A stretch of DNA of 52,407 nt. Origin: a virus. Shown one piece after another: positions 1-52,407 of the stretch. A program made the translations under genes and the position numbers. The notes beneath the pieces are model-generated. The model was given only the letters and a program-made list of their open reading frames with translations. It ran no database searches and was not told the DNA's origin. The DNA is taken from UHGV virus genome UHGV-0113213. The stretch is one strand, 5' to 3'. Position 1 is the first letter of the stretch. Each line of letters begins with the position of its first letter.

Positions 1-544
1 TATCCAGCGAATCATTAAAGGGTATCCACACATCCGGCAGCGGCTGTAAAACATACGCGTAAGGCTGCGCCGTCTGATTGGCGTATTCGTGGGCTTCGTC
101 TCTGTATGTCTTAGCTGAATCGGCTGCGCTTGTCGCTGTTGTTGCAGCGTTGGTTGCAGTGGTAGCTGATTGTGATGCTAATTTTGAGGCTGAAATCACA
201 TCTTTGTTGTCGCTAAAAAATTCAACTGCGTCCGCTATTTCTGATTCTTTGCCCTGATAGTAACGCAGTGTTTCGGCTACATCCTGAGCAAGACCATCCA
301 CAGAGATCGAATCTGAAAGCAGGATACTAAATTTAGTTCCAGCCGGAATAGCAGGACTTGCCGCAGGTGTTACTGATAAACTTGTTGCGCTTTTTACCTC
401 TGTGATTGAGAAAATCTGCACCGGATTGCTAATGGCAATAAGGGTGCAACCAACCCTGATCAGAGATAATGCGGCATTGAATTCAGTCCCCGTTCCGGTA
501 ACTGTTTTTCCGCTAACGGCTATCGTGCCTGTTGTGTAAATCAT
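1..544 (-). CDS. tail fibre protein, N-terminal part (ORF runs off the left edge)
   Basis: Own translation from ATG at 544: MIYTTGTIAVSGKTVTGTGTEFNAALSLIRVGC... It stays open to position 2. GGAG SD lies 8 nt upstream. Ala/Thr/Ser-rich shaft-like stretch (SQSATTATNAATTATSAADSAK). Next gene after J. Absent from the ORF track because it is truncated. Confidence 0.6.
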   Translation of the reverse strand, partial: MIYTTGTIAVSGKTVTGTGTEFNAALSLIRVGCTLIAISNPVQIFSITEVKSATSLSVTPAASPAIPAGTKFSILLSDSISVDGLAQDVAETLRYYQGKESEIADAVEFFSDNKDVISASKLASQSATTATNAATTATSAADSAKTYRDEAHEYANQTAQPYAYVLQPLPDVWIPFNDSLD

Positions 545-582
545 CGCAATGACTCCATTATGTTAATTAACCTGGTAATTTT

Positions 583-625
583 ACCATTTTGTGATCTGTG
601 TTACATTTCTGGCTTATACAAAATG
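583..625. promoter_or_regulatory. divergent intergenic control region: phage motif pair flanking a CRP-like palindrome
   Basis: CCATTTTGTGATC (583-595), TGTGATCTGTGTTACA (589-604, 12/16 to the CRP core) and TTATACAAAATGT (613-625). Lies between the tail fibre start (544, -) and the lipoprotein gene (722, +). Confidence 0.5.
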
Positions 626-721
626 TATTTATTGATTTATATCAATATCCGAAATGTTGTTTTGTCGGATATTTAAGCCACCGGATGAACCTGGCGAGCT
701 AACGAGAATGGGGATTCAAAA

Positions 722-970
722 ATGAAAAACATGCTCAAAGTGGTATTATTCGCTGCGGCTGTTGCTCTTACTGGTTGTGCTGTTGACAAAGATGCTGCAT
801 TGCACAACCTGCCAAATAGCGGAGTAATTCCTCAAGAAATTGTCTATGATGCTAATGGTCATCTTGTCTATGACACTGAAAAACTTCCATATACTGGTCA
901 ATGGTGTCATGAACTAGATCACAATATGCGCCGCATCGGTAGCCCGTCGAATTGTGTAGCTAACTACTAA
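722..970 (+). CDS. small lipoprotein (moron) between J and the tail fibre
   Basis: 82 aa. Signal peptide plus lipobox: MKNMLKVVLFAAAVALTG|C. Opposite strand to the tail genes, with its own terminator. Confidence 0.8.
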   Translation: MKNMLKVVLFAAAVALTGCAVDKDAALHNLPNSGVIPQEIVYDANGHLVYDTEKLPYTGQWCHELDHNMRRIGSPSNCVANY

Positions 971-973
971 AAG

Positions 974-1003
974 AAAACCCCGCGCAAAGCGGGGTTATTT
1001 TTA
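974..1003. terminator. bidirectional rho-independent terminator
   Basis: Stem CCCCGC(978-983)/GCGGGG(989-994), loop GCAAA. T-run follows on the plus strand (TTATTTTTA) and on the minus strand (TTTTCTTTT). Sits between convergent genes. Confidence 0.75.
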
Positions 1004-4000
1004 TGACCACGATCCAGAGCTTCTTGTGACAAGGACTAGGCCTGGTCTCCTTATTGCCGCTGATGATGTATTTGTGTAGTTTTCTGTAACAGTTACGGAA
1101 ACATGCTGAGATGTAATACCTGAAACACAATGAACGGCAACGTCTGACTTGTGGGGCGTTGATGCCGCCCTTTCTATGTCTATAGTCTTTGAATTTCCGT
1201 TAATGTTTATGGTTACGTTAATGCGTCCCGACTGGTTATATGTATAGTAAGCAAGGTTATAAGGTATCATTACATAAACCGTTTTCGATAAAGCAGATGA
1301 TGATGAATCCCAATAATTTTTGGTTACACTCCTGCTACCTGACCCTGATTGCGCAGGGAATGTTGCCTCTGGAATTACTGACATACTCGCAACGTCACCA
1401 ACAAAGGATGTAGCTTCTACAGTGCCTCTGAATTTACCGTCAGTCGCGTAAACAGTACCGTTAAACACACCAGAATTAGCGTATACCGTGCCGCGTACTG
1501 TAACGTTGTTAAATGTAGCCCAGCCATCTTTAACTATTGCCCAACCTTGATCGCTACCGTTCCAATTGTATGACGTTATGACATTGCCTATTTTTGCATT
1601 GTCGATTGAACCGTCTTTAATAAACGCTTCGCGCACATACATTGCGCCGTTAGTGACATAGAAAGGTGTCTGATATGTGCCGTTTGCGGCAGTCATTAAC
1701 ACGAATCGGTCAACAAGGAAAATGCACTGCGATTGAACATCAGTACCGCTGCCAGTGAGGCCAAGTGACATTCCTGTTGCGTATTTCATACCGTTGTTAT
1801 CAGTGGCAATCTTGATTGAATATGACGCATCAACGTTACCTTTAAAATCGGTTAACGCTTTCGATGTTGTCTCGATCGCTGTTGTGTTTCCGTTAACGGT
1901 CACTTTCAATTGATCAATTTTTGTCGATAATGCCTCATCTGCCGTTGACATGGCCTGCGACCATTCCGTGATGCTTGAGTTTACATCGTCGAAAGATGCC
2001 GATATTTGAACAAATTTTTCAGCACTTGATGCCTCGTGAGTTGCGAGCGCCGTTGATATATCTGTTATTTTTGCTGAAATGTTTTCATTAATATTGGCTT
2101 CAAGTGATGCTATAGCCTCCGCGCGGGCCTGTGTTTCGTCTGCTATTGCTGTGTCAATCCTTGCTATTTCCGCTTTTGTTTTTATCTGGCCTTTCCTGTA
2201 TTTTGCCTCAATAACGGTGCTCATCTTGCTTTGCGCTATTGAGTTGTTGATAAGTGCAATCGAGGCGTTTTGCAGACTTGCTTTCGCCTGTTCTATCTTG
2301 TCACTGTTTTTATCAACATCACTTTCAACAGAACCAAGCTCCGCACTGATGCCTGATATTGCCTGGGCGCGAGCGCTTGATTCGTCGGCGATAGCTTGAT
2401 CAAGGCGGCTAACACTGGCATTTGTGCTATTTTCAAGCGTTGTTAAATCAGCTTTAACATCTGTTATTGCGTCGCTTCTTGCCTGCGTTTCATCTGATAT
2501 TGCTTTATCGAGACGAGAAACGCTCGCGTCAGTTTTGTTTTCCAGGCTGCTGATACTGGCGTTAACGTTGCTTATAGCCTCCGTTCTAGCCTGCGTTTCG
2601 GTTGCGATTGCTTTGTCAACGCGGGCGATTTCCCCTTTGGTGCTGGAGTCCATTGCGTTCATTTCTGCTGTGATGGTTTCCAGTGATTCCGCTGTCGCTT
2701 TTTTCTCATCTGCGATAACGTTGTCGATACGGTCAATCTGTGCCTTTGTTTCGTTGCGACCTTTCTTATATTGAGCGGTAAGAGTAACCCGCGTGTTAGT
2801 TTGAGCAAGCGAGTTGTTGATCAGAGCAAGCGAAGCGTTTTGTAAACTTGCTTTTGTCTGTGCCAGTTCGTTATTAACGTTTTCGTTTGATACCTCTAAT
2901 GAGTCTATTCTTACCTCATGTTTGCCTATTCCATCGGCGTTTTCTTCGACTTTTTTATAAAGGTCTTCGGTGTCTTTTTTAAGTGTATCTGTATCAGCTT
3001 TAAGGCCATCTGTAGCTGTTTTAAGGTCGGCGGTTGCTGTTTTAAGGTCGGCGGTTGCGCTTTCTATAATATCAGTGCGATCACCAAGATCCTTAATATC
3101 ACTTACCAATTCCTTAAATTGCTCTGAGTTCATCACGTCTTTGGTGACATAGTCGCTGATTTCATCGAAGTTTTCAGTTGGCTTACCTGACGCCTCAACG
3201 AAGTCTGACACGCCAAAGGCATTGCGCGTGCGCACATAAACGTAATAAGTATGGCCCGTGTTCATTCCACCGAACGTCCACTGATACCCGCGCCCGGTAA
3301 ACTGCGCAGACGTGGTTATTTTTGCAGGATCTGTAATCTGGTTTTTCCCTGCATAGTAGAACTCATACGCTGTATCAGTTGTTAGCGTTGTTTTGCTTAT
3401 CGGGTACACTGTAGCCTGAAATACACCTGGAACCCAGTTAACGCCTATTGGCGAGGCTGGTGCACCAATAACAAGATCAACAATACTTTCAGCGCCCTTC
3501 ATGCCAGTATCATTTCTTCCGCGAACGCCTAACGAATACGCGCCAGCGTCGATGCCATAAAAATCATAACTGTATTTCGTTGTTTCGTAGCTTTTAACAA
3601 CCGCACCATCTGTGTTATATATGCGGATCTCAAAGGTCATGCGATGTGTTGTTGTCTGTGTCTCCCATGTTGCGCGGCATTGAACCGTTTCAGATCCAAT
3701 GTTTACCACCTTCAGATTTTCAATGCTCGGCACGCGGAAGTGATTAAGCGTGTCGTTGTTGATTTCAAATATAGCGCCTTCATCGACTACTGCTTGTTTG
3801 TTCGGGTCATGTTGCGCTGCTTCGATGGTGTACACGCTGTTGTTTTCAGTTTCTGCTACGCTGATGATTCGACATAAAACGGGTTTTGCAGATTCGGTTG
3901 ATACAGCAAAAACAGTACCGTTCCGAATCCATGCCGGGGCTGCTGCCAGTGTGATTTTGTTCCCGTTAACACCAGTGATCTGATGTTTTTTAAATTTGCC

Positions 4001-5578
4001 ATCGCCATCAAGTAAACTGATGGTGTCGCCTGCTGCAATGTATTCTGAATCGACTTTATCGACCGTTATCACTTTCCCATTGTTCGCCACGATACGACCG
4101 CCTAAACGCGCGCCTGCGCGGTTATTGTCGAGGATCTCGATTATATCCCCTGGCGTAAAGTGAATCGCATCACGGGCCATTTTAAACGTGAATTTTGACG
4201 GCTCGCGTTTTGCTGTTTCTATCAGCCATTTACCAGCGCGGTGCGCTTGCCCGCGTGAAGTGCACCCGAACGCCTCCAACGTGGTTTCGTTATAACCATC
4301 ACGGGCGATTAGCTCATCATCTGCCACATACTCTTTTGATTGCTCCCAGCCGTTTTCCGGGTCAGTCCATGATACAATCACGGCGTTGTAGCATTCTGCT
4401 CGGGCGATACTTGAACGAGTGAACGCACCATCAACGACGTTTGCGTTTGTGATGGTGGCGATCGGGTCTTGTGGCGCATCAATCATCACGGTAAGGCGTT
4501 GTCCGTCCCATAACGCGATGCCTCGGAACATCCCGGCGATATTGTCCAGTAAATCGCGGGCGCTCATTTGCTCTGTAATGTAAGCATTAAGCGTCATGCG
4601 AGGCTCAAGGCCACCGTAACCATCATCAACCAACTGGTCGCAGTATCGGGAGAGCGTATATAATGCGCCGTCGTCAACGTCAATATAGCCAGCATGGCGG
4701 GCAAGACCGAAACGCTCGTTTTTAACCAGGTAACGGAAGATCCACGCGGGGTTATTGGTGTACGCCTTCTTGAAGCCGCCAAGCCACAAACCGGAATAAG
4801 TGCGCGTTTCCGGGCTATAGTTATCAGGAACGTCAACAATCAGCCCGCGCAGGTGATAAGTGCGGGTAGGTGTATCAGTGTACTGATCATGATCAATAAC
4901 CGCGCCAGCTACAGCTGTGTGGGGATATGACAAATTATCGTCGATTATTTCGCTGTAACTACTCCATCTCGTATCATTCTGCAATAGATCGCTTGTGCTA
5001 TCGGCCGTTACACGGCGAACGCGAATATCAAACGGCTTTTCATCTGGTGCATTGATAATATGCGCTTCAAGATATTCTCCTCTGATCTTGCCGGGGCCTA
5101 TAGTGACATCTTTAACAAGCGTCCACGTAGAAGAAGATGAAGGCTTGACATCAATCATCATCATAACCGATGTGTTATGTTGATTGCTTTGCTCGTCAGA
5201 TTGTACAAGTGAATCGACGCCGATATTCAGGCGAACGCGCGTAACGTTAGGATCTGATACAGTCCTGATTATTGGGGTATCGTGTTTCACCTGAGCGTTA
5301 ACAATAACGGTTGATTCAATGGCGTTAAAACCGTTAATAGGTGATTGATCTAACGTGCCGTTACGCCACGCCACGCTAACACCAGGGACACTTGTATTGC
5401 CGTTCGCGTCTGTAACAGGTGTATCATTAAGCATCACGCTATTTAATGGCGCTTTTGTATTTACAGGTCCATAAATCGGACCTTCAGAAATAATATCAAG
5501 TACACGATAAAATTGTTTATGGTATAGATTATCGTTAATTAAAGTCGGTGTTTTTGCTTTACCGCCGCCGCTACTCAT
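1001..5578 (-). CDS. J: central tail fibre / host specificity protein J, with a long coiled-coil C-terminal extension
   Basis: 1525 aa. The N-terminus aligns by eye with lambda J (KDNL..Q...V.D.ISEGPI.GPV......V.LN.TPV.D..GNT). FN3-like segment, then about 400 aa of heptad-like repeats and a beta-rich tip. Position after I. Confidence 0.9.
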   Translation of the reverse strand: MSSGGGKAKTPTLINDNLYHKQFYRVLDIISEGPIYGPVNTKAPLNSVMLNDTPVTDANGNTSVPGVSVAWRNGTLDQSPINGFNAIESTVIVNAQVKHDTPIIRTVSDPNVTRVRLNIGVDSLVQSDEQSNQHNTSVMMMIDVKPSSSSTWTLVKDVTIGPGKIRGEYLEAHIINAPDEKPFDIRVRRVTADSTSDLLQNDTRWSSYSEIIDDNLSYPHTAVAGAVIDHDQYTDTPTRTYHLRGLIVDVPDNYSPETRTYSGLWLGGFKKAYTNNPAWIFRYLVKNERFGLARHAGYIDVDDGALYTLSRYCDQLVDDGYGGLEPRMTLNAYITEQMSARDLLDNIAGMFRGIALWDGQRLTVMIDAPQDPIATITNANVVDGAFTRSSIARAECYNAVIVSWTDPENGWEQSKEYVADDELIARDGYNETTLEAFGCTSRGQAHRAGKWLIETAKREPSKFTFKMARDAIHFTPGDIIEILDNNRAGARLGGRIVANNGKVITVDKVDSEYIAAGDTISLLDGDGKFKKHQITGVNGNKITLAAAPAWIRNGTVFAVSTESAKPVLCRIISVAETENNSVYTIEAAQHDPNKQAVVDEGAIFEINNDTLNHFRVPSIENLKVVNIGSETVQCRATWETQTTTHRMTFEIRIYNTDGAVVKSYETTKYSYDFYGIDAGAYSLGVRGRNDTGMKGAESIVDLVIGAPASPIGVNWVPGVFQATVYPISKTTLTTDTAYEFYYAGKNQITDPAKITTSAQFTGRGYQWTFGGMNTGHTYYVYVRTRNAFGVSDFVEASGKPTENFDEISDYVTKDVMNSEQFKELVSDIKDLGDRTDIIESATADLKTATADLKTATDGLKADTDTLKKDTEDLYKKVEENADGIGKHEVRIDSLEVSNENVNNELAQTKASLQNASLALINNSLAQTNTRVTLTAQYKKGRNETKAQIDRIDNVIADEKKATAESLETITAEMNAMDSSTKGEIARVDKAIATETQARTEAISNVNASISSLENKTDASVSRLDKAISDETQARSDAITDVKADLTTLENSTNASVSRLDQAIADESSARAQAISGISAELGSVESDVDKNSDKIEQAKASLQNASIALINNSIAQSKMSTVIEAKYRKGQIKTKAEIARIDTAIADETQARAEAIASLEANINENISAKITDISTALATHEASSAEKFVQISASFDDVNSSITEWSQAMSTADEALSTKIDQLKVTVNGNTTAIETTSKALTDFKGNVDASYSIKIATDNNGMKYATGMSLGLTGSGTDVQSQCIFLVDRFVLMTAANGTYQTPFYVTNGAMYVREAFIKDGSIDNAKIGNVITSYNWNGSDQGWAIVKDGWATFNNVTVRGTVYANSGVFNGTVYATDGKFRGTVEATSFVGDVASMSVIPEATFPAQSGSGSRSVTKNYWDSSSSALSKTVYVMIPYNLAYYTYNQSGRINVTININGNSKTIDIERAASTPHKSDVAVHCVSGITSQHVSVTVTENYTNTSSAAIRRPGLVLVTRSSGSWS

Positions 5579-5592
5579 GGTTAATTCTCCTG

Positions 5593-6123
5593 TTAACTTA
5601 CAACGTCTAAGGCGTCTTTATTGTTTGTTGTGTCTATGCCTAACGATCCGACGTTTGAACCTACTTTCATTTCTCCTAATAGGATTGGCACTGGTCTACC
5701 CTGTCCTACCCTGTTTTCTATGCTGGTGTAAGTGTTATTAGTTATGGTGTTATCCTGCGCGCTTTCTGATGATGTTTTTACCTTCATGTTGCGAGACATA
5801 AAAATAGAAAAAGCGACGCTGACAACTGATATACCAATCATAATCCAGCCAATCACACCAATACCTGCAATACCACCTTCAACTATTGGCGCAATAATTA
5901 CCGTAGTTCCATCTGGATATTTGCTATTAACAGCCGCTGGCGCGGTCTTTTCGTTGTAATCTTTCCCGGCAATTCGTAAGCGCAAAGGTGTATTTAAAAA
6001 CGCCTTTTTAAATTCCTGATTCTGCGCGGTCAATAAGCGAAGCCCTTGCGCTGGCGTTTCAACGTTTAAACACACTTTGCTGTAATATCTTCGAAGATTG
6101 CCCGTAAATCTAAATTTGAGCAT
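5593..6123 (-). CDS. I: tail assembly protein I
   Basis: 176 aa. Lambda I-like: central Gly/Ile-rich hydrophobic segment and C-terminal VPILLGEMKVGSNV (lambda: VLPVLYGEMRVGSRV). Position K-I-J. Confidence 0.8.
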   Translation of the reverse strand: MLKFRFTGNLRRYYSKVCLNVETPAQGLRLLTAQNQEFKKAFLNTPLRLRIAGKDYNEKTAPAAVNSKYPDGTTVIIAPIVEGGIAGIGVIGWIMIGISVVSVAFSIFMSRNMKVKTSSESAQDNTITNNTYTSIENRVGQGRPVPILLGEMKVGSNVGSLGIDTTNNKDALDVVS

Positions 6124-6797
6124 TTATCAGATCTCCATATTGAATGCGTTTGTCGAACATAAGCAGGCCGCATTTGCTCGCGGCGGCTTAATAATCCGGC
6201 ATGGTCATGATGCAAAACCGTGTTATCACCCAGGTAAATCATTGCGTGACACGGGTCAGCGCCTTTGAATGGCTGGCGAATGATCACATCACCAGGCTGT
6301 ATGCTTTGCGCATCAACCTGATAAAACCCGTTCAATGGCAGGTTTTTTAAATACAGGTTTTCACCGCGAAGCCACCAGCCATCAAGGCGCTCGAAGTCAG
6401 GCAGATCTACACCGCAAAGGTGATATGCGTCGCGGAAAAGCGCGTAACAGTCTGTCGTTCCGTGTACGAATTTACGGCCTAGCAGGTGCGCAACCGGACG
6501 GAATTTCCTGATCTTGCCGCCGGAATATAAAAACCAGGGTAGCCCGGAAATAACCTGTTGCTGTCGATCCCGCGCTGACAATACAGGAATATCACCAACG
6601 TGGGAGTGGAAAACGGCGGTTATAACGCCCAATTCGTCCGCCTTGATGTAATCGTCCGGCGAAATCTTGAAGCTGTTGTAAGGCGTTTCAGACACGTTAG
6701 CGCACGGGTAAAAATACTCGTTATCTATTACAAGTCCGCAAACTTCCTCAAACGGATGCGCGGCGGCATAACGCGACATTTTGTCTTCCATCCCCAT
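6066..6797 (-). CDS. K: tail tip assembly protein K (MPN/JAMM + NlpC/P60)
   Basis: Strong recalled similarity to lambda K (HSH.G, DLPW, TDCY.LFRDAYHL.G..MPDF, QPGDV, HHA.IY.GD). The likely start is the ATG at 6797, 2 nt after the L stop. The track ORF extends to 6872. Confidence 0.88.
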   Translation of the reverse strand: MGMEDKMSRYAAAHPFEEVCGLVIDNEYFYPCANVSETPYNSFKISPDDYIKADELGVITAVFHSHVGDIPVLSARDRQQQVISGLPWFLYSGGKIRKFRPVAHLLGRKFVHGTTDCYALFRDAYHLCGVDLPDFERLDGWWLRGENLYLKNLPLNGFYQVDAQSIQPGDVIIRQPFKGADPCHAMIYLGDNTVLHHDHAGLLSRREQMRPAYVRQTHSIWRSDKCSNLDLRAIFEDITAKCV

Positions 6798-6799
6798 GA

Positions 6800-7504
6800 T
6801 TAACCTACCTTGCTGGAACCAGGGAAACAGGAGATCGGCAGTGCTGCCGGACGCGGGAAACGCAAACGGCAACCGCTAAGGCGGTGGCTGCATTTGTCTA
6901 ACGTTGGGTCACTTGTTGGTGTATCTTTATCAGTTGCGACCGGGCCGCCAGAATACATGCACCCGTCGCCTCTGTATTGCCACTGACAAACGTCAGCAAG
7001 GATGGTGCGCCCTGGGATAACGGCTTTATCTGCATCAATTGGCGTTGACAATTCATATTGCACCTGATCCGCTGTTTCTTCGCTCATTGCTTCAACGACG
7101 TAAAAAGATACAGCCTCAATAGATGGATCTGCGTCTGGATTGCCGTTAGGGAAGTTAACGGCGTCCAGGTATTTAACCTCCACCTGGCGGCGCGTAACCT
7201 TCATGCCTCTTAGGTCGTTGAAATCGTTATTCATCCCCGTAATGAGTCCGCCGATGTTGGCTACAACCATTTGAGGGCGCGAATAAACGCCTTCGTTTTT
7301 CATTTCGAAGCCAGTAGCCTCGATCGGGTAGCTGTTGTAAGCCACACCCTTCCAGATAACCGGGCCGTAATAGCCATTCGCGCCGGAATGGAAGCGGATA
7401 ACCTCGCCACCCAGGGGCGTGAGGTCTAATTCAAACAAGTCAATTACCGCGCCGACTCCGGCATCGACGGAATCAATAATCATTTCTCTCGGAATATTGC
7501 GCAT
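6800..7504 (-). CDS. L: minor tail protein L
   Basis: 234 aa. Lambda L-like: FLDAVNF.NGN..ADP, GR.ILA..C.W.YRGD.C.YSG, cysteine cluster CSH.LSGC. Confidence 0.9.
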   Translation of the reverse strand: MRNIPREMIIDSVDAGVGAVIDLFELDLTPLGGEVIRFHSGANGYYGPVIWKGVAYNSYPIEATGFEMKNEGVYSRPQMVVANIGGLITGMNNDFNDLRGMKVTRRQVEVKYLDAVNFPNGNPDADPSIEAVSFYVVEAMSEETADQVQYELSTPIDADKAVIPGRTILADVCQWQYRGDGCMYSGGPVATDKDTPTSDPTLDKCSHRLSGCRLRFPRPAALPISCFPGSSKVG

Positions 7505-7522
7505 TTTCTCACCTTGTCATTC

Positions 7523-7587
7523 TGTGATCTGCGTCACGCTAAATCATACCAAAATGGATTGATCGCGGTTTTTACAATATGTATATT
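7523..7587 (+). promoter_or_regulatory. sigma70-type promoter for the plus-strand cassette, with an upstream CRP-like palindrome
   Basis: TGTGATCTGCGTCACG (7523-7538); TACCAAAATGG motif variant (7547-7557); -35 TTGATC (7559-7564), 17-nt spacer, -10 TATATT (7582-7587). On the minus strand the same region reads TGGTATGAT (extended -10) facing L. Confidence 0.6.
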
Positions 7588-7633
7588 TTACTCAAACGGA
7601 AGCATAGTTAACAAAATGGCGCGGAGGTGCGTT

Positions 7634-7822
7634 ATGACTGAAAAGCTATGGAAGTTGACGGTATTCATGACAGACGGTAGGGAAAAGGTTATCGCCCTGT
7701 ATGACGACGAGGGTGAAGCATTGGTTGACGCGCTTTTACTTGCTGAGGATGACCGCCTTTTGGGATACCAGATCGAACCTGTCAAATATGAGGCTAACAA
7801 AAATGAAAAAATACAGTCTTGA
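7634..7822 (+). CDS. hypothetical small protein (paralog of the next ORF)
   Basis: 62 aa from the ATG at 7634, with GGAGG 6 nt upstream. Shares W/Y.L.V....G......L.D.E..AL...........PVKY.AN with 7803..8150. Confidence 0.6.
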   Translation: MTEKLWKLTVFMTDGREKVIALYDDEGEALVDALLLAEDDRLLGYQIEPVKYEANKNEKIQS

Positions 7823-8150
7823 TGTGTGGTTAAGTGGTAGCAAGGAGTGTTTCGGATTATTTGATAGCGAAGAAGTAGCCCTGGAAGAAGGCAGGATTCT
7901 TGAATGTAGTTTAGGCCATCCAGTGAAATATGCTGCTAATCCGGTACAGATAGTTGATGAGGTGGAAGATATGAACCCGAAAGATATTAATGGTAGCTTC
8001 ACTGCTTATTATGCAGATTCTATGGACCAGTCTTGCCCTGGTGAAATACACGCAAAAGGTTTCCCGGCTGACGATCCAGAAGCAAAACGCGAATACGAAA
8101 AAGCGGCGAAAGATTTCTGTATCGATAACCTTTCAGCATTCGATAAATAA
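7803..8150 (+). CDS. hypothetical protein (paralog of 7634..7822, with a C-terminal extension)
   Basis: 115 aa from the internal ATG at 7803 of track ORF 7701..8150. The start overlaps the previous ORF's end. Acidic. Confidence 0.6.
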   Translation: MKKYSLDVWLSGSKECFGLFDSEEVALEEGRILECSLGHPVKYAANPVQIVDEVEDMNPKDINGSFTAYYADSMDQSCPGEIHAKGFPADDPEAKREYEKAAKDFCIDNLSAFDK

Positions 8151-8159
8151 GGCGGCAAC

Positions 8160-8408
8160 ATGGGGCGGCGCAATCACGGTGATTATGTGTACACGTTGAA
8201 ACAGGCCGCCCGCCTCATCGGTTATCATGAACACGAATTTATTGATTTGCTGATTGAGCGCGGGATACTGTACCAGGTCTGTTTAACGCTGTACCCGAAA
8301 GCGAAATACCTACATGAAAAGTTATTCATCATCATGACGGATGAAAACCAGGTTAACCATTCATTCGTCACTGATAAGGGCGTTAATTATCTGCGTGATA
8401 ACTTATAG
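8160..8408 (+). CDS. KilAC-domain-only protein (antirepressor C-terminal domain-like)
   Basis: 82 aa. YTLKQAARLIG..EHEFIDLLIERGILY....LYPKAKYLHEKLF......VT.KGVNYL matches my recollection of the KilA-C pattern. No Bro-N/ANT/KilA-N domain is attached. Confidence 0.55.
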   Translation: MGRRNHGDYVYTLKQAARLIGYHEHEFIDLLIERGILYQVCLTLYPKAKYLHEKLFIIMTDENQVNHSFVTDKGVNYLRDNL

Positions 8409-8530
8409 GTGACTGATTATAAAAATAAAAGTTTTGGCGCTAATAATAATGGGGTTGATAGTATTTGGCGTTCATGCTGTAGATCTGGACTGGAAAACGA
8501 TAGCAGAAAATATAGCATTAATGGAAATAG

Positions 8531-8560
8531 AATAAAAATAACCCCGCTTCGCGCGGGGTC
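8531..8560 (-). terminator. rho-independent terminator after the small gene downstream of M
   Basis: Stem ACCCCGC(8541-8547)/GCGGGGT(8553-8559), followed on the minus strand by TATTTTTATT. Confidence 0.7.
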
Positions 8561-8564
8561 GTGT

Positions 8565-8762
8565 TTATACGCCATCAACCAAAAATAAAACCTCCTTCCC
8601 TTCCCGGGATCTACACCCAACGTACCCATCACCAACGTCGTGAAGATACCATATATCGCCGTTGTCAGCTTTTACAGTAAGGTCGTTGATCTCATAGTCG
8701 TCAAACAATGTAAAAGCGTAAGTTTTGTCAACTACACAAGTCCCGTACATAACAACCCCCAT
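8565..8762 (-). CDS. small protein, dispersed member of the D-x-x-G-x-x-W family
   Basis: 65 aa. Start overlaps the M stop (TAATG). ...C........F.....Y.I..L.VKADNGDIWYLHD resembles the four tandem genes at 28676-29581. Confidence 0.6.
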   Translation of the reverse strand: MGVVMYGTCVVDKTYAFTLFDDYEINDLTVKADNGDIWYLHDVGDGYVGCRSREGKEVLFLVDGV

Positions 8763-9115
8763 TAGCCAACAACTTGCTCAAACGTTGCGTTTAGCGTGTA
8801 CAAAGGCCCGTCTTTAGTCATACTCCATTGCCGACAGACAAAAAGCCTTTGCACGTTATCCATTGACGGCGACCAGTAAAAAGCCTCGACCGCGCCGCGC
8901 GCCCTCAAGAATGCTTCCGCCTGGATTGCTACGTTTCCACCATCACCACATCCGGCGCTACTGCCTTTAAACACCAGGGTGTAGCTATCAAGCAATGGAT
9001 TGATACCTTTTACCTGTCTTTGCTCATAACCATCGCCCAGCTTAACAACAGATACGTCTGGCTTCCTGGTCACGCTGTAGCTTCTTTGCGGCGTCCATCT
9101 GAACACTTCCGGCAT
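8762..9115 (-). CDS. M: minor tail protein M
   Basis: 117 aa. Lambda M-like: FRW.P.........V..V.LGDGY.QR, C-terminal FEQVV. Confidence 0.85.
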   Translation of the reverse strand: MPEVFRWTPQRSYSVTRKPDVSVVKLGDGYEQRQVKGINPLLDSYTLVFKGSSAGCGDGGNVAIQAEAFLRARGAVEAFYWSPSMDNVQRLFVCRQWSMTKDGPLYTLNATFEQVVG

Positions 9116-9147
9116 AAAACCCCCACAAGTTACATTTTGTATATATC

Positions 9148-9174
9148 TTTACGCGCTTCTACGCGAAAAATAAG
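9148..9174. repeat. conserved 27-nt hairpin element, copy 1 (copy 2 at 21418-21443)
   Basis: TTTACGCGCTTCTACGCGAAAAATAAG versus TTTACGCGTTGCTACGCGAAAAATAGA (23/27 identical). Can fold as TTT.CGCG-loop6-CGCG.AAA. Lies upstream of M on the minus strand. Confidence 0.6.
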
Positions 9175-9175
9175 A

Positions 9176-9192
9176 TCATTGTCACAATGATT
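9176..9192. promoter_or_regulatory. perfect 17-bp palindrome (candidate operator)
   Basis: ATCATTGTCACAATGAT has 8-bp arms around one central base. It sits immediately downstream of a minus-strand TATAAT (9190-9195). Confidence 0.35.
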
Positions 9193-9199
9193 ATAGCTA

Positions 9200-9242
9200 G
9201 TTTACAAAATGGCTTCACATAGCACGCAACAAGATGTATATA
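9200..9242 (+). promoter_or_regulatory. sigma70-type promoter of the 9283-9710 cassette
   Basis: GTTTACAAAATGG motif (9200-9212) abuts -35 TTCACA (9214-9219); 17-nt spacer; -10 TATATA (9237-9242). Confidence 0.6.
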
Positions 9243-9282
9243 GAAAGCAAGAAGAAAGTAGTACCAACGAAGGAGGCCCAAA

Positions 9283-9438
9283 ATGAAACGCTATGTAGTA
9301 GTAATGCTAAATAACGCATTCGAACAAGTGGAAATAGCAATCGTTAAGGGTTTCGACGACGCATTCAAATACGGTCAATTCATGATGAATGCGAAAGAAG
9401 ATGAATACCGGGACTTCTTCCTGAAGGCACTTAACTAA
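9283..9438 (+). CDS. hypothetical small protein
   Basis: 51 aa (below the track cutoff): MKRYVVVMLNNAFEQVEIAIVKGFDDAFKYGQFMMNAKEDEYRDFFLKALN. Strong SD AAGGAGG 7 nt upstream. Confidence 0.6.
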   Translation: MKRYVVVMLNNAFEQVEIAIVKGFDDAFKYGQFMMNAKEDEYRDFFLKALN

Positions 9439-9455
9439 GGATGATGGGGTGAGTT

Positions 9456-9710
9456 ATGAAACTGGTAGCGATTGACAGAAATCTGAAAGCACAGAAAAAC
9501 GCACAGGACCGGATCATCAAGAAAGGTAAGGAATTACTTAAAGCCTTTCTGAGAAAAGAAGTTTACCCCAAAAAGTTACGCGACGGTTACGGATACAAAA
9601 TGGATATCAATCTTGATTGGAGGCTGTTTAGCGAAGATTTGAAGGTTTGGTTAATTGTTGAGCACCGTGCCTATAACAAGTTATGTGGCGTGAAAGGCAC
9701 TCATAAGTGA
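9456..9710 (+). CDS. hypothetical basic protein
   Basis: 84 aa, Lys-rich. GGGGTGAG SD. Second gene of the cassette inserted between H and M. Confidence 0.6.
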   Translation: MKLVAIDRNLKAQKNAQDRIIKKGKELLKAFLRKEVYPKKLRDGYGYKMDINLDWRLFSEDLKVWLIVEHRAYNKLCGVKGTHK

Positions 9711-9765
9711 GTCGAGATATTCGAAAGGGGATATATCGCGCGGAATGGTCGTTTATAAATACGAA

Positions 9766-9800
9766 AAATAACCCCGGCATTGCACCGGGGTTTAGTTTAT
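9766..9800. terminator. bidirectional rho-independent terminator
   Basis: CCCCGG(9772-9777)...CCGGGG(9785-9790), flanked by AAAAATAA on the left and TTTAGTTTATTT on the right. Lies between the cassette end and the tape measure stop. Confidence 0.7.
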
Positions 9801-12139
9801 TTGCGGCGAGGTTGCAACATTCCGCCTGGTCTTTGAGATTCCCTTGTTATCATTTTCATGGCTACACGTTCCATTGTTAATTCAAGTCTGCGGCTGTCTT
9901 CGTCGCTGAATCCGTTCGTGGTCTGAATGCTGATACTGACAGGCATACTAATACCGCCACCGCCGCCAATATCACGGCCCGGAATAACTCTGCCGTTCTC
10001 GCCAGGGATCATATATTGATTGCCGTTAGATGTCTGGAATAGCTCCGGCCTGTTGTGTTCCCCTACGCGGTACATATTACCACCAATGACGCTACCACCA
10101 TTAAAGCGACCGCCGCCGAAAATTGACGTAGCCAGCGACATGATCGCAGTGAGCGCCGCCGAACCAGCCGCCGCCCAGCTACCGCCAGTTGACGCCGCAG
10201 TTGCCGCCGCTGCTGGGGCCGCCGCCGCAGCAATGCTTCCCTGAGCTGCTACCGCGCTTGCTGTTGTACTTGTTTGCGTGGCCTTGCTTTGTGTCTCCAT
10301 CATGATCTGATCTGCTATCCAGTTTGCAGCTATGTCTGAGAGTCTGTTACCGATATTGCCGAGTATATTGCTTCCTAAGTTAGCAAAAACATCACTCAAT
10401 GATTGAGTGCCGTTTAACAGGCCAACAAGCGCATTACTCATTCCGCCTTTAAGGCCATTAACACAATCACCGATAAGGCCGTTTGTGTCGCTTTGCGCCT
10501 GCCATTGTTCCCATTTCAGATCGCGGATCTGTTGCTCATAGGCTAACAATTCCTGTTTCTGTTGCGCTTCAGTAGCGCCCAGGTCTATAAGCATTTGCTT
10601 ACGGATGGCCCATTCATTTTGCGCCTGCTGGATGGGGTCAACTTCGCCTTTTAGCTGATCCATCGGGCTTACTATTTGTGACCATTTATCACGCAATTCA
10701 TCTACCGGAATTTGTGCTAATTCTTCTTTCAGTTCCTTGCCGATCCCTTTTTGCGCGGCGCGGTACTCAAGGAGCGTGATTTTACCCTGGGCAAATGCAG
10801 CATCAATGGCCTTGCCGTTCTCCAACGCTTTGCGCATGGCGGCGGCGTCTTTGTTGTACTGATCAGAAACGCTTATACCTTTGTCACCAAGCCGATCAGC
10901 TTCCGATTTCTTCTCTTTTTTCTGTTTTTTCGGCTTGTCTACTGGCTTGTCGAATCCGGTAATCGCTCCGTCATTGGCAGCATTCTGTTCATTTTTCCTT
11001 GCTTCTTCTGTAGCCTGGATTGCTGCGGTCAGATCATCCTGTAGTTGCATGACCTTGCCAACGGTCTTCCCGTATTTCTTCTCGTAGTTGCTGTTATATT
11101 CGTCGGTTTGCTCTCCTACTACCTCCTTCATCCATTTATAGCCATCCATTAGCGCCTTGATTGGCGTCACCATTGCGATGATCTTCTCTGCCACCTCTCC
11201 AGCCTTAACAGCCACATCATCAAACATGTCGATAAATTCGCTACCAGCCGTTTTGAGTGTGTCGAAGCAGGTTTTAGCGAATTTAGCGCCATCGCCAAGC
11301 CCTTTAACGCCTTTCGTGATCAAGTCGATAGCTGAAACAACGCCATCTGACACGCCAAAAAGATCATCCAACTGCTCAACAAGGCCCATAATTTCTACTT
11401 TAAGCTCATTGATAGCCATGCCGGATGTGCGCGGCAACTGAGCAAACTTATCGTTTGTTTCCTGCGTAGCCGCCTGTATTGCGTTAACCATCCTTTCAGC
11501 CGTGATCTTGCCGTCCAGCATTTCGGCGCGGAACTGGCCCATTGATAATCCCATATGGCGGGCCATTGTTTGTACGATGGTCGGCGTATTTTCAAGCAGG
11601 CTGTTAAATTCTTCGGCACGAAGAACACCGCCGTCGATAGACTGACGGAATTGACGCATTGAGTTAGACATCTGTTCCGCTGACGCGCCGCCTAATGCAC
11701 CCATTTTCTGAATAGTGCCAACCAGGTTAAGCAATTGCCCTTCCGTAGCGGAGGTGTTTTTTAGTGAGATAGCCAGGCCTTGCCATAATTCGCCAGTATC
11801 TTTCAGGCTCTGCCCCGTCTCCCTGGATATTGCTTTCAGGCCGTCGAAAACCCGTCCGGCGGACTCCGCATCGCCCGTAAGCATTTTGATTTTTACGCGA
11901 AGCATTTTTGCTTGCTCCGCCATATCCATAAATTGGCGCACAGCCTCCGCAGCAATTAGCAGATGGATAACCCTGGTCAGTGCCTTGATGGATGTTTTCA
12001 GGGTGTTTACCTGGCGGTCAGCCTGTTTTGCGCCGCGCTCTATACGATCAAAGGCCTGGTCTGCCTGTCGTTGTGCAACGAGAAGTTGACCAGTTTTCGC
12101 ATCAACTTCGTAATAAATTGTACCTACACTGGTAGCCAT
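9797..12139 (-). CDS. H: tail tape measure protein
   Basis: 780 aa. Long alpha-helical, Ala/Gln/Gly-rich, with a Gly/Ala-rich hydrophobic segment near the C-terminus. Position between the chaperone and M. Confidence 0.9.
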   Translation of the reverse strand: MATSVGTIYYEVDAKTGQLLVAQRQADQAFDRIERGAKQADRQVNTLKTSIKALTRVIHLLIAAEAVRQFMDMAEQAKMLRVKIKMLTGDAESAGRVFDGLKAISRETGQSLKDTGELWQGLAISLKNTSATEGQLLNLVGTIQKMGALGGASAEQMSNSMRQFRQSIDGGVLRAEEFNSLLENTPTIVQTMARHMGLSMGQFRAEMLDGKITAERMVNAIQAATQETNDKFAQLPRTSGMAINELKVEIMGLVEQLDDLFGVSDGVVSAIDLITKGVKGLGDGAKFAKTCFDTLKTAGSEFIDMFDDVAVKAGEVAEKIIAMVTPIKALMDGYKWMKEVVGEQTDEYNSNYEKKYGKTVGKVMQLQDDLTAAIQATEEARKNEQNAANDGAITGFDKPVDKPKKQKKEKKSEADRLGDKGISVSDQYNKDAAAMRKALENGKAIDAAFAQGKITLLEYRAAQKGIGKELKEELAQIPVDELRDKWSQIVSPMDQLKGEVDPIQQAQNEWAIRKQMLIDLGATEAQQKQELLAYEQQIRDLKWEQWQAQSDTNGLIGDCVNGLKGGMSNALVGLLNGTQSLSDVFANLGSNILGNIGNRLSDIAANWIADQIMMETQSKATQTSTTASAVAAQGSIAAAAAPAAAATAASTGGSWAAAGSAALTAIMSLATSIFGGGRFNGGSVIGGNMYRVGEHNRPELFQTSNGNQYMIPGENGRVIPGRDIGGGGGISMPVSISIQTTNGFSDEDSRRLELTMERVAMKMITRESQRPGGMLQPRRK

Positions 12140-12159
12140 GATTTAACCTCATGCAAAAA

Positions 12160-12221
12160 TGTGATCTGTGTATCTATTTTATACAAAATGGCTTTACTTC
12201 AACGACTCCATTTTGTATAAG
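12160..12221. promoter_or_regulatory. back-to-back divergent promoters built on a perfect 13-bp inverted repeat
   Basis: TGTGATCTGTGT (12160-12171). TTATACAAAATGG (12179-12191), 16-nt spacer, CCATTTTGTATAA (12208-12220). Plus strand: -35 TTTACT (12193-12198), 17 nt, -10 TATAAG (12216-12221). Minus strand: -10 TATAAA (12178-12183) facing H. Confidence 0.6.
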
Positions 12222-12266
12222 GAAGCTAAAGGGAATGGTCAGTAAATCAAGTTAGCGTGGTGGGTT

Positions 12267-12926
12267 ATGAAACGGTTAGCAAAAGTGGCAATGATTGCGG
12301 CGGTATTGGGTCTGGTTGGTTGCAATGAGGATAATGAAAAAGCGCCTATAGTGACCAATCAAGAGCAACAAGCATTAGTAGAGAAAAATGCTAAATGGCT
12401 TGCAGAACAACAAGCAAAACAAGCCGCATACGATGCACAGTTAGAAAAAGAAAATGCTGGTAAACAGTGGCTTGTAGTTGAAAGAAAAGATGATATGCAG
12501 GACGCAAAAAACGTATTCCTTTTTGTGAAAGCAGAACAATTCAGCGGAAGTCTTGATGCTTTCCCGACACTGAAGGCACAGGATAAGAATAAACCGGTAT
12601 TAACAATCGCTTGCCAGGGTAATAAAACAAAAATGTTCGTAGCATGGTCACACCATGTAACTGACGCCGGGGACACTACTTATATTAACTACCGGATCGG
12701 CGTTCACAAAGCTGTAGCTACTGAGTGGTGGCGGTCAACTAATTATAAAGCTCTTGGATTATGGGACGGCAAAAAAGCCATCCCAATGATTAAAAAACTG
12801 GTTAACGAAAAACAATTCATCATTGAAGTAGTGCCGGAAGCTGGCGACATTGAGAAAGCAGTGTTTAACATTGATGGTCTTTATAACCACATCGACAAAG
12901 TGAAAAACGCTTGCAACTGGAATTAA
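12267..12926 (+). CDS. lipoprotein (moron)
   Basis: 219 aa. MKRLAKVAMIAAVLGLVG|C lipobox. Gln/Ala/Lys-rich linker followed by a globular domain. Confidence 0.8.
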   Translation: MKRLAKVAMIAAVLGLVGCNEDNEKAPIVTNQEQQALVEKNAKWLAEQQAKQAAYDAQLEKENAGKQWLVVERKDDMQDAKNVFLFVKAEQFSGSLDAFPTLKAQDKNKPVLTIACQGNKTKMFVAWSHHVTDAGDTTYINYRIGVHKAVATEWWRSTNYKALGLWDGKKAIPMIKKLVNEKQFIIEVVPEAGDIEKAVFNIDGLYNHIDKVKNACNWN

Positions 12927-12936
12927 GGGGTAAATC

Positions 12937-13311
12937 ATGAAAAAAATAATCAAAGCGGTTCTCATTGGTGTTATGGCTTTAGCTCTTACAGGGTGCGCAA
13001 GATCAACTGATTTCGTTAAGTTAGCTGATAAAAATTTGCAAGTTGGAATGACTTGTGAGCAAGTGAATAAAATAATGGGGGAACCACAAAGAATCGAGCA
13101 TGACGGTAATTATAGTTATCACGTATGGTATTCAGTAACCAGCACGATAGGATTTACTTACATGGATGTTGAAGAATTATCCCCTTCAAGGGTTATCGCA
13201 AAGTTTGATAACTGCATCCTAAAAGAATGGAAAGATCGCAGTAAGGCAAAGTCTGTATACAATACAATCACACACAGTTCACCAGGTACAGCAATTAAAG
13301 ATTTCAATTAG
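12937..13311 (+). CDS. lipoprotein with a BamE/SmpA-OmlA-like fold signature
   Basis: 124 aa. MKKIIKAVLIGVMALALTG|C lipobox. LQVGMTCEQVNKIMGEPQ resembles the BamE-type motif (recalled). Confidence 0.7.
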   Translation: MKKIIKAVLIGVMALALTGCARSTDFVKLADKNLQVGMTCEQVNKIMGEPQRIEHDGNYSYHVWYSVTSTIGFTYMDVEELSPSRVIAKFDNCILKEWKDRSKAKSVYNTITHSSPGTAIKDFN

Positions 13312-14011
13312 CAAAACGCCCGGATCTACCGGGCTTTTCTTGCTCACGATTTTTCATTCTTTCTAGTGCCTTTTTAGCGGCCTCCATTTGCTCGTCATAA
13401 GCACGTTTATTTATGTGAATGTTTGGCTTGCTTTTCTCGTTTCTTTCGTCTGGCGGCGTTTTAGCGCGTACAGCGGCCCTATATCCGGTCATTGTCATAT
13501 TCCATGCTTCCGATTCTGACAAGCCCAGGTGAGCAACGGCAGAATAGACGAATTCAAGGACGTTAAAAGTCGGCTTATATTCCCCTTCCGGGATTTCCCC
13601 GGACTCTTCTTCCGGGCCATCACCAATAAGACCGTGGTACATGCAGTGCTGCGCAAGCGTGATGATATCCTCGATCGGCATTAATCCGGGCTTTAACTTT
13701 AACTTACCCGAAGGAGTAAACCAGCATTCGCCCAATAACGGGCCTATTTCGTCGTCTGAGCAACATTTCAGGATGTGCATTGATGTCTGAACTATTTCAC
13801 CATAACACCGCGCCAGAATGCGATTGCGTAGGTCTGGATCTGCTGGCAATCGTGATGGATATTTGCCGCCGTGGATAAGTGCGAAATATTCGACAAGCTC
13901 ACTATCGTTGCCGATTTTAGCCATCGCAGCAAAGCAAGGATTAAACTCATAGCGCTTACCGTTCACCACGGCAGCAAATTGTCCTGTACGAACATGGATC
14001 ATAGTATTCAC
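13304..14011 (-). CDS. tail assembly chaperone (G/GT-equivalent position)
   Basis: 235 aa, located between the tail tube and tape measure genes. Acidic middle, basic C-terminus. A single continuous ORF; I could not find a convincing slippery site. Confidence 0.5.
   Translation of the reverse strand: MNTMIHVRTGQFAAVVNGKRYEFNPCFAAMAKIGNDSELVEYFALIHGGKYPSRLPADPDLRNRILARCYGEIVQTSMHILKCCSDDEIGPLLGECWFTPSGKLKLKPGLMPIEDIITLAQHCMYHGLIGDGPEEESGEIPEGEYKPTFNVLEFVYSAVAHLGLSESEAWNMTMTGYRAAVRAKTPPDERNEKSKPNIHINKRAYDEQMEAAKKALERMKNREQEKPGRSGRFAN
13315..13342 (+). terminator. rho-independent terminator of the lipoprotein cassette
   Basis: GCCCGG(13318-13323) ATCTA CCGGGC(13329-13334) followed by TTTTCTTG. 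Embedded in the 3' end of the convergent minus-strand ORF. Confidence 0.7.
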
Positions 14012-14013
14012 CT

Positions 14014-14040
14014 TAAAAGAAAAGGGGCCAAATGGCCCCG
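14014..14040 (-). terminator. rho-independent terminator after the major tail gene
   Basis: GGGGCC(14024-14029) AAAT GGCCCC(14034-14039), followed on the minus strand by TTTTCTTTT. Confidence 0.75.
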
Positions 14041-14057
14041 ATTGTTAATATTGGCTG

Positions 14058-14534
14058 TTATGCTGGCGGAACGTCGCCTACCGTTACCTTGCCAGCGCTT
14101 TCGCACTCAATAGACCAGGTGGAAACATCATCATGCGGATCTTCTTCTTTAAAGGAAGTGCAAAGGAATGGGCCTTCAGTTACGTCTACAGGAGAAACGA
14201 TCTTCAGCCATACATAAGGTTGTGATCCGGTGGTTTCACCTGGCGTAATTACGTGGCGTTTCAGCGCTTTCTGATTATGGATTTCTTCAGTGCGGGACAC
14301 ACCGTCGCCGGAGAAAGAAACGGATTTGTAAGTAACCATTGATTCTTTCGTGTAATCGGCTGATTTATCGGCGGTGGCGTCAGCGGTTTCCCATTCAACG
14401 GAAAGTGTTTTACCACGCATCATGCCTAACGCTTTGTACGCTTCAGCTTCCGGCTTCGCATTTGGACAAGCGATAGCGAAGAATACAGCAACGTCACGGC
14501 CTGTAAACGTGCCTTTTTCGCAAGTCTGAGACAT
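14058..14534 (-). CDS. major tail (tube) protein
   Basis: 158 aa. Position, size and a strong downstream terminator. Resembles TP901-1/phi13-type tail tube proteins (recalled, not searched). Confidence 0.7.
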   Translation of the reverse strand: MSQTCEKGTFTGRDVAVFFAIACPNAKPEAEAYKALGMMRGKTLSVEWETADATADKSADYTKESMVTYKSVSFSGDGVSRTEEIHNQKALKRHVITPGETTGSQPYVWLKIVSPVDVTEGPFLCTSFKEEDPHDDVSTWSIECESAGKVTVGDVPPA

Positions 14535-14547
14535 GTTTAGTTACCTC

Positions 14548-14934
14548 TTATCTGGATATTATGGTTTGAAAAGCTACGGTAAAAATAAAGCGCCCTTCTC
14601 TCGTCTGCATTGCGGGAATAGCGCCAACTGGCTTCATGTGTGTAATTTTATCAGTTTTATACTCGGTTATCATACTTTGACGTATTGCGTCGGCGAGGTC
14701 TTCCACTTCACTAATATTTGCATCGTTACGCGCTGAAATAACCAGGATGCGAAAATAGTCACGGGTTATCGCCTCTTCTCCCGCCGCGCCGCCGTTTTGC
14801 TGTATGACAATATATCTGCTGTTATTCGAATTGGATCGCTCATTCCAGAAACGGGCCTGCAAAATATAACCTTCGTCGTACCCGTGGGATTTAATCCAAT
14901 CCCTTATTTCGTCGTAAACCTCGCTGCGTTTCAT
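14548..14934 (-). CDS. tail terminator / tail completion protein (by position)
   Basis: 128 aa, immediately upstream of the tube gene and translationally coupled to the upstream gene. Confidence 0.45.
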   Translation of the reverse strand: MKRSEVYDEIRDWIKSHGYDEGYILQARFWNERSNSNNSRYIVIQQNGGAAGEEAITRDYFRILVISARNDANISEVEDLADAIRQSMITEYKTDKITHMKPVGAIPAMQTREGRFIFTVAFQTIISR

Positions 14935-15371
14935 GTCTTGTAACCTTCTATAATCGTTTTATAAATATCGTCTGCGTTATCTGGTTCCTCGAATGCTTTG
15001 CGCAAAAATTCAGGCTCCGCGTTCGGATCCCAGTAATTACCCTTACCAGTACCGCCGCCAAATTCGACGCCTTCTCTGGTTTTACCGAAATGTTCGCGCG
15101 GCTGGCCTTTTAATGTGCCCGGCATGTCATGCACCCATTCAGCGTAGCGGGCGGTATAACCCAGACGTAATTGCATACCCTCAGGAGTGTCACCTATATA
15201 CTGGAATTGACTGTTAATTAAAAAACCAGTATCGATCGGCGTCATATTTGCAGCAAATCCACCAGCAACAAGCCCCACTCGCCATAATACATCGTGCGTT
15301 TTTCTGTCTGTAATTTCCTTTAGCTCCTGCTTCAATCGCTCCCTGACGCGTTTAACGCCCTTAATAGGCAT
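14931..15371 (-). CDS. HK97 gp10-like head-tail joining protein
   Basis: 146 aa. YTARYAEWVHD and general layout recall the HK97 gp10 family. Position in the connector module. Confidence 0.55.
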   Translation of the reverse strand: MPIKGVKRVRERLKQELKEITDRKTHDVLWRVGLVAGGFAANMTPIDTGFLINSQFQYIGDTPEGMQLRLGYTARYAEWVHDMPGTLKGQPREHFGKTREGVEFGGGTGKGNYWDPNAEPEFLRKAFEEPDNADDIYKTIIEGYKT

Positions 15372-15373
15372 AA

Positions 15374-15763
15374 TTAACCCCCTGTTACGATCTTATAATC
15401 CGGCGTGTCGTTAAACATGCTCATGTCCCATTCAACGATTCCGGTTATAAAGTTGGCCCCAGCCGCCAGCGGGTCGGAAATAGCAGTAGTGTCACCAGTG
15501 GCAAGCATCCATCCTTTTTCAGGGAGCTGCACTGGCTGCATCTTGTGAAGCAGTTCGGTATATACGGTTATCGTGTTGCTAACCTCATTCCCGTTTGCGT
15601 CTGTTGCGGTTCCGTCAGTACGCTCCCATGCACAATCTACCAGGTATGGCGCACCGTATACGTCGGAGTTTGTCCAGTCGTCACGCGTTACGGGGTAAAT
15701 GGTGGCTAATGCCTTGTAACTGAATCTCGCGATCTTACTCATAGCCATAGCTCCATTTAACAA
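15374..15763 (-). CDS. head-tail connector/closure protein (by position)
   Basis: 129 aa. The true start may be an internal Met (15748 or 15742) just after the upstream stop at 15735. Confidence 0.4.
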   Translation of the reverse strand: MLNGAMAMSKIARFSYKALATIYPVTRDDWTNSDVYGAPYLVDCAWERTDGTATDANGNEVSNTITVYTELLHKMQPVQLPEKGWMLATGDTTAISDPLAAGANFITGIVEWDMSMFNDTPDYKIVTGG

Positions 15764-15920
15764 TTTTCGGATGGGTTTTCGCCACGCGCGGGCAAAGAAT
15801 TACCCATTCGCCAGCATCATTGAGGTAGGCGGCTACCTGTCGCCCGGTGTCTGTCTTCACCCATACGCGGGTAAACAGTTTCGGCAATAACGGATCCGGT
15901 AATGTCAGGTCGTTCCACAT
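15735..15920 (-). CDS. hypothetical small structural-module protein
   Basis: 61 aa, tightly packed between connector genes. Confidence 0.45.
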   Translation of the reverse strand: MWNDLTLPDPLLPKLFTRVWVKTDTGRQVAAYLNDAGEWVILCPRVAKTHPKIVKWSYGYE

Positions 15921-15922
15921 TG

Positions 15923-16309
15923 TTACATCCTCCCACTTTTACCTATCCAAAGCCCTGCGTGCGCGGTGTTTTCTGGATCTGCTGGAATCAGTTCGGCTGT
16001 ACAGTGATGTTTATCAATGGAGTAAAGCAACGAATAGGCCGCCTTCCATCGTTTGTTGAAATCGACATAGCGGTATGACTGACTCGCACCGTTCGGCCCA
16101 GTCTGCGAGGAAACGTATTTATCAGCCTGGCTTAGTCCTAACAGGCCAATCAGATAAAGCTGAATCAATGTTGCAGTGGAGGCCGGATAGTTGGCATCAA
16201 GGCATTCATTAACGCTATTTGCCTGCTCCACCAGCAAAGATAAGATAATGTCTGGCAGGTCAATACCCTGGCTTTCAAGATATTCCCGCGCCTGTTCTGT
16301 AGTGACCAT
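15923..16309 (-). CDS. head-tail connector (gp6-like) protein
   Basis: 128 aa from the ATG at 16309 (GGAG SD). The track ORF extends to 16345, across the capsid terminator. First gene after the capsid gene. Confidence 0.5.
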   Translation of the reverse strand: MVTTEQAREYLESQGIDLPDIILSLLVEQANSVNECLDANYPASTATLIQLYLIGLLGLSQADKYVSSQTGPNGASQSYRYVDFNKRWKAAYSLLYSIDKHHCTAELIPADPENTAHAGLWIGKSGRM

Positions 16310-16327
16310 TTTGTTTGCTCCACATAC

Positions 16328-16356
16328 AAAAAAAATCCCCGGCATCGCGCCGGGGA
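16328..16356 (-). terminator. rho-independent terminator after the major capsid gene
   Basis: CCCCGGC(16337-16343)...GCCGGGG(16349-16355), followed on the minus strand by ATTTTTTTT. Confidence 0.75.
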
Positions 16357-16374
16357 GTTACAGGAAATACGAAA

Positions 16375-17427
16375 TTATTTGTGACCGTAAACAACACCGG
16401 AACGGCCCAGCATGTCGCAGGTGATTTGTAAGCCTTCGGCAGACATGATTTTGAAGTTGTAGTTATCGGTAGGCATGGTGCGCGGCAGAGGCACTACGCC
16501 AGTAGTCATACCAACCAGCGGGGTAATGACGTTGCGGCGGCGTTGATAGGCAATGAACTCGTTGCCTTTCAGTGCATAGGTCTGACGGATTTCTTTAACC
16601 GGAATGAACGGTTTAACGATATTCAGAACACTGCCTACGACAGTCCCGTTTGCAATGTGCGGCGCTGCCAGGTTAGCCATAATTTCAGGTGACACCCACA
16701 TGAGATCATACTGGTCAACGCGGTTGTTGCGGGCCATAACACCGAATGCACCAGTGGTGAAGAATTTGATGAGAGCATCGAATCCGTCAGTGGTGAGATC
16801 TTCGGAGGTCATGACTAGTTGCTGGGTATTGCGGTGATTTTTAATACCCTGGCCAGGTTTACCGTTGACGTTGATTTTTGCGTTACCGTTAAGGTAATAA
16901 TCAACGCGGGCCTTGTTGAATTTTTGCAGTTTCAGGCGCTGGCTATCCAGTGCAAGGTCAATACCAACAGTTTTCAGACCTTCGGAATGACGCCAGCTGA
17001 CACCGTAACCCGCTGCGAACATCGGGATCGGGTCGCCATCGCTGCCATATTCAGTGTGATCGAAGCCATGCGGGGCTTGACCATCGATACTAACGACAAC
17101 TTCATCGTTAATATCACCGGATACGCTGTACATTTTCTCGGTTTTACCGATTGGCAATACGGTTTGCACAGCCATCAAATCGTTTACGATTTCAATACCA
17201 GTCTCTTCGGTGCTCATTTCGATAATCTGGTTATCGACAGCTTTCCAGAACTCCTGATCGAAGCCGCCAACGGCATTACATGCCAGGATGTCAGCGGTCA
17301 TGTTTGCCATATTTGCGGCAATAAGAGCGCCGTCCTGATCATTGAACATGTTGCGCTGCGCCCAAAGGTGATCCCACTGGGCACGAATGCGGCTGTTGGT
17401 AGCAAGGTTGTGTTTATTAAACAACAT
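16375..17427 (-). CDS. major capsid protein (DUF2184-type coat protein)
   Basis: 350 aa. Position after the scaffold and decoration genes, with a strong terminator. Family assignment is recalled from the co-occurrence of DUF2213 scaffold and DUF2184 coat. Confidence 0.75.
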   Translation of the reverse strand: MLFNKHNLATNSRIRAQWDHLWAQRNMFNDQDGALIAANMANMTADILACNAVGGFDQEFWKAVDNQIIEMSTEETGIEIVNDLMAVQTVLPIGKTEKMYSVSGDINDEVVVSIDGQAPHGFDHTEYGSDGDPIPMFAAGYGVSWRHSEGLKTVGIDLALDSQRLKLQKFNKARVDYYLNGNAKINVNGKPGQGIKNHRNTQQLVMTSEDLTTDGFDALIKFFTTGAFGVMARNNRVDQYDLMWVSPEIMANLAAPHIANGTVVGSVLNIVKPFIPVKEIRQTYALKGNEFIAYQRRRNVITPLVGMTTGVVPLPRTMPTDNYNFKIMSAEGLQITCDMLGRSGVVYGHK

Positions 17428-17446
17428 AGTTTTTCACCTCTTATTA

Positions 17447-17848
17447 TTATGCAACGCGGACACGTACAAAATCAGCCGCTTCAAGGGTTACAGTTTCCTG
17501 GCAGAAAGCGAAAACAGGTTCATCAGATGTAACCAATTTAAAGCCACCTTCACCAATGGTGATGGCAGCGTCTTTGGTGTAAGCACCTTCAGGAAGCAGA
17601 ATCGCAAATTCACGTCCTTCTTCTGCGTAGTCAGCAACCACGGAATGACCAACCGGGATCGCATCTTCAATGCCTAAACCTTCATGGTATGCCGGGTTAA
17701 CAACATAAATACGTCCTGTGGTATCAGTTGCGGCAGCGAATTTACCAGACGCCATTTTTACCGGAGTACCCGGCTTAAGTGCTGCGGCAGATACTGCTGT
17801 TTCAGTAACGGATTTGCCGTCAATATTTACACGACGAAAACGGGCCAT
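17447..17848 (-). CDS. head decoration / capsid accessory protein
   Basis: 133 aa, beta-rich, located between the scaffold and coat genes. Confidence 0.45.
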   Translation of the reverse strand: MARFRRVNIDGKSVTETAVSAAALKPGTPVKMASGKFAAATDTTGRIYVVNPAYHEGLGIEDAIPVGHSVVADYAEEGREFAILLPEGAYTKDAAITIGEGGFKLVTSDEPVFAFCQETVTLEAADFVRVRVA

Positions 17849-17858
17849 AATTCACCTC

Positions 17859-19145
17859 TTATGCGAAATAGTTGTTAATGTCAGGGGTGGCAGGTTTATT
17901 TCCACCAGCGGCTGAGTTTGCTGCCATTGGTGCTGCTTTACCCAGGGATTTAAACATTGCGTCTAACGCTTCACCACTTAATGCGTTAGCAACAATTTCG
18001 CCGTGTACTTTTGCTACTGCGGCGCGTTTTTCTGCTTCTTCTTTATTTGCGTTTGCTGCGATCTCTTCTTTAATCGCTTTCTGATTGGTCTGTAATTCTT
18101 CAACGCTTGCCTGTACTGGTTTTAATGCCTCTGCTACTGCATTAGCGATATTGGCGGATAAGCCTTCGTTAATTTCTTTTACCAGTTCGGCGCGTTCTTC
18201 TTTGGTCAAAGGCATGGGATCGTCCTCCGATTTATTGGCCTTAATTTTTTCATTCAGGGAGAAAAGATTAGAAAGGTGTTCAGCGAACTGCGTAAACCAG
18301 GATTTACTTTCCTCGTTGGTTGCAAGCTCGCCATTATTGAGAATAATTTTATCAGCCTGTTTTTCATATGCGCAAACTTGAGCACTTTCTGTATTAGTGG
18401 CGATCGTCACTTCTTTATCAGTGAAGTCCACCACATACACGTAATCGGCATCAGGAAATAATTCACGCGCCGCGTCGGTTAATTGTTTCTCAAGCGTACG
18501 GTAACTGTTTTCTTTCATTGCCACCGCCATTAACGGTTTCGCCTGGTCAGTATTAACCATCAACCCTACACCCTGTTCAGGTGATGCGGCTGGCGGCTCA
18601 TGCAGCAAAATAGCGTCATGGTCGATCGACATAATTTTTACTACATGGTCAGCGCCCTGGGCTTTCATCTCTTCAGTAGCTGGCATACGCTGACGATATA
18701 CAGCGACGGACGACCAGATAGGATCTTTGCTTTCTCCTTTCTCCAGTGCTTCCAGTCGGGTTAATAATTCACGCCCCTGTTCTGAATGGCTGGCTGTTTC
18801 AATATCCACCCATTTTTCCACATAAACACGATTGCCGCGTAATTCAACGTTTCTGTTCCACGCTCCACAAAACCCGGTGTTCAATCCTTCCGGGCTAAAT
18901 GCGGAAACAAATTTACCGTCAACGGTAGGATGACCCAGCGGGGCGAGTGTCCCCTCCAGTGACTGGTAATTAGCGATAATTTCAGCTTCCGGGTAATATT
19001 CACGATTCATAACGATATTGAATGGCAGCGTATATGATGGCACAACAATGTGCTCGCGTCCGTTATAAGTTTCCCGGCGTATGGTATTAGCGGTTAATTT
19101 GGTATTAACCTGAATCAGTTCTTTACTCACGGTTTTTACTCCCAA
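17859..19145 (-). CDS. capsid scaffolding (possibly protease-scaffold) protein
   Basis: 428 aa. Globular N-terminal half, then an Ala/Glu/Lys-rich helical C-terminal half (EERAELVKEINEGLSANIANAVAEALKPVQASVEELQ...). Confidence 0.6.
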   Translation of the reverse strand: MGVKTVSKELIQVNTKLTANTIRRETYNGREHIVVPSYTLPFNIVMNREYYPEAEIIANYQSLEGTLAPLGHPTVDGKFVSAFSPEGLNTGFCGAWNRNVELRGNRVYVEKWVDIETASHSEQGRELLTRLEALEKGESKDPIWSSVAVYRQRMPATEEMKAQGADHVVKIMSIDHDAILLHEPPAASPEQGVGLMVNTDQAKPLMAVAMKENSYRTLEKQLTDAARELFPDADYVYVVDFTDKEVTIATNTESAQVCAYEKQADKIILNNGELATNEESKSWFTQFAEHLSNLFSLNEKIKANKSEDDPMPLTKEERAELVKEINEGLSANIANAVAEALKPVQASVEELQTNQKAIKEEIAANANKEEAEKRAAVAKVHGEIVANALSGEALDAMFKSLGKAAPMAANSAAGGNKPATPDINNYFA

Positions 19146-20077
19146 TCTTCGCCATATTTAGCGTGCGCAACTTTATAGTTTTCTTGCGCCCGATCTAATA
19201 TTCGTTCGTTTAATATGTTACCGTCTTCGTCAACTAATACGGTAATCGTGCTACATTTGCAGTTAATTGAATTAGGGGATCTACTCCACCATTCGCGCTG
19301 CTCATCTATGGTGTATGTTTTACCGTGCCGCTGCGCGTGCGATAGCCTGGTAGTCGGTGATAATGCCGAAATGTGCATTTGCATAGTGCGCAGATTAAAT
19401 TCTTCTGTCGCCGCTTCTGCCTCATCCATACGCGCTGTGCGTAACGCTGTGCATATTTCAGTTCGAGCAATACGTTTACACCTGTATAGCGGTAATTGCG
19501 TCTCCTGATTCAATGTGCGCGCTATTTCCAGTGGGTTTAAACCACGGGCCATGCCTTCAGTTAATCGCCGGGCCATATCCTTTTTGATCTGTGCGGTCAG
19601 CCCGCGCATTTCCTCAAATACACGGGTACGGACCAGAGCAAGGCGTGTTCGGTAAGTTGTACTGGATAACACGGCAGATACATCGGGATAAACGCTTGAG
19701 TACGTGACAGACTGGTTAGCAAGGTTGGCGTATTCCTGTGCCGTGCCTCGCAGATACGCGACCTTCACGTATTCCTGCCAGAACCAAAAACTTTCCGGGT
19801 CGGTTAGCTCGAATATCTCATCAATCATGTCGCTGGCGTCCTCCAGCATGTCGTGCAATTCATCCATGTAAATCTGGAAGGTATATTTCTTATTAACAGC
19901 CAGGCTATATTGTATTTTGTCCAGTATGGCGATATATGGATCGGCTACTTTTTTCAGGCAGGATTTGAAACGCTTAATAGCGCCAGACCTCAACCTCCCT
20001 GTCATGGTCGGGTCTTCGGTGTTAGATGGCATTATCGCGGCTGGAGGTATTCGCCTGATTATTTTCTTCACCTTCAT
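19136..20077 (-). CDS. head morphogenesis protein (Mu F / SPP1 gp7 family)
   Basis: 313 aa. RIARTEICTALRTARMDEA-type motif. Directly after the portal gene. The start may be an internal Met at 20032 or 20005, because the ORF overlaps the portal end. Confidence 0.75.
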   Translation of the reverse strand: MKVKKIIRRIPPAAIMPSNTEDPTMTGRLRSGAIKRFKSCLKKVADPYIAILDKIQYSLAVNKKYTFQIYMDELHDMLEDASDMIDEIFELTDPESFWFWQEYVKVAYLRGTAQEYANLANQSVTYSSVYPDVSAVLSSTTYRTRLALVRTRVFEEMRGLTAQIKKDMARRLTEGMARGLNPLEIARTLNQETQLPLYRCKRIARTEICTALRTARMDEAEAATEEFNLRTMQMHISALSPTTRLSHAQRHGKTYTIDEQREWWSRSPNSINCKCSTITVLVDEDGNILNERILDRAQENYKVAHAKYGEDWE

Positions 20078-21395
20078 TGTCGTTTTCCTCGTCGTCCAGT
20101 TCTACTTCCTGCGTTGGCCCTTCATACCCGGCAGCCTCGCGGATCTCGTCACCGTCGAATACTTGTTCACCTGTGGCGAGACATGCCTGATTGATTTGCG
20201 CCATTTTGTATGCCGCGTCGAGTAGCTCGGCTTTCGTCATGGCGTTAAGGTCGTCCCACAGTACCGACACGTCGACTGGCATACTGATAAGGCGGAGATC
20301 TGCCATCTTGCGGAATAGTTCCTCAAGCTCGCCTCCTATTTCCTCCCGGCGGGTCATACAGCGGTTATTGAAGTAGCGGAGGTCTTCGGTTGATGCACGC
20401 TCACCCTGCTGATTCCCAACCAGGATACGCGTTGGAATGTCGATACCAGCGGCGGCGGTTTGCAGGTTGACGTCATAGGTAGCTGATGGATCCGCCACGG
20501 CAGTAACCAGCGGGCTAACGGTAGCTCCCTGTAATGCCATCATCACATCATTCCCTTTGTTTATATCCTCTGCCGCTTCATTGAATTTTTCGCGCAGCTC
20601 TGTAACGTCGCAACCGTATGTCGCAGCCAGGGAACGGAAATCAATCTCTTTGTCGAATGAGATAGCTAGTTGACGCGCTGCGTTTTTCAGAAAGGATTCA
20701 CCGCTACCGCCTTCCACTTTCTCCAGCGATACAAAAGCGTTATAGGACGGCTCAAGGAAAGCGATGGCATCATCAGAATAATCACCGAAGATAAATATGC
20801 GATCTGGATGTATCTTTCTTGCTATGGTCTTACTGTTAATGCGCTCCTTGTATTCCCACCATGTCGGCAGGCCATAGCTTTCACTTTCCGGATCTTCTTC
20901 GAAGTCCTTCGGTGTAAGAGCACCAGCCCATACAGGGGTAAATTTGGCAATGCCTACACCTTTCGTCACTGGCTGATCCCACGGCTGGTTATCCCTGACG
21001 TGAATTAACAGGCCAGCATAACGACCAATGAGGCGGCGGCGATCGCATTCAGCTATGACGCGCCAGAAACGATTATCAAATCGTTTTTTGATTTCTCTTT
21101 CCCACGGCGTTTCCTTTTTTGCTTTCTCGTCTTCCGTACCTTCGATCAGCGTTGGCCTGGTGCGCCAGCACGTAGTGATGATCTTCTCAATAGCACCGTG
21201 AGCGATACCACCGCGACGATACAGTTTGTATAAATCGGCATAGGTGATTTCTTCTTTGAATCCGTATTCACTCCACGCAGCATCACGCTTTGCATCAATA
21301 CCCATTGAGAAAGGATGCGCGGCGGCATAGCGTGCAAAGGCCGCCTGACGTTGTGACAAGGCAGCATTAACCGCCAATTCTAAATTGGATGGCAT
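20022..21395 (-). CDS. portal protein
   Basis: 457 aa from the ATG at 21395 (AGGAG SD). The track ORF starts at 21416. Size, acidic C-terminus and position between TerL and the Mu-F-like gene. Confidence 0.8.
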   Translation of the reverse strand: MPSNLELAVNAALSQRQAAFARYAAAHPFSMGIDAKRDAAWSEYGFKEEITYADLYKLYRRGGIAHGAIEKIITTCWRTRPTLIEGTEDEKAKKETPWEREIKKRFDNRFWRVIAECDRRRLIGRYAGLLIHVRDNQPWDQPVTKGVGIAKFTPVWAGALTPKDFEEDPESESYGLPTWWEYKERINSKTIARKIHPDRIFIFGDYSDDAIAFLEPSYNAFVSLEKVEGGSGESFLKNAARQLAISFDKEIDFRSLAATYGCDVTELREKFNEAAEDINKGNDVMMALQGATVSPLVTAVADPSATYDVNLQTAAAGIDIPTRILVGNQQGERASTEDLRYFNNRCMTRREEIGGELEELFRKMADLRLISMPVDVSVLWDDLNAMTKAELLDAAYKMAQINQACLATGEQVFDGDEIREAAGYEGPTQEVELDDEENDNEGEENNQANTSSRDNAI

Positions 21396-21417
21396 AATGT
21401 TTACTCCTGAATGCATG

Positions 21418-21443
21418 TTTACGCGTTGCTACGCGAAAAATAG
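21418..21443. repeat. conserved hairpin element, copy 2 (see 9148-9174)
   Basis: TTTACGCGTTGCTACGCGAAAAATAG, in the 78-nt gap between TerL and portal. Confidence 0.6.
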
Positions 21444-21473
21444 AAAAATTCGTGATGGATTGTGAGATGTTTT

Positions 21474-22988
21474 TTAAAATCCGCGCAGGCGCTTAGGTAA
21501 CATAAGGCCCATTGCCTGTGGCTGGCTTAATTCAGTGATACCCCACACCATAGCGTCGAGGCGGTCAGGTGATTTTTTAGCGGTAGCTGGCACGTATTCC
21601 ATCATTTGATTTTCCAGCGTGTACAGGCTGCCTGTGTGGGCCACCCTTCCTTGTGCATACAGTGCCGATATTGGCTCGGCGCGGGCGAATTTACCCTTGC
21701 TTGCGTGCACCTTAACAATGCGGCCTTTGAATCCGGCGTTACGTAGCGTGGCCTCTGCCATATCACCACCCTGGTTGGTTTCGATAACCATCGCGTCAGC
21801 TTCATGGATGTTGTAGGCGTTCATTGCTGCTTGCGCCCAGTCATTAGGTGACATGCGTCCTGAGTAGTCACCGTCTACTGAATACTGAGCATTCTTGCCA
21901 CCACCATAAGCGGAACAGGCTACAATCCCTGTTTCGTCTGACTCATCAGATGATGTTGTCGCCGGGTCGATGGCTATCACCGTGCGAATTTTCTCCTGCG
22001 TTATCTGCATCCTGTGCGCGGCGGTTATCATCGCTTCAGTCCACAATGCGCCCTCTTGATCGAACTTGCGCGGACACTGCATATATTGAGCTTCGAATGT
22101 TCGGCGATGTGATTTAAGAGTTGATTCATCTTTATCACTATGCTTATGCAACCATAGCCAGCCATCCGGCAGGTTGTGAGGAACAGGAATAGCAAATTTG
22201 TTTTCCGGGTACAGATCCCAATAGTCAAGACTGTTGTCGATCTTCACTGGCAGGCAAAGGTGATGCCATTTCTCACCACTACCGCCACGTAACAGGTAGC
22301 CGGATAAATCATCGTAGTGGATACGCTGCATGATGACGATCACTGGCGTTGTTTGCACAGCCAGGCGCGAAGAAAGCGTGTCGTTGTAATTGGTATTAAC
22401 CTGCTTTCGCACCACATCAGAATAAGCGTCAGCTGGTTTCAGGGGGTCATCAATAATCATTGCGCCGTTAAACCCAGGTTCCATGTACCCGGCGCGGAAC
22501 CCTGTCACCTGTCCAAGCGATGACGTCGCATACACGCCGCCACCCTGAGTGGTCCACCACAGGTTTTTCGCGTTCGAATCGTTGCGCATTTGCATAGGCC
22601 ACAATTCCTGATATTGCGGCATCGTGATTATGTTTCTTGTCTCTGAGGAATTAAGCAAGGCGAGTCCGTGTGAATACGATACATGCAGGAATCTGGTGCG
22701 GGGTTCTATTGCGAGGCAGCGGGCCATCATGTGAATTGTGGCAATCATTGTTTTGCCATAGCCCGGTGGGATGTTGATTATCAACCTGGTGATTTCACCA
22801 TTAATAACTCGTTGTAGCGTATCGGCAATTATTCTGTGATGACGCCCAACCAAAAAGTCCTTGCCAACCTGTTGCTTATAAAAGTAGGAACTAAAAAACA
22901 AAGGTGCTGATATGTCTTTGGGGGCACAACCTTTAACACACAACCCCCTTAGAACCTCTCTGTCAATCTTTGTCGTCGCAGTCTCCAT
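21474..22988 (-). CDS. terL: terminase large subunit
   Basis: 504 aa. Walker A-like IPPGYGKT, a DD(P) Walker B region and a C-terminal nuclease-like half. Confidence 0.9.
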   Translation of the reverse strand: METATTKIDREVLRGLCVKGCAPKDISAPLFFSSYFYKQQVGKDFLVGRHHRIIADTLQRVINGEITRLIINIPPGYGKTMIATIHMMARCLAIEPRTRFLHVSYSHGLALLNSSETRNIITMPQYQELWPMQMRNDSNAKNLWWTTQGGGVYATSSLGQVTGFRAGYMEPGFNGAMIIDDPLKPADAYSDVVRKQVNTNYNDTLSSRLAVQTTPVIVIMQRIHYDDLSGYLLRGGSGEKWHHLCLPVKIDNSLDYWDLYPENKFAIPVPHNLPDGWLWLHKHSDKDESTLKSHRRTFEAQYMQCPRKFDQEGALWTEAMITAAHRMQITQEKIRTVIAIDPATTSSDESDETGIVACSAYGGGKNAQYSVDGDYSGRMSPNDWAQAAMNAYNIHEADAMVIETNQGGDMAEATLRNAGFKGRIVKVHASKGKFARAEPISALYAQGRVAHTGSLYTLENQMMEYVPATAKKSPDRLDAMVWGITELSQPQAMGLMLPKRLRGF

Positions 22989-23478
22989 GAGTATTGTACT
23001 CCTTATTCAGGTTATCGATTATCTCAAGGACAGTAGTCTGATTTACTTCTACCTGGACGGGCGCTTCTTCCCTGTTACCTACGATCTCCTGCGTGACGCG
23101 CTCACCATATTTACGCGGTTGCAGTTTTGCCAGTAACCATTTACGAGTTTCAATCATCAGTTGATGGCGGCGGCATTGGTCTTTATCGGTGTTCTCCGCT
23201 GCGTCTGCTATGTCGATAATCTCATCAGCCAATATCTCAAAACCGATCTCCTTCGCGCGCATGTACATGTCCGAGAACTCCGGCACGTCTCTGAACCATT
23301 TAAGGATTGTTGAACGCGCAGGCATATCAGGCATCTTCGAAATTTTGTTAATACTCTGACCGTCCGCCACCAGCTCACAGATTTCTAATGCCTTTTCTTC
23401 GGTATAACCATGCGGACGGCCCGTCTTTTTGGCTGCTGGCTTTTTATCGTCAGCATTTGCCTTTTTAGTGCGGGCCAT
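22963..23478 (-). CDS. terS: terminase small subunit
   Basis: 171 aa. Basic N-terminus, HTH (SINKISKMPDMPARSTILKWF), RKWLLAKL..RKYGE motif. Overlaps the TerL start. Confidence 0.8.
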   Translation of the reverse strand: MARTKKANADDKKPAAKKTGRPHGYTEEKALEICELVADGQSINKISKMPDMPARSTILKWFRDVPEFSDMYMRAKEIGFEILADEIIDIADAAENTDKDQCRRHQLMIETRKWLLAKLQPRKYGERVTQEIVGNREEAPVQVEVNQTTVLEIIDNLNKEYNTHGDCDDKD

Positions 23479-23488
23479 AATTCACCTC

Positions 23489-23632
23489 TTAATCATCTTT
23501 ACCAAATCTTAATTTAAATTCATTCATCATCTTTTCTACTTCCTGTTCGGAAAGATAGATGGTTTCATTATTTTCTGCTGAATCAAGTGCCTTTCTTATT
23601 TCATCTGCTATTTTTAGTTCTTCATCGTTCAT
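23489..23632 (-). CDS. hypothetical acidic small protein
   Basis: 47 aa from the ATG at 23632 (GAGGTG SD): MNDEELKIADEIRKALDSAENNETIYLSEQEVEKMMNEFKLRFGKDD. Confidence 0.55.
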   Translation of the reverse strand: MNDEELKIADEIRKALDSAENNETIYLSEQEVEKMMNEFKLRFGKDD

Positions 23633-23643
23633 ATCGTCACCTC

Positions 23644-23727
23644 TTAATATTTGTTGATGATATATACGCAAGCCACAAAACTTGCGCAATATGTTAATAC
23701 TTCCAACCAGTCGAATAGCTCTTTCAT
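23644..23727 (-). CDS. hydrophobic micropeptide, array member 11 of 11 (27 aa)
   Basis: MKELFDWLEVLTYCASFVACVYIINKY. ATGA overlap with member 10. Confidence 0.55.
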   Translation of the reverse strand: MKELFDWLEVLTYCASFVACVYIINKY

Positions 23728-23867
23728 TGTTGCCCCTTGAATATATGCTTCGCTTCTCTGTAAATTAGCGCACCAGTCATTACAATCGCGTATACGCATA
23801 ACATTAACGCGACGATAAGCACGCCAGAACAAAGCAAAAACATCAGTAGATCGATAAATTCAAACAT
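23724..23867 (-). CDS. hydrophobic micropeptide, array member 10 (47 aa)
   Basis: MFEFIDLLMFLLCSGVLIVALMLCVYAIVMTGALIYREAKHIFKGQQ. GGTGAG lies 8 nt upstream. Confidence 0.6.
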   Translation of the reverse strand: MFEFIDLLMFLLCSGVLIVALMLCVYAIVMTGALIYREAKHIFKGQQ

Positions 23868-23875
23868 AATATTTC

Positions 23876-23944
23876 TCACCAGGAGAAAACAATAACAACC
23901 AACAGTGCGCTTATAGCTATAATTAAGAAATCACTATCAGACAT
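23876..23944 (-). CDS. hydrophobic micropeptide, array member 9 (22 aa)
   Basis: MSDSDFLIIAISALLVVIVFSW. The start lies inside the end of member 8. Confidence 0.5.
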   Translation of the reverse strand: MSDSDFLIIAISALLVVIVFSW

Positions 23945-24011
23945 TGATAATTACCAAGATAATAAATAACGCAACTGTACACACGATCAACATAATATCA
24001 ATAGCGTTCAT
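23937..24011 (-). CDS. hydrophobic micropeptide, array member 8 (24 aa)
   Basis: MNAIDIMLIVCTVALFIILVIINV. GGTGAG SD. Confidence 0.55.
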   Translation of the reverse strand: MNAIDIMLIVCTVALFIILVIINV

Positions 24012-24019
24012 TCGCTCAC

Positions 24020-24088
24020 CTACTGAGTCAGTGCTGTCATGGTAAGAACAATCGCGACAATCAGGAAAAAGAAATCAAGCCATTTCAT
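24020..24088 (-). CDS. hydrophobic micropeptide, array member 7 (22 aa)
   Basis: MKWLDFFFLIVAIVLTMTALTQ. AGGAG SD 6 nt upstream. Confidence 0.6.
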   Translation of the reverse strand: MKWLDFFFLIVAIVLTMTALTQ

Positions 24089-24103
24089 TTTAACTCCTGA
24101 GAT

Positions 24104-24175
24104 TCAGTTAACACTTAAAAGCACCGCAACGATGACAATCACTATAATCATGCAAAAGAAGTCTGCTTCTCTCAT
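24104..24175 (-). CDS. hydrophobic micropeptide, array member 6 (23 aa)
   Basis: MREADFFCMIIVIVIVAVLLSVN. ATGA overlap with member 5. Confidence 0.55.
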   Translation of the reverse strand: MREADFFCMIIVIVIVAVLLSVN

Positions 24176-24252
24176 CTTTTTAGCCCTCGATAAAAATCAA
24201 CAGCAATGACTACAACTACAGCCACCAGCAATAGCATTTCGTATGCGTTCAT
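24172..24252 (-). CDS. hydrophobic micropeptide, array member 5 (26 aa)
   Basis: MNAYEMLLLVAVVVVIAVDFYRGLKR. ATGA overlap with member 4. Confidence 0.55.
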   Translation of the reverse strand: MNAYEMLLLVAVVVVIAVDFYRGLKR

Positions 24253-24347
24253 TTGATGCTACCCATAACAAGGCCGATGATAATAATTATGGCGACAATG
24301 CCTAACATCATTCCGAACATAATCGCCATCAGTTCGAATATATCCAT
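24249..24347 (-). CDS. hydrophobic micropeptide, array member 4 (32 aa)
   Basis: MDIFELMAIMFGMMLGIVAIIIIIGLVMGSIK. 3-nt gap after member 3. Confidence 0.55.
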   Translation of the reverse strand: MDIFELMAIMFGMMLGIVAIIIIIGLVMGSIK

Positions 24348-24350
24348 GCT

Positions 24351-24425
24351 TCAGCTTTCAATGAATATCATGATCGCCAGCCATACGGCGACGCATAAGG
24401 AAAGGATGATTAGCGGGTCAATCAT
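24351..24425 (-). CDS. hydrophobic micropeptide, array member 3 (24 aa)
   Basis: MIDPLIILSLCVAVWLAIMIFIES. GGTGGGGTGA SD. Confidence 0.55.
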   Translation of the reverse strand: MIDPLIILSLCVAVWLAIMIFIES

Positions 24426-24429
24426 ATTT

Positions 24430-24540
24430 TCACCCCACCAAATACTTGATATATACGTTTATCAGCGCAACTATAATAGAACCAGCAAGAAACACAGAAA
24501 CGCCGATTAATACGGCAATGATGTAAGCGGCCATAATCAT
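24430..24540 (-). CDS. hydrophobic micropeptide, array member 2 (36 aa)
   Basis: MIMAAYIIAVLIGVSVFLAGSIIVALINVYIKYLVG. TAATG overlap with member 1. Confidence 0.55.
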   Translation of the reverse strand: MIMAAYIIAVLIGVSVFLAGSIIVALINVYIKYLVG

Positions 24541-24602
24541 TACTTCCACAACAAAAACAATATTACAGCCGCCGCCATTCCGATAAATAAATAAGCGTCC
24601 AT
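24540..24602 (-). CDS. hydrophobic micropeptide, array member 1 (20 aa)
   Basis: MDAYLFIGMAAAVILFLLWK. The ATG lies 2 nt after the stop of the HExxH gene. Confidence 0.5.
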   Translation of the reverse strand: MDAYLFIGMAAAVILFLLWK

Positions 24603-24604
24603 AA

Positions 24605-25189
24605 TCAGCCTCGTTTAAAGCTCATTACACGCGGTACAAGCGCCTCTTTTGCTTTAGGCTTACGTTTGCCTTTCTTGGCTGGTTTTTTCTCTTCTTTCGG
24701 CTCCTCTGCCTGCTCTACTGCCTGTTCTGCTGCATCAGTCGCCTTTTCCGCCTGCTCCAATGCCTGCTCAACGACTTCAGCGGCCTGCATAGCTGCCAAC
24801 TGTGCTTCGTTAGATTCAGCCAGGATCGGGAAGAATGCATCAAAGATGCGGCCCACCATGTAAGCATATGTCTCGTTTGCCGGATGGCTTGGTTCTGTAG
24901 TCGCTACGACACCGACATCACTTAAAACGTGGAATGTAGTGTGAGCCGCTTCATGTACCAGCGTACCAAGCTCATTATCGAATACTGCGATCACGTAGAA
25001 GTTACCGCCTTTCTCGCCAGTGCAAGTAAGTGTTAAACCTCCTGCCAGTTCAAAATCAGGTTCGATTGGGATCCCTGCCTTTTCGCAAAATTCATAGAAC
25101 ATGTCACGAGTCGGGCAGAAGAAAACTGTTGTATGCTCGAAGAGCGGGACTTTGAATTGAGGCAACTTAATGCCTTTACCCTTAGCCAT
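24605..25189 (-). CDS. HExxH-motif protein (putative zinc metallopeptidase) with an acidic coiled and Lys-rich tail
   Basis: 194 aa. GTLVHEAAHTTFHV contains HEAAH plus a downstream His. The C-terminus runs AEQAVEQAEEPKEEKKPAKKGKRKPKAKE. Confidence 0.5.
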   Translation of the reverse strand: MAKGKGIKLPQFKVPLFEHTTVFFCPTRDMFYEFCEKAGIPIEPDFELAGGLTLTCTGEKGGNFYVIAVFDNELGTLVHEAAHTTFHVLSDVGVVATTEPSHPANETYAYMVGRIFDAFFPILAESNEAQLAAMQAAEVVEQALEQAEKATDAAEQAVEQAEEPKEEKKPAKKGKRKPKAKEALVPRVMSFKRG

Positions 25190-25526
25190 CAGAATATTCC
25201 TCTATCCTGAAAAATATAACCCCCGCAAAACTGGACACCGCAGGGAGTGAAAACAGATATAAAACACTGAAAACGGCGCTTAGTGAGTACCGTTTGCAGA
25301 ATTTTATAAAACTGGACCTGCTTAACATCTCTGATAAACAGATCCGGGCGCTCGTCCTACGCGTGGCAGGTGAGTAAATGGCGCTTTCTTCTACCCAGGT
25401 AGCGCCGTACCTGTTAATGAGGTTGTTTACCCGGTATTACGTGTTTTTGAATTTCCGCCGTCGCTCGCGGGAAGGATTGACCCGGTTATGGCTGGCTGGC
25501 AGAAACGGCGACACGTCCACGAGCTG

Positions 25527-26015
25527 TTATTCTTTACGCAAGCACTGCGTTTTGATGTAGTCCTGTAGGCCAGTGATCTGTGCGTCTTTTATTTTTAGTT
25601 GTTCTCTGAGGGATAGATAAGCCGATTTAGCGTCGGCAGTAGGTTCGCAGGTGGCTCCATCAATGCGGCTGGAGGTTCCGGTATTACTGTCTGTTCGCAT
25701 TGGCACGGCGTTGACGCGCAACCGGATAGTACCGTTATCAATGCCAGTGCGCAGATCGGCAATGTCAGATCTGATAGCTTTAATCTCATCGTGATACCTC
25801 TTATCAAGTTTTGACAGTTCGGCGTTTCGCTCCTTCATCTGCTGAATAGTGTTACTTGCTGTCTTCAGTGCGCCTTTCGTCACCGTGACTTCTTCCTGTA
25901 ACCTTGTCGCCTCACCCTGGTAATAACACGTTACGGCGGTTAGTCCGGCAATAATGCAAACAACAGCGGCGATAATTAACGCCTTCACCTTGTCCACGTT
26001 TCCCCCCATTCGCAA
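25527..26015 (-). CDS. Rz: i-spanin (Rz-like)
   Basis: 162 aa. N-terminal TM ([17 protein letters not shown]), coiled-coil periplasmic domain. Overlaps the endolysin end. Confidence 0.8.
25595..25789 (-). CDS. Rz1: o-spanin (Rz1-like), embedded in the Rz frame
   Basis: 64 aa from the internal Met: [23 protein letters not shown]|C lipobox, Pro-rich mature part. Fully nested in a different frame of the i-spanin gene. Confidence 0.75.
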   Translation of the reverse strand: MRLKLSDLTLPICALALITVLSGCASTPCQCEQTVIPEPPAALMEPPANLLPTLNRLIYPSENN

Positions 26016-26476
26016 ACGGCATATTCAACATCTCGGCGGTTTACCAGGCCTTGCCACTTCTTACCACCAGCGTATACCCAGCGTTTAAGCTGTGCGCACG
26101 CCTCTGATTTCTTACCGTCATTGAGTAGCTTTAATAAGGTTGATGTTTTGAAGTTGGTTGCGCCTACGTTATAGGCGAATGAATAAAGCGCAGCGCGGGT
26201 AAAATCTGATATTTCGACTTTGATATATGGGTTAATCGCTTTTGCGGTTTTGTGGAGATCTTTGTTTAACAAAGTATCGCATTCTGATTGCGTGTAAGTC
26301 TTACCAAGCATGATGTCTTTTCCGGTGTGACCATAGCAAACAGTCCATACACCGATAACATCACGATAAGGATCGTACTCCACGCCCTCTAATGGTTTAA
26401 CCATCACAGCCGCAATAGCGATCGCCCCACCAGCCGCCGCAGCAATAATTTTATTCTTCAGCGATTGGCTAATCAT
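25985..26476 (-). CDS. R: SAR endolysin (T4-lysozyme-fold muramidase)
   Basis: 163 aa from the ATG at 26476, which follows the holin stop. Weakly hydrophobic Gly/Ala-rich N-terminus [17 protein letters not shown]. Catalytic E-x8-D-x5-T ([16 protein letters not shown]). Confidence 0.85.
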
Positions 26477-26477
26477 G

Positions 26478-26678
26478 TTACTTATTCCCCATTCGCGCGT
26501 CGTGTTCCTCTTGCGCTCGCTTGTTCTCCTGTGATTTGAAGTAATAGTTAACGGCAAATGTGCCTATGGTTGATAAGATACCCACAAAGACAGCAATATC
26601 ATTAATGGTTATCGCGCCGAAAAAAGCAGTTACGGCCCCGGTCACATACGCGCACGCCTCCCGTATTCTGTCGAACAT
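26478..26678 (-). CDS. S: holin (two-TM, pinholin-like)
   Basis: 66 aa, two hydrophobic helices, charged C-terminus ([15 protein letters not shown]). Directly precedes the SAR endolysin. Confidence 0.75.
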
Positions 26679-26694
26679 AGATTTTCCTCCAACA

Positions 26695-26722
26695 AAGCAA
26701 AAACCCGGCTCGTGGCCGGGTA
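26695..26722 (-). terminator. rho-independent terminator immediately upstream of the lysis cassette (tR'-like)
   Basis: CCCGGCC ACGA GCCGGG on the minus strand, followed by TTTTTGCTTTGTT, then GGAGG and the holin ATG. Confidence 0.65.
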
Positions 26723-26783
26723 ATTACAATTTCGCATTGTTAGGAAATATTTTAATCTATTTGTTTTTTATGCGCGATTATGG

Positions 26784-26966
26784 CTACAAATCACTAACTT
26801 TCACCAAATCGCCATTATCAAGCCAGATTTTAATTGTTTCTCGCGTCGTCTTGATGATTGGCGCTACCCACTCACCATCGCTAACGCAAACGCGAATATC
26901 ACCACCCTCTATGCGATAAAACATCTTGTCGATTAGTGTTACGGCGTATATACCATCTTCAATCAT
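26784..26966 (-). CDS. hypothetical small protein
   Basis: 60 aa, last ORF of the accessory block. Start overlaps the upstream stop (ATGA). Confidence 0.5.
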   Translation of the reverse strand: MIEDGIYAVTLIDKMFYRIEGGDIRVCVSDGEWVAPIIKTTRETIKIWLDNGDLVKVSDL

Positions 26967-27157
26967 TTCTTGCGCTCCTTAATAACCCTTTTGATCTGCG
27001 CGCGCGCGGCATCTACGAGAGCAATAAACACCGCTACAGGCCAGAAAGGAATCTCAAGACCACCACGATCGAGATCATTAGATTTGATAAAACAAGACAT
27101 CAGGATAGCGCCAGCAATATAAAGGAGAAACACAGCAATGATAAGACATTCAATCAT
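26963..27157 (-). CDS. small membrane protein
   Basis: 64 aa. Two hydrophobic segments (MIECLIIAVFLLYIAGAILMSCF; IPFWPVAVFIALV), basic tail. Confidence 0.55.
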   Translation of the reverse strand: MIECLIIAVFLLYIAGAILMSCFIKSNDLDRGGLEIPFWPVAVFIALVDAARAQIKRVIKERKK

Positions 27158-27290
27158 CCTCTTTCTCCCCGCCTAAATATTGATATATTTCTTCAGCATT
27201 TTCCCCGCGCTCAAAACAATAATGTTCAAACATGCGCCAATTTTCACTAAGAAACATAACAATAAAATTGTTAACGTATTCGTCATCCAT
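27150..27290 (-). CDS. hypothetical acidic small protein
   Basis: 46 aa (below the cutoff): MDDEYVNNFIVMFLSENWRMFEHYCFERGENAEEIYQYLGGEKEDD. Fills the gap exactly and overlaps the next start. Confidence 0.5.
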   Translation of the reverse strand: MDDEYVNNFIVMFLSENWRMFEHYCFERGENAEEIYQYLGGEKEDD

Positions 27291-27292
27291 AG

Positions 27293-27544
27293 TTAATCAT
27301 CCTCTTCATCATCTTCTTGTTCAGCCAGGAAATCATCTACGGCACGGTAAGTAACTGGAGGGATATATTCGAAGTCATCCGTATCAAGATCGAGCGTCCG
27401 GCTGTCGCCGTCGTCGTCCAGCGTATTCATCCCTAATTCACCGAAAGGGCCGTACCCAATGTGGCCCAGGTATTCGCAACCAATCGTAAACCCAGGGTAT
27501 TCGCCTTTACACCGGATTTTGTAAGGTTTATTTGATGCGCTCAA
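27293..27544 (-). CDS. hypothetical protein with a poly-acidic C-terminus
   Basis: The likely start is the TTG at 27544 (GGAGGG 8 nt upstream). The track ORF's upstream ATG would overlap the previous gene by 77 nt. Confidence 0.5.
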   Translation of the reverse strand: MSASNKPYKIRCKGEYPGFTIGCEYLGHIGYGPFGELGMNTLDDDGDSRTLDLDTDDFEYIPPVTYRAVDDFLAEQEDDEEDD

Positions 27545-27851
27545 TTTCCGACCCTCCACTTTCTGCTTTAGTGATTTTGTATTCTGCCGCCAGTTCAGCG
27601 CCAAGCAATTCCACTTCCATATTAGCGATACCCTGGAACATCAGATAGGCAAAAACTAGGCTTTTAATTCTATCCGGGTCTTCAAGATGGTCTGCATTAA
27701 AAGGCGGTTCCGATACGTGGAAGCATTTAACATGCGCATCGTCTTCAGTGGCTACACAGAAACATGCGCCAGGTTGCCCGGCGAATTCCCCCAATCTTTC
27801 TTCGTTCGGTAAAGTACCACGGAAAACTTTAACGCTGATAAATTTAGTCAT
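27528..27851 (-). CDS. hypothetical protein
   Basis: 107 aa, same-strand operon member. Confidence 0.55.
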   Translation of the reverse strand: MTKFISVKVFRGTLPNEERLGEFAGQPGACFCVATEDDAHVKCFHVSEPPFNADHLEDPDRIKSLVFAYLMFQGIANMEVELLGAELAAEYKITKAESGGSEIERIK

Positions 27852-27854
27852 TGT

Positions 27855-28109
27855 TTATTCTCCTTCGTAAAGAGTTGCCACCAGTTCGGCATCTGTTAGC
27901 GTGTTATAATCTGTATAAAACCCGCAACGCATAAGTGAAGAAAGGCCAGCCACTTTGCACCACATAGGGGTCGATTCGCTCAAATATTCATTCTCCCTTT
28001 TTTCGCTGTATTCCAGTTCATAAAACCGACTATTGTTAACAACCTCAATTACACGGCTGTATGTGCCATCAAGCCTACTAACTCCGCGCCATAGTCTGAT
28101 CACAACCAT
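27855..28109 (-). CDS. hypothetical protein
   Basis: 84 aa from the ATG at 28109 (GGAG SD). Confidence 0.5.
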   Translation of the reverse strand: MVVIRLWRGVSRLDGTYSRVIEVVNNSRFYELEYSEKRENEYLSESTPMWCKVAGLSSLMRCGFYTDYNTLTDAELVATLYEGE

Positions 28110-28148
28110 AATTTCTACTCCGTTTGATGGGGCCATTCTGCCCCGTGT

Positions 28149-28289
28149 TTATTCTTCTTCTCCTCCTCTAAATCCTAAGCACTCCGCGTATTCGTCAATG
28201 CTTAATGCTTCTTCACCTGGTGCCAATACTTCAAAGTAGCGGGCGTATAGTTCGAAAACCCAGGCCGGATATTTAGCGTTAGCGTTCAT
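28149..28289 (-). CDS. hypothetical acidic small protein
   Basis: 46 aa: MNANAKYPAWVFELYARYFEVLAPGEEALSIDEYAECLGFRGGEEE. GGGGG SD. Confidence 0.5.
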   Translation of the reverse strand: MNANAKYPAWVFELYARYFEVLAPGEEALSIDEYAECLGFRGGEEE

Positions 28290-28298
28290 GGTTCCCCC

Positions 28299-28577
28299 TT
28301 ATGCCATGCGTGCAAATTCAAGTGATTTGCATTCGTAGTCTTCCTCTGCCTGTTCGATGACTGCCATCATCATTTCGTTTGCGTTGTTGAATGCGTTGCT
28401 TTGTGCGAACTTGTCGGCTCCACCTTCTTCTTCGAACTCCGCGTTGTTTGCTGCAATGTAGTGATATTCGATGTTGTTCAGGTAAGGGCTTGCAGCGTGT
28501 GCTGGGTCTTCTTTCTCCACCATCTCCCAAAATGCGTTTAAGCGAGATTCGACTTCTTTGTTAATCCAGCGTTTCAT
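28299..28577 (-). CDS. hypothetical acidic protein
   Basis: 92 aa. GGAGGG SD. First gene downstream of the 28613-28674 promoter module. Confidence 0.6.
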   Translation of the reverse strand: MKRWINKEVESRLNAFWEMVEKEDPAHAASPYLNNIEYHYIAANNAEFEEEGGADKFAQSNAFNNANEMMMAVIEQAEEDYECKSLEFARMA

Positions 28578-28612
28578 TTTTCTACCCTCCGCATCGTTCT
28601 CTCTTCAGCTTC

Positions 28613-28674
28613 TTTATAACAAAATGGCACTGCCGAAACAATGCCATTTCGTAAACCTTGTGATACAGATCACA
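28613..28674 (-). promoter_or_regulatory. internal promoter module with a near-consensus CRP site
   Basis: Minus strand: AAATGTGATCTGTATCACA (core 28659-28674, 14/16 to TGTGATCTAGATCACA), then 25 nt from the centre to -35 TTGTTT (28636-28641), a 17-nt spacer containing CCATTTTG, and -10 TATAAA (28613-28618). Confidence 0.6.
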
Positions 28675-28675
28675 T

Positions 28676-28903
28676 TTACGTTTCTTCCGTAAAAGTAACC
28701 TTCATCGCCCCATCCGAACTACGGACAACATAACGACCAATACCGCCTAGCGGCCCTGCATACCATAAGTGACCGTAAGTGTCAGTCACGACGATAAACG
28801 GAAATTTAGGAGACAATCCCATCGGTTTTTCAGCCGTGTACTGTGCTCCTTCCTCAAAACAACCTAATCCCGATTCGTTACACGTTAAAATCATTTTATG
28901 CAC
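28676..28903 (-). CDS. small protein, D-x-x-G-x-x-W family member
   Basis: 75 aa. C..S...CF..G..Y.........FIVVTDTYGHLWY. Confidence 0.6.
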   Translation of the reverse strand: MHKMILTCNESGLGCFEEGAQYTAEKPMGLSPKFPFIVVTDTYGHLWYAGPLGGIGRYVVRSSDGAMKVTFTEET

Positions 28904-29135
28904 CTACATACGAAAACGCAGCAAAAGCACCACCACAAGCCCGCGCATAAACAAGCGCAGTTCCACATCCCATCTTATAAAATCGCCATAACTGGCCCTG
29001 GTCGTCAGTAATGGCGTGAATATATTCCTGATCCTTTGCGTCAAACAATGCCGCTCCGACTTCGTAGATCTTGCCATTCTTAAAAAACGCGCTGCATCGT
29101 GAGTATGTGCACTGGTATCTCTGATTCTGTCTCAT
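28896..29135 (-). CDS. small protein, D-x-x-G-x-x-W family member
   Basis: 79 aa. C..S.CS.FF.NGKIYEV......YIHAITDDQGQLWRFY. Confidence 0.6.
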   Translation of the reverse strand: MRQNQRYQCTYSRCSAFFKNGKIYEVGAALFDAKDQEYIHAITDDQGQLWRFYKMGCGTALVYARACGGAFAAFSYVGA

Positions 29136-29144
29136 AACACTACC

Positions 29145-29360
29145 TCACCACTTAACAAAACGCGCGATCGGTTCCGTACTGAACTGGCTGGCAACGTGTC
29201 CACGCGCGTAACAATCCCAATAGCGCCACGCGTCTCCGTGGTCGTCTTTAATGTATTGGGTGTTAAGTTCATCACCAGTCAGGTGAGCTACGGTATATAT
29301 TCCGCCAACCTCAAAGCATGATGATTTTGATTCAGTGCATCTAACATACATGATATTCAT
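29145..29360 (-). CDS. small protein, D-x-x-G-x-x-W family member
   Basis: 71 aa. VRCTESKSSCFEVGGIYTV......QYIKDDHGDAWRYW. Confidence 0.6.
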   Translation of the reverse strand: MNIMYVRCTESKSSCFEVGGIYTVAHLTGDELNTQYIKDDHGDAWRYWDCYARGHVASQFSTEPIARFVKW

Positions 29361-29581
29361 TCCTTATTTGCATTTATAAATAGCGCAACTGGCACACCAT
29401 TACCGCCAACGCCATCAACGAATCCGCTACCATTGAGATCGTTATAAAAAAACCACGGATCGCCATCTTCATCATAAATGTACTGAATATCGTTAGTTCT
29501 GCTTATTAGCGTTTCTATGTCGTAAATCTCATCAACCACAAAAAGATTAGGGAAACGAGACTTTATACATTTTACAAACAT
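29357..29581 (-). CDS. small protein, D-x-x-G-x-x-W family member
   Basis: 74 aa. VKCIKSRFPNLFVVDEIYDI......QYIYDEDGDPWFFY. Confidence 0.6.
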   Translation of the reverse strand: MFVKCIKSRFPNLFVVDEIYDIETLISRTNDIQYIYDEDGDPWFFYNDLNGSGFVDGVGGNGVPVALFINANKE

Positions 29582-29832
29582 CAGAAAACCCCTTTATAAT
29601 CGACCGTGTATTTTACCACCAATTTCCACTCGCTATAGTTTTCCATGTCGCGCGGCTGCCAGCCTTTCATGCCTACAGCACTACGCGCAGCGTGGCGGCG
29701 ATAATCGTCATTAAGATCGGCAATGCACCACGGTTGAAGGAAGAACATATAATTCGCTTCGTTAACCAGAATAGCCATCATCCGTCCAGTGGCCTTATCT
29801 TTCGCCCTGAAATAACTTACCTTGATTTTCAT
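29581..29832 (-). CDS. hypothetical protein
   Basis: 83 aa, ATGA-coupled to its neighbours. Confidence 0.5.
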   Translation of the reverse strand: MKIKVSYFRAKDKATGRMMAILVNEANYMFFLQPWCIADLNDDYRRHAARSAVGMKGWQPRDMENYSEWKLVVKYTVDYKGVF

Positions 29833-30044
29833 TTTAATACCTCGTCGATCAGCATTTCTTCTTCCAGGTTAGCCGGACGTTTACGGAATATCCCGGCAAA
29901 AACCAGGTCATCAAGTAGGTCTTTGCGTTTAAATAGCCACTCTTTCATTATTACCCCGTCATCGCTGCGATATACGACGCCGTTTTTCAAAAAATAAAAA
30001 GTGCTGGTATTTGTTTGAAGGTATAAATCTTCGTAAACGTCCAT
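29829..30044 (-). CDS. hypothetical protein
   Basis: 71 aa, operon member. Confidence 0.5.
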   Translation of the reverse strand: MDVYEDLYLQTNTSTFYFLKNGVVYRSDDGVIMKEWLFKRKDLLDDLVFAGIFRKRPANLEEEMLIDEVLK

Positions 30045-30048
30045 GATA

Positions 30049-30276
30049 TTAACCCTCGACTACTTGCAAGCCGCGCCCCTTATCGCCTACGAAGTCGCCC
30101 AGGCTAAACGTATATGACCACGCCGGGTTAATGTAGTAATCATCAGCACCGTGAGCGATAAGGTCTTTACCCAAAATGACGCAGGTCACATCATCAGAAT
30201 GAACAACGTCTACCGTTTCCCCTACCACGCGTTTTAATGATGGGTAGCCGTGATCGTGCAAGAATTTAACTTTCAT
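30049..30276 (-). CDS. hypothetical protein
   Basis: 75 aa, operon member. Confidence 0.5.
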   Translation of the reverse strand: MKVKFLHDHGYPSLKRVVGETVDVVHSDDVTCVILGKDLIAHGADDYYINPAWSYTFSLGDFVGDKGRGLQVVEG

Positions 30277-30560
30277 ATTTCTTTCCCTTTATAAGTAACA
30301 GCATCAGCGATCAACAATACCGCCAGCAATTCACCGTCATGTAACGGGTCTGGAATAGCAAAAAATATGTCGCTGTTTTTGTCCGGCACTACTACGCGCA
30401 TATTTCCCTGTTTGTCTTCATGCACGAACCACGGCTTTTCGTGTGGCTCAAACATGCCGAAAAGTAATTTAAGATCTATTTCTTCACCCTTCGTGAATAA
30501 CGACACATCAGTTGTAGTGATAACTAACGCTTTCTGATCTGCTGTTTTCTTCGCTCTCAT
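30273..30560 (-). CDS. hypothetical protein
   Basis: 95 aa. Contains F.KG....L...........PWFVHEDKQGN, possibly distantly related to the D-x-x-G family. Confidence 0.5.
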   Translation of the reverse strand: MRAKKTADQKALVITTTDVSLFTKGEEIDLKLLFGMFEPHEKPWFVHEDKQGNMRVVVPDKNSDIFFAIPDPLHDGELLAVLLIADAVTYKGKEI

Positions 30561-30790
30561 TCCTCTGTCTCCCAGCGGTCTATGCTGATTAAAAAGTCCC
30601 GGATAGCGTGTCGCTCGTCGCGCGTCGGTTTACGCTTCCGGTAAATTTTGAAATCGAACCATTCTTTTTCTTGTTCGAAGTCCAGATCGTAAGCAAGCGC
30701 CTCGATATATCCGCAGTCGTGATACTGGTAAGCCACGCCAGCACGAACAAAAAAGCGGGTTTTATCCCGCTTGTGTTCATAGATACACAT
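30557..30790 (-). CDS. hypothetical protein
   Basis: 77 aa from the internal ATG at 30790 (GGGG SD), which avoids overlap with the upstream gene. The track ORF starts at 30835. Confidence 0.45.
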   Translation of the reverse strand: MCIYEHKRDKTRFFVRAGVAYQYHDCGYIEALAYDLDFEQEKEWFDFKIYRKRKPTRDERHAIRDFLISIDRWETEE

Positions 30791-30800
30791 ATTTGCCCCA

Positions 30801-31031
30801 CTATGCAGTTGTGTAACTATCAACCAGCTTTTCATCCTTCATTCTGGAAAGCTGCATGATATTCATCGTGTAGCCGTTGTCAGAGAAAAGCCACTCCGCA
30901 GCCTTGCGACGAAAAACAATATCATCATGGTTACGTGTCCATGTAGCTATCACAACGCGTTTCCCGTTAGTGGCGAACATAGATAACGCGTTATCAACTA
31001 CGTCGATAGCCTGCCAGATTTTTAGTTCCAT
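30801..31031 (-). CDS. hypothetical protein
   Basis: 76 aa, operon member. Confidence 0.5.
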   Translation of the reverse strand: MELKIWQAIDVVDNALSMFATNGKRVVIATWTRNHDDIVFRRKAAEWLFSDNGYTMNIMQLSRMKDEKLVDSYTTA

Positions 31032-31387
31032 GATTTATCTCCGTAGATTTTGAATAGTTCACACGCTTCCTGATTTTCAAGTATATTCATATGCAGGTCA
31101 CGCAGGCGGCGCATTGTGCGGAATCGCGGTCTGAACTCCTGGCTACGTTTAATGTATTTGCCGCCAATTGAATAAATATGCCCGTATGCGTACCATCTGT
31201 TGCCTACCCATATATCATATTCTTTTCCTTCGTAATTAAATTTTATAGTTAGCTCGCCTACTTCAACTATTAACCCTTTATCAATGATGTCATTAAGCAT
31301 TTCGTCCCATTCTTTGAGGAATGGTTGCTGATAAAAACCAAAAAGCGTATTTGCAGCATGGCAAAGATAATCAATGATTATTTGCAT
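31022..31387 (-). CDS. hypothetical protein
   Basis: 121 aa, operon member. Confidence 0.5.
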   Translation of the reverse strand: MQIIIDYLCHAANTLFGFYQQPFLKEWDEMLNDIIDKGLIVEVGELTIKFNYEGKEYDIWVGNRWYAYGHIYSIGGKYIKRSQEFRPRFRTMRRLRDLHMNILENQEACELFKIYGDKSWN

Positions 31388-31391
31388 ATTA

Positions 31392-31604
31392 TCACCACAT
31401 CATGTAATAAACGTTCTCGTCAGCTAATGCGTCCGCTACATCCTGCGTCATGTGCCTGACTTCAAGGAAAAAATCCTCATCATGCCATTCACTAACAAGC
31501 ATACGCGCCCATTTACGGCGGCGGCGCTTATTGTGTCGTAGATCATCAAAAGTCATTAATGCTTTGTCATATGCCCTTACAAGGCGTTTACGGTTACTTT
31601 TCAT
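31392..31604 (-). CDS. hypothetical basic protein
   Basis: 70 aa from the ATG at 31604 (ATGA overlap with the upstream stop). Confidence 0.45.
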   Translation of the reverse strand: MKSNRKRLVRAYDKALMTFDDLRHNKRRRRKWARMLVSEWHDEDFFLEVRHMTQDVADALADENVYYMMW

Positions 31605-31909
31605 TGCTCGACCCACCTTAACATCCAATTCACATCACATTTAATTGCGAATACTCTCACCGGATCAGTGCCGAATAATGGATGTGTGATAGTTTTCACT
31701 TCGTACCCAAAATAAGGAAGGTTAATAATCCTGTGTTTTTCGTGGTTGGCAGGGTATCCCCATTTAATAATCAGGCGCTCATATTCCCGCCCTTCCAGAC
31801 GTTTACGCCAATAGTCATTATAAAGCCGGTATTCCTCCACCTTCTTTCCCGCCCGGATAGCGTGGAAATATTCCCCTTTCAGATTCAAATGCAGGTCTTT
31901 ACTTGCCAT
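31601..31909 (-). CDS. ASCH-domain-like protein
   Basis: 102 aa from Met13. LHLNLKGEYFHAIRAGKKVEEYR and ...VFAIK recall the ASCH beta-barrel pattern. Confidence 0.5.
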   Translation of the reverse strand: MASKDLHLNLKGEYFHAIRAGKKVEEYRLYNDYWRKRLEGREYERLIIKWGYPANHEKHRIINLPYFGYEVKTITHPLFGTDPVRVFAIKCDVNWMLRWVEQ

Positions 31910-32081
31910 CGCTATGATCCTGTAAACAGTCGTTATAGCCTTCAATATATCCGGTTAATCCGGTATTACTCACTGACCATTCAGCCGAACGGCGTTTGAT
32001 GGCCTTGTCCATCGTCATTTCATCGCCTGGTCCGCCTGGCTCAATGTATTTTCTTAAATCCCTTACTATCCACGCCATCAA
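31899..32081 (-). CDS. hypothetical protein
   Basis: 60 aa, operon member. Confidence 0.4.
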   Translation of the reverse strand: MMAWIVRDLRKYIEPGGPGDEMTMDKAIKRRSAEWSVSNTGLTGYIEGYNDCLQDHSDGK

Positions 32082-32156
32082 TGATGCGTATCACTGCACA
32101 CACGCGCCGTTAATGTCAGGTCATTGACCAGCTTTGCAAATAGATGTTCTTTTAAT

Positions 32157-32504
32157 TTAGGCTTCATTGTCGTCACCTTCGAAATACTGCTCAATCGCAC
32201 GTTTGACGTTCATTTCTCGCTGATAATTGTTACCGCTATAGATTGCGGCTGCCGATACGTGATCGATAATTTGCTGTAATAAATAAGGATGAATTTTTAT
32301 TTTTTCATCAAGGACAATGCGAGATGGCTTAGGTGCTGTAGCAATATCATCAACGATTTCTATCTCACCACCTCCGCCGCAGCGAGGACAAACGAATTTA
32401 TCACCTTGATACAGCATGATGCCGCAACCTTTTTCGGTTTTTACGACCATGCCATCGTCGTCGCAGTTTTCGCAATACAGCCACCGAATATTAATTATTT
32501 TCAT
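32157..32504 (-). CDS. zinc-ribbon protein
   Basis: 115 aa from the ATG at 32504. CENC...(26)...CPRCGGGG, a four-Cys ribbon. Confidence 0.5.
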   Translation of the reverse strand: MKIINIRWLYCENCDDDGMVVKTEKGCGIMLYQGDKFVCPRCGGGGEIEIVDDIATAPKPSRIVLDEKIKIHPYLLQQIIDHVSAAAIYSGNNYQREMNVKRAIEQYFEGDDNEA

Positions 32505-32694
32505 TGTCGTTACTCCGTCCGTAAATATGGACAGGCTCAACTGGTACTGCTGGCAATTCGCCATCATTTAACTCGCTCGCCATGCCTAATATTAAACGCG
32601 CTTCAGCACCAGTGACTTTCTTGCACCATGCGTCGCCTGTTTTATCTTCAAATAAGATAACGGCAAACTGATCGTTTATTTCCAGCTTATCCAT
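32491..32694 (-). CDS. hypothetical small protein
   Basis: 67 aa. The start overlaps the Q stop. Contains ILFEDKTGDAWCK (the D-x-x-G-x-x-W motif). Confidence 0.5.
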   Translation of the reverse strand: MDKLEINDQFAVILFEDKTGDAWCKKVTGAEARLILGMASELNDGELPAVPVEPVHIYGRSNDNENN

Positions 32695-33422
32695 TATTCA
32701 CCCCGTGTCACTCGTTTGATTTCGCTTTCCGCGCGAGATTCTTCTTTGAATAGCTCCGCTATGGCGTCTTCATAGAAAACCCTGTATTTCTTCCACCATG
32801 TTGATCTGCTTACCGGGAAAACAAGCTGGTTAACAGCCTGCCGGACGAGATCTACAGGGAAACGCGAGTACCCGCGCCCGCCGCAGTGCTGGCACGTTTT
32901 GAATACTGGCATTTCCGCCGCTTCGCTGGCTGCTTTATCCGGTACTTCGCCACGCCCCTTGCACCTCTGGCAATGGTTTTTAACGTAGCCTTTGCCGTTG
33001 CACCGCGAGCAAACTGTCGATGTGTATTCACAATATGGATTCGGTAAAAGCCCGTTACCTCCGCACTTAGGGCAAACCTTTTCGGTAGCCGCACTTTGGC
33101 AGTAATCCCGAAACGCGAAAACGGCAACAAGAATAATAAGATCATTGCGTTGTTCTTCATTTAATTCCATCACGTATTCGTAATCTTTCGCCATAACCCT
33201 TAAACGCTCTGTAAGCAAAATTACGGCCCTGTGTTTTTCAGCTTGCGATAGCTCCATTTTCCCTAAAAAAGCACTATAGCCAAGCTCTACGCGCGATTGC
33301 GCCATACCAGCGGCGGTAAGCGCATCCGTCGTATTAAGTGCATCCGGGGATGTTCCCCGGCTTTCGTCTGATAATCGCGGTGATTTGGGAAAGTGGAATT
33401 TCAGAATGGATTCTAAATTCAT
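32694..33422 (-). CDS. Q: late-gene antiterminator Q-like protein with four DnaJ-type CxxCxGxG zinc knuckles
   Basis: 242 aa. CPKCGGNG, CSRCNGKG, CQRCKGRG, CQHCGGRG. The N-terminus MNLESILKFHFPKSP... resembles Q-family proteins of enterobacterial prophages as I recall them. Position after RusA. Confidence 0.65.
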   Translation of the reverse strand: MNLESILKFHFPKSPRLSDESRGTSPDALNTTDALTAAGMAQSRVELGYSAFLGKMELSQAEKHRAVILLTERLRVMAKDYEYVMELNEEQRNDLIILVAVFAFRDYCQSAATEKVCPKCGGNGLLPNPYCEYTSTVCSRCNGKGYVKNHCQRCKGRGEVPDKAASEAAEMPVFKTCQHCGGRGYSRFPVDLVRQAVNQLVFPVSRSTWWKKYRVFYEDAIAELFKEESRAESEIKRVTRGE

Positions 33423-33604
33423 TATTTACCCCCATAGCGAGCAATAAGGCGTTTGCGATCAGAAATGGTTTGCACCAGTTTTCTTTCAAGCTCTTTCAGC
33501 GCAAGTAATTCCTGCATGTGAAAAGCCTGGATTCGTCTGACTGTCGCTAAATCATGCTCGTCACGTTGAACATCTATTTGCAGATCTTTAATTTCGTTTT
33601 TCAT
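33422..33604 (-). CDS. hypothetical coiled-coil protein
   Basis: 60 aa, heptad-like, coupled on both sides. Confidence 0.5.
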   Translation of the reverse strand: MKNEIKDLQIDVQRDEHDLATVRRIQAFHMQELLALKELERKLVQTISDRKRLIARYGGK

Positions 33605-34008
33605 TGCTCACCCCACATATTAGTCGCATATTCGTTAATATCCGGTAGCAGGTCGCCGCGTTCGCATACCTTAATAAACAATCGCCCGCCTTTTACCTTC
33701 CGGCAGCGGACAATTTTTATTGAGTCGATTTGCCCATCATCATTCCAGAATCCGGCACAAGTAAGGCTGTCAAAAAGGCATTTTGGGATATTATCAAGAT
33801 CTCTGACCCGGTTATCCGGCGGCGCGGCATAAATGGCGATTGCCAGTCGGCAAGATAGGTTAATGTCTAAATTTAATAATTCGATGATGTCTTTTACTTG
33901 TTCCCGGTATTCCTTCCCCACTTCGCTGATATAGTGAAAACCTCGTGAATGTCGGTAATATCGGTTATTAGATGGCGGGTAAGGTAGGCTAAATGTATAC
34001 TCGTTCAT
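33601..34008 (-). CDS. rusA: Holliday junction resolvase RusA
   Basis: 135 aa. LPYPPSNNRYYRH..G....S..G..YR, RDLDN..K..FD.LT.AGFW.DD.Q, KGGRL. Close to E. coli RusA by eye. Confidence 0.9.
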   Translation of the reverse strand: MNEYTFSLPYPPSNNRYYRHSRGFHYISEVGKEYREQVKDIIELLNLDINLSCRLAIAIYAAPPDNRVRDLDNIPKCLFDSLTCAGFWNDDGQIDSIKIVRCRKVKGGRLFIKVCERGDLLPDINEYATNMWGEQ

Positions 34009-34610
34009 GCTGCCTTTCTCCTTAAGGCGTCCAATTTTGCCTGATAGATGTTTATTAGCTCCTTACATTCTGCGATCGTCCATTTATGCGTATCATTGTT
34101 GTTCTCCAGCGCTTCCACCCTGGCGAGGCCAATTTTTCGAATCAGTGCTGGGCGATAGGCTTGTATGTTTCCGTCTAATGTCTGATTGCAGTGCCTACAT
34201 TGTTTATGGACGTTATCTTCATTGAAGCGAAGGTGTCCGGCGGCGGCGACCGTCCTGTAATGCCCCGCATCGTATCCGCATTGCTCACCGTAGTAAGTCC
34301 CGCAGGATATGCACGGCAACCGCGCGTCACGTTCGCGGATATAGGCATTAAATACCGCTTGTGCCTGCTTTAACCAATAGCTACGCGGATTTAACTGCTT
34401 CCGCTTCCGGTTGCGTTCTTCCCGCTGGCTATCACGGCGTTTCTTCCGTTCCATAGCCTTCATAGCCTTCTCACGGTCGCGGCATAACTGGTCAAATTTC
34501 AGTTCTTCCAGGCATTCGTCGCTGCACCACGTTTGATTGTGATATTTAGGCTCAAAAAAAACGCCGCAGCATTTGCAACGGCGTCTTATTGGTTTCTTAG
34601 GGTTTTGCAT
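34005..34610 (-). CDS. ninG: NinG/Rap family recombination endonuclease
   Basis: 201 aa from the ATG at 34610. C.CCG..F, W.KQAQ..FN.YIR.RD....CISCG......DAGHY......LRF.E.N.H.QC..CN, as in lambda NinG. Confidence 0.85.
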   Translation of the reverse strand: MQNPKKPIRRRCKCCGVFFEPKYHNQTWCSDECLEELKFDQLCRDREKAMKAMERKKRRDSQREERNRKRKQLNPRSYWLKQAQAVFNAYIRERDARLPCISCGTYYGEQCGYDAGHYRTVAAAGHLRFNEDNVHKQCRHCNQTLDGNIQAYRPALIRKIGLARVEALENNNDTHKWTIAECKELINIYQAKLDALRRKAA

Positions 34611-34624
34611 AAAAACCACCCCAA

Positions 34625-34801
34625 TTATTTTTGATTCTCTGTTTCGTTCAGCCTTTCGGCGTGTCCGGCCCTTAGCGAGTGATCTACACATTCGTTGTAC
34701 TCGTTACATTCTCCTTTTTTCGTGCTGCATACATTGCACATTGCACGCATGACGCTTTCTCGTTCATAGTCGTCATGCCATTGGTAATCATCAAAAGACA
34801 T
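34625..34801 (-). CDS. Cys-rich small protein
   Basis: 58 aa (below the cutoff): MSFDDYQWHDDYERESVMRAMCNVCSTKKGECNEYNECVDHSLRAGHAERLNETENQK. AAGGAG SD. First ORF after the 34878-34959 promoter module. Confidence 0.55.
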   Translation of the reverse strand: MSFDDYQWHDDYERESVMRAMCNVCSTKKGECNEYNECVDHSLRAGHAERLNETENQK

Positions 34802-34877
34802 AATGCTCTCTCCTTTTCAGGTGATTTCTACGCATTTCAGCGCTGCCGGATTTTTAAAGAGCATTTTGTTTGCTTGA

Positions 34878-34959
34878 AGTATACAAAATGGATACCCCCA
34901 AACAAGGCAAAAAGCGCCATTATGTGATCCGCATCACGCAATGATGCCATTTTGTAAAC
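34878..34959 (-). promoter_or_regulatory. internal promoter module with a CRP-like site
   Basis: Minus strand: GTTTACAAAATGG (34947-34959), CGTGATGCGGATCACA (34923-34938), 25 nt from the centre to -35 TTGTTT (34900-34905), a 16-nt spacer ending CCATTTTG, and -10 TATACT (34878-34883). Confidence 0.6.
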
Positions 34960-34960
34960 T

Positions 34961-35725
34961 TTAGTCCGGTAAAATGCGGTTAAGCGTAGTACGAGTGATG
35001 GCCCGGTCGTTAGCCAGGAATACAGCACGGGCAAAGCCGCGCGGCGTTAGTGAGCGGATCATCTTAGTGCGTTTCGACTCTCCTCCTAACTTCGCGTGCT
35101 GTTTGCTGTCTTCCCATTCATCCGGCATAGGTACAGGCCGGAATAGCGGCTGCTTAAATCCATTCCCGCACCAGATACAAGTTTTCTTCGTGTATGCGTC
35201 GCGGGCAGCTATGTATTCAGGGAAAGCAGGGTGTTTGTCGTCTTCAGGCAGGTAGCCACCGTAAGCGCACGGGTTGAAGATAAAATCAGGTTTGCGCCAT
35301 AACGTTGACAGCGCACCTACCGGATTTTCCACCATCCACGGGACGTGGTACATATCAGCAAGCGTTTCTACCAGTTTTGCGTTGTATACCGCCTTCTGCT
35401 GGAAGTAAGGTTCTTTTTTCCGCTTATCAGCAAACCAGCGAGCGCCGGACACCGCAAGATCGTCGCACGGAGGAAAGCCCAGGATAATGTCAGGATCTGG
35501 ATAAACAGACAATTCAGGGGAGAACATTACCAGGAAATGGCTGTCAATCCATACGTTGATATACTCAATGTTCGGATGAATGATTTTGACGCCTTCATAA
35601 TCGCCGTGATTAGCGCCATCATAGTTGAAGCAATAGCATTTATAACCAGCGTCGGCCCAATCTTTAACGGCGTATCCGCTGCCGTCGTACAGCGACCACA
35701 CCACCCAATTTCTAAGCCCACTCAT
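34961..35725 (-). CDS. DNA (cytosine-5) methyltransferase, orphan
   Basis: 254 aa. Motif I LYDGSG, motif IV GFPPCDDLAVSG, motif VI MVENP. No restriction partner seen. Confidence 0.7.
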   Translation of the reverse strand: MSGLRNWVVWSLYDGSGYAVKDWADAGYKCYCFNYDGANHGDYEGVKIIHPNIEYINVWIDSHFLVMFSPELSVYPDPDIILGFPPCDDLAVSGARWFADKRKKEPYFQQKAVYNAKLVETLADMYHVPWMVENPVGALSTLWRKPDFIFNPCAYGGYLPEDDKHPAFPEYIAARDAYTKKTCIWCGNGFKQPLFRPVPMPDEWEDSKQHAKLGGESKRTKMIRSLTPRGFARAVFLANDRAITRTTLNRILPD

Positions 35726-36225
35726 TTCCTACCCTCGAACGTAAAGTAGCGGCGCATGATGATAGTGATCACCGTTACCGCCGCCATTTTTGAGATGAAT
35801 TGCATAGCTGATATTTCCGGCATGAATGCCATAAACGATAGCGTTGGGAAAATTAACGCATCGCCAATGGCGGACGCTATATTTGCAGGCCAGCGTTTAG
35901 AATCGAAATCACCAGGTAAAACCCGGTAAACGCCGCCAGAAATAAGCGCACCGGAAACAACCGCGACGAATGACGCGATCGCCACCATTCCGGCGTCGTA
36001 ATTTATCAGCACCGTGATTGCGCCAGCGGCGGCGCATGTTGTAGCCGACCATTTAAGGCCGCCGTCATATAACAGAAAATCACGAATCATCATATTGACA
36101 CACACGGCGGCTACCGTGGTGATCGGAATTACCCACGGGCCACAGTGGTTAACAATAAGATTGATGATAACGAAAACGGCGACATAAACGCAGGCTAATA
36201 ACCTGTCAATTGCCACCATCTTCAT
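35722..36225 (-). CDS. polytopic membrane protein, VUT/YhhQ-like (queuosine-precursor transporter family)
   Basis: 167 aa, about 5 TM segments. ANIASAIGDALIFPTLSFMAF resembles the conserved YhhQ/DUF165 segment (recalled). Shorter than YhhQ. Confidence 0.4.
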   Translation of the reverse strand: MKMVAIDRLLACVYVAVFVIINLIVNHCGPWVIPITTVAAVCVNMMIRDFLLYDGGLKWSATTCAAAGAITVLINYDAGMVAIASFVAVVSGALISGGVYRVLPGDFDSKRWPANIASAIGDALIFPTLSFMAFMPEISAMQFISKMAAVTVITIIMRRYFTFEGRK

Positions 36226-36525
36226 TTAGCTCTTCCTCCCGATACGCTAATATCTGTTCGGCCTTAAGCGCGTTATAAGCAATAAGGTCTATAAGAGTGT
36301 CGAGCGGATCAGTTCCATTAGCGAGAATAGCCCCTAAACGCGCTTCCTTGAGGCAAATCATTAGATCCCATACATCAAGTGGGGTTAAATTCGCATTCAT
36401 CTTAGCGTTGAAAATAGCCGCTATTTTTGGCGCTGATTTTTCTTCTTTTCGATCGTATCCGTTTTGCTCCCTCTTGCCTCGATAGTTTCAGCCGCAAGTC
36501 TCAGCAATTCAGCCGCTTTATTCAT
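36206..36525 (-). pseudogene. frameshifted small gene (G-x-R-x3-Y-G ... K-x-x-R ... D-x3-D-x3-Y family, DUF6378-like)
   Basis: Frame A starts at 36525 (MNKAAELLRLAAETIEARGSKTDT...) and stops at 36421. Frame B is open from 36487 (..RGKREQNGYDRKEEKSAPKIAAIFNAKMNANLTPLDVWDLMICLKEARL...) and runs to 36206. Together they read as one protein. Confidence 0.5.
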
Positions 36526-37057
36526 TTTCTGCACCTCTTGCATATAGCTCTTTACGTGTTATCTGCGTGAAAATACATTCATGTCTGCATCGTGGATGCC
36601 AGATCAGGAACAAGCTCCCCTTATTGTTCCCGCTTACTGGTTTCCCTGTTGCAGCATTGATAAACGCCAGCCGCCCGCGCGTGATTAATCGGCATTCGTT
36701 TGCCGTCTCCACGCCGTTCATAAACCAGCTAACAGAAATGTCAGCGGGCAATAACATTACGCATCCGATATGATTTCGGCTGTGTTCAAGCGCCGCTTTA
36801 TCAACGAATGGCCCCGGATTAGAATATGGCGGATTCATCCAGACATACTCACCAGGCATCGCCACCGCTCCCCACGGATAATGGAGCGTGTCCATTTCTT
36901 CGGTTATATATCGCGGTATTAATGCGTTTGCCTTGTTTGCCGCCACATCCGCGACGAACTCGAATTCTCGATCCATTCCTCTAAAAACGGGTTTTGGCGT
37001 TTGCCATAAGTCCTTTATTTCTTTCGGCGTATGGCTGCCGCCGTAATCATTTTTCAT
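36518..37057 (-). CDS. dam: phage N6-adenine DNA methyltransferase (Dam family)
   Basis: 179 aa. W.TP..VF......F.F..DVAA...NA, NPPYS, LLPA..S..WF. Confidence 0.85.
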   Translation of the reverse strand: MKNDYGGSHTPKEIKDLWQTPKPVFRGMDREFEFVADVAANKANALIPRYITEEMDTLHYPWGAVAMPGEYVWMNPPYSNPGPFVDKAALEHSRNHIGCVMLLPADISVSWFMNGVETANECRLITRGRLAFINAATGKPVSGNNKGSLFLIWHPRCRHECIFTQITRKELYARGAENE

Positions 37058-37066
37058 TACGCCCCC

Positions 37067-37555
37067 TTAGAAATAATCCTGATCTGTTCCCCAGCGGTTA
37101 TTCAGATACCCCACCAACCACACAAAACGCTCAATACTGATTAGCGGGGCGACCTTGCGATAATGCTTATCTAATATCAGCCGCGTGGCTTTATCGCTGT
37201 AGCCGTTCTTCTCTACCTCCGCTTTGCAGGCCGAAAGCGCGGCGCGGGCGGCAGTCTTTACGGCGTTAAATTGCGGCTCTGACATATTGAATAAGGCCAT
37301 AGGATCACCATGTGTCAGTCCAATCCGGCGCGGCAGTCCAGCAAAAACCAATGAATGCGCTAACAGCCAATAAAGCGCGGGCTGCAAAAAGAATATTCCC
37401 AATGTCGTTAAATTCAGGAAGCGACCACGTAATAAACATAGCCCCAGCATAATAACACCGATAACAGTCATGGCCGCCAGGAAAACAAAAAGCGTAGCCA
37501 AAAGCCACGCCCCCAACCAGTTAAAAAAGCTCTTAAGCATTTTAAACGTCCTCAA
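37067..37555 (-). CDS. membrane protein
   Basis: 162 aa, three N-terminal TM helices and a soluble C-terminal domain. Confidence 0.55.
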   Translation of the reverse strand: MRTFKMLKSFFNWLGAWLLATLFVFLAAMTVIGVIMLGLCLLRGRFLNLTTLGIFFLQPALYWLLAHSLVFAGLPRRIGLTHGDPMALFNMSEPQFNAVKTAARAALSACKAEVEKNGYSDKATRLILDKHYRKVAPLISIERFVWLVGYLNNRWGTDQDYF

Positions 37556-37745
37556 TTACCCCGCCTTTCACACGCTCTTTAATATCCCATACGTGAGGCT
37601 TGCATATTTCCTGATAATAGTGATCCGGCCTGCTGCCGAAATACCATTTGCCATCCATATAAAAATAAACGCCAGAATAATTTCCTGGCGCTGCCTTTGT
37701 TGCTGCTTCTGGAATTTTCCATTCCATGTAATGTTTAAATTTCAT
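37542..37745 (-). CDS. hypothetical protein
   Basis: 67 aa, operon member. Confidence 0.5.
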   Translation of the reverse strand: MKFKHYMEWKIPEAATKAAPGNYSGVYFYMDGKWYFGSRPDHYYQEICKPHVWDIKERVKGGVIEDV

Positions 37746-37929
37746 GAGTTTTTAAATAACCCCTTCTGAATGCTTTGATGTAAAGTCCTAGCCTTCTTAT
37801 ATGCTGAACGCCATCAATGATGCGCACTAAATAAATTGCACCGTTTGTGTCAGATACAAAATGACAGCCAAAACCAATACCAACCAACTTCAGGTTGTCA
37901 GGTATTCTATAATCAGTTTTCTGTTCCAT
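37735..37929 (-). CDS. hypothetical protein
   Basis: 64 aa, operon member. Confidence 0.5.
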   Translation of the reverse strand: MEQKTDYRIPDNLKLVGIGFGCHFVSDTNGAIYLVRIIDGVQHIRRLGLYIKAFRRGYLKTHEI

Positions 37930-37932
37930 GCC

Positions 37933-38025
37933 TCACCTCATATGGTATTCAATAAACCACCTGATAAACAGACATAAGGCAATAAAACCCCAGCAACAGC
38001 ACATATAAAACAATGTGTCGTCCAT
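37933..38025 (-). CDS. hydrophobic micropeptide (30 aa)
   Basis: MDDTLFYMCCCWGFIALCLFIRWFIEYHMR. The ATG lies 2 nt after the upstream stop, and the stop lies 3 nt before the next ATG. Confidence 0.5.
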   Translation of the reverse strand: MDDTLFYMCCCWGFIALCLFIRWFIEYHMR

Positions 38026-38027
38026 AA

Positions 38028-38246
38028 TTAAGCCTCAATAACACCGTAATCGAACGTGCCTAAATACCGTTCGATACTTACAACCTCAATACCATCAATG
38101 CACCGTTTCCACACAGACACCTGGCTTTCATTTTCTCTGAAGTGCATATTAGAAAGCACTTCATCGGCTGGGTAGCCTTTCCCGGCGACGTAGGCATCGT
38201 GACCTACGCCACCTTCTACGCAATAAAGCATCAATTCGCGTTCCAT
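38028..38246 (-). CDS. hypothetical protein
   Basis: 72 aa from the ATG at 38246 (GGAGG SD). The track ORF's longer N-terminus would cover the promoter module. Confidence 0.5.
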   Translation of the reverse strand: MERELMLYCVEGGVGHDAYVAGKGYPADEVLSNMHFRENESQVSVWKRCIDGIEVVSIERYLGTFDYGVIEA

Positions 38247-38280
38247 CTTGTTTCCTCCGTGCCGTAAACCTCTTAATTTC

Positions 38281-38341
38281 AGTTTACAAAACGGATATGC
38301 GATCGCAATACAAAATGTATATTTATGTGATCGCAATCACG
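38281..38341 (-). promoter_or_regulatory. internal promoter module with a CRP-like site
   Basis: Minus strand: CGTGATTGCGATCACA (38326-38341), 25 nt from the centre to -35 TTGCGA (38303-38308), a 16-nt spacer ending CCGTTTTG, and -10 TAAACT (38281-38286). Confidence 0.55.
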
Positions 38342-38344
38342 CTG

Positions 38345-38965
38345 TTAATGCAGTACACGTTTTTCCTGTTCATGAATAGGCTGTGCACTTTTCATTGCTT
38401 CGTTAAGCGTAGCTATAGCCGCCTGTACGCCGAATTCATTAGCGCGCATATCATCGCCAACAAATTTTCCGTAAAGCACCGGAATAAACGCCTTAACGTT
38501 CACTTCTTCGTGTCCTTCCTCAATAAATTTCTGCAACATCTTAACCTCAAAGACCTTTTTCATCAGGCCGCGCATAGAATGCAGTGAAACACTGCCAAGC
38601 AGATCCTTGTTCAACGGGAAAATAACAGCACTTCCGAACGCGAGCGGATCAACATCTTCCGGCACTGGTGCGCGTCCGAATTCCTCCTCCATGCGTCTTA
38701 CGAAAGTGAGGCAGAACACATAACGCGCTACCGATGTTTTTTCTTCCATGCTTAAAGACACGTAATCGCGGATTGATGCATTCATCATAATATCGACAAT
38801 CTGTAGCGCCAGATTTAAGTCACTGTCATACACTCCTGCTTCCATATCTTTTAAAACTTCGTGATAATCCTTAGTTACCACTTCGTGAAAGCTCGCGTCC
38901 TCTGTGTAGCGAGTAATTAACATGCCTTCGCTGCCGAGTGAATAAGCCGTTTTGATATTGTTCAT
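38345..38965 (-). CDS. hypothetical protein
   Basis: 206 aa from the ATG at 38965, just after the upstream stop at 38977. Confidence 0.55.
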   Translation of the reverse strand: MNNIKTAYSLGSEGMLITRYTEDASFHEVVTKDYHEVLKDMEAGVYDSDLNLALQIVDIMMNASIRDYVSLSMEEKTSVARYVFCLTFVRRMEEEFGRAPVPEDVDPLAFGSAVIFPLNKDLLGSVSLHSMRGLMKKVFEVKMLQKFIEEGHEEVNVKAFIPVLYGKFVGDDMRANEFGVQAAIATLNEAMKSAQPIHEQEKRVLH

Positions 38966-38976
38966 AATATTTACCC

Positions 38977-39309
38977 TTATAGTGGATGATGCCATTTCAT
39001 TTCAGTTTCTGAATTAAACGGGTTTCCTTCGCTTGAAAGGAATAAATCACGCTCCCGTTTCAGTTCTTCCGGGCTTATTTCTATTTCATCAATCTGACCG
39101 AACGATCCAGGCATCATCCGTTTTAAATCGGATAGCGGACGCATAAGGCCGCAGCCACGTAACAGCATGTCTATAGCGAATTGTCTACGCCCTGCTGCAT
39201 CATTAAAGCGACGCGCCCACGGGACACACACAATCCGGCGTTCGAACTCAATAAATAGTGATAGCTTGTTAGTCTGACTATCATAGGCCTTATGTAATTT
39301 AATTTTCAT
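38977..39309 (-). CDS. hypothetical protein
   Basis: 110 aa, operon member. Confidence 0.55.
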   Translation of the reverse strand: MKIKLHKAYDSQTNKLSLFIEFERRIVCVPWARRFNDAAGRRQFAIDMLLRGCGLMRPLSDLKRMMPGSFGQIDEIEISPEELKRERDLFLSSEGNPFNSETEMKWHHPL

Positions 39310-39490
39310 TTAACACCTCAACATATTGTTCAAGATGCCATCTCCCCACCTCATCATCTTCCTCATCAAATAATATTACTTGACCACCAGGCAAAAAAGA
39401 AAAGGCAGCTATAATAAACTCATAGCCATACCAAGTGCGGATCTTCTCACCGCCTTTCAGGTGTTTTACTTTCACTAATTTTATAGCCAT
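39299..39490 (-). CDS. hypothetical small protein
   Basis: 63 aa. Contains ILFDEEDDEVGRWHL (the D-x-x-G-x-W motif). Confidence 0.5.
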   Translation of the reverse strand: MAIKLVKVKHLKGGEKIRTWYGYEFIIAAFSFLPGGQVILFDEEDDEVGRWHLEQYVEVLNEN

Positions 39491-39753
39491 ACGCCGTACA
39501 TCCCATTCAGCCCGGCAAACAATTTCCGCCAGTGGTCTTCAACATAATCCCGGAACGGCTTAACGCGAACATTGCGGGCCTTCAGTTCAATCTTGTCAAA
39601 GAAACGAGGCTCAATAATCGTTCCATCCAGATATTTAACCAGGATCGGGCGCTCAAGATCGTTATATGTCTTGTTCAGCACAACCAGACCAGGGTCGCTA
39701 CGATATTCTGGCAAAACAACAAGATCGCCATCTTTTGCATTCCAAGTAACCAT
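39481..39753 (-). CDS. hypothetical protein
   Basis: 90 aa from the ATG at 39753 (the track uses the GTG at 39756). Confidence 0.5.
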   Translation of the reverse strand: MVTWNAKDGDLVVLPEYRSDPGLVVLNKTYNDLERPILVKYLDGTIIEPRFFDKIELKARNVRVKPFRDYVEDHWRKLFAGLNGMYGVWL

Positions 39754-39872
39754 CACATCGCCCCTTTACAAATAAAGCTAATCACCGCAGCAAGTGCGCC
39801 GCAAAACACAATCGTAAACAGGAAACAAATAACGCAAAAAGCGACCCTTACAATATTCTTGCAAACCTTCAT
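39753..39872 (-). CDS. hydrophobic Cys-rich micropeptide (39 aa)
   Basis: MKVCKNIVRVAFCVICFLFTIVFCGALAAVISFICKGAM. GGGGTGAG SD. The stop overlaps the next ATG. Confidence 0.5.
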   Translation of the reverse strand: MKVCKNIVRVAFCVICFLFTIVFCGALAAVISFICKGAM

Positions 39873-39875
39873 AAC

Positions 39876-39995
39876 TCACCCCAACAATGCAACAATTAAT
39901 TCAGCAATAAAAACGGCGACATAAAAAGAAGCTGTGATATAAATCACCCCAATAACGAAGGCGGCGGCTAATGCCGCAATTTTTACCATGCTCAT
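39876..39995 (-). CDS. hydrophobic micropeptide (39 aa)
   Basis: MSMVKIAALAAAFVIGVIYITASFYVAVFIAELIVALLG. ATGA overlap with the upstream gene. Confidence 0.5.
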   Translation of the reverse strand: MSMVKIAALAAAFVIGVIYITASFYVAVFIAELIVALLG

Positions 39996-40231
39996 TTATC
40001 AGCCTCCGCAATGAACTTATCAAGCCATTTGTTATTGGCCAGGCGTTCGGCATCTTCGCCAAATGTTTTACGTTCGCTTAATTCCTTGCGCGTTGGTATA
40101 GGCCATTTATCGTGCCACCCGGCAGACGTTTCGAACTCATACAGGCCGCCGTTAAAAGTGACATAGTCATCAGATGAGTCAGGCAGCTCTTTATCAACAT
40201 CTTTTTCTTCGATCATGATTTGATACCTCAT
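39992..40231 (-). CDS. hypothetical acidic protein
   Basis: 79 aa, ATGA-coupled. Confidence 0.5.
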   Translation of the reverse strand: MRYQIMIEEKDVDKELPDSSDDYVTFNGGLYEFETSAGWHDKWPIPTRKELSERKTFGEDAERLANNKWLDKFIAEADK

Positions 40232-40509
40232 TAATCGTTAATAACCTGGCCCATACGCCCGCGATATTTGCGCATACGTGGATCGACATATTCAGGCCAG
40301 TGCATATCCGGTTTTCTTTGCAGCGGATAAAAACTTGCCTGCCAGTTGTCGAACCATATTTGTTTTGCGTACAGGTCACTAAATCTTTTCGCCATCCGTT
40401 CCGCTGCCGTGCCGCATAAAAAAAGCCCGCGATCGATTTGATCACGGGCTTCTTTTAATACTTGCTCTTTTGTTCGTGGCGGTGGTGGCGGTTTTAGATA
40501 ATCAACCAT
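40231..40509 (-). CDS. hypothetical protein
   Basis: 92 aa, Pro-rich N-terminus, directly after ssb. Confidence 0.5.
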   Translation of the reverse strand: MVDYLKPPPPPRTKEQVLKEARDQIDRGLFLCGTAAERMAKRFSDLYAKQIWFDNWQASFYPLQRKPDMHWPEYVDPRMRKYRGRMGQVIND

Positions 40510-40524
40510 CGCTAACCTATTGGA

Positions 40525-40929
40525 TCAAAACGGGATATCGTCATCAAAGTCCATCGGCGGATTATTCCCGTTATTATTCTGCTGCTGCGGAGGCGCTTTC
40601 TGCTGCTGGCCTTGTTGGTTAACGTTCATGAATTCAAATTCGTTAACCGCCACTTCTACCGCCGTTCCCTTCGTGCCGTCGTTCCGGTCATATTGCCGAA
40701 CATCCAGGCGACCGCTTACCACTATTTTTCCACCCTTGCGGATATGTGGCGCTAATTTTTCCGCACGCTCACCAAATACCAGGCAAGTGACCCACATTGT
40801 CCGCTTATTATCGCCGTAGCCATTCGTTACAGCTAACGGAAAACTACCAATCGCTTTCCCGTTTTGTGTGTAGCGAACCTCCATATCATTACCGATATTC
40901 CCGCCCAGCGTGATTGAATTTAAACTCAT
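40525..40929 (-). CDS. ssb: single-stranded DNA-binding protein
   Basis: 134 aa. OB-fold N-terminus, Gln/Pro/Asn-rich linker, canonical acidic tail DFDDDIPF. Confidence 0.92.
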   Translation of the reverse strand: MSLNSITLGGNIGNDMEVRYTQNGKAIGSFPLAVTNGYGDNKRTMWVTCLVFGERAEKLAPHIRKGGKIVVSGRLDVRQYDRNDGTKGTAVEVAVNEFEFMNVNQQGQQQKAPPQQQNNNGNNPPMDFDDDIPF

Positions 40930-41573
40930 TAACCCATCTCCCCGTTAAGCTCTGCTACCCGGATGTCATAAACATCTTTTGCCTTGATTCGATGTTCCGA
41001 TCCTTCCGGTAGTAATTTCCAGCATTTGCCAAATATTTCACGCAGCTTGTTAGCGTCCTGCGCTTTCGCTGCTGCATCACAGAAACGTGCTAATACTTCA
41101 TCAGGATTTGGCGGCGCTTTCTGCTGCTGTGGTTGTTGTTTTGGTGGGTTTTTCTGCTGGCGAGGCTGCTGGCCTGTCTGCTTAGCGTATGCGTCAGTAT
41201 CAGGATCTCGCGCATCATCAATGCAGAATAAACCGTTCAAAGCGTATTTTCGCGCGTAACTTGATGTCGCACCTGTTAGCTGGCTTGCGTCCATTCCCTT
41301 CTTGCTTTCTTCTTCCCTGGCGTAAGCCGTTACCGCTATTTCGTCTTCACCGTCGCTTAGCGTCGCCGTAGCTTTCACATAATAGCGATTGCCGATCAGG
41401 ACAATTTCATCGCTTACAGTCAGCGTAATACTTTGAAGCAGTGGTTTAACCGCCTCTAAAATATCCTCCGCCGACCTGTAATTATATCCACCAAAATTAT
41501 TACGCTGATTTTTCGGCGCGTTCAGCGTTTGCTGAATCGTCCATAGCTTTTTATGTAACTCTGTTTTCACCAT
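40929..41573 (-). CDS. erf: Erf-family single-strand annealing recombinase
   Basis: 214 aa. Long stretches match my recollection of P22 Erf (LNAPKNQ.N.FG.Y.YRS.EDILE.VKPLL, SDEIVLIG.RYYVKATAT..DGE, KKGMDA.Q.TGATSSYARKY.LNGLF.IDDA.D.D). Confidence 0.9.
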   Translation of the reverse strand: MVKTELHKKLWTIQQTLNAPKNQRNNFGGYNYRSAEDILEAVKPLLQSITLTVSDEIVLIGNRYYVKATATLSDGEDEIAVTAYAREEESKKGMDASQLTGATSSYARKYALNGLFCIDDARDPDTDAYAKQTGQQPRQQKNPPKQQPQQQKAPPNPDEVLARFCDAAAKAQDANKLREIFGKCWKLLPEGSEHRIKAKDVYDIRVAELNGEMG

Positions 41574-41689
41574 TTAATCTCCCGTGCTGTTAACACTATG
41601 TATAAGGCTTTATTCGCGGCGCTCCACATTTCGGCATCGTGAAGCATTTCCGCTACTGCCAGTTTGAATTGAAGCGCCTGAATAACCAT
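41567..41689 (-). CDS. hypothetical small protein upstream of erf
   Basis: 40 aa: MVIQALQFKLAVAEMLHDAEMWSAANKALYIVLTAREIKW. GGAG SD. The stop overlaps the erf start. Confidence 0.45.
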   Translation of the reverse strand: MVIQALQFKLAVAEMLHDAEMWSAANKALYIVLTAREIKW

Positions 41690-41719
41690 AATGTCATCTC
41701 CGGATGTTTACATTTTGTA

Positions 41720-42010
41720 TTAATGGTAGCGGACTTTATCCAGGGGTTTTTCCCCTAAATGGCGTGGTTGCGTTGCGTGGTAGTAGCTGCCGCTTTCATT
41801 TTCCGTATACCATTTTACTGATCCTTTGCGACGTTCTTTAATGCTATTTGGTTTGCATCTTTCCTCGTTTGCAAATCGAATAGCTTTATCCACATTGTCT
41901 GTTTTATTGATTGCAGGTGATGATTTTCTTTCGTTTTCTCTTTTTATCCTTCTGCGTTCCCTGGCATTCATTTTGCTATCACATTTACCATATATAATTG
42001 TAACGCTCAT
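41720..42010 (-). CDS. N: N-like transcription antiterminator (arginine-rich motif)
   Basis: 96 aa, first gene after PL. Residues 14-29, MNARERRRIKRENERK, resemble the ARMs of lambda N (MDAQTRRRERRAEKQ) and P22 N. boxA/boxB-like elements are present (see 43322-43354). Confidence 0.6.
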   Translation of the reverse strand: MSVTIIYGKCDSKMNARERRRIKRENERKSSPAINKTDNVDKAIRFANEERCKPNSIKERRKGSVKWYTENESGSYYHATQPRHLGEKPLDKVRYH

Positions 42011-42358
42011 AATCTGATCTCCGTATATCCTTGATGATACTTAATAAAAAATCATCTTCGTTAATTGCCGCACTTCCAGCGGCTGACCAGATTGTTAATG
42101 AGCGGCTTAACATCTTTCAACTAATCCCGCAATCATCGCCGTTCCCGGCGTGACCTTGCTCACTCCAAGCAAGCTGACTCGTCGCCTTGCGTGCGGTTTC
42201 GTGGGGGATGTAACGCTTTAAACACCCCATGCGCCTTGTTATCAGTGCCGCTTTCGGTCCCCCATCGGGGAGTTACTCCACGGTTGACAAGGTGTTAAGC
42301 CTGATTTTTAAAGTGCCAGGAAGTTGCTTTTGTTACCTGCGCCCTTCCTTTGACTCGC

Positions 42359-42401
42359 AATATACGCCCCGTAAAACATCGAGTCAATCCATTTTGTATA
42401 C
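42359..42401 (-). promoter_or_regulatory. PL-like early leftward promoter with an abutting phage motif
   Basis: Minus strand: GTATACAAAATGG (42389-42401), then -35 TTGACT (42382-42387), a 17-nt spacer and -10 TATATT (42359-42364). Confidence 0.65.
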
Positions 42402-42477
42402 TTTTTTAAAATATTTTATATGCCATTGATATTTAAATAATAAATAACGTTTTCTGTTTACGTTTTGGTGTTTTCCA

Positions 42478-42504
42478 GGCAAAGAAAAGCCGCCATTCGG
42501 CGGC
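42478..42504 (-). terminator. rho-independent terminator after the repressor gene
   Basis: GCCGCC(42489-42494) ATTC GGCGGC(42499-42504), followed on the minus strand by TTTTCTTT. Confidence 0.75.
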
Positions 42505-42510
42505 TAATGT

Positions 42511-43158
42511 TTATGGCAGGTTTACGATCTTCGCATCAACCACCACGCCTATAATTTTTGATTCTGGATTCATAGGGATTGGCGGATACAGCGGATTGAG
42601 CGAACGTAAAAGCCTTTGACCTCCATCAATAATCAACTGTTTAAACGTCGGTATCTGCCCTTCCTCAAGCTGGGCTATAACCAGTTTGCCGTCAATAGCT
42701 GGCGCGTGCGGGTCCACAAGTATCATCGTCCCCGCCGGGATGCTCAACCCCTGCGGCGCGTTCATTGATTCACCTTTGGCAACCAGCCAGTAACTGTCAT
42801 CTGAACAAATAACGCTAGTCGTAACGTGTCGTAATGCTGAACGCCTTGCGTCATCCATATTGTTTACTGTGTCCTTCCAGTCAATAACCGGGTAACTACC
42901 TAAATCACGCGGCGGCACGGCCTGAAGTGTATTAGAAACAGAATCATCAATGACCATGCCATCATGTGTAACAGTAAACTGCCGACGACCAAGCTCGCGC
43001 ATAATCCGCGCAATATCTTCAAGATTTGGCTCTCGGCGACCGTTCAGCCAGTGTGACAGGCCGCCTTTAGTTATCCCCATACGATCCGCGAGTGAATCCT
43101 GGCTCATGCCCTGCGCCCGCATGAGCTGCTTTGCTAAGTCATACCATTTTGTTTTCAT
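42511..43158 (-). CDS. cI: CI-type prophage repressor (HTH + S24 LexA-like peptidase)
   Basis: 215 aa. N-terminal HTH (SQDSLADRMGITKGGLSHWLNGRREP). C-terminal autocleavage domain with GESM (Ser) and a downstream Lys (FKQL). Confidence 0.88.
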   Translation of the reverse strand: MKTKWYDLAKQLMRAQGMSQDSLADRMGITKGGLSHWLNGRREPNLEDIARIMRELGRRQFTVTHDGMVIDDSVSNTLQAVPPRDLGSYPVIDWKDTVNNMDDARRSALRHVTTSVICSDDSYWLVAKGESMNAPQGLSIPAGTMILVDPHAPAIDGKLVIAQLEEGQIPTFKQLIIDGGQRLLRSLNPLYPPIPMNPESKIIGVVVDAKIVNLP

Positions 43159-43217
43159 GTCGCTACCCTATAACCTCAAAAAGTTTGATGCAAGTCACAA
43201 AACGTGTATTTTAAGCC

Positions 43218-43245
43218 TTGATCTTAAAATTCCATTTTGTAAACT
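43218..43245 (+). promoter_or_regulatory. PR-like early rightward promoter overlapped by the phage motif
   Basis: -35 TTGATC (43218-43223), a 16-nt spacer ending CCATTTTG, -10 TAAACT (43240-43245). An alternative is TTGATG (43185)-16-TATTTT (43207). Exact motif CCATTTTGTAAAC at 43232-43244. Confidence 0.5.
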
Positions 43246-43321
43246 TGCAGACAAGGTAAGGCCATACTTGCAAAGACGCAAGGAAAAAGATAACGGAAGG
43301 CACAAAAAGGCACTTACCTTA

Positions 43322-43354
43322 TGCTCTTTAAAAATCCGGTGTCGCTGCGAAGCG
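43322..43354 (+). promoter_or_regulatory. nutR-like site: boxA plus a boxB hairpin
   Basis: TGCTCTTTAAAAA (43322-43334) against the boxA consensus (C/T)GCTCTTTAACAA. 8 nt later, CGCT-GCGA-AGCG (43343-43354): a 4-bp stem with a GNRA loop. Confidence 0.55.
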
Positions 43355-43463
43355 AAAAACAAATATCACGCAACGGCGGGATCTGTTGAGCGGTCAGTCA
43401 CTGCTATCTAATGCTAATGGGATGCCCGCCCGCGCGTTCACTCTAACCATAGGAGAAAATGCG

Positions 43464-43730
43464 ATGAGTATAAACATGATTAGTAAAGCATGGAACGTAA
43501 AACTTAATAGCCCGATTCAAAAACTTGTCTTAATGGCTCTGGCTGAAAAGGCAGATAACAAAGGACGGGTACATGATGCATCACGCAAAGAAGTAGCCGC
43601 AATGTGTGAACTTCCTGTTCATACGGTACATGATGCCTTCGCCGCGTTAATGGATAAAGGATTTGTTTGTCGTCTTGATGCATTCAGTGATGTCTATGTA
43701 GTGATGTTGCCGGGGGGGGATGATCTATGA
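43464..43730 (+). CDS. winged-helix/HTH protein (HTH_36-like), first gene of the rightward operon
   Basis: 88 aa from the ATG at 43464 (AGGAG SD). AWNVKLNSPIQKLVLMALAEKADNKGRV...S..EVAAMCELPVHTVHDAFAAL..KGFV. Confidence 0.6.
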   Translation: MSINMISKAWNVKLNSPIQKLVLMALAEKADNKGRVHDASRKEVAAMCELPVHTVHDAFAALMDKGFVCRLDAFSDVYVVMLPGGDDL

Positions 43731-44773
43731 AGTGGTTTAAGCATGACAGCGATGCGAACCGCGATGAAAAACTTCAAAACGTTTTGTTAGATTATGGCCT
43801 GGAAGGGTACGGGCTTTATTGGTATTGCCTCGAACTAATAACTTATGACGTAGATCAGCACAATCTGAATTTTGACCTACGACATGACGCGAGAATCATT
43901 GCGCGAAACGTCGGATCGACTGAAAAACGTATAGAAGAAATGATGAAATACTTCATCGAAATTGGTTTGTTTGAATGTTCTCAAGGCCACATAACTTGTT
44001 TAAAGTTATTGAAAAGGCTTGATCAATCAATGACTTCTAAAAGCGCGTACAGGGCCGCCATAAACACAGCTAAGGAGCAATTAAAATTAGAAAAGTTAAT
44101 CAATCCAACACAAAAAGGTCATGATAGGGTCATGACCGGGTCAGGAAAGGGTCATGAATTAGAAGTAGAAGAAGAAAGAGAAAAAGATATATACACTTCG
44201 TGTATTGTCGAAAATGAACAAAAAATGTTCAATCGGGATGGCGTAAACGAAGCGGCATTGCGTTGTCTTTCCTTCTACAACGACAAGGCAGGATGCAAAT
44301 GTCGTGATGCGAAGCCATTCATAGAACTACTGACAGAAACAAAAACACGTAAAGCATATACTGAGGAAGAAATCACATTAGTAATCGAGTGGGCTTTAAC
44401 GCAATGGCGTAGCCGTGGTGGAACACCTAAGCCTATCAACATTTGCCGGGTAACTAAATTTGATGGGTATCTGGCTGATGCTGAACAATGGCGCAAACTG
44501 TCAGCCACTGCAAACGCTGCCGATGTGGTGGAAGCATTTAACAGCACGTTTGACGGTCTGTTACCACATGCCGAACTGGATCGGGATCTTGAACGTAAGA
44601 TCTATGCGTTCACTGACTACCTGAAAGACAAAAGCATCACTGGCTTTATTGCTTACTTTGAGGCGTTCAAAAACACGGCTTCAGATTTTTACTTCGGCAA
44701 TGGCTTTACTGCGACACTGGATTTTCTACTTAAACCAAAAACGCTACGTGATACACGATGTGGCGCTCTTTGA
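43727..44773 (+). CDS. replisome organiser / replication initiator (DUF4373-like N-terminus)
   Basis: 348 aa. MKWFKHDSDANRDEKL..LL..YGLEGYGLYWYCLELI. Contains an internal iteron array. Precedes the helicase module. Confidence 0.65.
   Translation: MKWFKHDSDANRDEKLQNVLLDYGLEGYGLYWYCLELITYDVDQHNLNFDLRHDARIIARNVGSTEKRIEEMMKYFIEIGLFECSQGHITCLKLLKRLDQSMTSKSAYRAAINTAKEQLKLEKLINPTQKGHDRVMTGSGKGHELEVEEEREKDIYTSCIVENEQKMFNRDGVNEAALRCLSFYNDKAGCKCRDAKPFIELLTETKTRKAYTEEEITLVIEWALTQWRSRGGTPKPINICRVTKFDGYLADAEQWRKLSATANAADVVEAFNSTFDGLLPHAELDRDLERKIYAFTDYLKDKSITGFIAYFEAFKNTASDFYFGNGFTATLDFLLKPKTLRDTRCGAL
44117..44160 (+). repeat. candidate replication origin iterons inside the initiator gene
   Basis: Four direct 11-bp units, GGTCATGATAG GGTCATGACCG GGTCAGGAAAG GGTCATGAATT (one helical turn apart), followed by a purine/AT-rich tract at 44161-44200. 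Confidence 0.6.
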
Positions 44774-44905
44774 CCAATCACGATCCGCAAAAATCCAAAA
44801 TTACCCACAAACAACCTCACCAGCTAGCTAAATCGCATGTGGTGCTACACTTGCTTACCTTTTTGCGATTAGCTCGTTATAGAGCGTTACAGAGAGGATT
44901 TTAAA

Positions 44906-45007
44906 ATGGACGGTAAACACGTTTTCGCCCTGGCTTTTGCCATCGCTGCGGCAATCGCTGTTAACGTCGCCTTGTTCGGCGGATTGTATCTGCTAGTTAA
45001 TCCATAA
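44906..45007 (+). CDS. hydrophobic micropeptide (33 aa)
   Basis: MDGKHVFALAFAIAAAIAVNVALFGGLYLLVNP. GAGAGG lies 10 nt upstream. Confidence 0.45.
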   Translation: MDGKHVFALAFAIAAAIAVNVALFGGLYLLVNP

Positions 45008-45147
45008 CTACCCTTCTACCTTAAAAATCGAAAATTAGCCACATGATTGCGCTTCTGGCGCAAAAAAGACACTGCAACCTTACAAGTGGGTTACGCGGTG
45101 GGTTTTTGCGTTGTAGCGCGTCTGAGGCGTTTTAAGGAGTTGGATCG

Positions 45148-46071
45148 ATGCGCAAGTTAACACATGATGAACAGGTTGCGGCTATCGCTAAGGTTAATCA
45201 TGATGTCGAAGTGCTTGGGGAAATTGTCAATAACAGGACAAAAGTATCCTGCCGCTGCAAGGTTTGCAGTCACGAATGGTCGGCTAGACCTTACAATCTT
45301 AAAAGCGGTTACGGCTGCCCGAAATGCGCCGGAAAGATGAAATTATCACACGAAGAACAGGTTGCCGCTATCGAGAAGGTTAATTCTGATGTCGAAGTGA
45401 TTGGCGAAATAATAAACGGCGATACAAAAGCATTATGCCGCTGCAAAGTTTGTAATCACGAATGGTCGGCTAAACCTAACAACCTAAAAAACGGGCGCGG
45501 CTGCCCGAAATGTAAAGGTTTAAAAATCGCACAAAGACGAACATTATCACACGAAGAACATTTATCCGCTATCACTAAGGTAAATCATGATATTGAAGTA
45601 TTGGGAGAAATAATAAACGATAGGACAAAAGTATTATGTCGATGCAAGGTTTGTGATCATAAGTGGTCGCCTAGACCTTATGCTATTAAAAGCGGGCAAG
45701 GCTGCCCGAAATGTGCGAAACACGGTTTTTTGTCACACAATTTCGGCAAACTTTACATCATGGTTGATGATCCTGAAGTGCCTACACAAATGAAAATCGG
45801 CGTAAGCGTTAATGAGAACAAGCGAAGAAATCGGGTATTAAAAAGCGCACATAAATCAGGCGTTAGAATCCCTGATTTATGTGTCGTGAAAACGTTAGAA
45901 GGTCCAACCGAAAATATCCATGAATTAGAAAGCACGATGCATAAATATTTCAGCAATTATAAAATTAACTTTCCTGTAAAATTTGATGGCAGTAATGAGT
46001 TTTTCTATTACAGGCCGGAAGTATTCGACATGGTAGAAGAAGCATATAAAGAGATTGTTTGCTGTCAATGA
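45148..46071 (+). CDS. triple zinc-ribbon repeat protein with a C-terminal T5orf172 (GIY-YIG-like) domain
   Basis: 307 aa. Three repeats of about 65 aa (LSHEEQVAAI.KVN.DVEV.GEI.N..TK..CRCKVC.HEWSA.P.NLK.G.GCPKC.G). The C-terminus KLYIMVDDP...KIGVS.N...R...L........P.L.....EGP.ENIHELESTMHKYF...K......GSNEFFY is T5orf172-like (recalled). Confidence 0.6.
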   Translation: MRKLTHDEQVAAIAKVNHDVEVLGEIVNNRTKVSCRCKVCSHEWSARPYNLKSGYGCPKCAGKMKLSHEEQVAAIEKVNSDVEVIGEIINGDTKALCRCKVCNHEWSAKPNNLKNGRGCPKCKGLKIAQRRTLSHEEHLSAITKVNHDIEVLGEIINDRTKVLCRCKVCDHKWSPRPYAIKSGQGCPKCAKHGFLSHNFGKLYIMVDDPEVPTQMKIGVSVNENKRRNRVLKSAHKSGVRIPDLCVVKTLEGPTENIHELESTMHKYFSNYKINFPVKFDGSNEFFYYRPEVFDMVEEAYKEIVCCQ

Positions 46072-46104
46072 ATATACAAAATGTAAACATGAGGAAATAA
46101 CAAC

Positions 46105-47223
46105 ATGTCACAAAGAAAGATAAGCGATGAGCAATTGATCGCTGAATATAACAACGGTTTAACGTACAAGCAGATCGCTGAAAAATATGGCATGTCAAAA
46201 CGCAACGTCGAGCGCCTGGGCGCAAAGCTGGCGAAACGCGGTTTAATATCCACGCGTCGCGCGCCGGGTTTTGGCGTCAATGGCGAGTCATTGCTAGTTG
46301 ATAAGGATGGCAATGTGATTATGCGCTGGATTAAAACAGCCCGTGATCGCGATGAAATGGAAAGGCTAATGCAAGCGGCTTGCGATGCTTTCACGGAAGA
46401 CATGCCACGCGCTGAGGCTGTGCCAGTGCCGGAAATTGATTTCCAAAAAAGCCTGGCTCTTTATCCGGTATTCGATCTGCATATCGGTGCGCTTGCGCAT
46501 AAAGCTGAATGCGGTGAGAGCTACGACACCGGGATCGCCGAACGTGTGTTAAATGACTTCTTCGACTACGCGGTGGGCGCTGCGCCAATGTCTGAAAAGG
46601 CTGTTTTGTTGTTAGGAGGTGATATTCTTCACACTGACGGCCTGTTACCAGTGACGCCATCAAGCAATCACGTCCTGGATTGCGATTCACGCTACGCAAA
46701 ACTGGTTTACGTGGCGATCCGGTCGGTCCGGCGTGCGGTCGGGAAGATGTTACTAAATCATAAGTATGTCGAGATCCAGACATTATCCGGTAATCACGAC
46801 CAATCAGGGATGATCTGGCTACGTGCGGCGCTGGCGGCTTTTTACGAAGATGAACCGCGCGTAACTGTTGATGTGTCCCCTGCTATCGTTCACCACACAC
46901 AGTACGGCAAAACATTCCTTGCTTACCACCACGGACACACCATCAAAAAACCAGAAAATTTGTTGTCTGCCTGCGTCTCTGACTGGCGGGAGGATTTCGG
47001 CAAGTCGTCGGCGGTTTACGCTCATTGCGGACACTGGCATCACCAACGGCTGATTGAATCATCGTTAGGCGTTGTTGAGTATCACGGCACGTTAGCTGGC
47101 AAAGACGCTTATTCAACAAATGGCGGCTGGCGGTCGCGTCGGCTGGCTGCGGTAATAATTTACAGTCCTGATCATGGGGAAATCGGGCGCTTTGTTTATT
47201 ACCCTGAATATTCCATTTTGTAA
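46105..47223 (+). CDS. HTH + calcineurin-like metallophosphoesterase protein
   Basis: 372 aa. N-terminal HTH (LTYKQIAEKYGMSKRNVERL). Phosphoesterase motifs DLHIG, GGDILH, SGNHD, HHGH, GHWHH. Confidence 0.65.
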   Translation: MSQRKISDEQLIAEYNNGLTYKQIAEKYGMSKRNVERLGAKLAKRGLISTRRAPGFGVNGESLLVDKDGNVIMRWIKTARDRDEMERLMQAACDAFTEDMPRAEAVPVPEIDFQKSLALYPVFDLHIGALAHKAECGESYDTGIAERVLNDFFDYAVGAAPMSEKAVLLLGGDILHTDGLLPVTPSSNHVLDCDSRYAKLVYVAIRSVRRAVGKMLLNHKYVEIQTLSGNHDQSGMIWLRAALAAFYEDEPRVTVDVSPAIVHHTQYGKTFLAYHHGHTIKKPENLLSACVSDWREDFGKSSAVYAHCGHWHHQRLIESSLGVVEYHGTLAGKDAYSTNGGWRSRRLAAVIIYSPDHGEIGRFVYYPEYSIL

Positions 47224-47241
47224 ACCGGAGGCGATACCATA

Positions 47242-48663
47242 ATGATAACCGAACAAGTAAACTCATTGCGGCAAGAAAGAGAATCTGCGGTTATCGGTGG
47301 CCTGCTGTTAGGTGGGCTTACTCCTAACGCGCAAGACGTTCTCGCTACTCTAGATCCTGAAGTATTCACTATTCCGCTATATAAGCGGGCTTTTGAAATT
47401 ATCCGTGCGCAAGCCAGAAACAGAAATCTCATCGACGCGTTACTGGTTGGTGATGAGATTGGTAATGAAAACTTTGTGCCGCTAATGCAAACGGCGCGAT
47501 CGTGCCCTTCTGCTGCCAACCTGAAGGGGTACGCACAGTTACTACGTGAAGAGCACCAACGTCGGCAGATGTTGGAACTCATCGACGATATGCGCTACAA
47601 ACTGGAAACTGGGACACTTGAGGTCGTCAAAGAGACGATGAAAGATTTTGATTCCCGGTATTCAAAATTAAAGGTAACAAAAGATCAGATTATCCCGGTG
47701 CTGTTGCGAGATGCTGTCCAGGAATACACGGAAGTGCTAAGTAAACGCATGGAGTGTGGCGTGAACTCTGACAACATCAAAACAGGGATTGACCCACTCG
47801 ACGAAATGTTAGGCGGCATTAACGCTACTGATATGGTGCTTATCGCCGGACGCCCAGGGTCTGGTAAATCGGCGTTGGCGTTGGCAATTGCCCGCGCGGC
47901 GGCTGAACGCCAATACCCTGGCGGAGAAGGTCAGCGGGTAGGCGTTTTGCTGTTCACGCTTGAAATGTCGCTCGATCAGATGACTGAACGCGCTATCGCT
48001 GGCGCAGGGAACTTGTCAACGGATTGCCTACGTAATCCGGTAAAACTGGATGACGAAGGGTGGGCGCACGTTGCCCAGGGGATGAGCGCACTTGCCGATC
48101 TCGACGTGTGGATTGTTGACGCATCACAGTTAACGGTCGAGGAAATACGCGCCACCACGGAACGGATGAAACAGGACCATCCTAACCTGGGAATGGTAAT
48201 GATTGACTACATCGGGTTAATGAAGCTGGCTAAGGCCGAACGTCATGATCTCGCCGTAGGGCAATTGTCGTGGTCATTGAAAATGATGGCGAAAGAGTTG
48301 CGCGTGCCAGTGGCGGCGCTGGCGCAATTATCCCGCCGCGTTGAAGAACGACCGAACAAGCGCCCTAACAATTCTGATCTGCGTGATTCCGGCAATCTGG
48401 AACAAGACGCAGACAGGATCATCATGGTCTACCGCGACGGCTACTACAACGAACAATCAGTTGCACGCGAGTACATGGAGATCATCGTTTCAAAAAACCG
48501 TCACGGGAAAACGGGTACTGTTTACCAGCGGTTTGATGATAACGGCAACATTTTACCATGCGACCAGGCCCGCGCGGCGTCCGCGTGTATCCAGTCAATG
48601 CAACAACGTCAGGCGACAAGCCGATTCTCCCAGCGAAATAACCAGACAAACTCATCTTTTTAA
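47242..48663 (+). CDS. dnaB: replicative DNA helicase (DnaB family)
   Basis: 473 aa. Walker A GRPGSGKS, IDYIGLM, SQLSR..E.R..KRP..SDLR.SG..EQDAD. Confidence 0.92.
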   Translation: MITEQVNSLRQERESAVIGGLLLGGLTPNAQDVLATLDPEVFTIPLYKRAFEIIRAQARNRNLIDALLVGDEIGNENFVPLMQTARSCPSAANLKGYAQLLREEHQRRQMLELIDDMRYKLETGTLEVVKETMKDFDSRYSKLKVTKDQIIPVLLRDAVQEYTEVLSKRMECGVNSDNIKTGIDPLDEMLGGINATDMVLIAGRPGSGKSALALAIARAAAERQYPGGEGQRVGVLLFTLEMSLDQMTERAIAGAGNLSTDCLRNPVKLDDEGWAHVAQGMSALADLDVWIVDASQLTVEEIRATTERMKQDHPNLGMVMIDYIGLMKLAKAERHDLAVGQLSWSLKMMAKELRVPVAALAQLSRRVEERPNKRPNNSDLRDSGNLEQDADRIIMVYRDGYYNEQSVAREYMEIIVSKNRHGKTGTVYQRFDDNGNILPCDQARAASACIQSMQQRQATSRFSQRNNQTNSSF

Positions 48664-48739
48664 TTAACTTGAGAAACGGCTTACCGGAAAGTTTACCGCT
48701 TTCTGGTGGCTGTTTTCGCGCTTAAATCGAGGCTAAAAA

Positions 48740-49297
48740 ATGAGCGTTGAACTTGAAACAAAAATTATCAATATCCTTGAACTTGATGGCATCGACACAA
48801 TGCACCAGCTACGCCAGAAAACAGGATTATCAGCGGAATATGACGAAGCTGGATGTTTGCCTGAGACAATTAAACACCTGATAGACGCTGGTATTGTTGA
48901 GCGTGTGTATACATATTTTGGACCGCGCCGCCGCTTGCTGGGGTATCGAATTAAATATTTGTATGCTCAACGGCGCGATCGTGTGGCGGCGTTATTTAGT
49001 GACTACAGCGTTAAAAAGCGTATGCGTGACATTAGCGCGGAAACTGGTATTCCGTGGAATTACCTGTCGCGCACGCTGCGTTTAATGGTACTTGATGAAA
49101 CGCTTTGCATAGACACCAATAAACACGGCCTTAACTTTTACTCACTGTTTAAACCTGGGCGCTTTGGTCACGCTAATGATCTCGCGTTTAATTTTGACAG
49201 CCGCCTGAATGAATACCGGAAAAATAACGGCCTGTTACCGGATAAACCAGTATTTGAGATCGAAAAACTTAACGGTGAAACGGGGTTAGAATTATGA
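48740..49297 (+). CDS. hypothetical protein (winged-helix-like repeats)
   Basis: 185 aa, operon member after dnaB. Confidence 0.5.
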   Translation: MSVELETKIINILELDGIDTMHQLRQKTGLSAEYDEAGCLPETIKHLIDAGIVERVYTYFGPRRRLLGYRIKYLYAQRRDRVAALFSDYSVKKRMRDISAETGIPWNYLSRTLRLMVLDETLCIDTNKHGLNFYSLFKPGRFGHANDLAFNFDSRLNEYRKNNGLLPDKPVFEIEKLNGETGLEL

Positions 49298-49500
49298 GAC
49301 GGGTAATCTTTTATTCAGTTGAAACGTTTATCGACGATACGCGCGTTTATTATCCGTGGGAAGTATACGACGCAAAGGTGTATACACCGCCACTGATGCG
49401 GAAATATAAACACGTAAAATTTAACCGGGTTTTTGTGCCAATGCACGATGCATTGCGGGCGCTGCGTGGGGAATTGCGAAACACAATGCGGATTGTGTAA
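49294..49500 (+). CDS. hypothetical protein
   Basis: 68 aa, ATGA-coupled. Confidence 0.5.
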   Translation: MRRVIFYSVETFIDDTRVYYPWEVYDAKVYTPPLMRKYKHVKFNRVFVPMHDALRALRGELRNTMRIV

Positions 49501-49508
49501 GGGGAGTT

Positions 49509-49706
49509 ATGGACAAGGAACTGGATTTAACTGTTGAAGACCTGAGCACGATTGCGGAATACATGCGCGGCGATGATCCTGATCGCCCTGTTGTCGTTGA
49601 TATGAAAAAACTTAAAAACGATTTTATGGCTAGTTCAAGGCTCATTTCTTTATGGGCGATCATGTATGCGCGTGCACCGCGTGAAAATAGTAACGGTGTA
49701 TCATGA
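49509..49706 (+). CDS. hypothetical protein
   Basis: 65 aa, coupled to ninB. Confidence 0.5.
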   Translation: MDKELDLTVEDLSTIAEYMRGDDPDRPVVVDMKKLKNDFMASSRLISLWAIMYARAPRENSNGVS

Positions 49707-50134
49707 AACAAATTAGATTTGAAATAGTTAATGACGCTGTGAAAGAAAATGCTATCAGGCAGATAAGGGAAATACAGCCTGATAGCAAAAGCCCGCTGAT
49801 AATTACCATCCAGGAGAAAACCCGCTCGCTAAGCCAAAATGCGTTGCTTTGGGCGCTGTTGACCGACATTAGCGATCAGGTTAATTGGTACGGTAAGAAG
49901 CTGTCGCCGGAAGACTGGAAAGCGGTATTCACTGCCGGACTTAAGAAATATGGCGTAGTCCCTAACCTGGATAAATCAGGCTTCGTTGTATTGGGAACGT
50001 CTACAAGTCGAATGAGTAAATCAGAATTCAGCGAACTAATCGAATTGATTTACTCGTTCGGTGCGGAGCATGATGTTCAATGGTCGGGTGATACGAAATT
50101 AAATGAGGAATTCATAAAACGCTGGGGGCAATAA
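49703..50134 (+). CDS. ninB: recombination protein NinB (Orf family)
   Basis: 143 aa. Aligns by eye with lambda NinB (F.I.......NAI..I..I.PD...P....IQE..RSL.QN..LWA.L.D.S.QV.W.G..L...WK.VFTA.LK....VPNL...GFVV.G.STSRM...EF.EL.EL...FG). Confidence 0.9.
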   Translation: MKQIRFEIVNDAVKENAIRQIREIQPDSKSPLIITIQEKTRSLSQNALLWALLTDISDQVNWYGKKLSPEDWKAVFTAGLKKYGVVPNLDKSGFVVLGTSTSRMSKSEFSELIELIYSFGAEHDVQWSGDTKLNEEFIKRWGQ

Positions 50135-50310
50135 TGGCGCGTTATTATATGGCTAAACCTACCGGAATTTTGTATAAGATTGATGGCGAATACGTTTTTT
50201 ATTTTCACAACCAGGCGCGAGAGTGGCGATTGTGTCACGCGCACTTTCAGCACGAAATAGAAAACCACCCTGAATATTTTATTAAGGTTGACAATGTAAC
50301 GGTGGCGTAA
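50134..50310 (+). CDS. hypothetical small protein
   Basis: 58 aa (below the cutoff): MARYYMAKPTGILYKIDGEYVFYFHNQAREWRLCHAHFQHEIENHPEYFIKVDNVTVA. TAATG overlap with ninB. Confidence 0.5.
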   Translation: MARYYMAKPTGILYKIDGEYVFYFHNQAREWRLCHAHFQHEIENHPEYFIKVDNVTVA

Positions 50311-50325
50311 CTGAGGATAGGCAAA

Positions 50326-50973
50326 ATGAATAAACTTAAAGCAATTGGCGTAATTCGCCATCGTGTAGACCCGGACTACCCTTCTTTTGAGGTTGCCACA
50401 TACCGCAACGAATACCAATATGGATCATCTTTCCTTGTGGGTGTTCGCGCTGATACTGGCGGCACTTATTCAGTTATGGCGGCTTCATGTGTTTTTGAAG
50501 AATATAAAAATATAGATGATGACGGCATGAATAAAGAAAGTGAAATCATTGATGAATTAATCGAAGATGAGCGGCATGATTGCGATAAACCGGAAGTTAC
50601 AGAATGGAAGGCAGGAGAAAAGCCGCCGTGCGGAGTGTGGCTTGATTGCATTGGATCAAGAAGCGATATAGTGATTGATGTCGTTAAGTTTTTCTACCTG
50701 GGCGATAAGTGGTCTATTGCTCACAGTAAATTAGATACAGGTATTGAAACACCAATTGCATGGAAACAATACTCGTACCGCATTCACATTGACCCGAAAG
50801 AAAAAGCACTGGCGGAAATTGCGTTTGCGCTGGCTACTAAGGTGATTGGTGAAGATGCGGCAAAAGAAATTAATTTTAACCGCGACAACGAATTTTCATG
50901 CGATTATCGCAACATGGCGCAAGCTATTATCGACGGATGTATCGGACACGTTGAATACACGGGAGGTAAATAA
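50326..50973 (+). CDS. hypothetical protein
   Basis: 215 aa, operon member. Confidence 0.55.
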   Translation: MNKLKAIGVIRHRVDPDYPSFEVATYRNEYQYGSSFLVGVRADTGGTYSVMAASCVFEEYKNIDDDGMNKESEIIDELIEDERHDCDKPEVTEWKAGEKPPCGVWLDCIGSRSDIVIDVVKFFYLGDKWSIAHSKLDTGIETPIAWKQYSYRIHIDPKEKALAEIAFALATKVIGEDAAKEINFNRDNEFSCDYRNMAQAIIDGCIGHVEYTGGK

Positions 50974-51203
50974 TGGATAAAACAGGGACAATCCTTCTTA
51001 GTCGCCCTGCCATCTGCCGGATGCTTGGTGGAATTAGCAGGGGAACATTTTATTTATGGCGTAAAAAATGGGAACGGAACGGAACTCCGTTCCCCGACCC
51101 GGTTGATGTACTTGGTAACGGTCGTGGCGTTATGTACCGCTATCAGGACGTAATGCAGTTCTTTGATCAGATTGGTTTAACGTCAGCCAAAGATAATACA
51201 TAA
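50973..51203 (+). CDS. AlpA-family HTH protein (likely excisionase / regulator)
   Basis: 76 aa. LLSRPAICRMLGGISRGTFYLWRKK....FP.PV resembles the AlpA/Xis pattern. Converges on and overlaps the integrase 3' end. Confidence 0.65.
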   Translation: MDKTGTILLSRPAICRMLGGISRGTFYLWRKKWERNGTPFPDPVDVLGNGRGVMYRYQDVMQFFDQIGLTSAKDNT

Positions 51204-52357
51204 TCAGCAAACTTATTTAGCGCCTCCTTTTGTTCGTCAAGATAATCGTATTTATCGTACACCGCCAGTATTCCCCTTAATGAATGGCCTAAGATCTTTT
51301 CCGCAATATGTACCGGAACACCTATAGCTGAAAGGTGTGTCCGGCACGTCCTGCGGAGGTCGTGACAGGACCATGATTTACCGCCCATCCTTTTACGCAC
51401 GAAGATTGCGGCTACTTTTATCACCGATGCGTTTACTGGCCTGTTACCGCCGTTAATCACTGGCGGGAACACGTAATCATACTCATGGGAGGATAACACC
51501 TCCCTGAGCATTTTTATCGACAAATCTGATAATCCCCGCCTGATTTCACTTCTTGTCTTCGCCACCGCTGCCGGGACGGTCCACACCCCGTTATCCAGGT
51601 CGAGGTGCTCCCTTCTCATTTTCTGCAACTCCCCCACCCTGCACCCGGTGAGCAATAATAGCTTTAATGCTATCTTGTTCTGACGGTAGATCTGCGAATC
51701 ATCCACCGTTCGCCAGAAATGGCCTATTTCATCGCATGATAAATAACGCTCGCCAACCGCATAATTTTCGCCAACGTCAATAACCCTGATATTGTTTATC
51801 GCTGTACTGGTCATTAGCCCGCGCCTGATAGCGCTGTTCACAACAATCTTCATTCGCTTAAGTATCAGTCCCGCCGTAACCGCGTGGCCCGCCGCAGTGA
51901 TCTCGCCGAATATGTCCATCCATTGTTTCGTACTGACATCATCGGCAATATACTCACCGAATTTATCGACAACATGGCGCTTAAGCGCGCTCCTGACGTC
52001 ATTATATGCAACCAGCTTAATAACGTTCGGCAGGGATAAATAGTCACTCACAATGGCGCTTATTGTTAATTTGCCACGCTCAATACTTATCGCTTGCTTT
52101 ACTGAAACGGTTGGATTCTTCCCCTTCGCTAATAGTTCTTTGTATTCTGCCACCGCGTGGCGTGCATCTTTCAACGTCATGCTGCCGTAATCGCCGATCT
52201 TCATCCTTACAGGCTTACCGTTGAACCTGTACCGGAACTGGAAAATAATTTTCCCTTTCGGGCTTATCCTGGCAGACAAGCCATCGCGATCTGCTATCTC
52301 GTTCGGGCCGTCATATGGCTTGTTTGCTATTGCGCGTAATTTCGTATCCGTCAGCAT
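51167..52357 (-). CDS. int: tyrosine integrase (P4-like, with an N-terminal arm-binding domain)
   Basis: 396 aa. MLTDTKLRA......G...I.D..GL.ARISPKG...F.FRYRF.GK. Catalytic-domain residues R...HDLRRT...GH...Y. Confidence 0.9.
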   Translation of the reverse strand: MLTDTKLRAIANKPYDGPNEIADRDGLSARISPKGKIIFQFRYRFNGKPVRMKIGDYGSMTLKDARHAVAEYKELLAKGKNPTVSVKQAISIERGKLTISAIVSDYLSLPNVIKLVAYNDVRSALKRHVVDKFGEYIADDVSTKQWMDIFGEITAAGHAVTAGLILKRMKIVVNSAIRRGLMTSTAINNIRVIDVGENYAVGERYLSCDEIGHFWRTVDDSQIYRQNKIALKLLLLTGCRVGELQKMRREHLDLDNGVWTVPAAVAKTRSEIRRGLSDLSIKMLREVLSSHEYDYVFPPVINGGNRPVNASVIKVAAIFVRKRMGGKSWSCHDLRRTCRTHLSAIGVPVHIAEKILGHSLRGILAVYDKYDYLDEQKEALNKFADYVLSLADVKPI

Positions 52358-52407
52358 TCTGATACCTCTTTTTGGTCACGATTTGGTACACAGTTTTATC
52401 TGAACGG

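Follow-up and report, generated by a model that had tools for sequence, protein, structure and literature searches.

A putative Gp17-type, lambda-N-like antitermination system with three nut sites in an mEpimmI-group prophage of E. coli

How is transcription staged in a temperate phage in which N precedes Q and the entire set of late genes on the strand of cI? This question is raised by positions 41720-43354 of UHGV virus genome UHGV-0113213, a stretch of 52,407 nucleotides referred to here in full as the window. A first-pass annotation, made from the sequence alone, had proposed N-type antitermination within a mirror-image lambdoid layout. We found this stretch to be the immunity and early-control region of an mEpimmI-group prophage. 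The explanation that best accounts for the whole, to which we assign a probability of about 90%, is an mEpimmI prophage with Gp17-type, lambda-N-like antitermination that would operate at three nut sites, as judged from sequence comparison and analogy. Our analysis itself shows the orthology and the gene layout, where the motifs lie and that they are enriched, and the covariation of boxB. An N-like antiterminator and its nut sites are already known from mEp021/mEpimmI publications, and since our central finding repeats that work, the window is a new instance rather than new biology.

Sequence comparison identifies the window as an E. coli prophage belonging to the previously published mEp021 ("mEpimmI") group. 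Across the region, DNA identity to mEp515, mEp010 and mEp021 amounts to 89.8-93.2%. The synteny comparison with related phages that had been suggested at the outset showed that the half from N to int matches all six mEp phages (75-82% coverage, ~86% identity), and both this synteny and the CI-type repressor common to the group were found. The N-cI region occurs in 35 of 5,426 complete E. coli genomes (~0.6%).

Pfam and PHROGs assigned ERF, SSB, Dam, NinG, RusA, Q, endolysin, terminase, portal, capsid, tape measure and J to the minus strand, and DnaB, NinB and an Xis-like HTH protein to the plus strand. Two features of the proposed layout were recovered in these assignments: the nin genes are split, with ninB on the plus strand and ninG and rusA on the minus strand, and N is followed, on the strand of cI, by Q and every late gene. 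Two further genes are needed to describe the arms:

51167..52357, minus strand: int, convergent with xis
32694..33422, minus strand: Q-type late antiterminator (PF03589, E 1.7e-31; phrog_127, E 3.7e-79)

The Q product scored 108.7 bits against PF03589 ('Antitermination protein Q'), whose gathering cut-off is 26.7. The proposal that xis and int terminate the PR arm stands for the xis-like gene, which is on the plus strand, but not for int, which is not in the PR transcript because it is a minus-strand gene convergent with xis. The term "mirror-image lambdoid" is loose, as the modules are reassorted and not mirrored, although the location of the late genes on the PL side holds. On the PL strand, N is followed by recombination, nin, Q, lysis, head and tail genes, and PR is followed by replication genes, ninB and xis. 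This is not the lambdoid order (int-xis-recombination-N-cI-cro-replication-nin-Q-lysis-head-tail, with late genes downstream of PR), and the mEpimmI group is classed as non-lambdoid (PMC11893012).

The first PL gene links the region to a known system:

41720..42010, minus strand: Gp17-type N-like antiterminator, 96 aa (translation, tblastn, PHROG)

An arginine-rich motif (ARM) had been claimed at residues 14-29, and the translation bears this out, reading MSVTIIYGKCDSK-MNARERRRIKRENERK... there. In tblastn searches, the ORF was 100% identical to the 'anti-termination protein N-like' of MagusPhagus and 92.7% identical to mEp021 gp17, and it matched phrog_271 'anti-termination protein N-like' (E 1.3e-13). 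An alignment of 16 homologs showed N15, A16, R17, R20 and R24 to be invariant and R19 and R21 to be at least 90% conserved; the ARM arginines R17, R19, R20 and R24, published as conserved in Gp17 (PMC11893012), are thus all retained. By sequence, the product is the ortholog of mEp021 Gp17, and the proposal of an N-type system is supported. PMC11893012 describes Gp17 as an experimentally characterized N-like antiterminator whose activity depends on its ARM and on Nus factors, and reports Gp17- and Nus-dependent terminator readthrough for mEp021 only, citing Valencia-Toxqui 2023.

Homology of this protein is limited to the PHROG 'N-like' family and, weakly, P22 gp24. Pfam and NCBIfam hold no family for it, searches of PDB sequences gave no match to N-protein chains, and a scan of species-representative genomes, one per species, yielded no relatives beyond the known E. 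coli phages and prophages. P22 gp24 is a weak match (E 0.017; hhalign probability 35%): the N-termini are in register (MTVITYGK...NAKTRR and MSVTIIYGK...NARERR) and a central D.V.KAI..A motif aligns, whereas the C-terminal halves are unrelated.

In mEp021, early antitermination by Gp17 is placed at three sites: nutR1 precedes gp17, nutR2 follows the cytosine methyltransferase gene, and nutL lies in the gp14-repressor interval (PMC11893012, section 3.5 and Fig. 7 legend). Three nut sites were found here at places of the mEp021 type, one in the interval from the repressor to the replication arm, one ahead of gp17 and one after the cytosine methyltransferase gene:

43322..43334, plus strand: boxA of the PR-side nut site (nutL in the mEp021 papers), TGCTCTTTAAAAA
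43343..43354, plus strand: boxB of the PR-side nut site, predicted hairpin with a CGCU/AGCG stem and a GCGA tetraloop
42092..42104, minus strand: boxA of the N-proximal nut site, CGCTCATTAACAA
42067..42083, minus strand: boxB of the N-proximal nut site, GCCGC-UGGAAGU-GCGGC, predicted in a 303-nt fold
34851..34863, minus strand: boxA of the third nut site (published nutR2), TGCTCTTTAAAAA
34830..34843, minus strand: boxB of the third nut site, GCGC-UGAAAU-GCGU

On the PR side, the boxA-like sequence and the CGCT-GCGA-AGCG GNRA hairpin that had been described in the rightward leader are both present and form a conserved nut site in relatives. Within its boxA, GCTCTTTAAAAA is kept in all 26 distinct relatives aligned, and the boxB loop is altered in two of the 26. 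The loop of L033 reads GUGA instead of GCGA, which keeps a GNRA tetraloop; that of L042 (CGCUGCAAUGCG) reads GCAA, and its U-A closing pair is replaced by U.U. Among 45 IMG/VR relatives, almost all carry nutL and nutR2, each with boxA and boxB, at matching relative positions. The third boxA is conserved in 37 distinct relatives, and the G.U pair of the third boxB is replaced by A-U or C-G in relatives. This site, at 34863..34830 on the minus strand and upstream of ninF-ninG-rusA-Q, was absent from the earlier claims.

The N side requires a choice between two candidates, which are separated by an insert in the N leader:

42300..42316, minus strand: distal boxA-like element, GCACTTTAAAAATCAGG, without boxB
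42104..42301, minus strand: predicted structured RNA domain of about 198 nt, closed by GGCUUAACA/UGUUAAGCC

The distal element is the one that the first-pass annotation had described in the leftward leader, with a range one base too long. It is present, but it has no boxB and lies at the 5' edge of a ~215-nt indel-polymorphic segment that is missing in 10 of 45 relatives, so that the claim probably does not hold for it as an N-side nut site. In contrast, a boxA with boxB stands just upstream of gp17 in every relative examined. The proximal boxB reads GCUAC-UGAAAU-GUAGC and GCAC-UGAAAU-GUGC at the same place in relatives, variants that enter the pooled count as covariation, and the proximal boxA reads TGCTCTTTAACAA in relatives without the insert. 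In the window, this boxA (CGCTCATTAACAA) shows one departure from consensus (T to A), and the boxB loop, UGGAAGU, differs from a plain tetraloop; to give a GGAA tetraloop, a U must bulge out. In mEp021 (MH706966), the distal element corresponds to 12011-12030 and the proximal site to about 12225-12265; the nutR2 boxA follows 7946 bp downstream of the proximal boxA and is 8160 bp from the distal element. The nutR2 site reportedly lies more than 7.9 kbp downstream of nutR1, which the distance of 7946 bp fits, and the proximal site is favored for this reason. We infer that the site at 42104..42067 on the minus strand, just upstream of the N-like gene, is most likely the published nutR1. The most likely N-side nut site is thus ~200 bases from the element flagged earlier.

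It is very unlikely that the distal element (42316..42300, minus strand) is nevertheless a functional N-side boxA, either alone or in a split nut site formed by looping out the ~198-nt structured domain, which would bring the element beside the proximal boxA and boxB. The predicted closing helix of the insert would indeed put it directly beside the proximal boxA; the element is almost invariant where it is present, and 15 of the 17 positions of GCACTTTAAAAATCAGG are shared with both remaining boxA regions (GCTCTTTAAAAATCCGG). However, it carries a T-to-A change within the GCUCUUUA core, fold prediction gave no stable hairpin on its 3' side (centroid unstructured, z +1.19), and the distance to nutR2 in mEp021 favors the proximal site. 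Moreover, the element and the insert are absent not only from the 10 IMG/VR relatives but also from mEp013, mEp044 and mEp554, which were isolated as plaque-forming phages; since short-leader phages form plaques and retain gp17 with the proximal site, the distal element is dispensable. It is probably not the N-side nut site, and we retain the proximal site in that role.

The recurrence of the motif is not readily attributed to chance. With at most one mismatch, GCNCTTTAAAAATC occurs three times in the window compared with 0.18 expected, and none of 100 shuffles reached three; the copy belonging to the third site is:

34862..34849, minus strand: third copy of GCNCTTTAAAAATC in the scan allowing at most one mismatch

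In the pooled boxB helix, 85% of cells are paired and four of the five pairs are changed on both sides. The covariation score was 0.448 compared with 0.160 after shuffling, in a set that pools paralogous nut sites and closely related phages and holds few events; none of 500 shuffles reached it, and it collapsed when the partners were slid. The hairpins were aligned separately because MAFFT misplaced the boxB with the 7-nt loop in the full nut alignment. Folding energies of these short hairpins were no better than those of shuffles (z -0.1 to -0.6), and what speaks for the predicted boxB hairpins is covariation and recurrence only. Rfam gave no credible match for the whole window at gathering thresholds, or for 41900-43500 at E up to 10, and the nut sites and the leader insert appear to lie outside the curated Rfam RNA families.

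The nut RNAs comprise a GCUCUUUA-type boxA, a boxB within about 10 nt, a GNRA-like loop (GCGA, GAAA and GGAA(G) at the three sites) and covariation, and a small protein with an N-terminal ARM is encoded directly downstream of the PL-operon nut site. As in lambda, this protein is small and basic and is the product of the first PL gene on the cI strand, boxA is followed ~8 nt on by a short hairpin with a GNRA-type loop, the nut sites would be Nus-dependent according to the literature on mEp021, and a Q protein would control the late genes. There are nevertheless several differences. No sequence similarity to lambda N was detectable in Pfam and PDB searches, three nut sites are present rather than two, and boxA is closer to the rrn consensus. 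The boxB loops of lambda are GAAAA/GAAGA pentaloops, whereas those observed here include true tetraloops (GCGA, GAAA) with a U-A or U.U closing pair. The PR-side nut site precedes the first gene, without cro ahead of it, and the late genes are downstream of N and not of the replication genes. P22 nutL (CGCTCTTTAAC, 9 nt, GCGCUGACAAAGCGC) exhibits the same architecture, with similar boxA-boxB spacing and a boxB stem, GCGCU/AGCGC, nearly the same as CGCU/AGCG, but P22 has a GACAA pentaloop and a lambdoid gene order.

The closest system is that of mEp021 (Valencia-Toxqui et al. 2023, Arch Virol 168:92; Negrete-Mendez et al. 2025, PMC11893012), which shares the orthologous antiterminator with its ARM arginines, three nut sites in corresponding positions, the repressor, the gene order and TERM_1, 3, 4, 5 and 6, homologs of which are all present in the window. 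The differences are allelic only: the first replication-arm gene encodes 88 aa here and 81 aa in mEp021, the variable region from Q to lysis differs, and a TERM_2 homolog was not found in the window. The elements that frame the proposed circuit are the following:

42511..43158, minus strand: CI-type repressor (HTH_3 and Peptidase_S24; annotated 'cI repressor' in mEp phages)
42359..42387, minus strand: PL-like promoter, TTGACT, 17-nt spacer, TATATT; 10 of 12 matches
43218..43245, plus strand: candidate PR, TTGATC, 16-nt spacer, TAAACT; below the scan threshold
42488..42505, minus strand: intrinsic terminator downstream of cI (TERM_1/t1 in mEp021)
37692..37668: terminator
34909..34947, minus strand: terminator hairpin with U-run after the cytosine methyltransferase gene; maps to mEp021 TERM_4
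26697..26720, minus strand: terminator just upstream of the lysis genes (TERM_5/t5 in mEp021)

Both hexamers of the PL-like promoter are conserved and its spacer is variable in the relatives compared. The candidate PR is the only conserved rightward -35/-10 arrangement between cI and the nut site. Inspection by eye revealed no convincing lambda-style 17-bp palindromic operators in OL and OR; CTTGCA/TGCAAG palindromes are found on the OR side only.

Functional statements are carried over from mEp021, and we infer the promoter positions and the order of events. The CI-type repressor gene would lie between the PL-like promoter (42387..42359) and a rightward promoter, with the Gp17 ortholog as the first PL gene. 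The N-terminal ARM of this protein would bind boxB hairpins with GNRA-type loops, and the adjacent boxA, which resembles the rrn/lambda-type, NusB/NusE-binding consensus, would recruit NusB/NusE (S10). Together with NusA and NusG, the complex on boxA and boxB would convert RNA polymerase into a terminator-resistant form. The site at 43322-43354 (plus strand) would act in the leader of the replication arm, that at 42104..42067 (minus strand) immediately upstream of the N-like gene, and that at 34863..34830 (minus strand) just after a terminator and upstream of ninF-ninG-rusA-Q. The modified polymerase would pass the internal terminators homologous to mEp021 TERM_3 and TERM_4 and reach Q, which would open the late operon past the terminator at 26720..26697. 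This terminator is a plausible Q target; in mEp021, t5 is listed as experimentally demonstrated (PMC11893012, Fig. 7 legend). Another candidate for PR' and tR', a promoter-like sequence at 30883..30856 with a hairpin at 30772..30753, was rejected because the hairpin lies within a membrane-protein ORF and the TERM_5 homolog is at 26720..26697.

The third nut site raises the question of whether the Q module is reached only by readthrough. One further element is located between the terminator and this site:

34878..34905, minus strand: hypothetical promoter-like element, TTGTTT, 16-nt spacer, TATACT

It is therefore possible, although we regard this as tentative, that the third nut site heads an early unit of its own, started between the terminator at 34947..34909 and boxA and perhaps controlled by the repressor through a 15-nt motif, CCATTTTGTAWACTT. 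The order of terminator, TTGTT, variable spacer, CCATTTTGTATACT and boxA at about +9 consists of blocks conserved in 37 distinct relatives, among which the loop of the hairpin and the first part of the spacer vary and the hairpin arms, TTGTT and the -10 block do not. The promoter-like element contains the exact 15-mer, two copies of which flank the terminator; this 15-mer also overlaps the -10 of the only PR candidate that is conserved and adjoins the -35 of PL. On the other hand, the -35 agrees at only three of six positions and the element falls below the promoter-scan threshold, and one copy of the 15-mer (47213-47227) directly precedes the Shine-Dalgarno sequence (GGAGG) of dnaB, an implausible place for a promoter. 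In addition, nutR2 has reportedly been interpreted as a site reached by readthrough from nutR1, which speaks against an independent unit. The arrangement of terminator, promoter-like block and nut site, like the conserved dispersed 15-nt motif, may be new, and a Q module with its own nut site in this setting could be of interest beyond the literature consulted.

With regard to the switch itself, the first-pass annotation had noted the lack of a Cro-like ORF between cI and the first rightward gene, and we reached the same result: between cI and 43464, the plus strand holds only two ORFs, one of 22 codons across the nut site and a long one antisense to cI, neither a plausible Cro. This directs attention to the gene that follows:

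43464..43730, plus strand: first PR-side gene, 88 aa, stand-alone winged-helix domain of replication-initiator type

It is decidedly unlikely that this product is a functional Cro, made first from PR and shutting down PRM and the early promoters. It is small, has a winged-helix fold by homology and is encoded by the first gene of the rightward operon, its mEp021 counterpart is annotated as HTH/MarR-like, and the canonical place offers no other candidate. Nevertheless, its homology is with the origin-binding domain at the N-terminus of replication initiators; phrog_4617 (E 2.2e-22) and O-like families are matched over their N-terminal part alone. The domain is fused into a 332-aa protein in two relatives (L029 and L044) and absent from a third (L047), where the next initiator gene comes first. 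The alleles also differ strongly (81-aa mEp021 type, 88-aa window type), yet the group has one repressor and one immunity (PMC11893012). The initiator homology, the mosaicism and the absence in one relative argue against a dedicated Cro; by homology, the product does not appear Cro-like, and it is not the small HTH protein conserved with repressor and operators that a Cro would be. A lysis-lysogeny switch in a CI/N/Q phage without Cro at the canonical place could likewise be of interest beyond the literature consulted.

These observations could be combined into a Cro-less circuit with three separately started, nut-headed units, a CCATTTTGTAWACTT operator and tuning by a leader RNA, a combination that we consider unlikely as a whole. 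Two of the units may start at PL and PR, and the remaining one at a promoter flanked by the terminator at 34947..34909 and the third nut site; the conserved 15-nt motif may mark all three and be bound by the repressor; and the optional ~198-nt RNA, which most members carry and which would separate a decoy boxA from the genuine nut site, may tune N expression or nut assembly. If this were true, the mEpimmI early circuit would differ from that of lambda beyond gene order.

The role of the optional structured RNA in the N leader could also be of interest beyond the literature consulted. A 24-mer from the insert occurs in 35 of the 45 mEpimmI contigs and in no other contigs of the IMG/VR scan, and a phage database searched in distant mode returned the insert only from four mEp-type phages. 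The insert contains a 37-codon ORF (about 42230..42117 in the window) that is annotated as gp16 in mEp021. One of its helices exhibits three compensatory pairs in two relatives (L046 and L047), and a structured insert at this position in the N leader is possibly a new observation.

This analysis revealed that the window, judged from its sequence, belongs as a prophage to the already published "mEpimmI" group. This assignment was made because region 41500-43800 matched only MagusPhagus and the Mexican E. coli phages mEp515, mEp010, mEp021, mEp044, mEp554 and mEp013 (megablast, 90-93% identity), because the synteny comparison proposed in the first-pass annotation showed the N-to-int half (27500-52407) to be syntenic with all six mEp phages (coverage 75-82%, identity about 86%), and because, among 5,426 complete genomes of E. 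coli, 35 carry the N-cI region, each as a single chromosomal copy. The mEpimmI group has been described as non-lambdoid, Nus-dependent and highly syntenic (Negrete-Mendez et al. 2025, PMC11893012); the maps in that paper are oriented in reverse, their "R" being the minus strand of the window. The antitermination system is already known from mEp021. The first-pass observation is confirmed; its interpretation names the correct kind of system but errs on some details. The remaining interest lies in the missing Cro, a possible third nut-equipped early unit and an optional leader RNA.

The first PL gene (41720..42010, minus strand) encodes the ortholog of Gp17, the lambda-N-like antiterminator of mEp021. 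Its translation begins MSVTIIYGKCDSKMNARERRRIKRENERK and bears out the arginine-rich motif that had been placed at residues 14-29. The product is 100% identical to a MagusPhagus protein annotated 'anti-termination protein N-like', shares 92.7% identity with mEp021 gp17 and is covered over its full length by PHROG 271 "anti-termination protein N-like" (E 1.3e-13). The Gp17 family is compact (31 clusters, 60-98% identity), and the residues invariant in its alignment, N15, A16, R17, R20 and R24, fit the conserved R17/R19/R20/R24 given in PMC11893012. According to the same paper, Gp17 was shown to be the early antiterminator by Valencia-Toxqui et al. 2023, and it has three nut sites as targets: nutR1 precedes gp17, nutR2 follows a cytosine methyltransferase, and nutL separates gp14 from the repressor gene. 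Family-profile and solved-structure searches detected no similarity between lambda N and Gp17. P22 gp24 and Gp17 bear a faint likeness to each other, in the first 20 residues (E 0.017) and in a central D.V.KAI..A motif (hhalign probability 35%).

Elements of the nut sites in the window
43322-43334, plus strand: boxA of the PR-side nut (nutL), TGCTCTTTAAAAA
43343-43354, plus strand: boxB of the PR-side nut (nutL), CGCU-GCGA-AGCG
42316..42300, minus strand: distal boxA-like element, flagged in the first-pass annotation
42104..42092, minus strand: proximal boxA (nutR1 side), CGCTCATTAACAA
42083..42067, minus strand: proximal boxB, GCCGC-UGGAAGU-GCGGC
34862..34849, minus strand: third copy of the boxA motif, a match to GCNCTTTAAAAATC

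The rightward boxA and GNRA boxB are present exactly as first described. With at most one mismatch, GCNCTTTAAAAATC occurs three times in the window, against 0.18 expected; the two boxA-like sites noted initially are real, but the third copy had been overlooked. This copy, which follows closely on the methyltransferase gene (34961..35725, phrog_757), corresponds to nutR2 of the published system.

With regard to the leftward leader, a boxA-like sequence does exist at 42316..42300, but the functional N-side nut is assigned, by sequence comparison, to the proximal boxA and boxB at 42104..42067 (minus strand), and the distal element is treated as a boxA-like remnant or decoy. The assignment follows from the leaders of 45 related loci taken from IMG/VR with a Gp17 alignment: all relatives displayed in the comparison carry a boxA, then a hairpin after 7-8 nt, directly before the ribosome-binding site of gp17. 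In ten of them (L022, L030, L035-L039, L043-L045), the proximal boxA, which reads TGCTCTTTAACAA exactly or with one base changed, comes straight after a PL-like promoter, and the distal element and the approximately 215 nt after it are absent. The same leader gap is seen in mEp013, mEp044 and mEp554 (match in two pieces, 74-75% coverage). Moreover, fold prediction found no stable hairpin downstream of the distal element. Measured from the nutR2 boxA of mEp021, the distances are 7,946 bp to the proximal boxA and 8,160 bp to the distal element; nutR1 reportedly precedes nutR2 by over 7.9 kbp, which fits the proximal site.

The boxB hairpins vary among relatives. The nutL loop, GCGA in the window, is GUGA or GCAA elsewhere; N-proximal variants include GCUAC-UGAAAU-GUAGC and GCAC-UGAAAU-GUGC; and the outer G.U pair of the nutR2 boxB (GCGC-UGAAAU-GCGU in the window) becomes A-U or C-G. 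When the 5-bp helix was scored over 12 distinct aligned hairpins, a set in which paralogous sites of close phage relatives are combined, so that independent events are few, covariation reached 0.448 against 0.160 for shuffled alignments (0 of 500 shuffles attained 0.448). Standard pairs filled 85% of the cells, both-sided changes affected four of the five pairs, and sliding the partners lowered pairing to 19-57%. By folding energy, these short hairpins were indistinguishable from shuffled sequence, and the support for boxB is comparative. Every variant can be drawn with a GNRA tetraloop (GCGA, GUGA, GCAA, GAAA) that is closed by a U-A or U.U pair; the N-proximal loop of the window would become GGAA if one U were bulged. 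The P22 nutL has a like architecture (CGCTCTTTAAC, 9 nt, GCGCUGACAAAGCGC). At 42020-42060 (minus strand), past the N-proximal boxB but ahead of the N-like gene's ribosome-binding site, lies a conserved hairpin (GAUGAU-N12-AUCAUC) whose loop contains a U-run; it may affect N translation.

The segment of about 198 nt between the two boxA-like sequences of the N leader (42104-42301, minus strand) is predicted to fold into a closed multi-branch domain (z -2.2), closed by a 9-bp helix, GGCUUAACA/UGUUAAGCC. Within the domain, one helix has compensatory changes at three pairs (L046/L047, two of the related loci) as well as five U-A to U.G changes. The domain contains a 37-codon ORF annotated gp16 in mEp021, has no Rfam match, and is found in 35 of the 45 relatives, being confined to mEpimmI genomes.

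The minus strand carries the CI repressor (HTH_3 and S24), Gp17, ERF, SSB, Dam, cytosine methyltransferase, NinG, RusA and Q (PF03589), followed by endolysin, small and large terminase, portal, head proteins, tape measure and J. On the plus strand lie an 88-aa winged-helix protein, the replication initiator (Lin1244_N / O-like), a zinc-ribbon/T5orf172 protein, an exonuclease-like protein, DnaB, a MarR-like protein, NinB and an Xis-like HTH protein. The annotation confirms that Q and the late genes follow N on the cI strand and that NinB is separated from NinG and RusA. Of xis and int, which had both been placed at the end of the PR arm, only the Xis-like gene is on the plus strand; int (51167..52357, minus strand) is convergent with it, the 3' ends overlapping by 37 bases (51167-51203). 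The description as a mirror-image lambdoid layout is loose: the modules are reassorted, with recombination, nin, Q and late genes after N, and replication and excision after PR. The annotated gene arrangement of mEp021 is the same.

Terminators identified by homology to mEp021
42505..42488, minus strand: TERM_1 homolog
37692..37668, minus strand: TERM_3 homolog
34947..34909, minus strand: TERM_4 homolog
26720..26697, minus strand: TERM_5 homolog
about 25300: TERM_6 homolog

The TERM_3 homolog differs from mEp021 17171-17191 by a compensatory C-G to A-U stem change (GCGCCCGG...CGGGCG against GCGCCAGG...CTGGCG), which supports a real hairpin. The TERM_5 homolog, directly upstream of the holin-like start at 26678, is likely the Q target; PR' could not be located in the window.

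Predicted promoters and copies of the 15-mer CCATTTTGTAWACTT
42387..42359, minus strand: PL, TTGACT, 17-nt spacer, TATATT (10/12 matches)
43218-43245, plus strand: PR candidate, TTGATC, 16-nt spacer, TAAACT
34877-34891, minus strand: main 15-mer copy
34947-34961, plus strand: main 15-mer copy
42389-42403, plus strand: main 15-mer copy
43232-43246, plus strand: main 15-mer copy
2835, 7605, 9198, 9589, 28644, 38280, 47213: weaker 15-mer copies

Among relatives, the PL hexamers are conserved and the spacer is variable; the PR candidate, below the scan threshold, is the only conserved rightward one. A conserved terminator hairpin (34878-34947 region, minus strand; arms conserved, loop variable) has its U-run some 45 nt ahead of the third nut, and the block between them (TTGTT, a variable spacer, CCATTTTGTATACT) has a conservation pattern that looks like that of a promoter. 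Judging by this order of elements, the ninF-ninG-rusA-Q unit may possess a start of its own in addition to PL readthrough. With at most two mismatches, CCATTTTGTAWACTT occurs 11 times in the window (0.34 expected), with exact copies at OL, at OR and on each flank of the terminator 34947..34909. Copies at or above 34877 are intergenic, the copy at 2835 is inside the tail-fibre J ORF, and some are paired inversely, such as TATACAAAATGG-N16-CCATTTTGTATA at 12177-12222. Six of the copies stand at the same places in divergent relatives. The motif may serve as the repressor's operator, as part of a promoter (a -10 block) or as a signal in the RNA. One copy is directly followed by a perfect CRP-type palindrome, TGTGATACAGATCACA (28659-28674, plus strand); the related GATCACAT, which contains a Dam site, is seen again close to the copies at 12177, 34877 and 38280.

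As first reported, the ORF search found no plausible ORF between cI and 43464, and a canonical Cro is missing at the sequence level. PMC11893012 does not discuss Cro, operators or promoters of the mEpimmI group. The 88-aa winged-helix protein (43464..43730) might double as Cro, but this is unlikely: its matches are limited to the N-terminal 70-89 or so residues of replication-initiator families (phrog_4617, E 2.2e-22; O-like families). In relatives, the first gene after the PR-side nut is one of several divergent 81-88-aa alleles, or its winged-helix domain is fused into a 332-aa protein (L029, L044), or the small gene is missing and the next initiator gene comes first (L047). Across the same relatives, little changes in the repressor, the nut site or the OR sequence blocks; this pattern fits a mosaic replication module (43464-44773, plus strand) and is at odds with a Cro that has to co-evolve with its operators. 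Further along the replication arm, 45148-46071 (plus strand) encodes a 307-aa protein with three treble-clef zinc-ribbon/CapR repeats and a T5orf172 (GIY-YIG-like) domain.

Follow-up and report, generated by a model that had tools for sequence, protein, structure and literature searches.

A gene coding for an array of zinc-binding repeats followed by a nuclease-like C-terminus lies between the initiator and DnaB genes of the window (the whole 52,407-nucleotide stretch of viral DNA analysed, UHGV-0113213), and its position raises the question whether it belongs to the replication machinery, to a mobile element or to a defence function. A first-pass annotation made from the sequence had favoured a mobile, homing-endonuclease-like insertion, or else a defence or exclusion gene, over a core replication gene.

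Genomic setting and the polymorphic slot

The window is related to the 'mEpimmI' (mEp021-group) Nus-dependent temperate coliphages, which include mEp021, mEp010, mEp013, mEp044, mEp515, mEp554 and MagusPhagus; the mEpimmI genome paper contains no discussion of the gene or of its slot. The order of genes is a minus-strand cI-type repressor, a small HTH gene, an O-like/Lin1244 initiator, a 33-aa ORF, the slot, an exonuclease and DnaB (Table 1), which bears out the original placement of the gene among replication genes. The 374-bp spacer upstream, which had been described as mostly non-coding, does exist, but it holds the 33-aa ORF, conserved whatever the content of the slot and probably coding for a small membrane peptide. 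An Rfam search of 44700-46150 returned no RNA family, so the spacer is not a known RNA element.

Table 1. Features of the locus and content of the orthologous slot in related genomes
Feature	Position	Strand	Remarks
O-like/Lin1244 initiator	43727-44773
Small ORF, 33 aa	44906-45007		Hydrophobic, MDGKHVFALAFAIAAAIAVNVALFGGLYLLVNP; kept in 18/18 related phage/prophage genomes
Presence/absence gene cassette	45122..46081	+	Minimal extent 45122-46066; right edge ambiguous up to 46081
Shine-Dalgarno AAGGAG	45134..45139	+	8 nt 5' of ATG, within the cassette; direct sequence reading
ORF, 307 aa	45148..46071	+	Three zinc-finger modules, then T5orf172 (GIY-YIG superfamily) nuclease domain
Zinc-finger unit 1	45157..45327	+	aa 4-60, CapR/DUF4379 type
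Zinc-finger unit 2	45343..45513	+	aa 66-122, CapR/DUF4379 type
Zinc-finger unit 3	45544..45714	+	aa 133-189, CapR/DUF4379 type
T5orf172 / GIY-YIG-fold nuclease domain	45742..46062	+	aa 199-305; Pfam match aa 202-293
Candidate active-site residues	Y203 (45754-45756), K216, G218, R226 (45823-45825), H265, E284 (45997-45999)		Family-invariant
Exonuclease	46105-47223		phrog_704 'DNA repair exonuclease'; metallophosphoesterase in one genome per NCBI
DnaB gene	47242-48663
Slot of window and several E. coli strains			Three-unit allele
Slot of MagusPhagus, mEp010			Empty
Slot of mEp013			Same gene, one zinc-finger unit, annotated as 178 aa (WWQ70293.1)
Slot of mEp021			Same gene, six units, 495 aa (mEp021_12, AXN54131.1)
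Slot of mEp515, mEp554			Bro-N + KilAC (ANT) gene
Slot of mEp044			Bro-N gene + Rha + KilAC gene
Slot of E. coli M15			DUF559 gene

The surroundings of the slot display several further features. The 33-aa ORF is flanked by a 21-nt direct repeat (44789-44809 and 45023-45043, AAAAATC[C/G]AAAATTA[C/G]CCACA, 90% identical and 234 bp apart) and by a 12-nt inverted repeat (44786-44797 and 45099-45110, with 301 nt between the arms). Four copies of GGTCATGA at 11-bp spacing (44117-44157) are located inside the initiator gene and look like origin iterons, as in lambda. In some prophages (L022 3634-4626, L023 3620-4612) a 330-aa HTH_36-type protein replaces the Lin1244-type initiator upstream of the slot, which indicates that the initiator module has been swapped; both keep the 33-aa ORF, the nuclease gene, the exonuclease and DnaB.

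Homology of the window to the empty-site phages MagusPhagus and mEp010 ends at 45121 and restarts at 46067, and where the window has 945 bp the empty sites have 9 bp (TTTACGGAA); the same boundaries, 945 bp versus 9 bp, are found in six empty genomes. The empty-slot junction of mEp010 and MagusPhagus contains GTAGCGCGTTTTACGGAAAATAAATATACATTCTGTAAACC, and the motif AAT[G/A]AATATACA at the right edge of the cassette also occurs in empty sites. The AAA that comes next (46079-46081) is confined to gene-carrying genomes. Directly after the stop codon, ATATACAAAA[T/C]G is present in all eight gene-bearing genomes, whereas each of the 10 gene-less genomes has ATATAC[A/G]TT[C/T] or a different junction after the position of the stop codon. 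This split of the junctions between gene-bearing and gene-less genomes suggests that the right edge of the cassette may reach 46081.

Among 35 complete E. coli genomes with the junction, the slot holds the gene in 12, is empty in 7, carries other cargo in 14 (Ant, Rha, BRO, KilAC, DUF559 or hypothetical genes) and is unresolved in 2. The gene is accordingly not universal at the junction, being absent from two sequenced phages and from those seven E. coli genomes, and the first reading of it as an accessory rather than a core replication gene is upheld. Since mEp010 and MagusPhagus are viable phages without it, the gene is dispensable for replication, and a core replication role, for example that of a helicase loader, is ruled out. 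An intron- or intein-encoded endonuclease is also ruled out, as the ORF stands free in a slot between genes.

Some of the other cargo shows a resemblance of its own. The C-terminal region of the mEp044 Bro-N protein (L007 3291-3902) resembles, by eye, the slot protein of M15 (L009 3860-4915) over LxGVKLIRQYPV...IDGYDPVNN.A.EIDE, and the shared region in the M15 protein matches Pfam DUF559 (PD-(D/E)xK-type nuclease). At least two further occupants of the slot, those of mEp044 and M15, may thus be nucleases too.

The gene has a GC content of 40.4% (36.7% in the nuclease part) against 45.9% for the window, which places it at the 3rd percentile of windows of the same size. The earlier remark that it is AT-richer than its neighbours holds for the downstream genes (50.5-51.1% GC) but not for the upstream initiator gene (41.8%). 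The AAGGAG Shine-Dalgarno sequence is also kept in other cassette-bearing genomes. A promoter/terminator scan found no promoter-like site 5' of the gene on the plus strand, and the minus-strand 'terminators' it predicted within the gene are merely the repeated GCPKC codons. The gene is probably expressed together with the early replication genes, to judge from its orientation, its own strong Shine-Dalgarno sequence and the lack of a predicted promoter upstream.

These features also bear on the proposal that the gene serves defence or superinfection exclusion, being expressed from the prophage and shielding the lysogen from other phages. AT-rich accessory cargo is compatible with such a role, but the gene is co-oriented within a repressor-controlled early lytic operon with no promoter of its own predicted, and its closest characterised relatives are phage homing-type nucleases. 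Moreover, the sole match in PADLOC-DB (PDC-S57, E 1e-4, 20 bits) is marginal and covers the nuclease domain only; no significant match accompanied by partner genes was obtained from that database, the neighbours being replication genes. The defence alternative of the first-pass annotation therefore finds little direct support here and is scarcely probable.

The zinc-finger array and the nuclease domain

The whole protein matches phrog_681 'endonuclease' in PHROGs (E 2.7e-57), while its zinc-finger part additionally matches phrog_559 'HNH endonuclease'. Database searches gave 1916 homologues (E <= 1e-5), the best 120 of which come mostly from E. coli; NCBI names the homologues 'GIY-YIG nuclease family protein' or 'zinc-ribbon domain-containing protein'.

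Tandem Repeats Finder detected periods of 186 and 201 bp across 45157-45714 with 77-80% matches, and the three in-register cores of 171 nt (57 aa) each are 76-80% identical at the DNA level and 67-74% at the protein level. The boundaries initially drawn for three repeats were approximately right, while the identity of about 70% then given for the DNA is slightly low. Each unit carries the pattern C-x-C-x2-C...x16...C-x2-C, and the zinc-ligand cysteines of all three units are invariant in an alignment of 43 three-unit homologues. Pfam recognises three stretches both as DUF4379 ('probable treble clef zinc finger'; 70.6 bits, cutoff 24.5) and as the CapR homology domain (PF21817; 64 bits, cutoff 24.2). 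In the AF2 model each unit is built of a helix, three strands and some short helices, and the four zinc-ligand cysteines form two pairs, one on a knuckle and one where a helix begins: C37/C40 come after strand 33-37 and C57/C60 are at the head of helix 58-63, units 2 and 3 being alike. The Cys-pair metal-binding units described at first as zinc ribbons are thus present, but Pfam and the model fit treble-clef fingers of the CapR/DUF4379 type better than classical zinc ribbons.

The array varies in length and in composition. The best 120 of the 1916 homologues contain two (18 proteins), three (51), four (39), five (6) or six (3) units, and in a few of these 120 the same array is joined to a Vsr/DUF559-like C-terminus instead. 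The variable positions of the unit cluster at 24-28, 38, 43-47, 50 and 52. When 355 units of standard length (57 aa) from 115 proteins were clustered by their Zn-binding halves at >= 88% identity, 260 clusters resulted; 13 of them are present in at least three proteins, and 7 of these 13 occupy differing positions in the array. The similarity of the Zn-binding half is uncoupled from that of the N-terminal half, as evident from unit 3 of the window and unit 2 of a four-unit protein (P0015), which are 96% identical in the former and 65% in the latter. The zinc-finger units have dN/dS values of 0.12-0.37, with a dN higher than that of the nuclease domain. Relatives were detected by tblastn in 423 phage records, including T5-like and rV5-like coliphages and phages of Staphylococcus, Listeria and Streptococcus; their zinc-finger part is often annotated as an HNH or VSR homing endonuclease, and in other phages the same array is joined to HNH or Vsr/DUF559-like nucleases.

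The T5orf172 domain that had been proposed for the C-terminus was recovered by Pfam (PF10544, cutoff 20): the score is 27.3 bits with the entire protein and 29.4 bits with the isolated domain. MUG113 scores above its threshold as well (26 bits, cutoff 22.3), and the T5orf172 profile was matched by all 20 family members tested. Residues Y203, K216, G218, R226, E261, H265 and E284 are invariant in the 43 three-unit homologues, and Y203, K216, G218, R226 and E284 are so also in a domain-only alignment of 20 homologues. By their position, R226 and E284 would be equivalent to R27/E75 of I-TevI, and E284 to E180 of Odn. The full-length AlphaFold model, in which R226 is at the start of helix 223-236, has a mean pLDDT of 85.7 with confident domains and a pTM of 0.43, the low value of which is as expected for modules on flexible linkers; a Foldseek search with this full-length model was uninformative. 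When modelled alone, the C-terminal domain reaches a pLDDT of 94.6 and a pTM of 0.85, and its fold is the alpha/beta one of the GIY-YIG nucleases, with a beta-beta-alpha-beta-alpha core. No meaningful match to PDB sequences came from plain sequence and profile searches with the nuclease domain, and the tie to solved GIY-YIG structures hence rests on Pfam clan membership and on the fold. A median pairwise dN/dS of 0.13 reveals purifying selection on the domain, which indicates that the protein is functional and not decaying.

The intact nuclease domain also bears on whether the protein could be a DNA-binding regulator without cleavage, which would tune the early or replication genes at a promoter or origin in the manner of the PLE CapR or of I-TevI in its repressor mode. 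The CapR homology domain speaks for it, CapR being a proven repressor, as does the adjoining initiator gene with its internal iterons. According to Iyer et al., as cited in PMC8096241, T5orf172 was originally described as shuffled with Bro-N/KilA DNA-binding domains, which also fill the slot. The Arg/Glu pair and other core residues, however, are invariant and under purifying selection, viable phages exist without the gene, and a search near the gene for DNA repeats fitting a three-module array found only the initiator iterons and a few short two-copy repeats. A regulator of this kind is very improbable.

Evidence on mobility and comparison with known systems

The nuclease domain of the window is 98.9% identical to that of MLI107, against 88-89% for the adjoining 300-bp flanks, while MS21-1 and MLI107 are 95-98% identical in the left flank and 78.5% in the nuclease domain. 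Judged from these identities, the histories of the cassette and its flanks are uncoupled, for which the mosaic recombination of phages could alone be sufficient. Gene-linked differentiation of the flanks between gene-bearing and empty genomes is weak and limited to about 100 bp from the slot; no fixed difference turned up in the flank alignments when an automated association test was applied to look for a co-conversion tract, and the 3-nt gene-linked difference at 46079-46081, seen by eye, may be part of the cassette, so that no clear signature of co-conversion emerged. Close homologues (69-75% identity) occur in the same slot without exception, even beside a different type of initiator, a constancy of site expected for a site-specific element.

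E. coli MLI107 (L008 4774-4949) has a gene nearly identical to that of the window and, downstream of it, a remnant of 144 extra bp, the 3' end of which matches, in the parts compared, the 3' end of the DUF559 cassette of M15. The M15 cassette also starts with CTGAGGCGTT, as does the zinc-finger cassette. The remnant and the common start suggest that one nuclease cargo has succeeded another at the slot. Nuclease content is polymorphic at a second slot too, between the exonuclease and DnaB genes, where mEp021, mEp515 and mEp010 carry an HNH/'homing endonuclease' gene (L002 5943-6446, L003 5191-5745, L006 4389-4979); the window has there an 18-bp spacer only (47224-47241).

Orthologues are the slot genes of mEp021 and mEp013: mEp021_12, annotated as 'putative zinc-ribbon domain-containing protein', and mEp013_12 occupy the same slot with the same cassette edges as the window gene, have nuclease domains 84-89% identical to its own at the protein level, and differ from it in the number of units. 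The T5orf172 genes of phages were surveyed by Barth, Dunham & Seed 2023 (PMC10448857), who reported that 87% have zinc fingers of the CapR, DUF723 or 'DUF4397' families, in many cases as a repeated series ('beads on a string'), that recombination between repeats alters their copy number (ICP1 gp174; six repeats in Helene), that these genes adjoin essential genes, and that active homing of a given gene cannot be inferred from sequence alone. That paper names DUF4397/PF14344, and the family matching at 45148-45714 of the window is DUF4379/PF14311; the former may be a typographical slip.

The window protein resembles ICP1 gp174 and gp165 and the protein of Vibrio phage Helene (PMC10448857) in joining an N-terminal zinc-finger array, as beads on a string, to a C-terminal T5orf172 domain, and it has in common with the ICP1-type genes the change of copy number by repeat recombination and the site beside essential (replication) genes. 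It differs in sequence, its identity to the vibriophage proteins being low (about 25%, tblastn), and in its setting, which is a temperate coliphage/prophage where one orthologous slot is found with one, three or six units, empty or with other cargo. From I-TevI of T4 and the Seg/Mob GIY-YIG homing endonucleases, which are likewise free-standing genes between conserved genes, it is distinguished by a reversed domain order with the nuclease C-terminal, by the T5orf172 variant of the motif (LYI...KIG rather than GIY...YIG) and by a DNA-binding part made of a tandem array of one module type.

CapR, a repressor of the Vibrio cholerae satellite PLE, binds DNA through a Cys-dependent zinc finger, and ICP1 has putative T5orf172 homing endonucleases whose N-terminal domains are homologous to this finger (Netter et al. 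2021, PMC8096241). The homologous domain (PF21817) is present in the window protein, although the published spacing in CapR is CxxC...(24-26)...CxC (PMC8096241) as compared to CxCxxC...(16)...CxxC here. CapR is a transcriptional repressor regarded as a domesticated derivative, whereas the window protein keeps a conserved nuclease domain.

Odn (ICP1 gp88) is a sequence-directed T5orf172 nuclease that is inactivated by E180A (Barth et al. 2021, PMC8263062). The window protein shares with it a T5orf172 domain at the C-terminus in which an Arg and a catalytic Glu are conserved, E284 being the proposed counterpart of E180. As that paper describes for Odn, the window protein also appears, from its sequence and the conserved columns, to have no conserved His or Tyr where one is usual in the first helix of the domain. 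It differs in that Odn binds DNA through a RepA_N domain, which was copied from the satellite it targets, and in that Odn has a demonstrated anti-satellite role.

The precedent of Odn and of Odn-like coliphage genes makes it necessary to weigh a domesticated nuclease, which would cut a competitor (prophage, satellite or plasmid) at the sequence read by the array and would not spread itself; variation in the length and composition of the array would then reflect an arms race with the target. Strong purifying selection on the nuclease domain and a long stay at one locus, with very diverse alleles of one to six units and shuffled recognition halves, agree with it, as do the conflict-type genes that otherwise fill the slot (Bro-N/KilAC/Rha antirepressors and the DUF559 nuclease). 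On the other side, RepA_N or any other domain borrowed from a recognisable target is lacking, no candidate target emerged, and a precise presence/absence with an empty site is equally expected of a selfish homing gene. Domestication is the main rival reading but rather unlikely as the explanation of the gene, though the two roles can coexist.

Proposed function and its meaning

Taking these observations together, the gene is probably a free-standing homing-endonuclease-type T5orf172 gene in an early-operon cargo slot of an mEp021-group temperate coliphage or prophage. Of what had been proposed for it, a mobile, homing-endonuclease-like insertion is the best reading, as the T5orf172 domain was recovered and the gene is not universal at the junction. 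The gene class has already been described in other phages, and the window gene agrees with it in all the features that could be tested; its distinctive points are the temperate-phage setting and a neat allelic series in one slot of culturable coliphages.

As a homing-type nuclease, the gene would be co-transcribed with the replication genes following induction or infection, as its orientation, its own Shine-Dalgarno sequence and the lack of a predicted promoter suggest. The three treble-clef fingers, arranged as beads on a string, would bind specific DNA, with the composition and the length of the array setting the specificity; DNA binding has been demonstrated experimentally for the homologous CapR domain only (PMC8096241). 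The C-terminal T5orf172 domain would then cut DNA nearby through the invariant Arg226/Glu284 pair, a cleavage which, by analogy with Odn, may be metal-dependent; nuclease activity and its dependence on the Glu have been shown for ICP1 Odn only (PMC8263062). The target would most likely be related phage genomes that do not have the cassette, in a co-infecting phage or a resident prophage, and recombinational repair from the cassette-bearing genome would spread the cassette and/or exclude the alleles of the competitor.

A bolder reading, which is speculative and unlikely on present evidence, is that the slot holds a natural and rapidly re-programmable 'zinc-finger nuclease' system. One to six CapR-type modules, put together by shuffling of recognition halves, would be attached to a conserved T5orf172 cutter, and selection would maintain them while co-resident temperate phages or satellites compete in an arms race. 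Provided that every module recognises a short DNA word that can be defined, a modular recognition code would emerge from the allelic series of this single locus.

What is known of the T5orf172 class itself is unchanged by the window gene, which adds to a class of nucleases studied mostly in lytic phages a clean case from a temperate phage/prophage. The isolated and culturable coliphages offer the slot in its empty (mEp010), one-unit (mEp013) and six-unit (mEp021) states as well as with other cargo (mEp515, mEp554, mEp044), and these allelic states make tests of homing, of targets and of the relation between array length and specificity practical in E. coli K-12.
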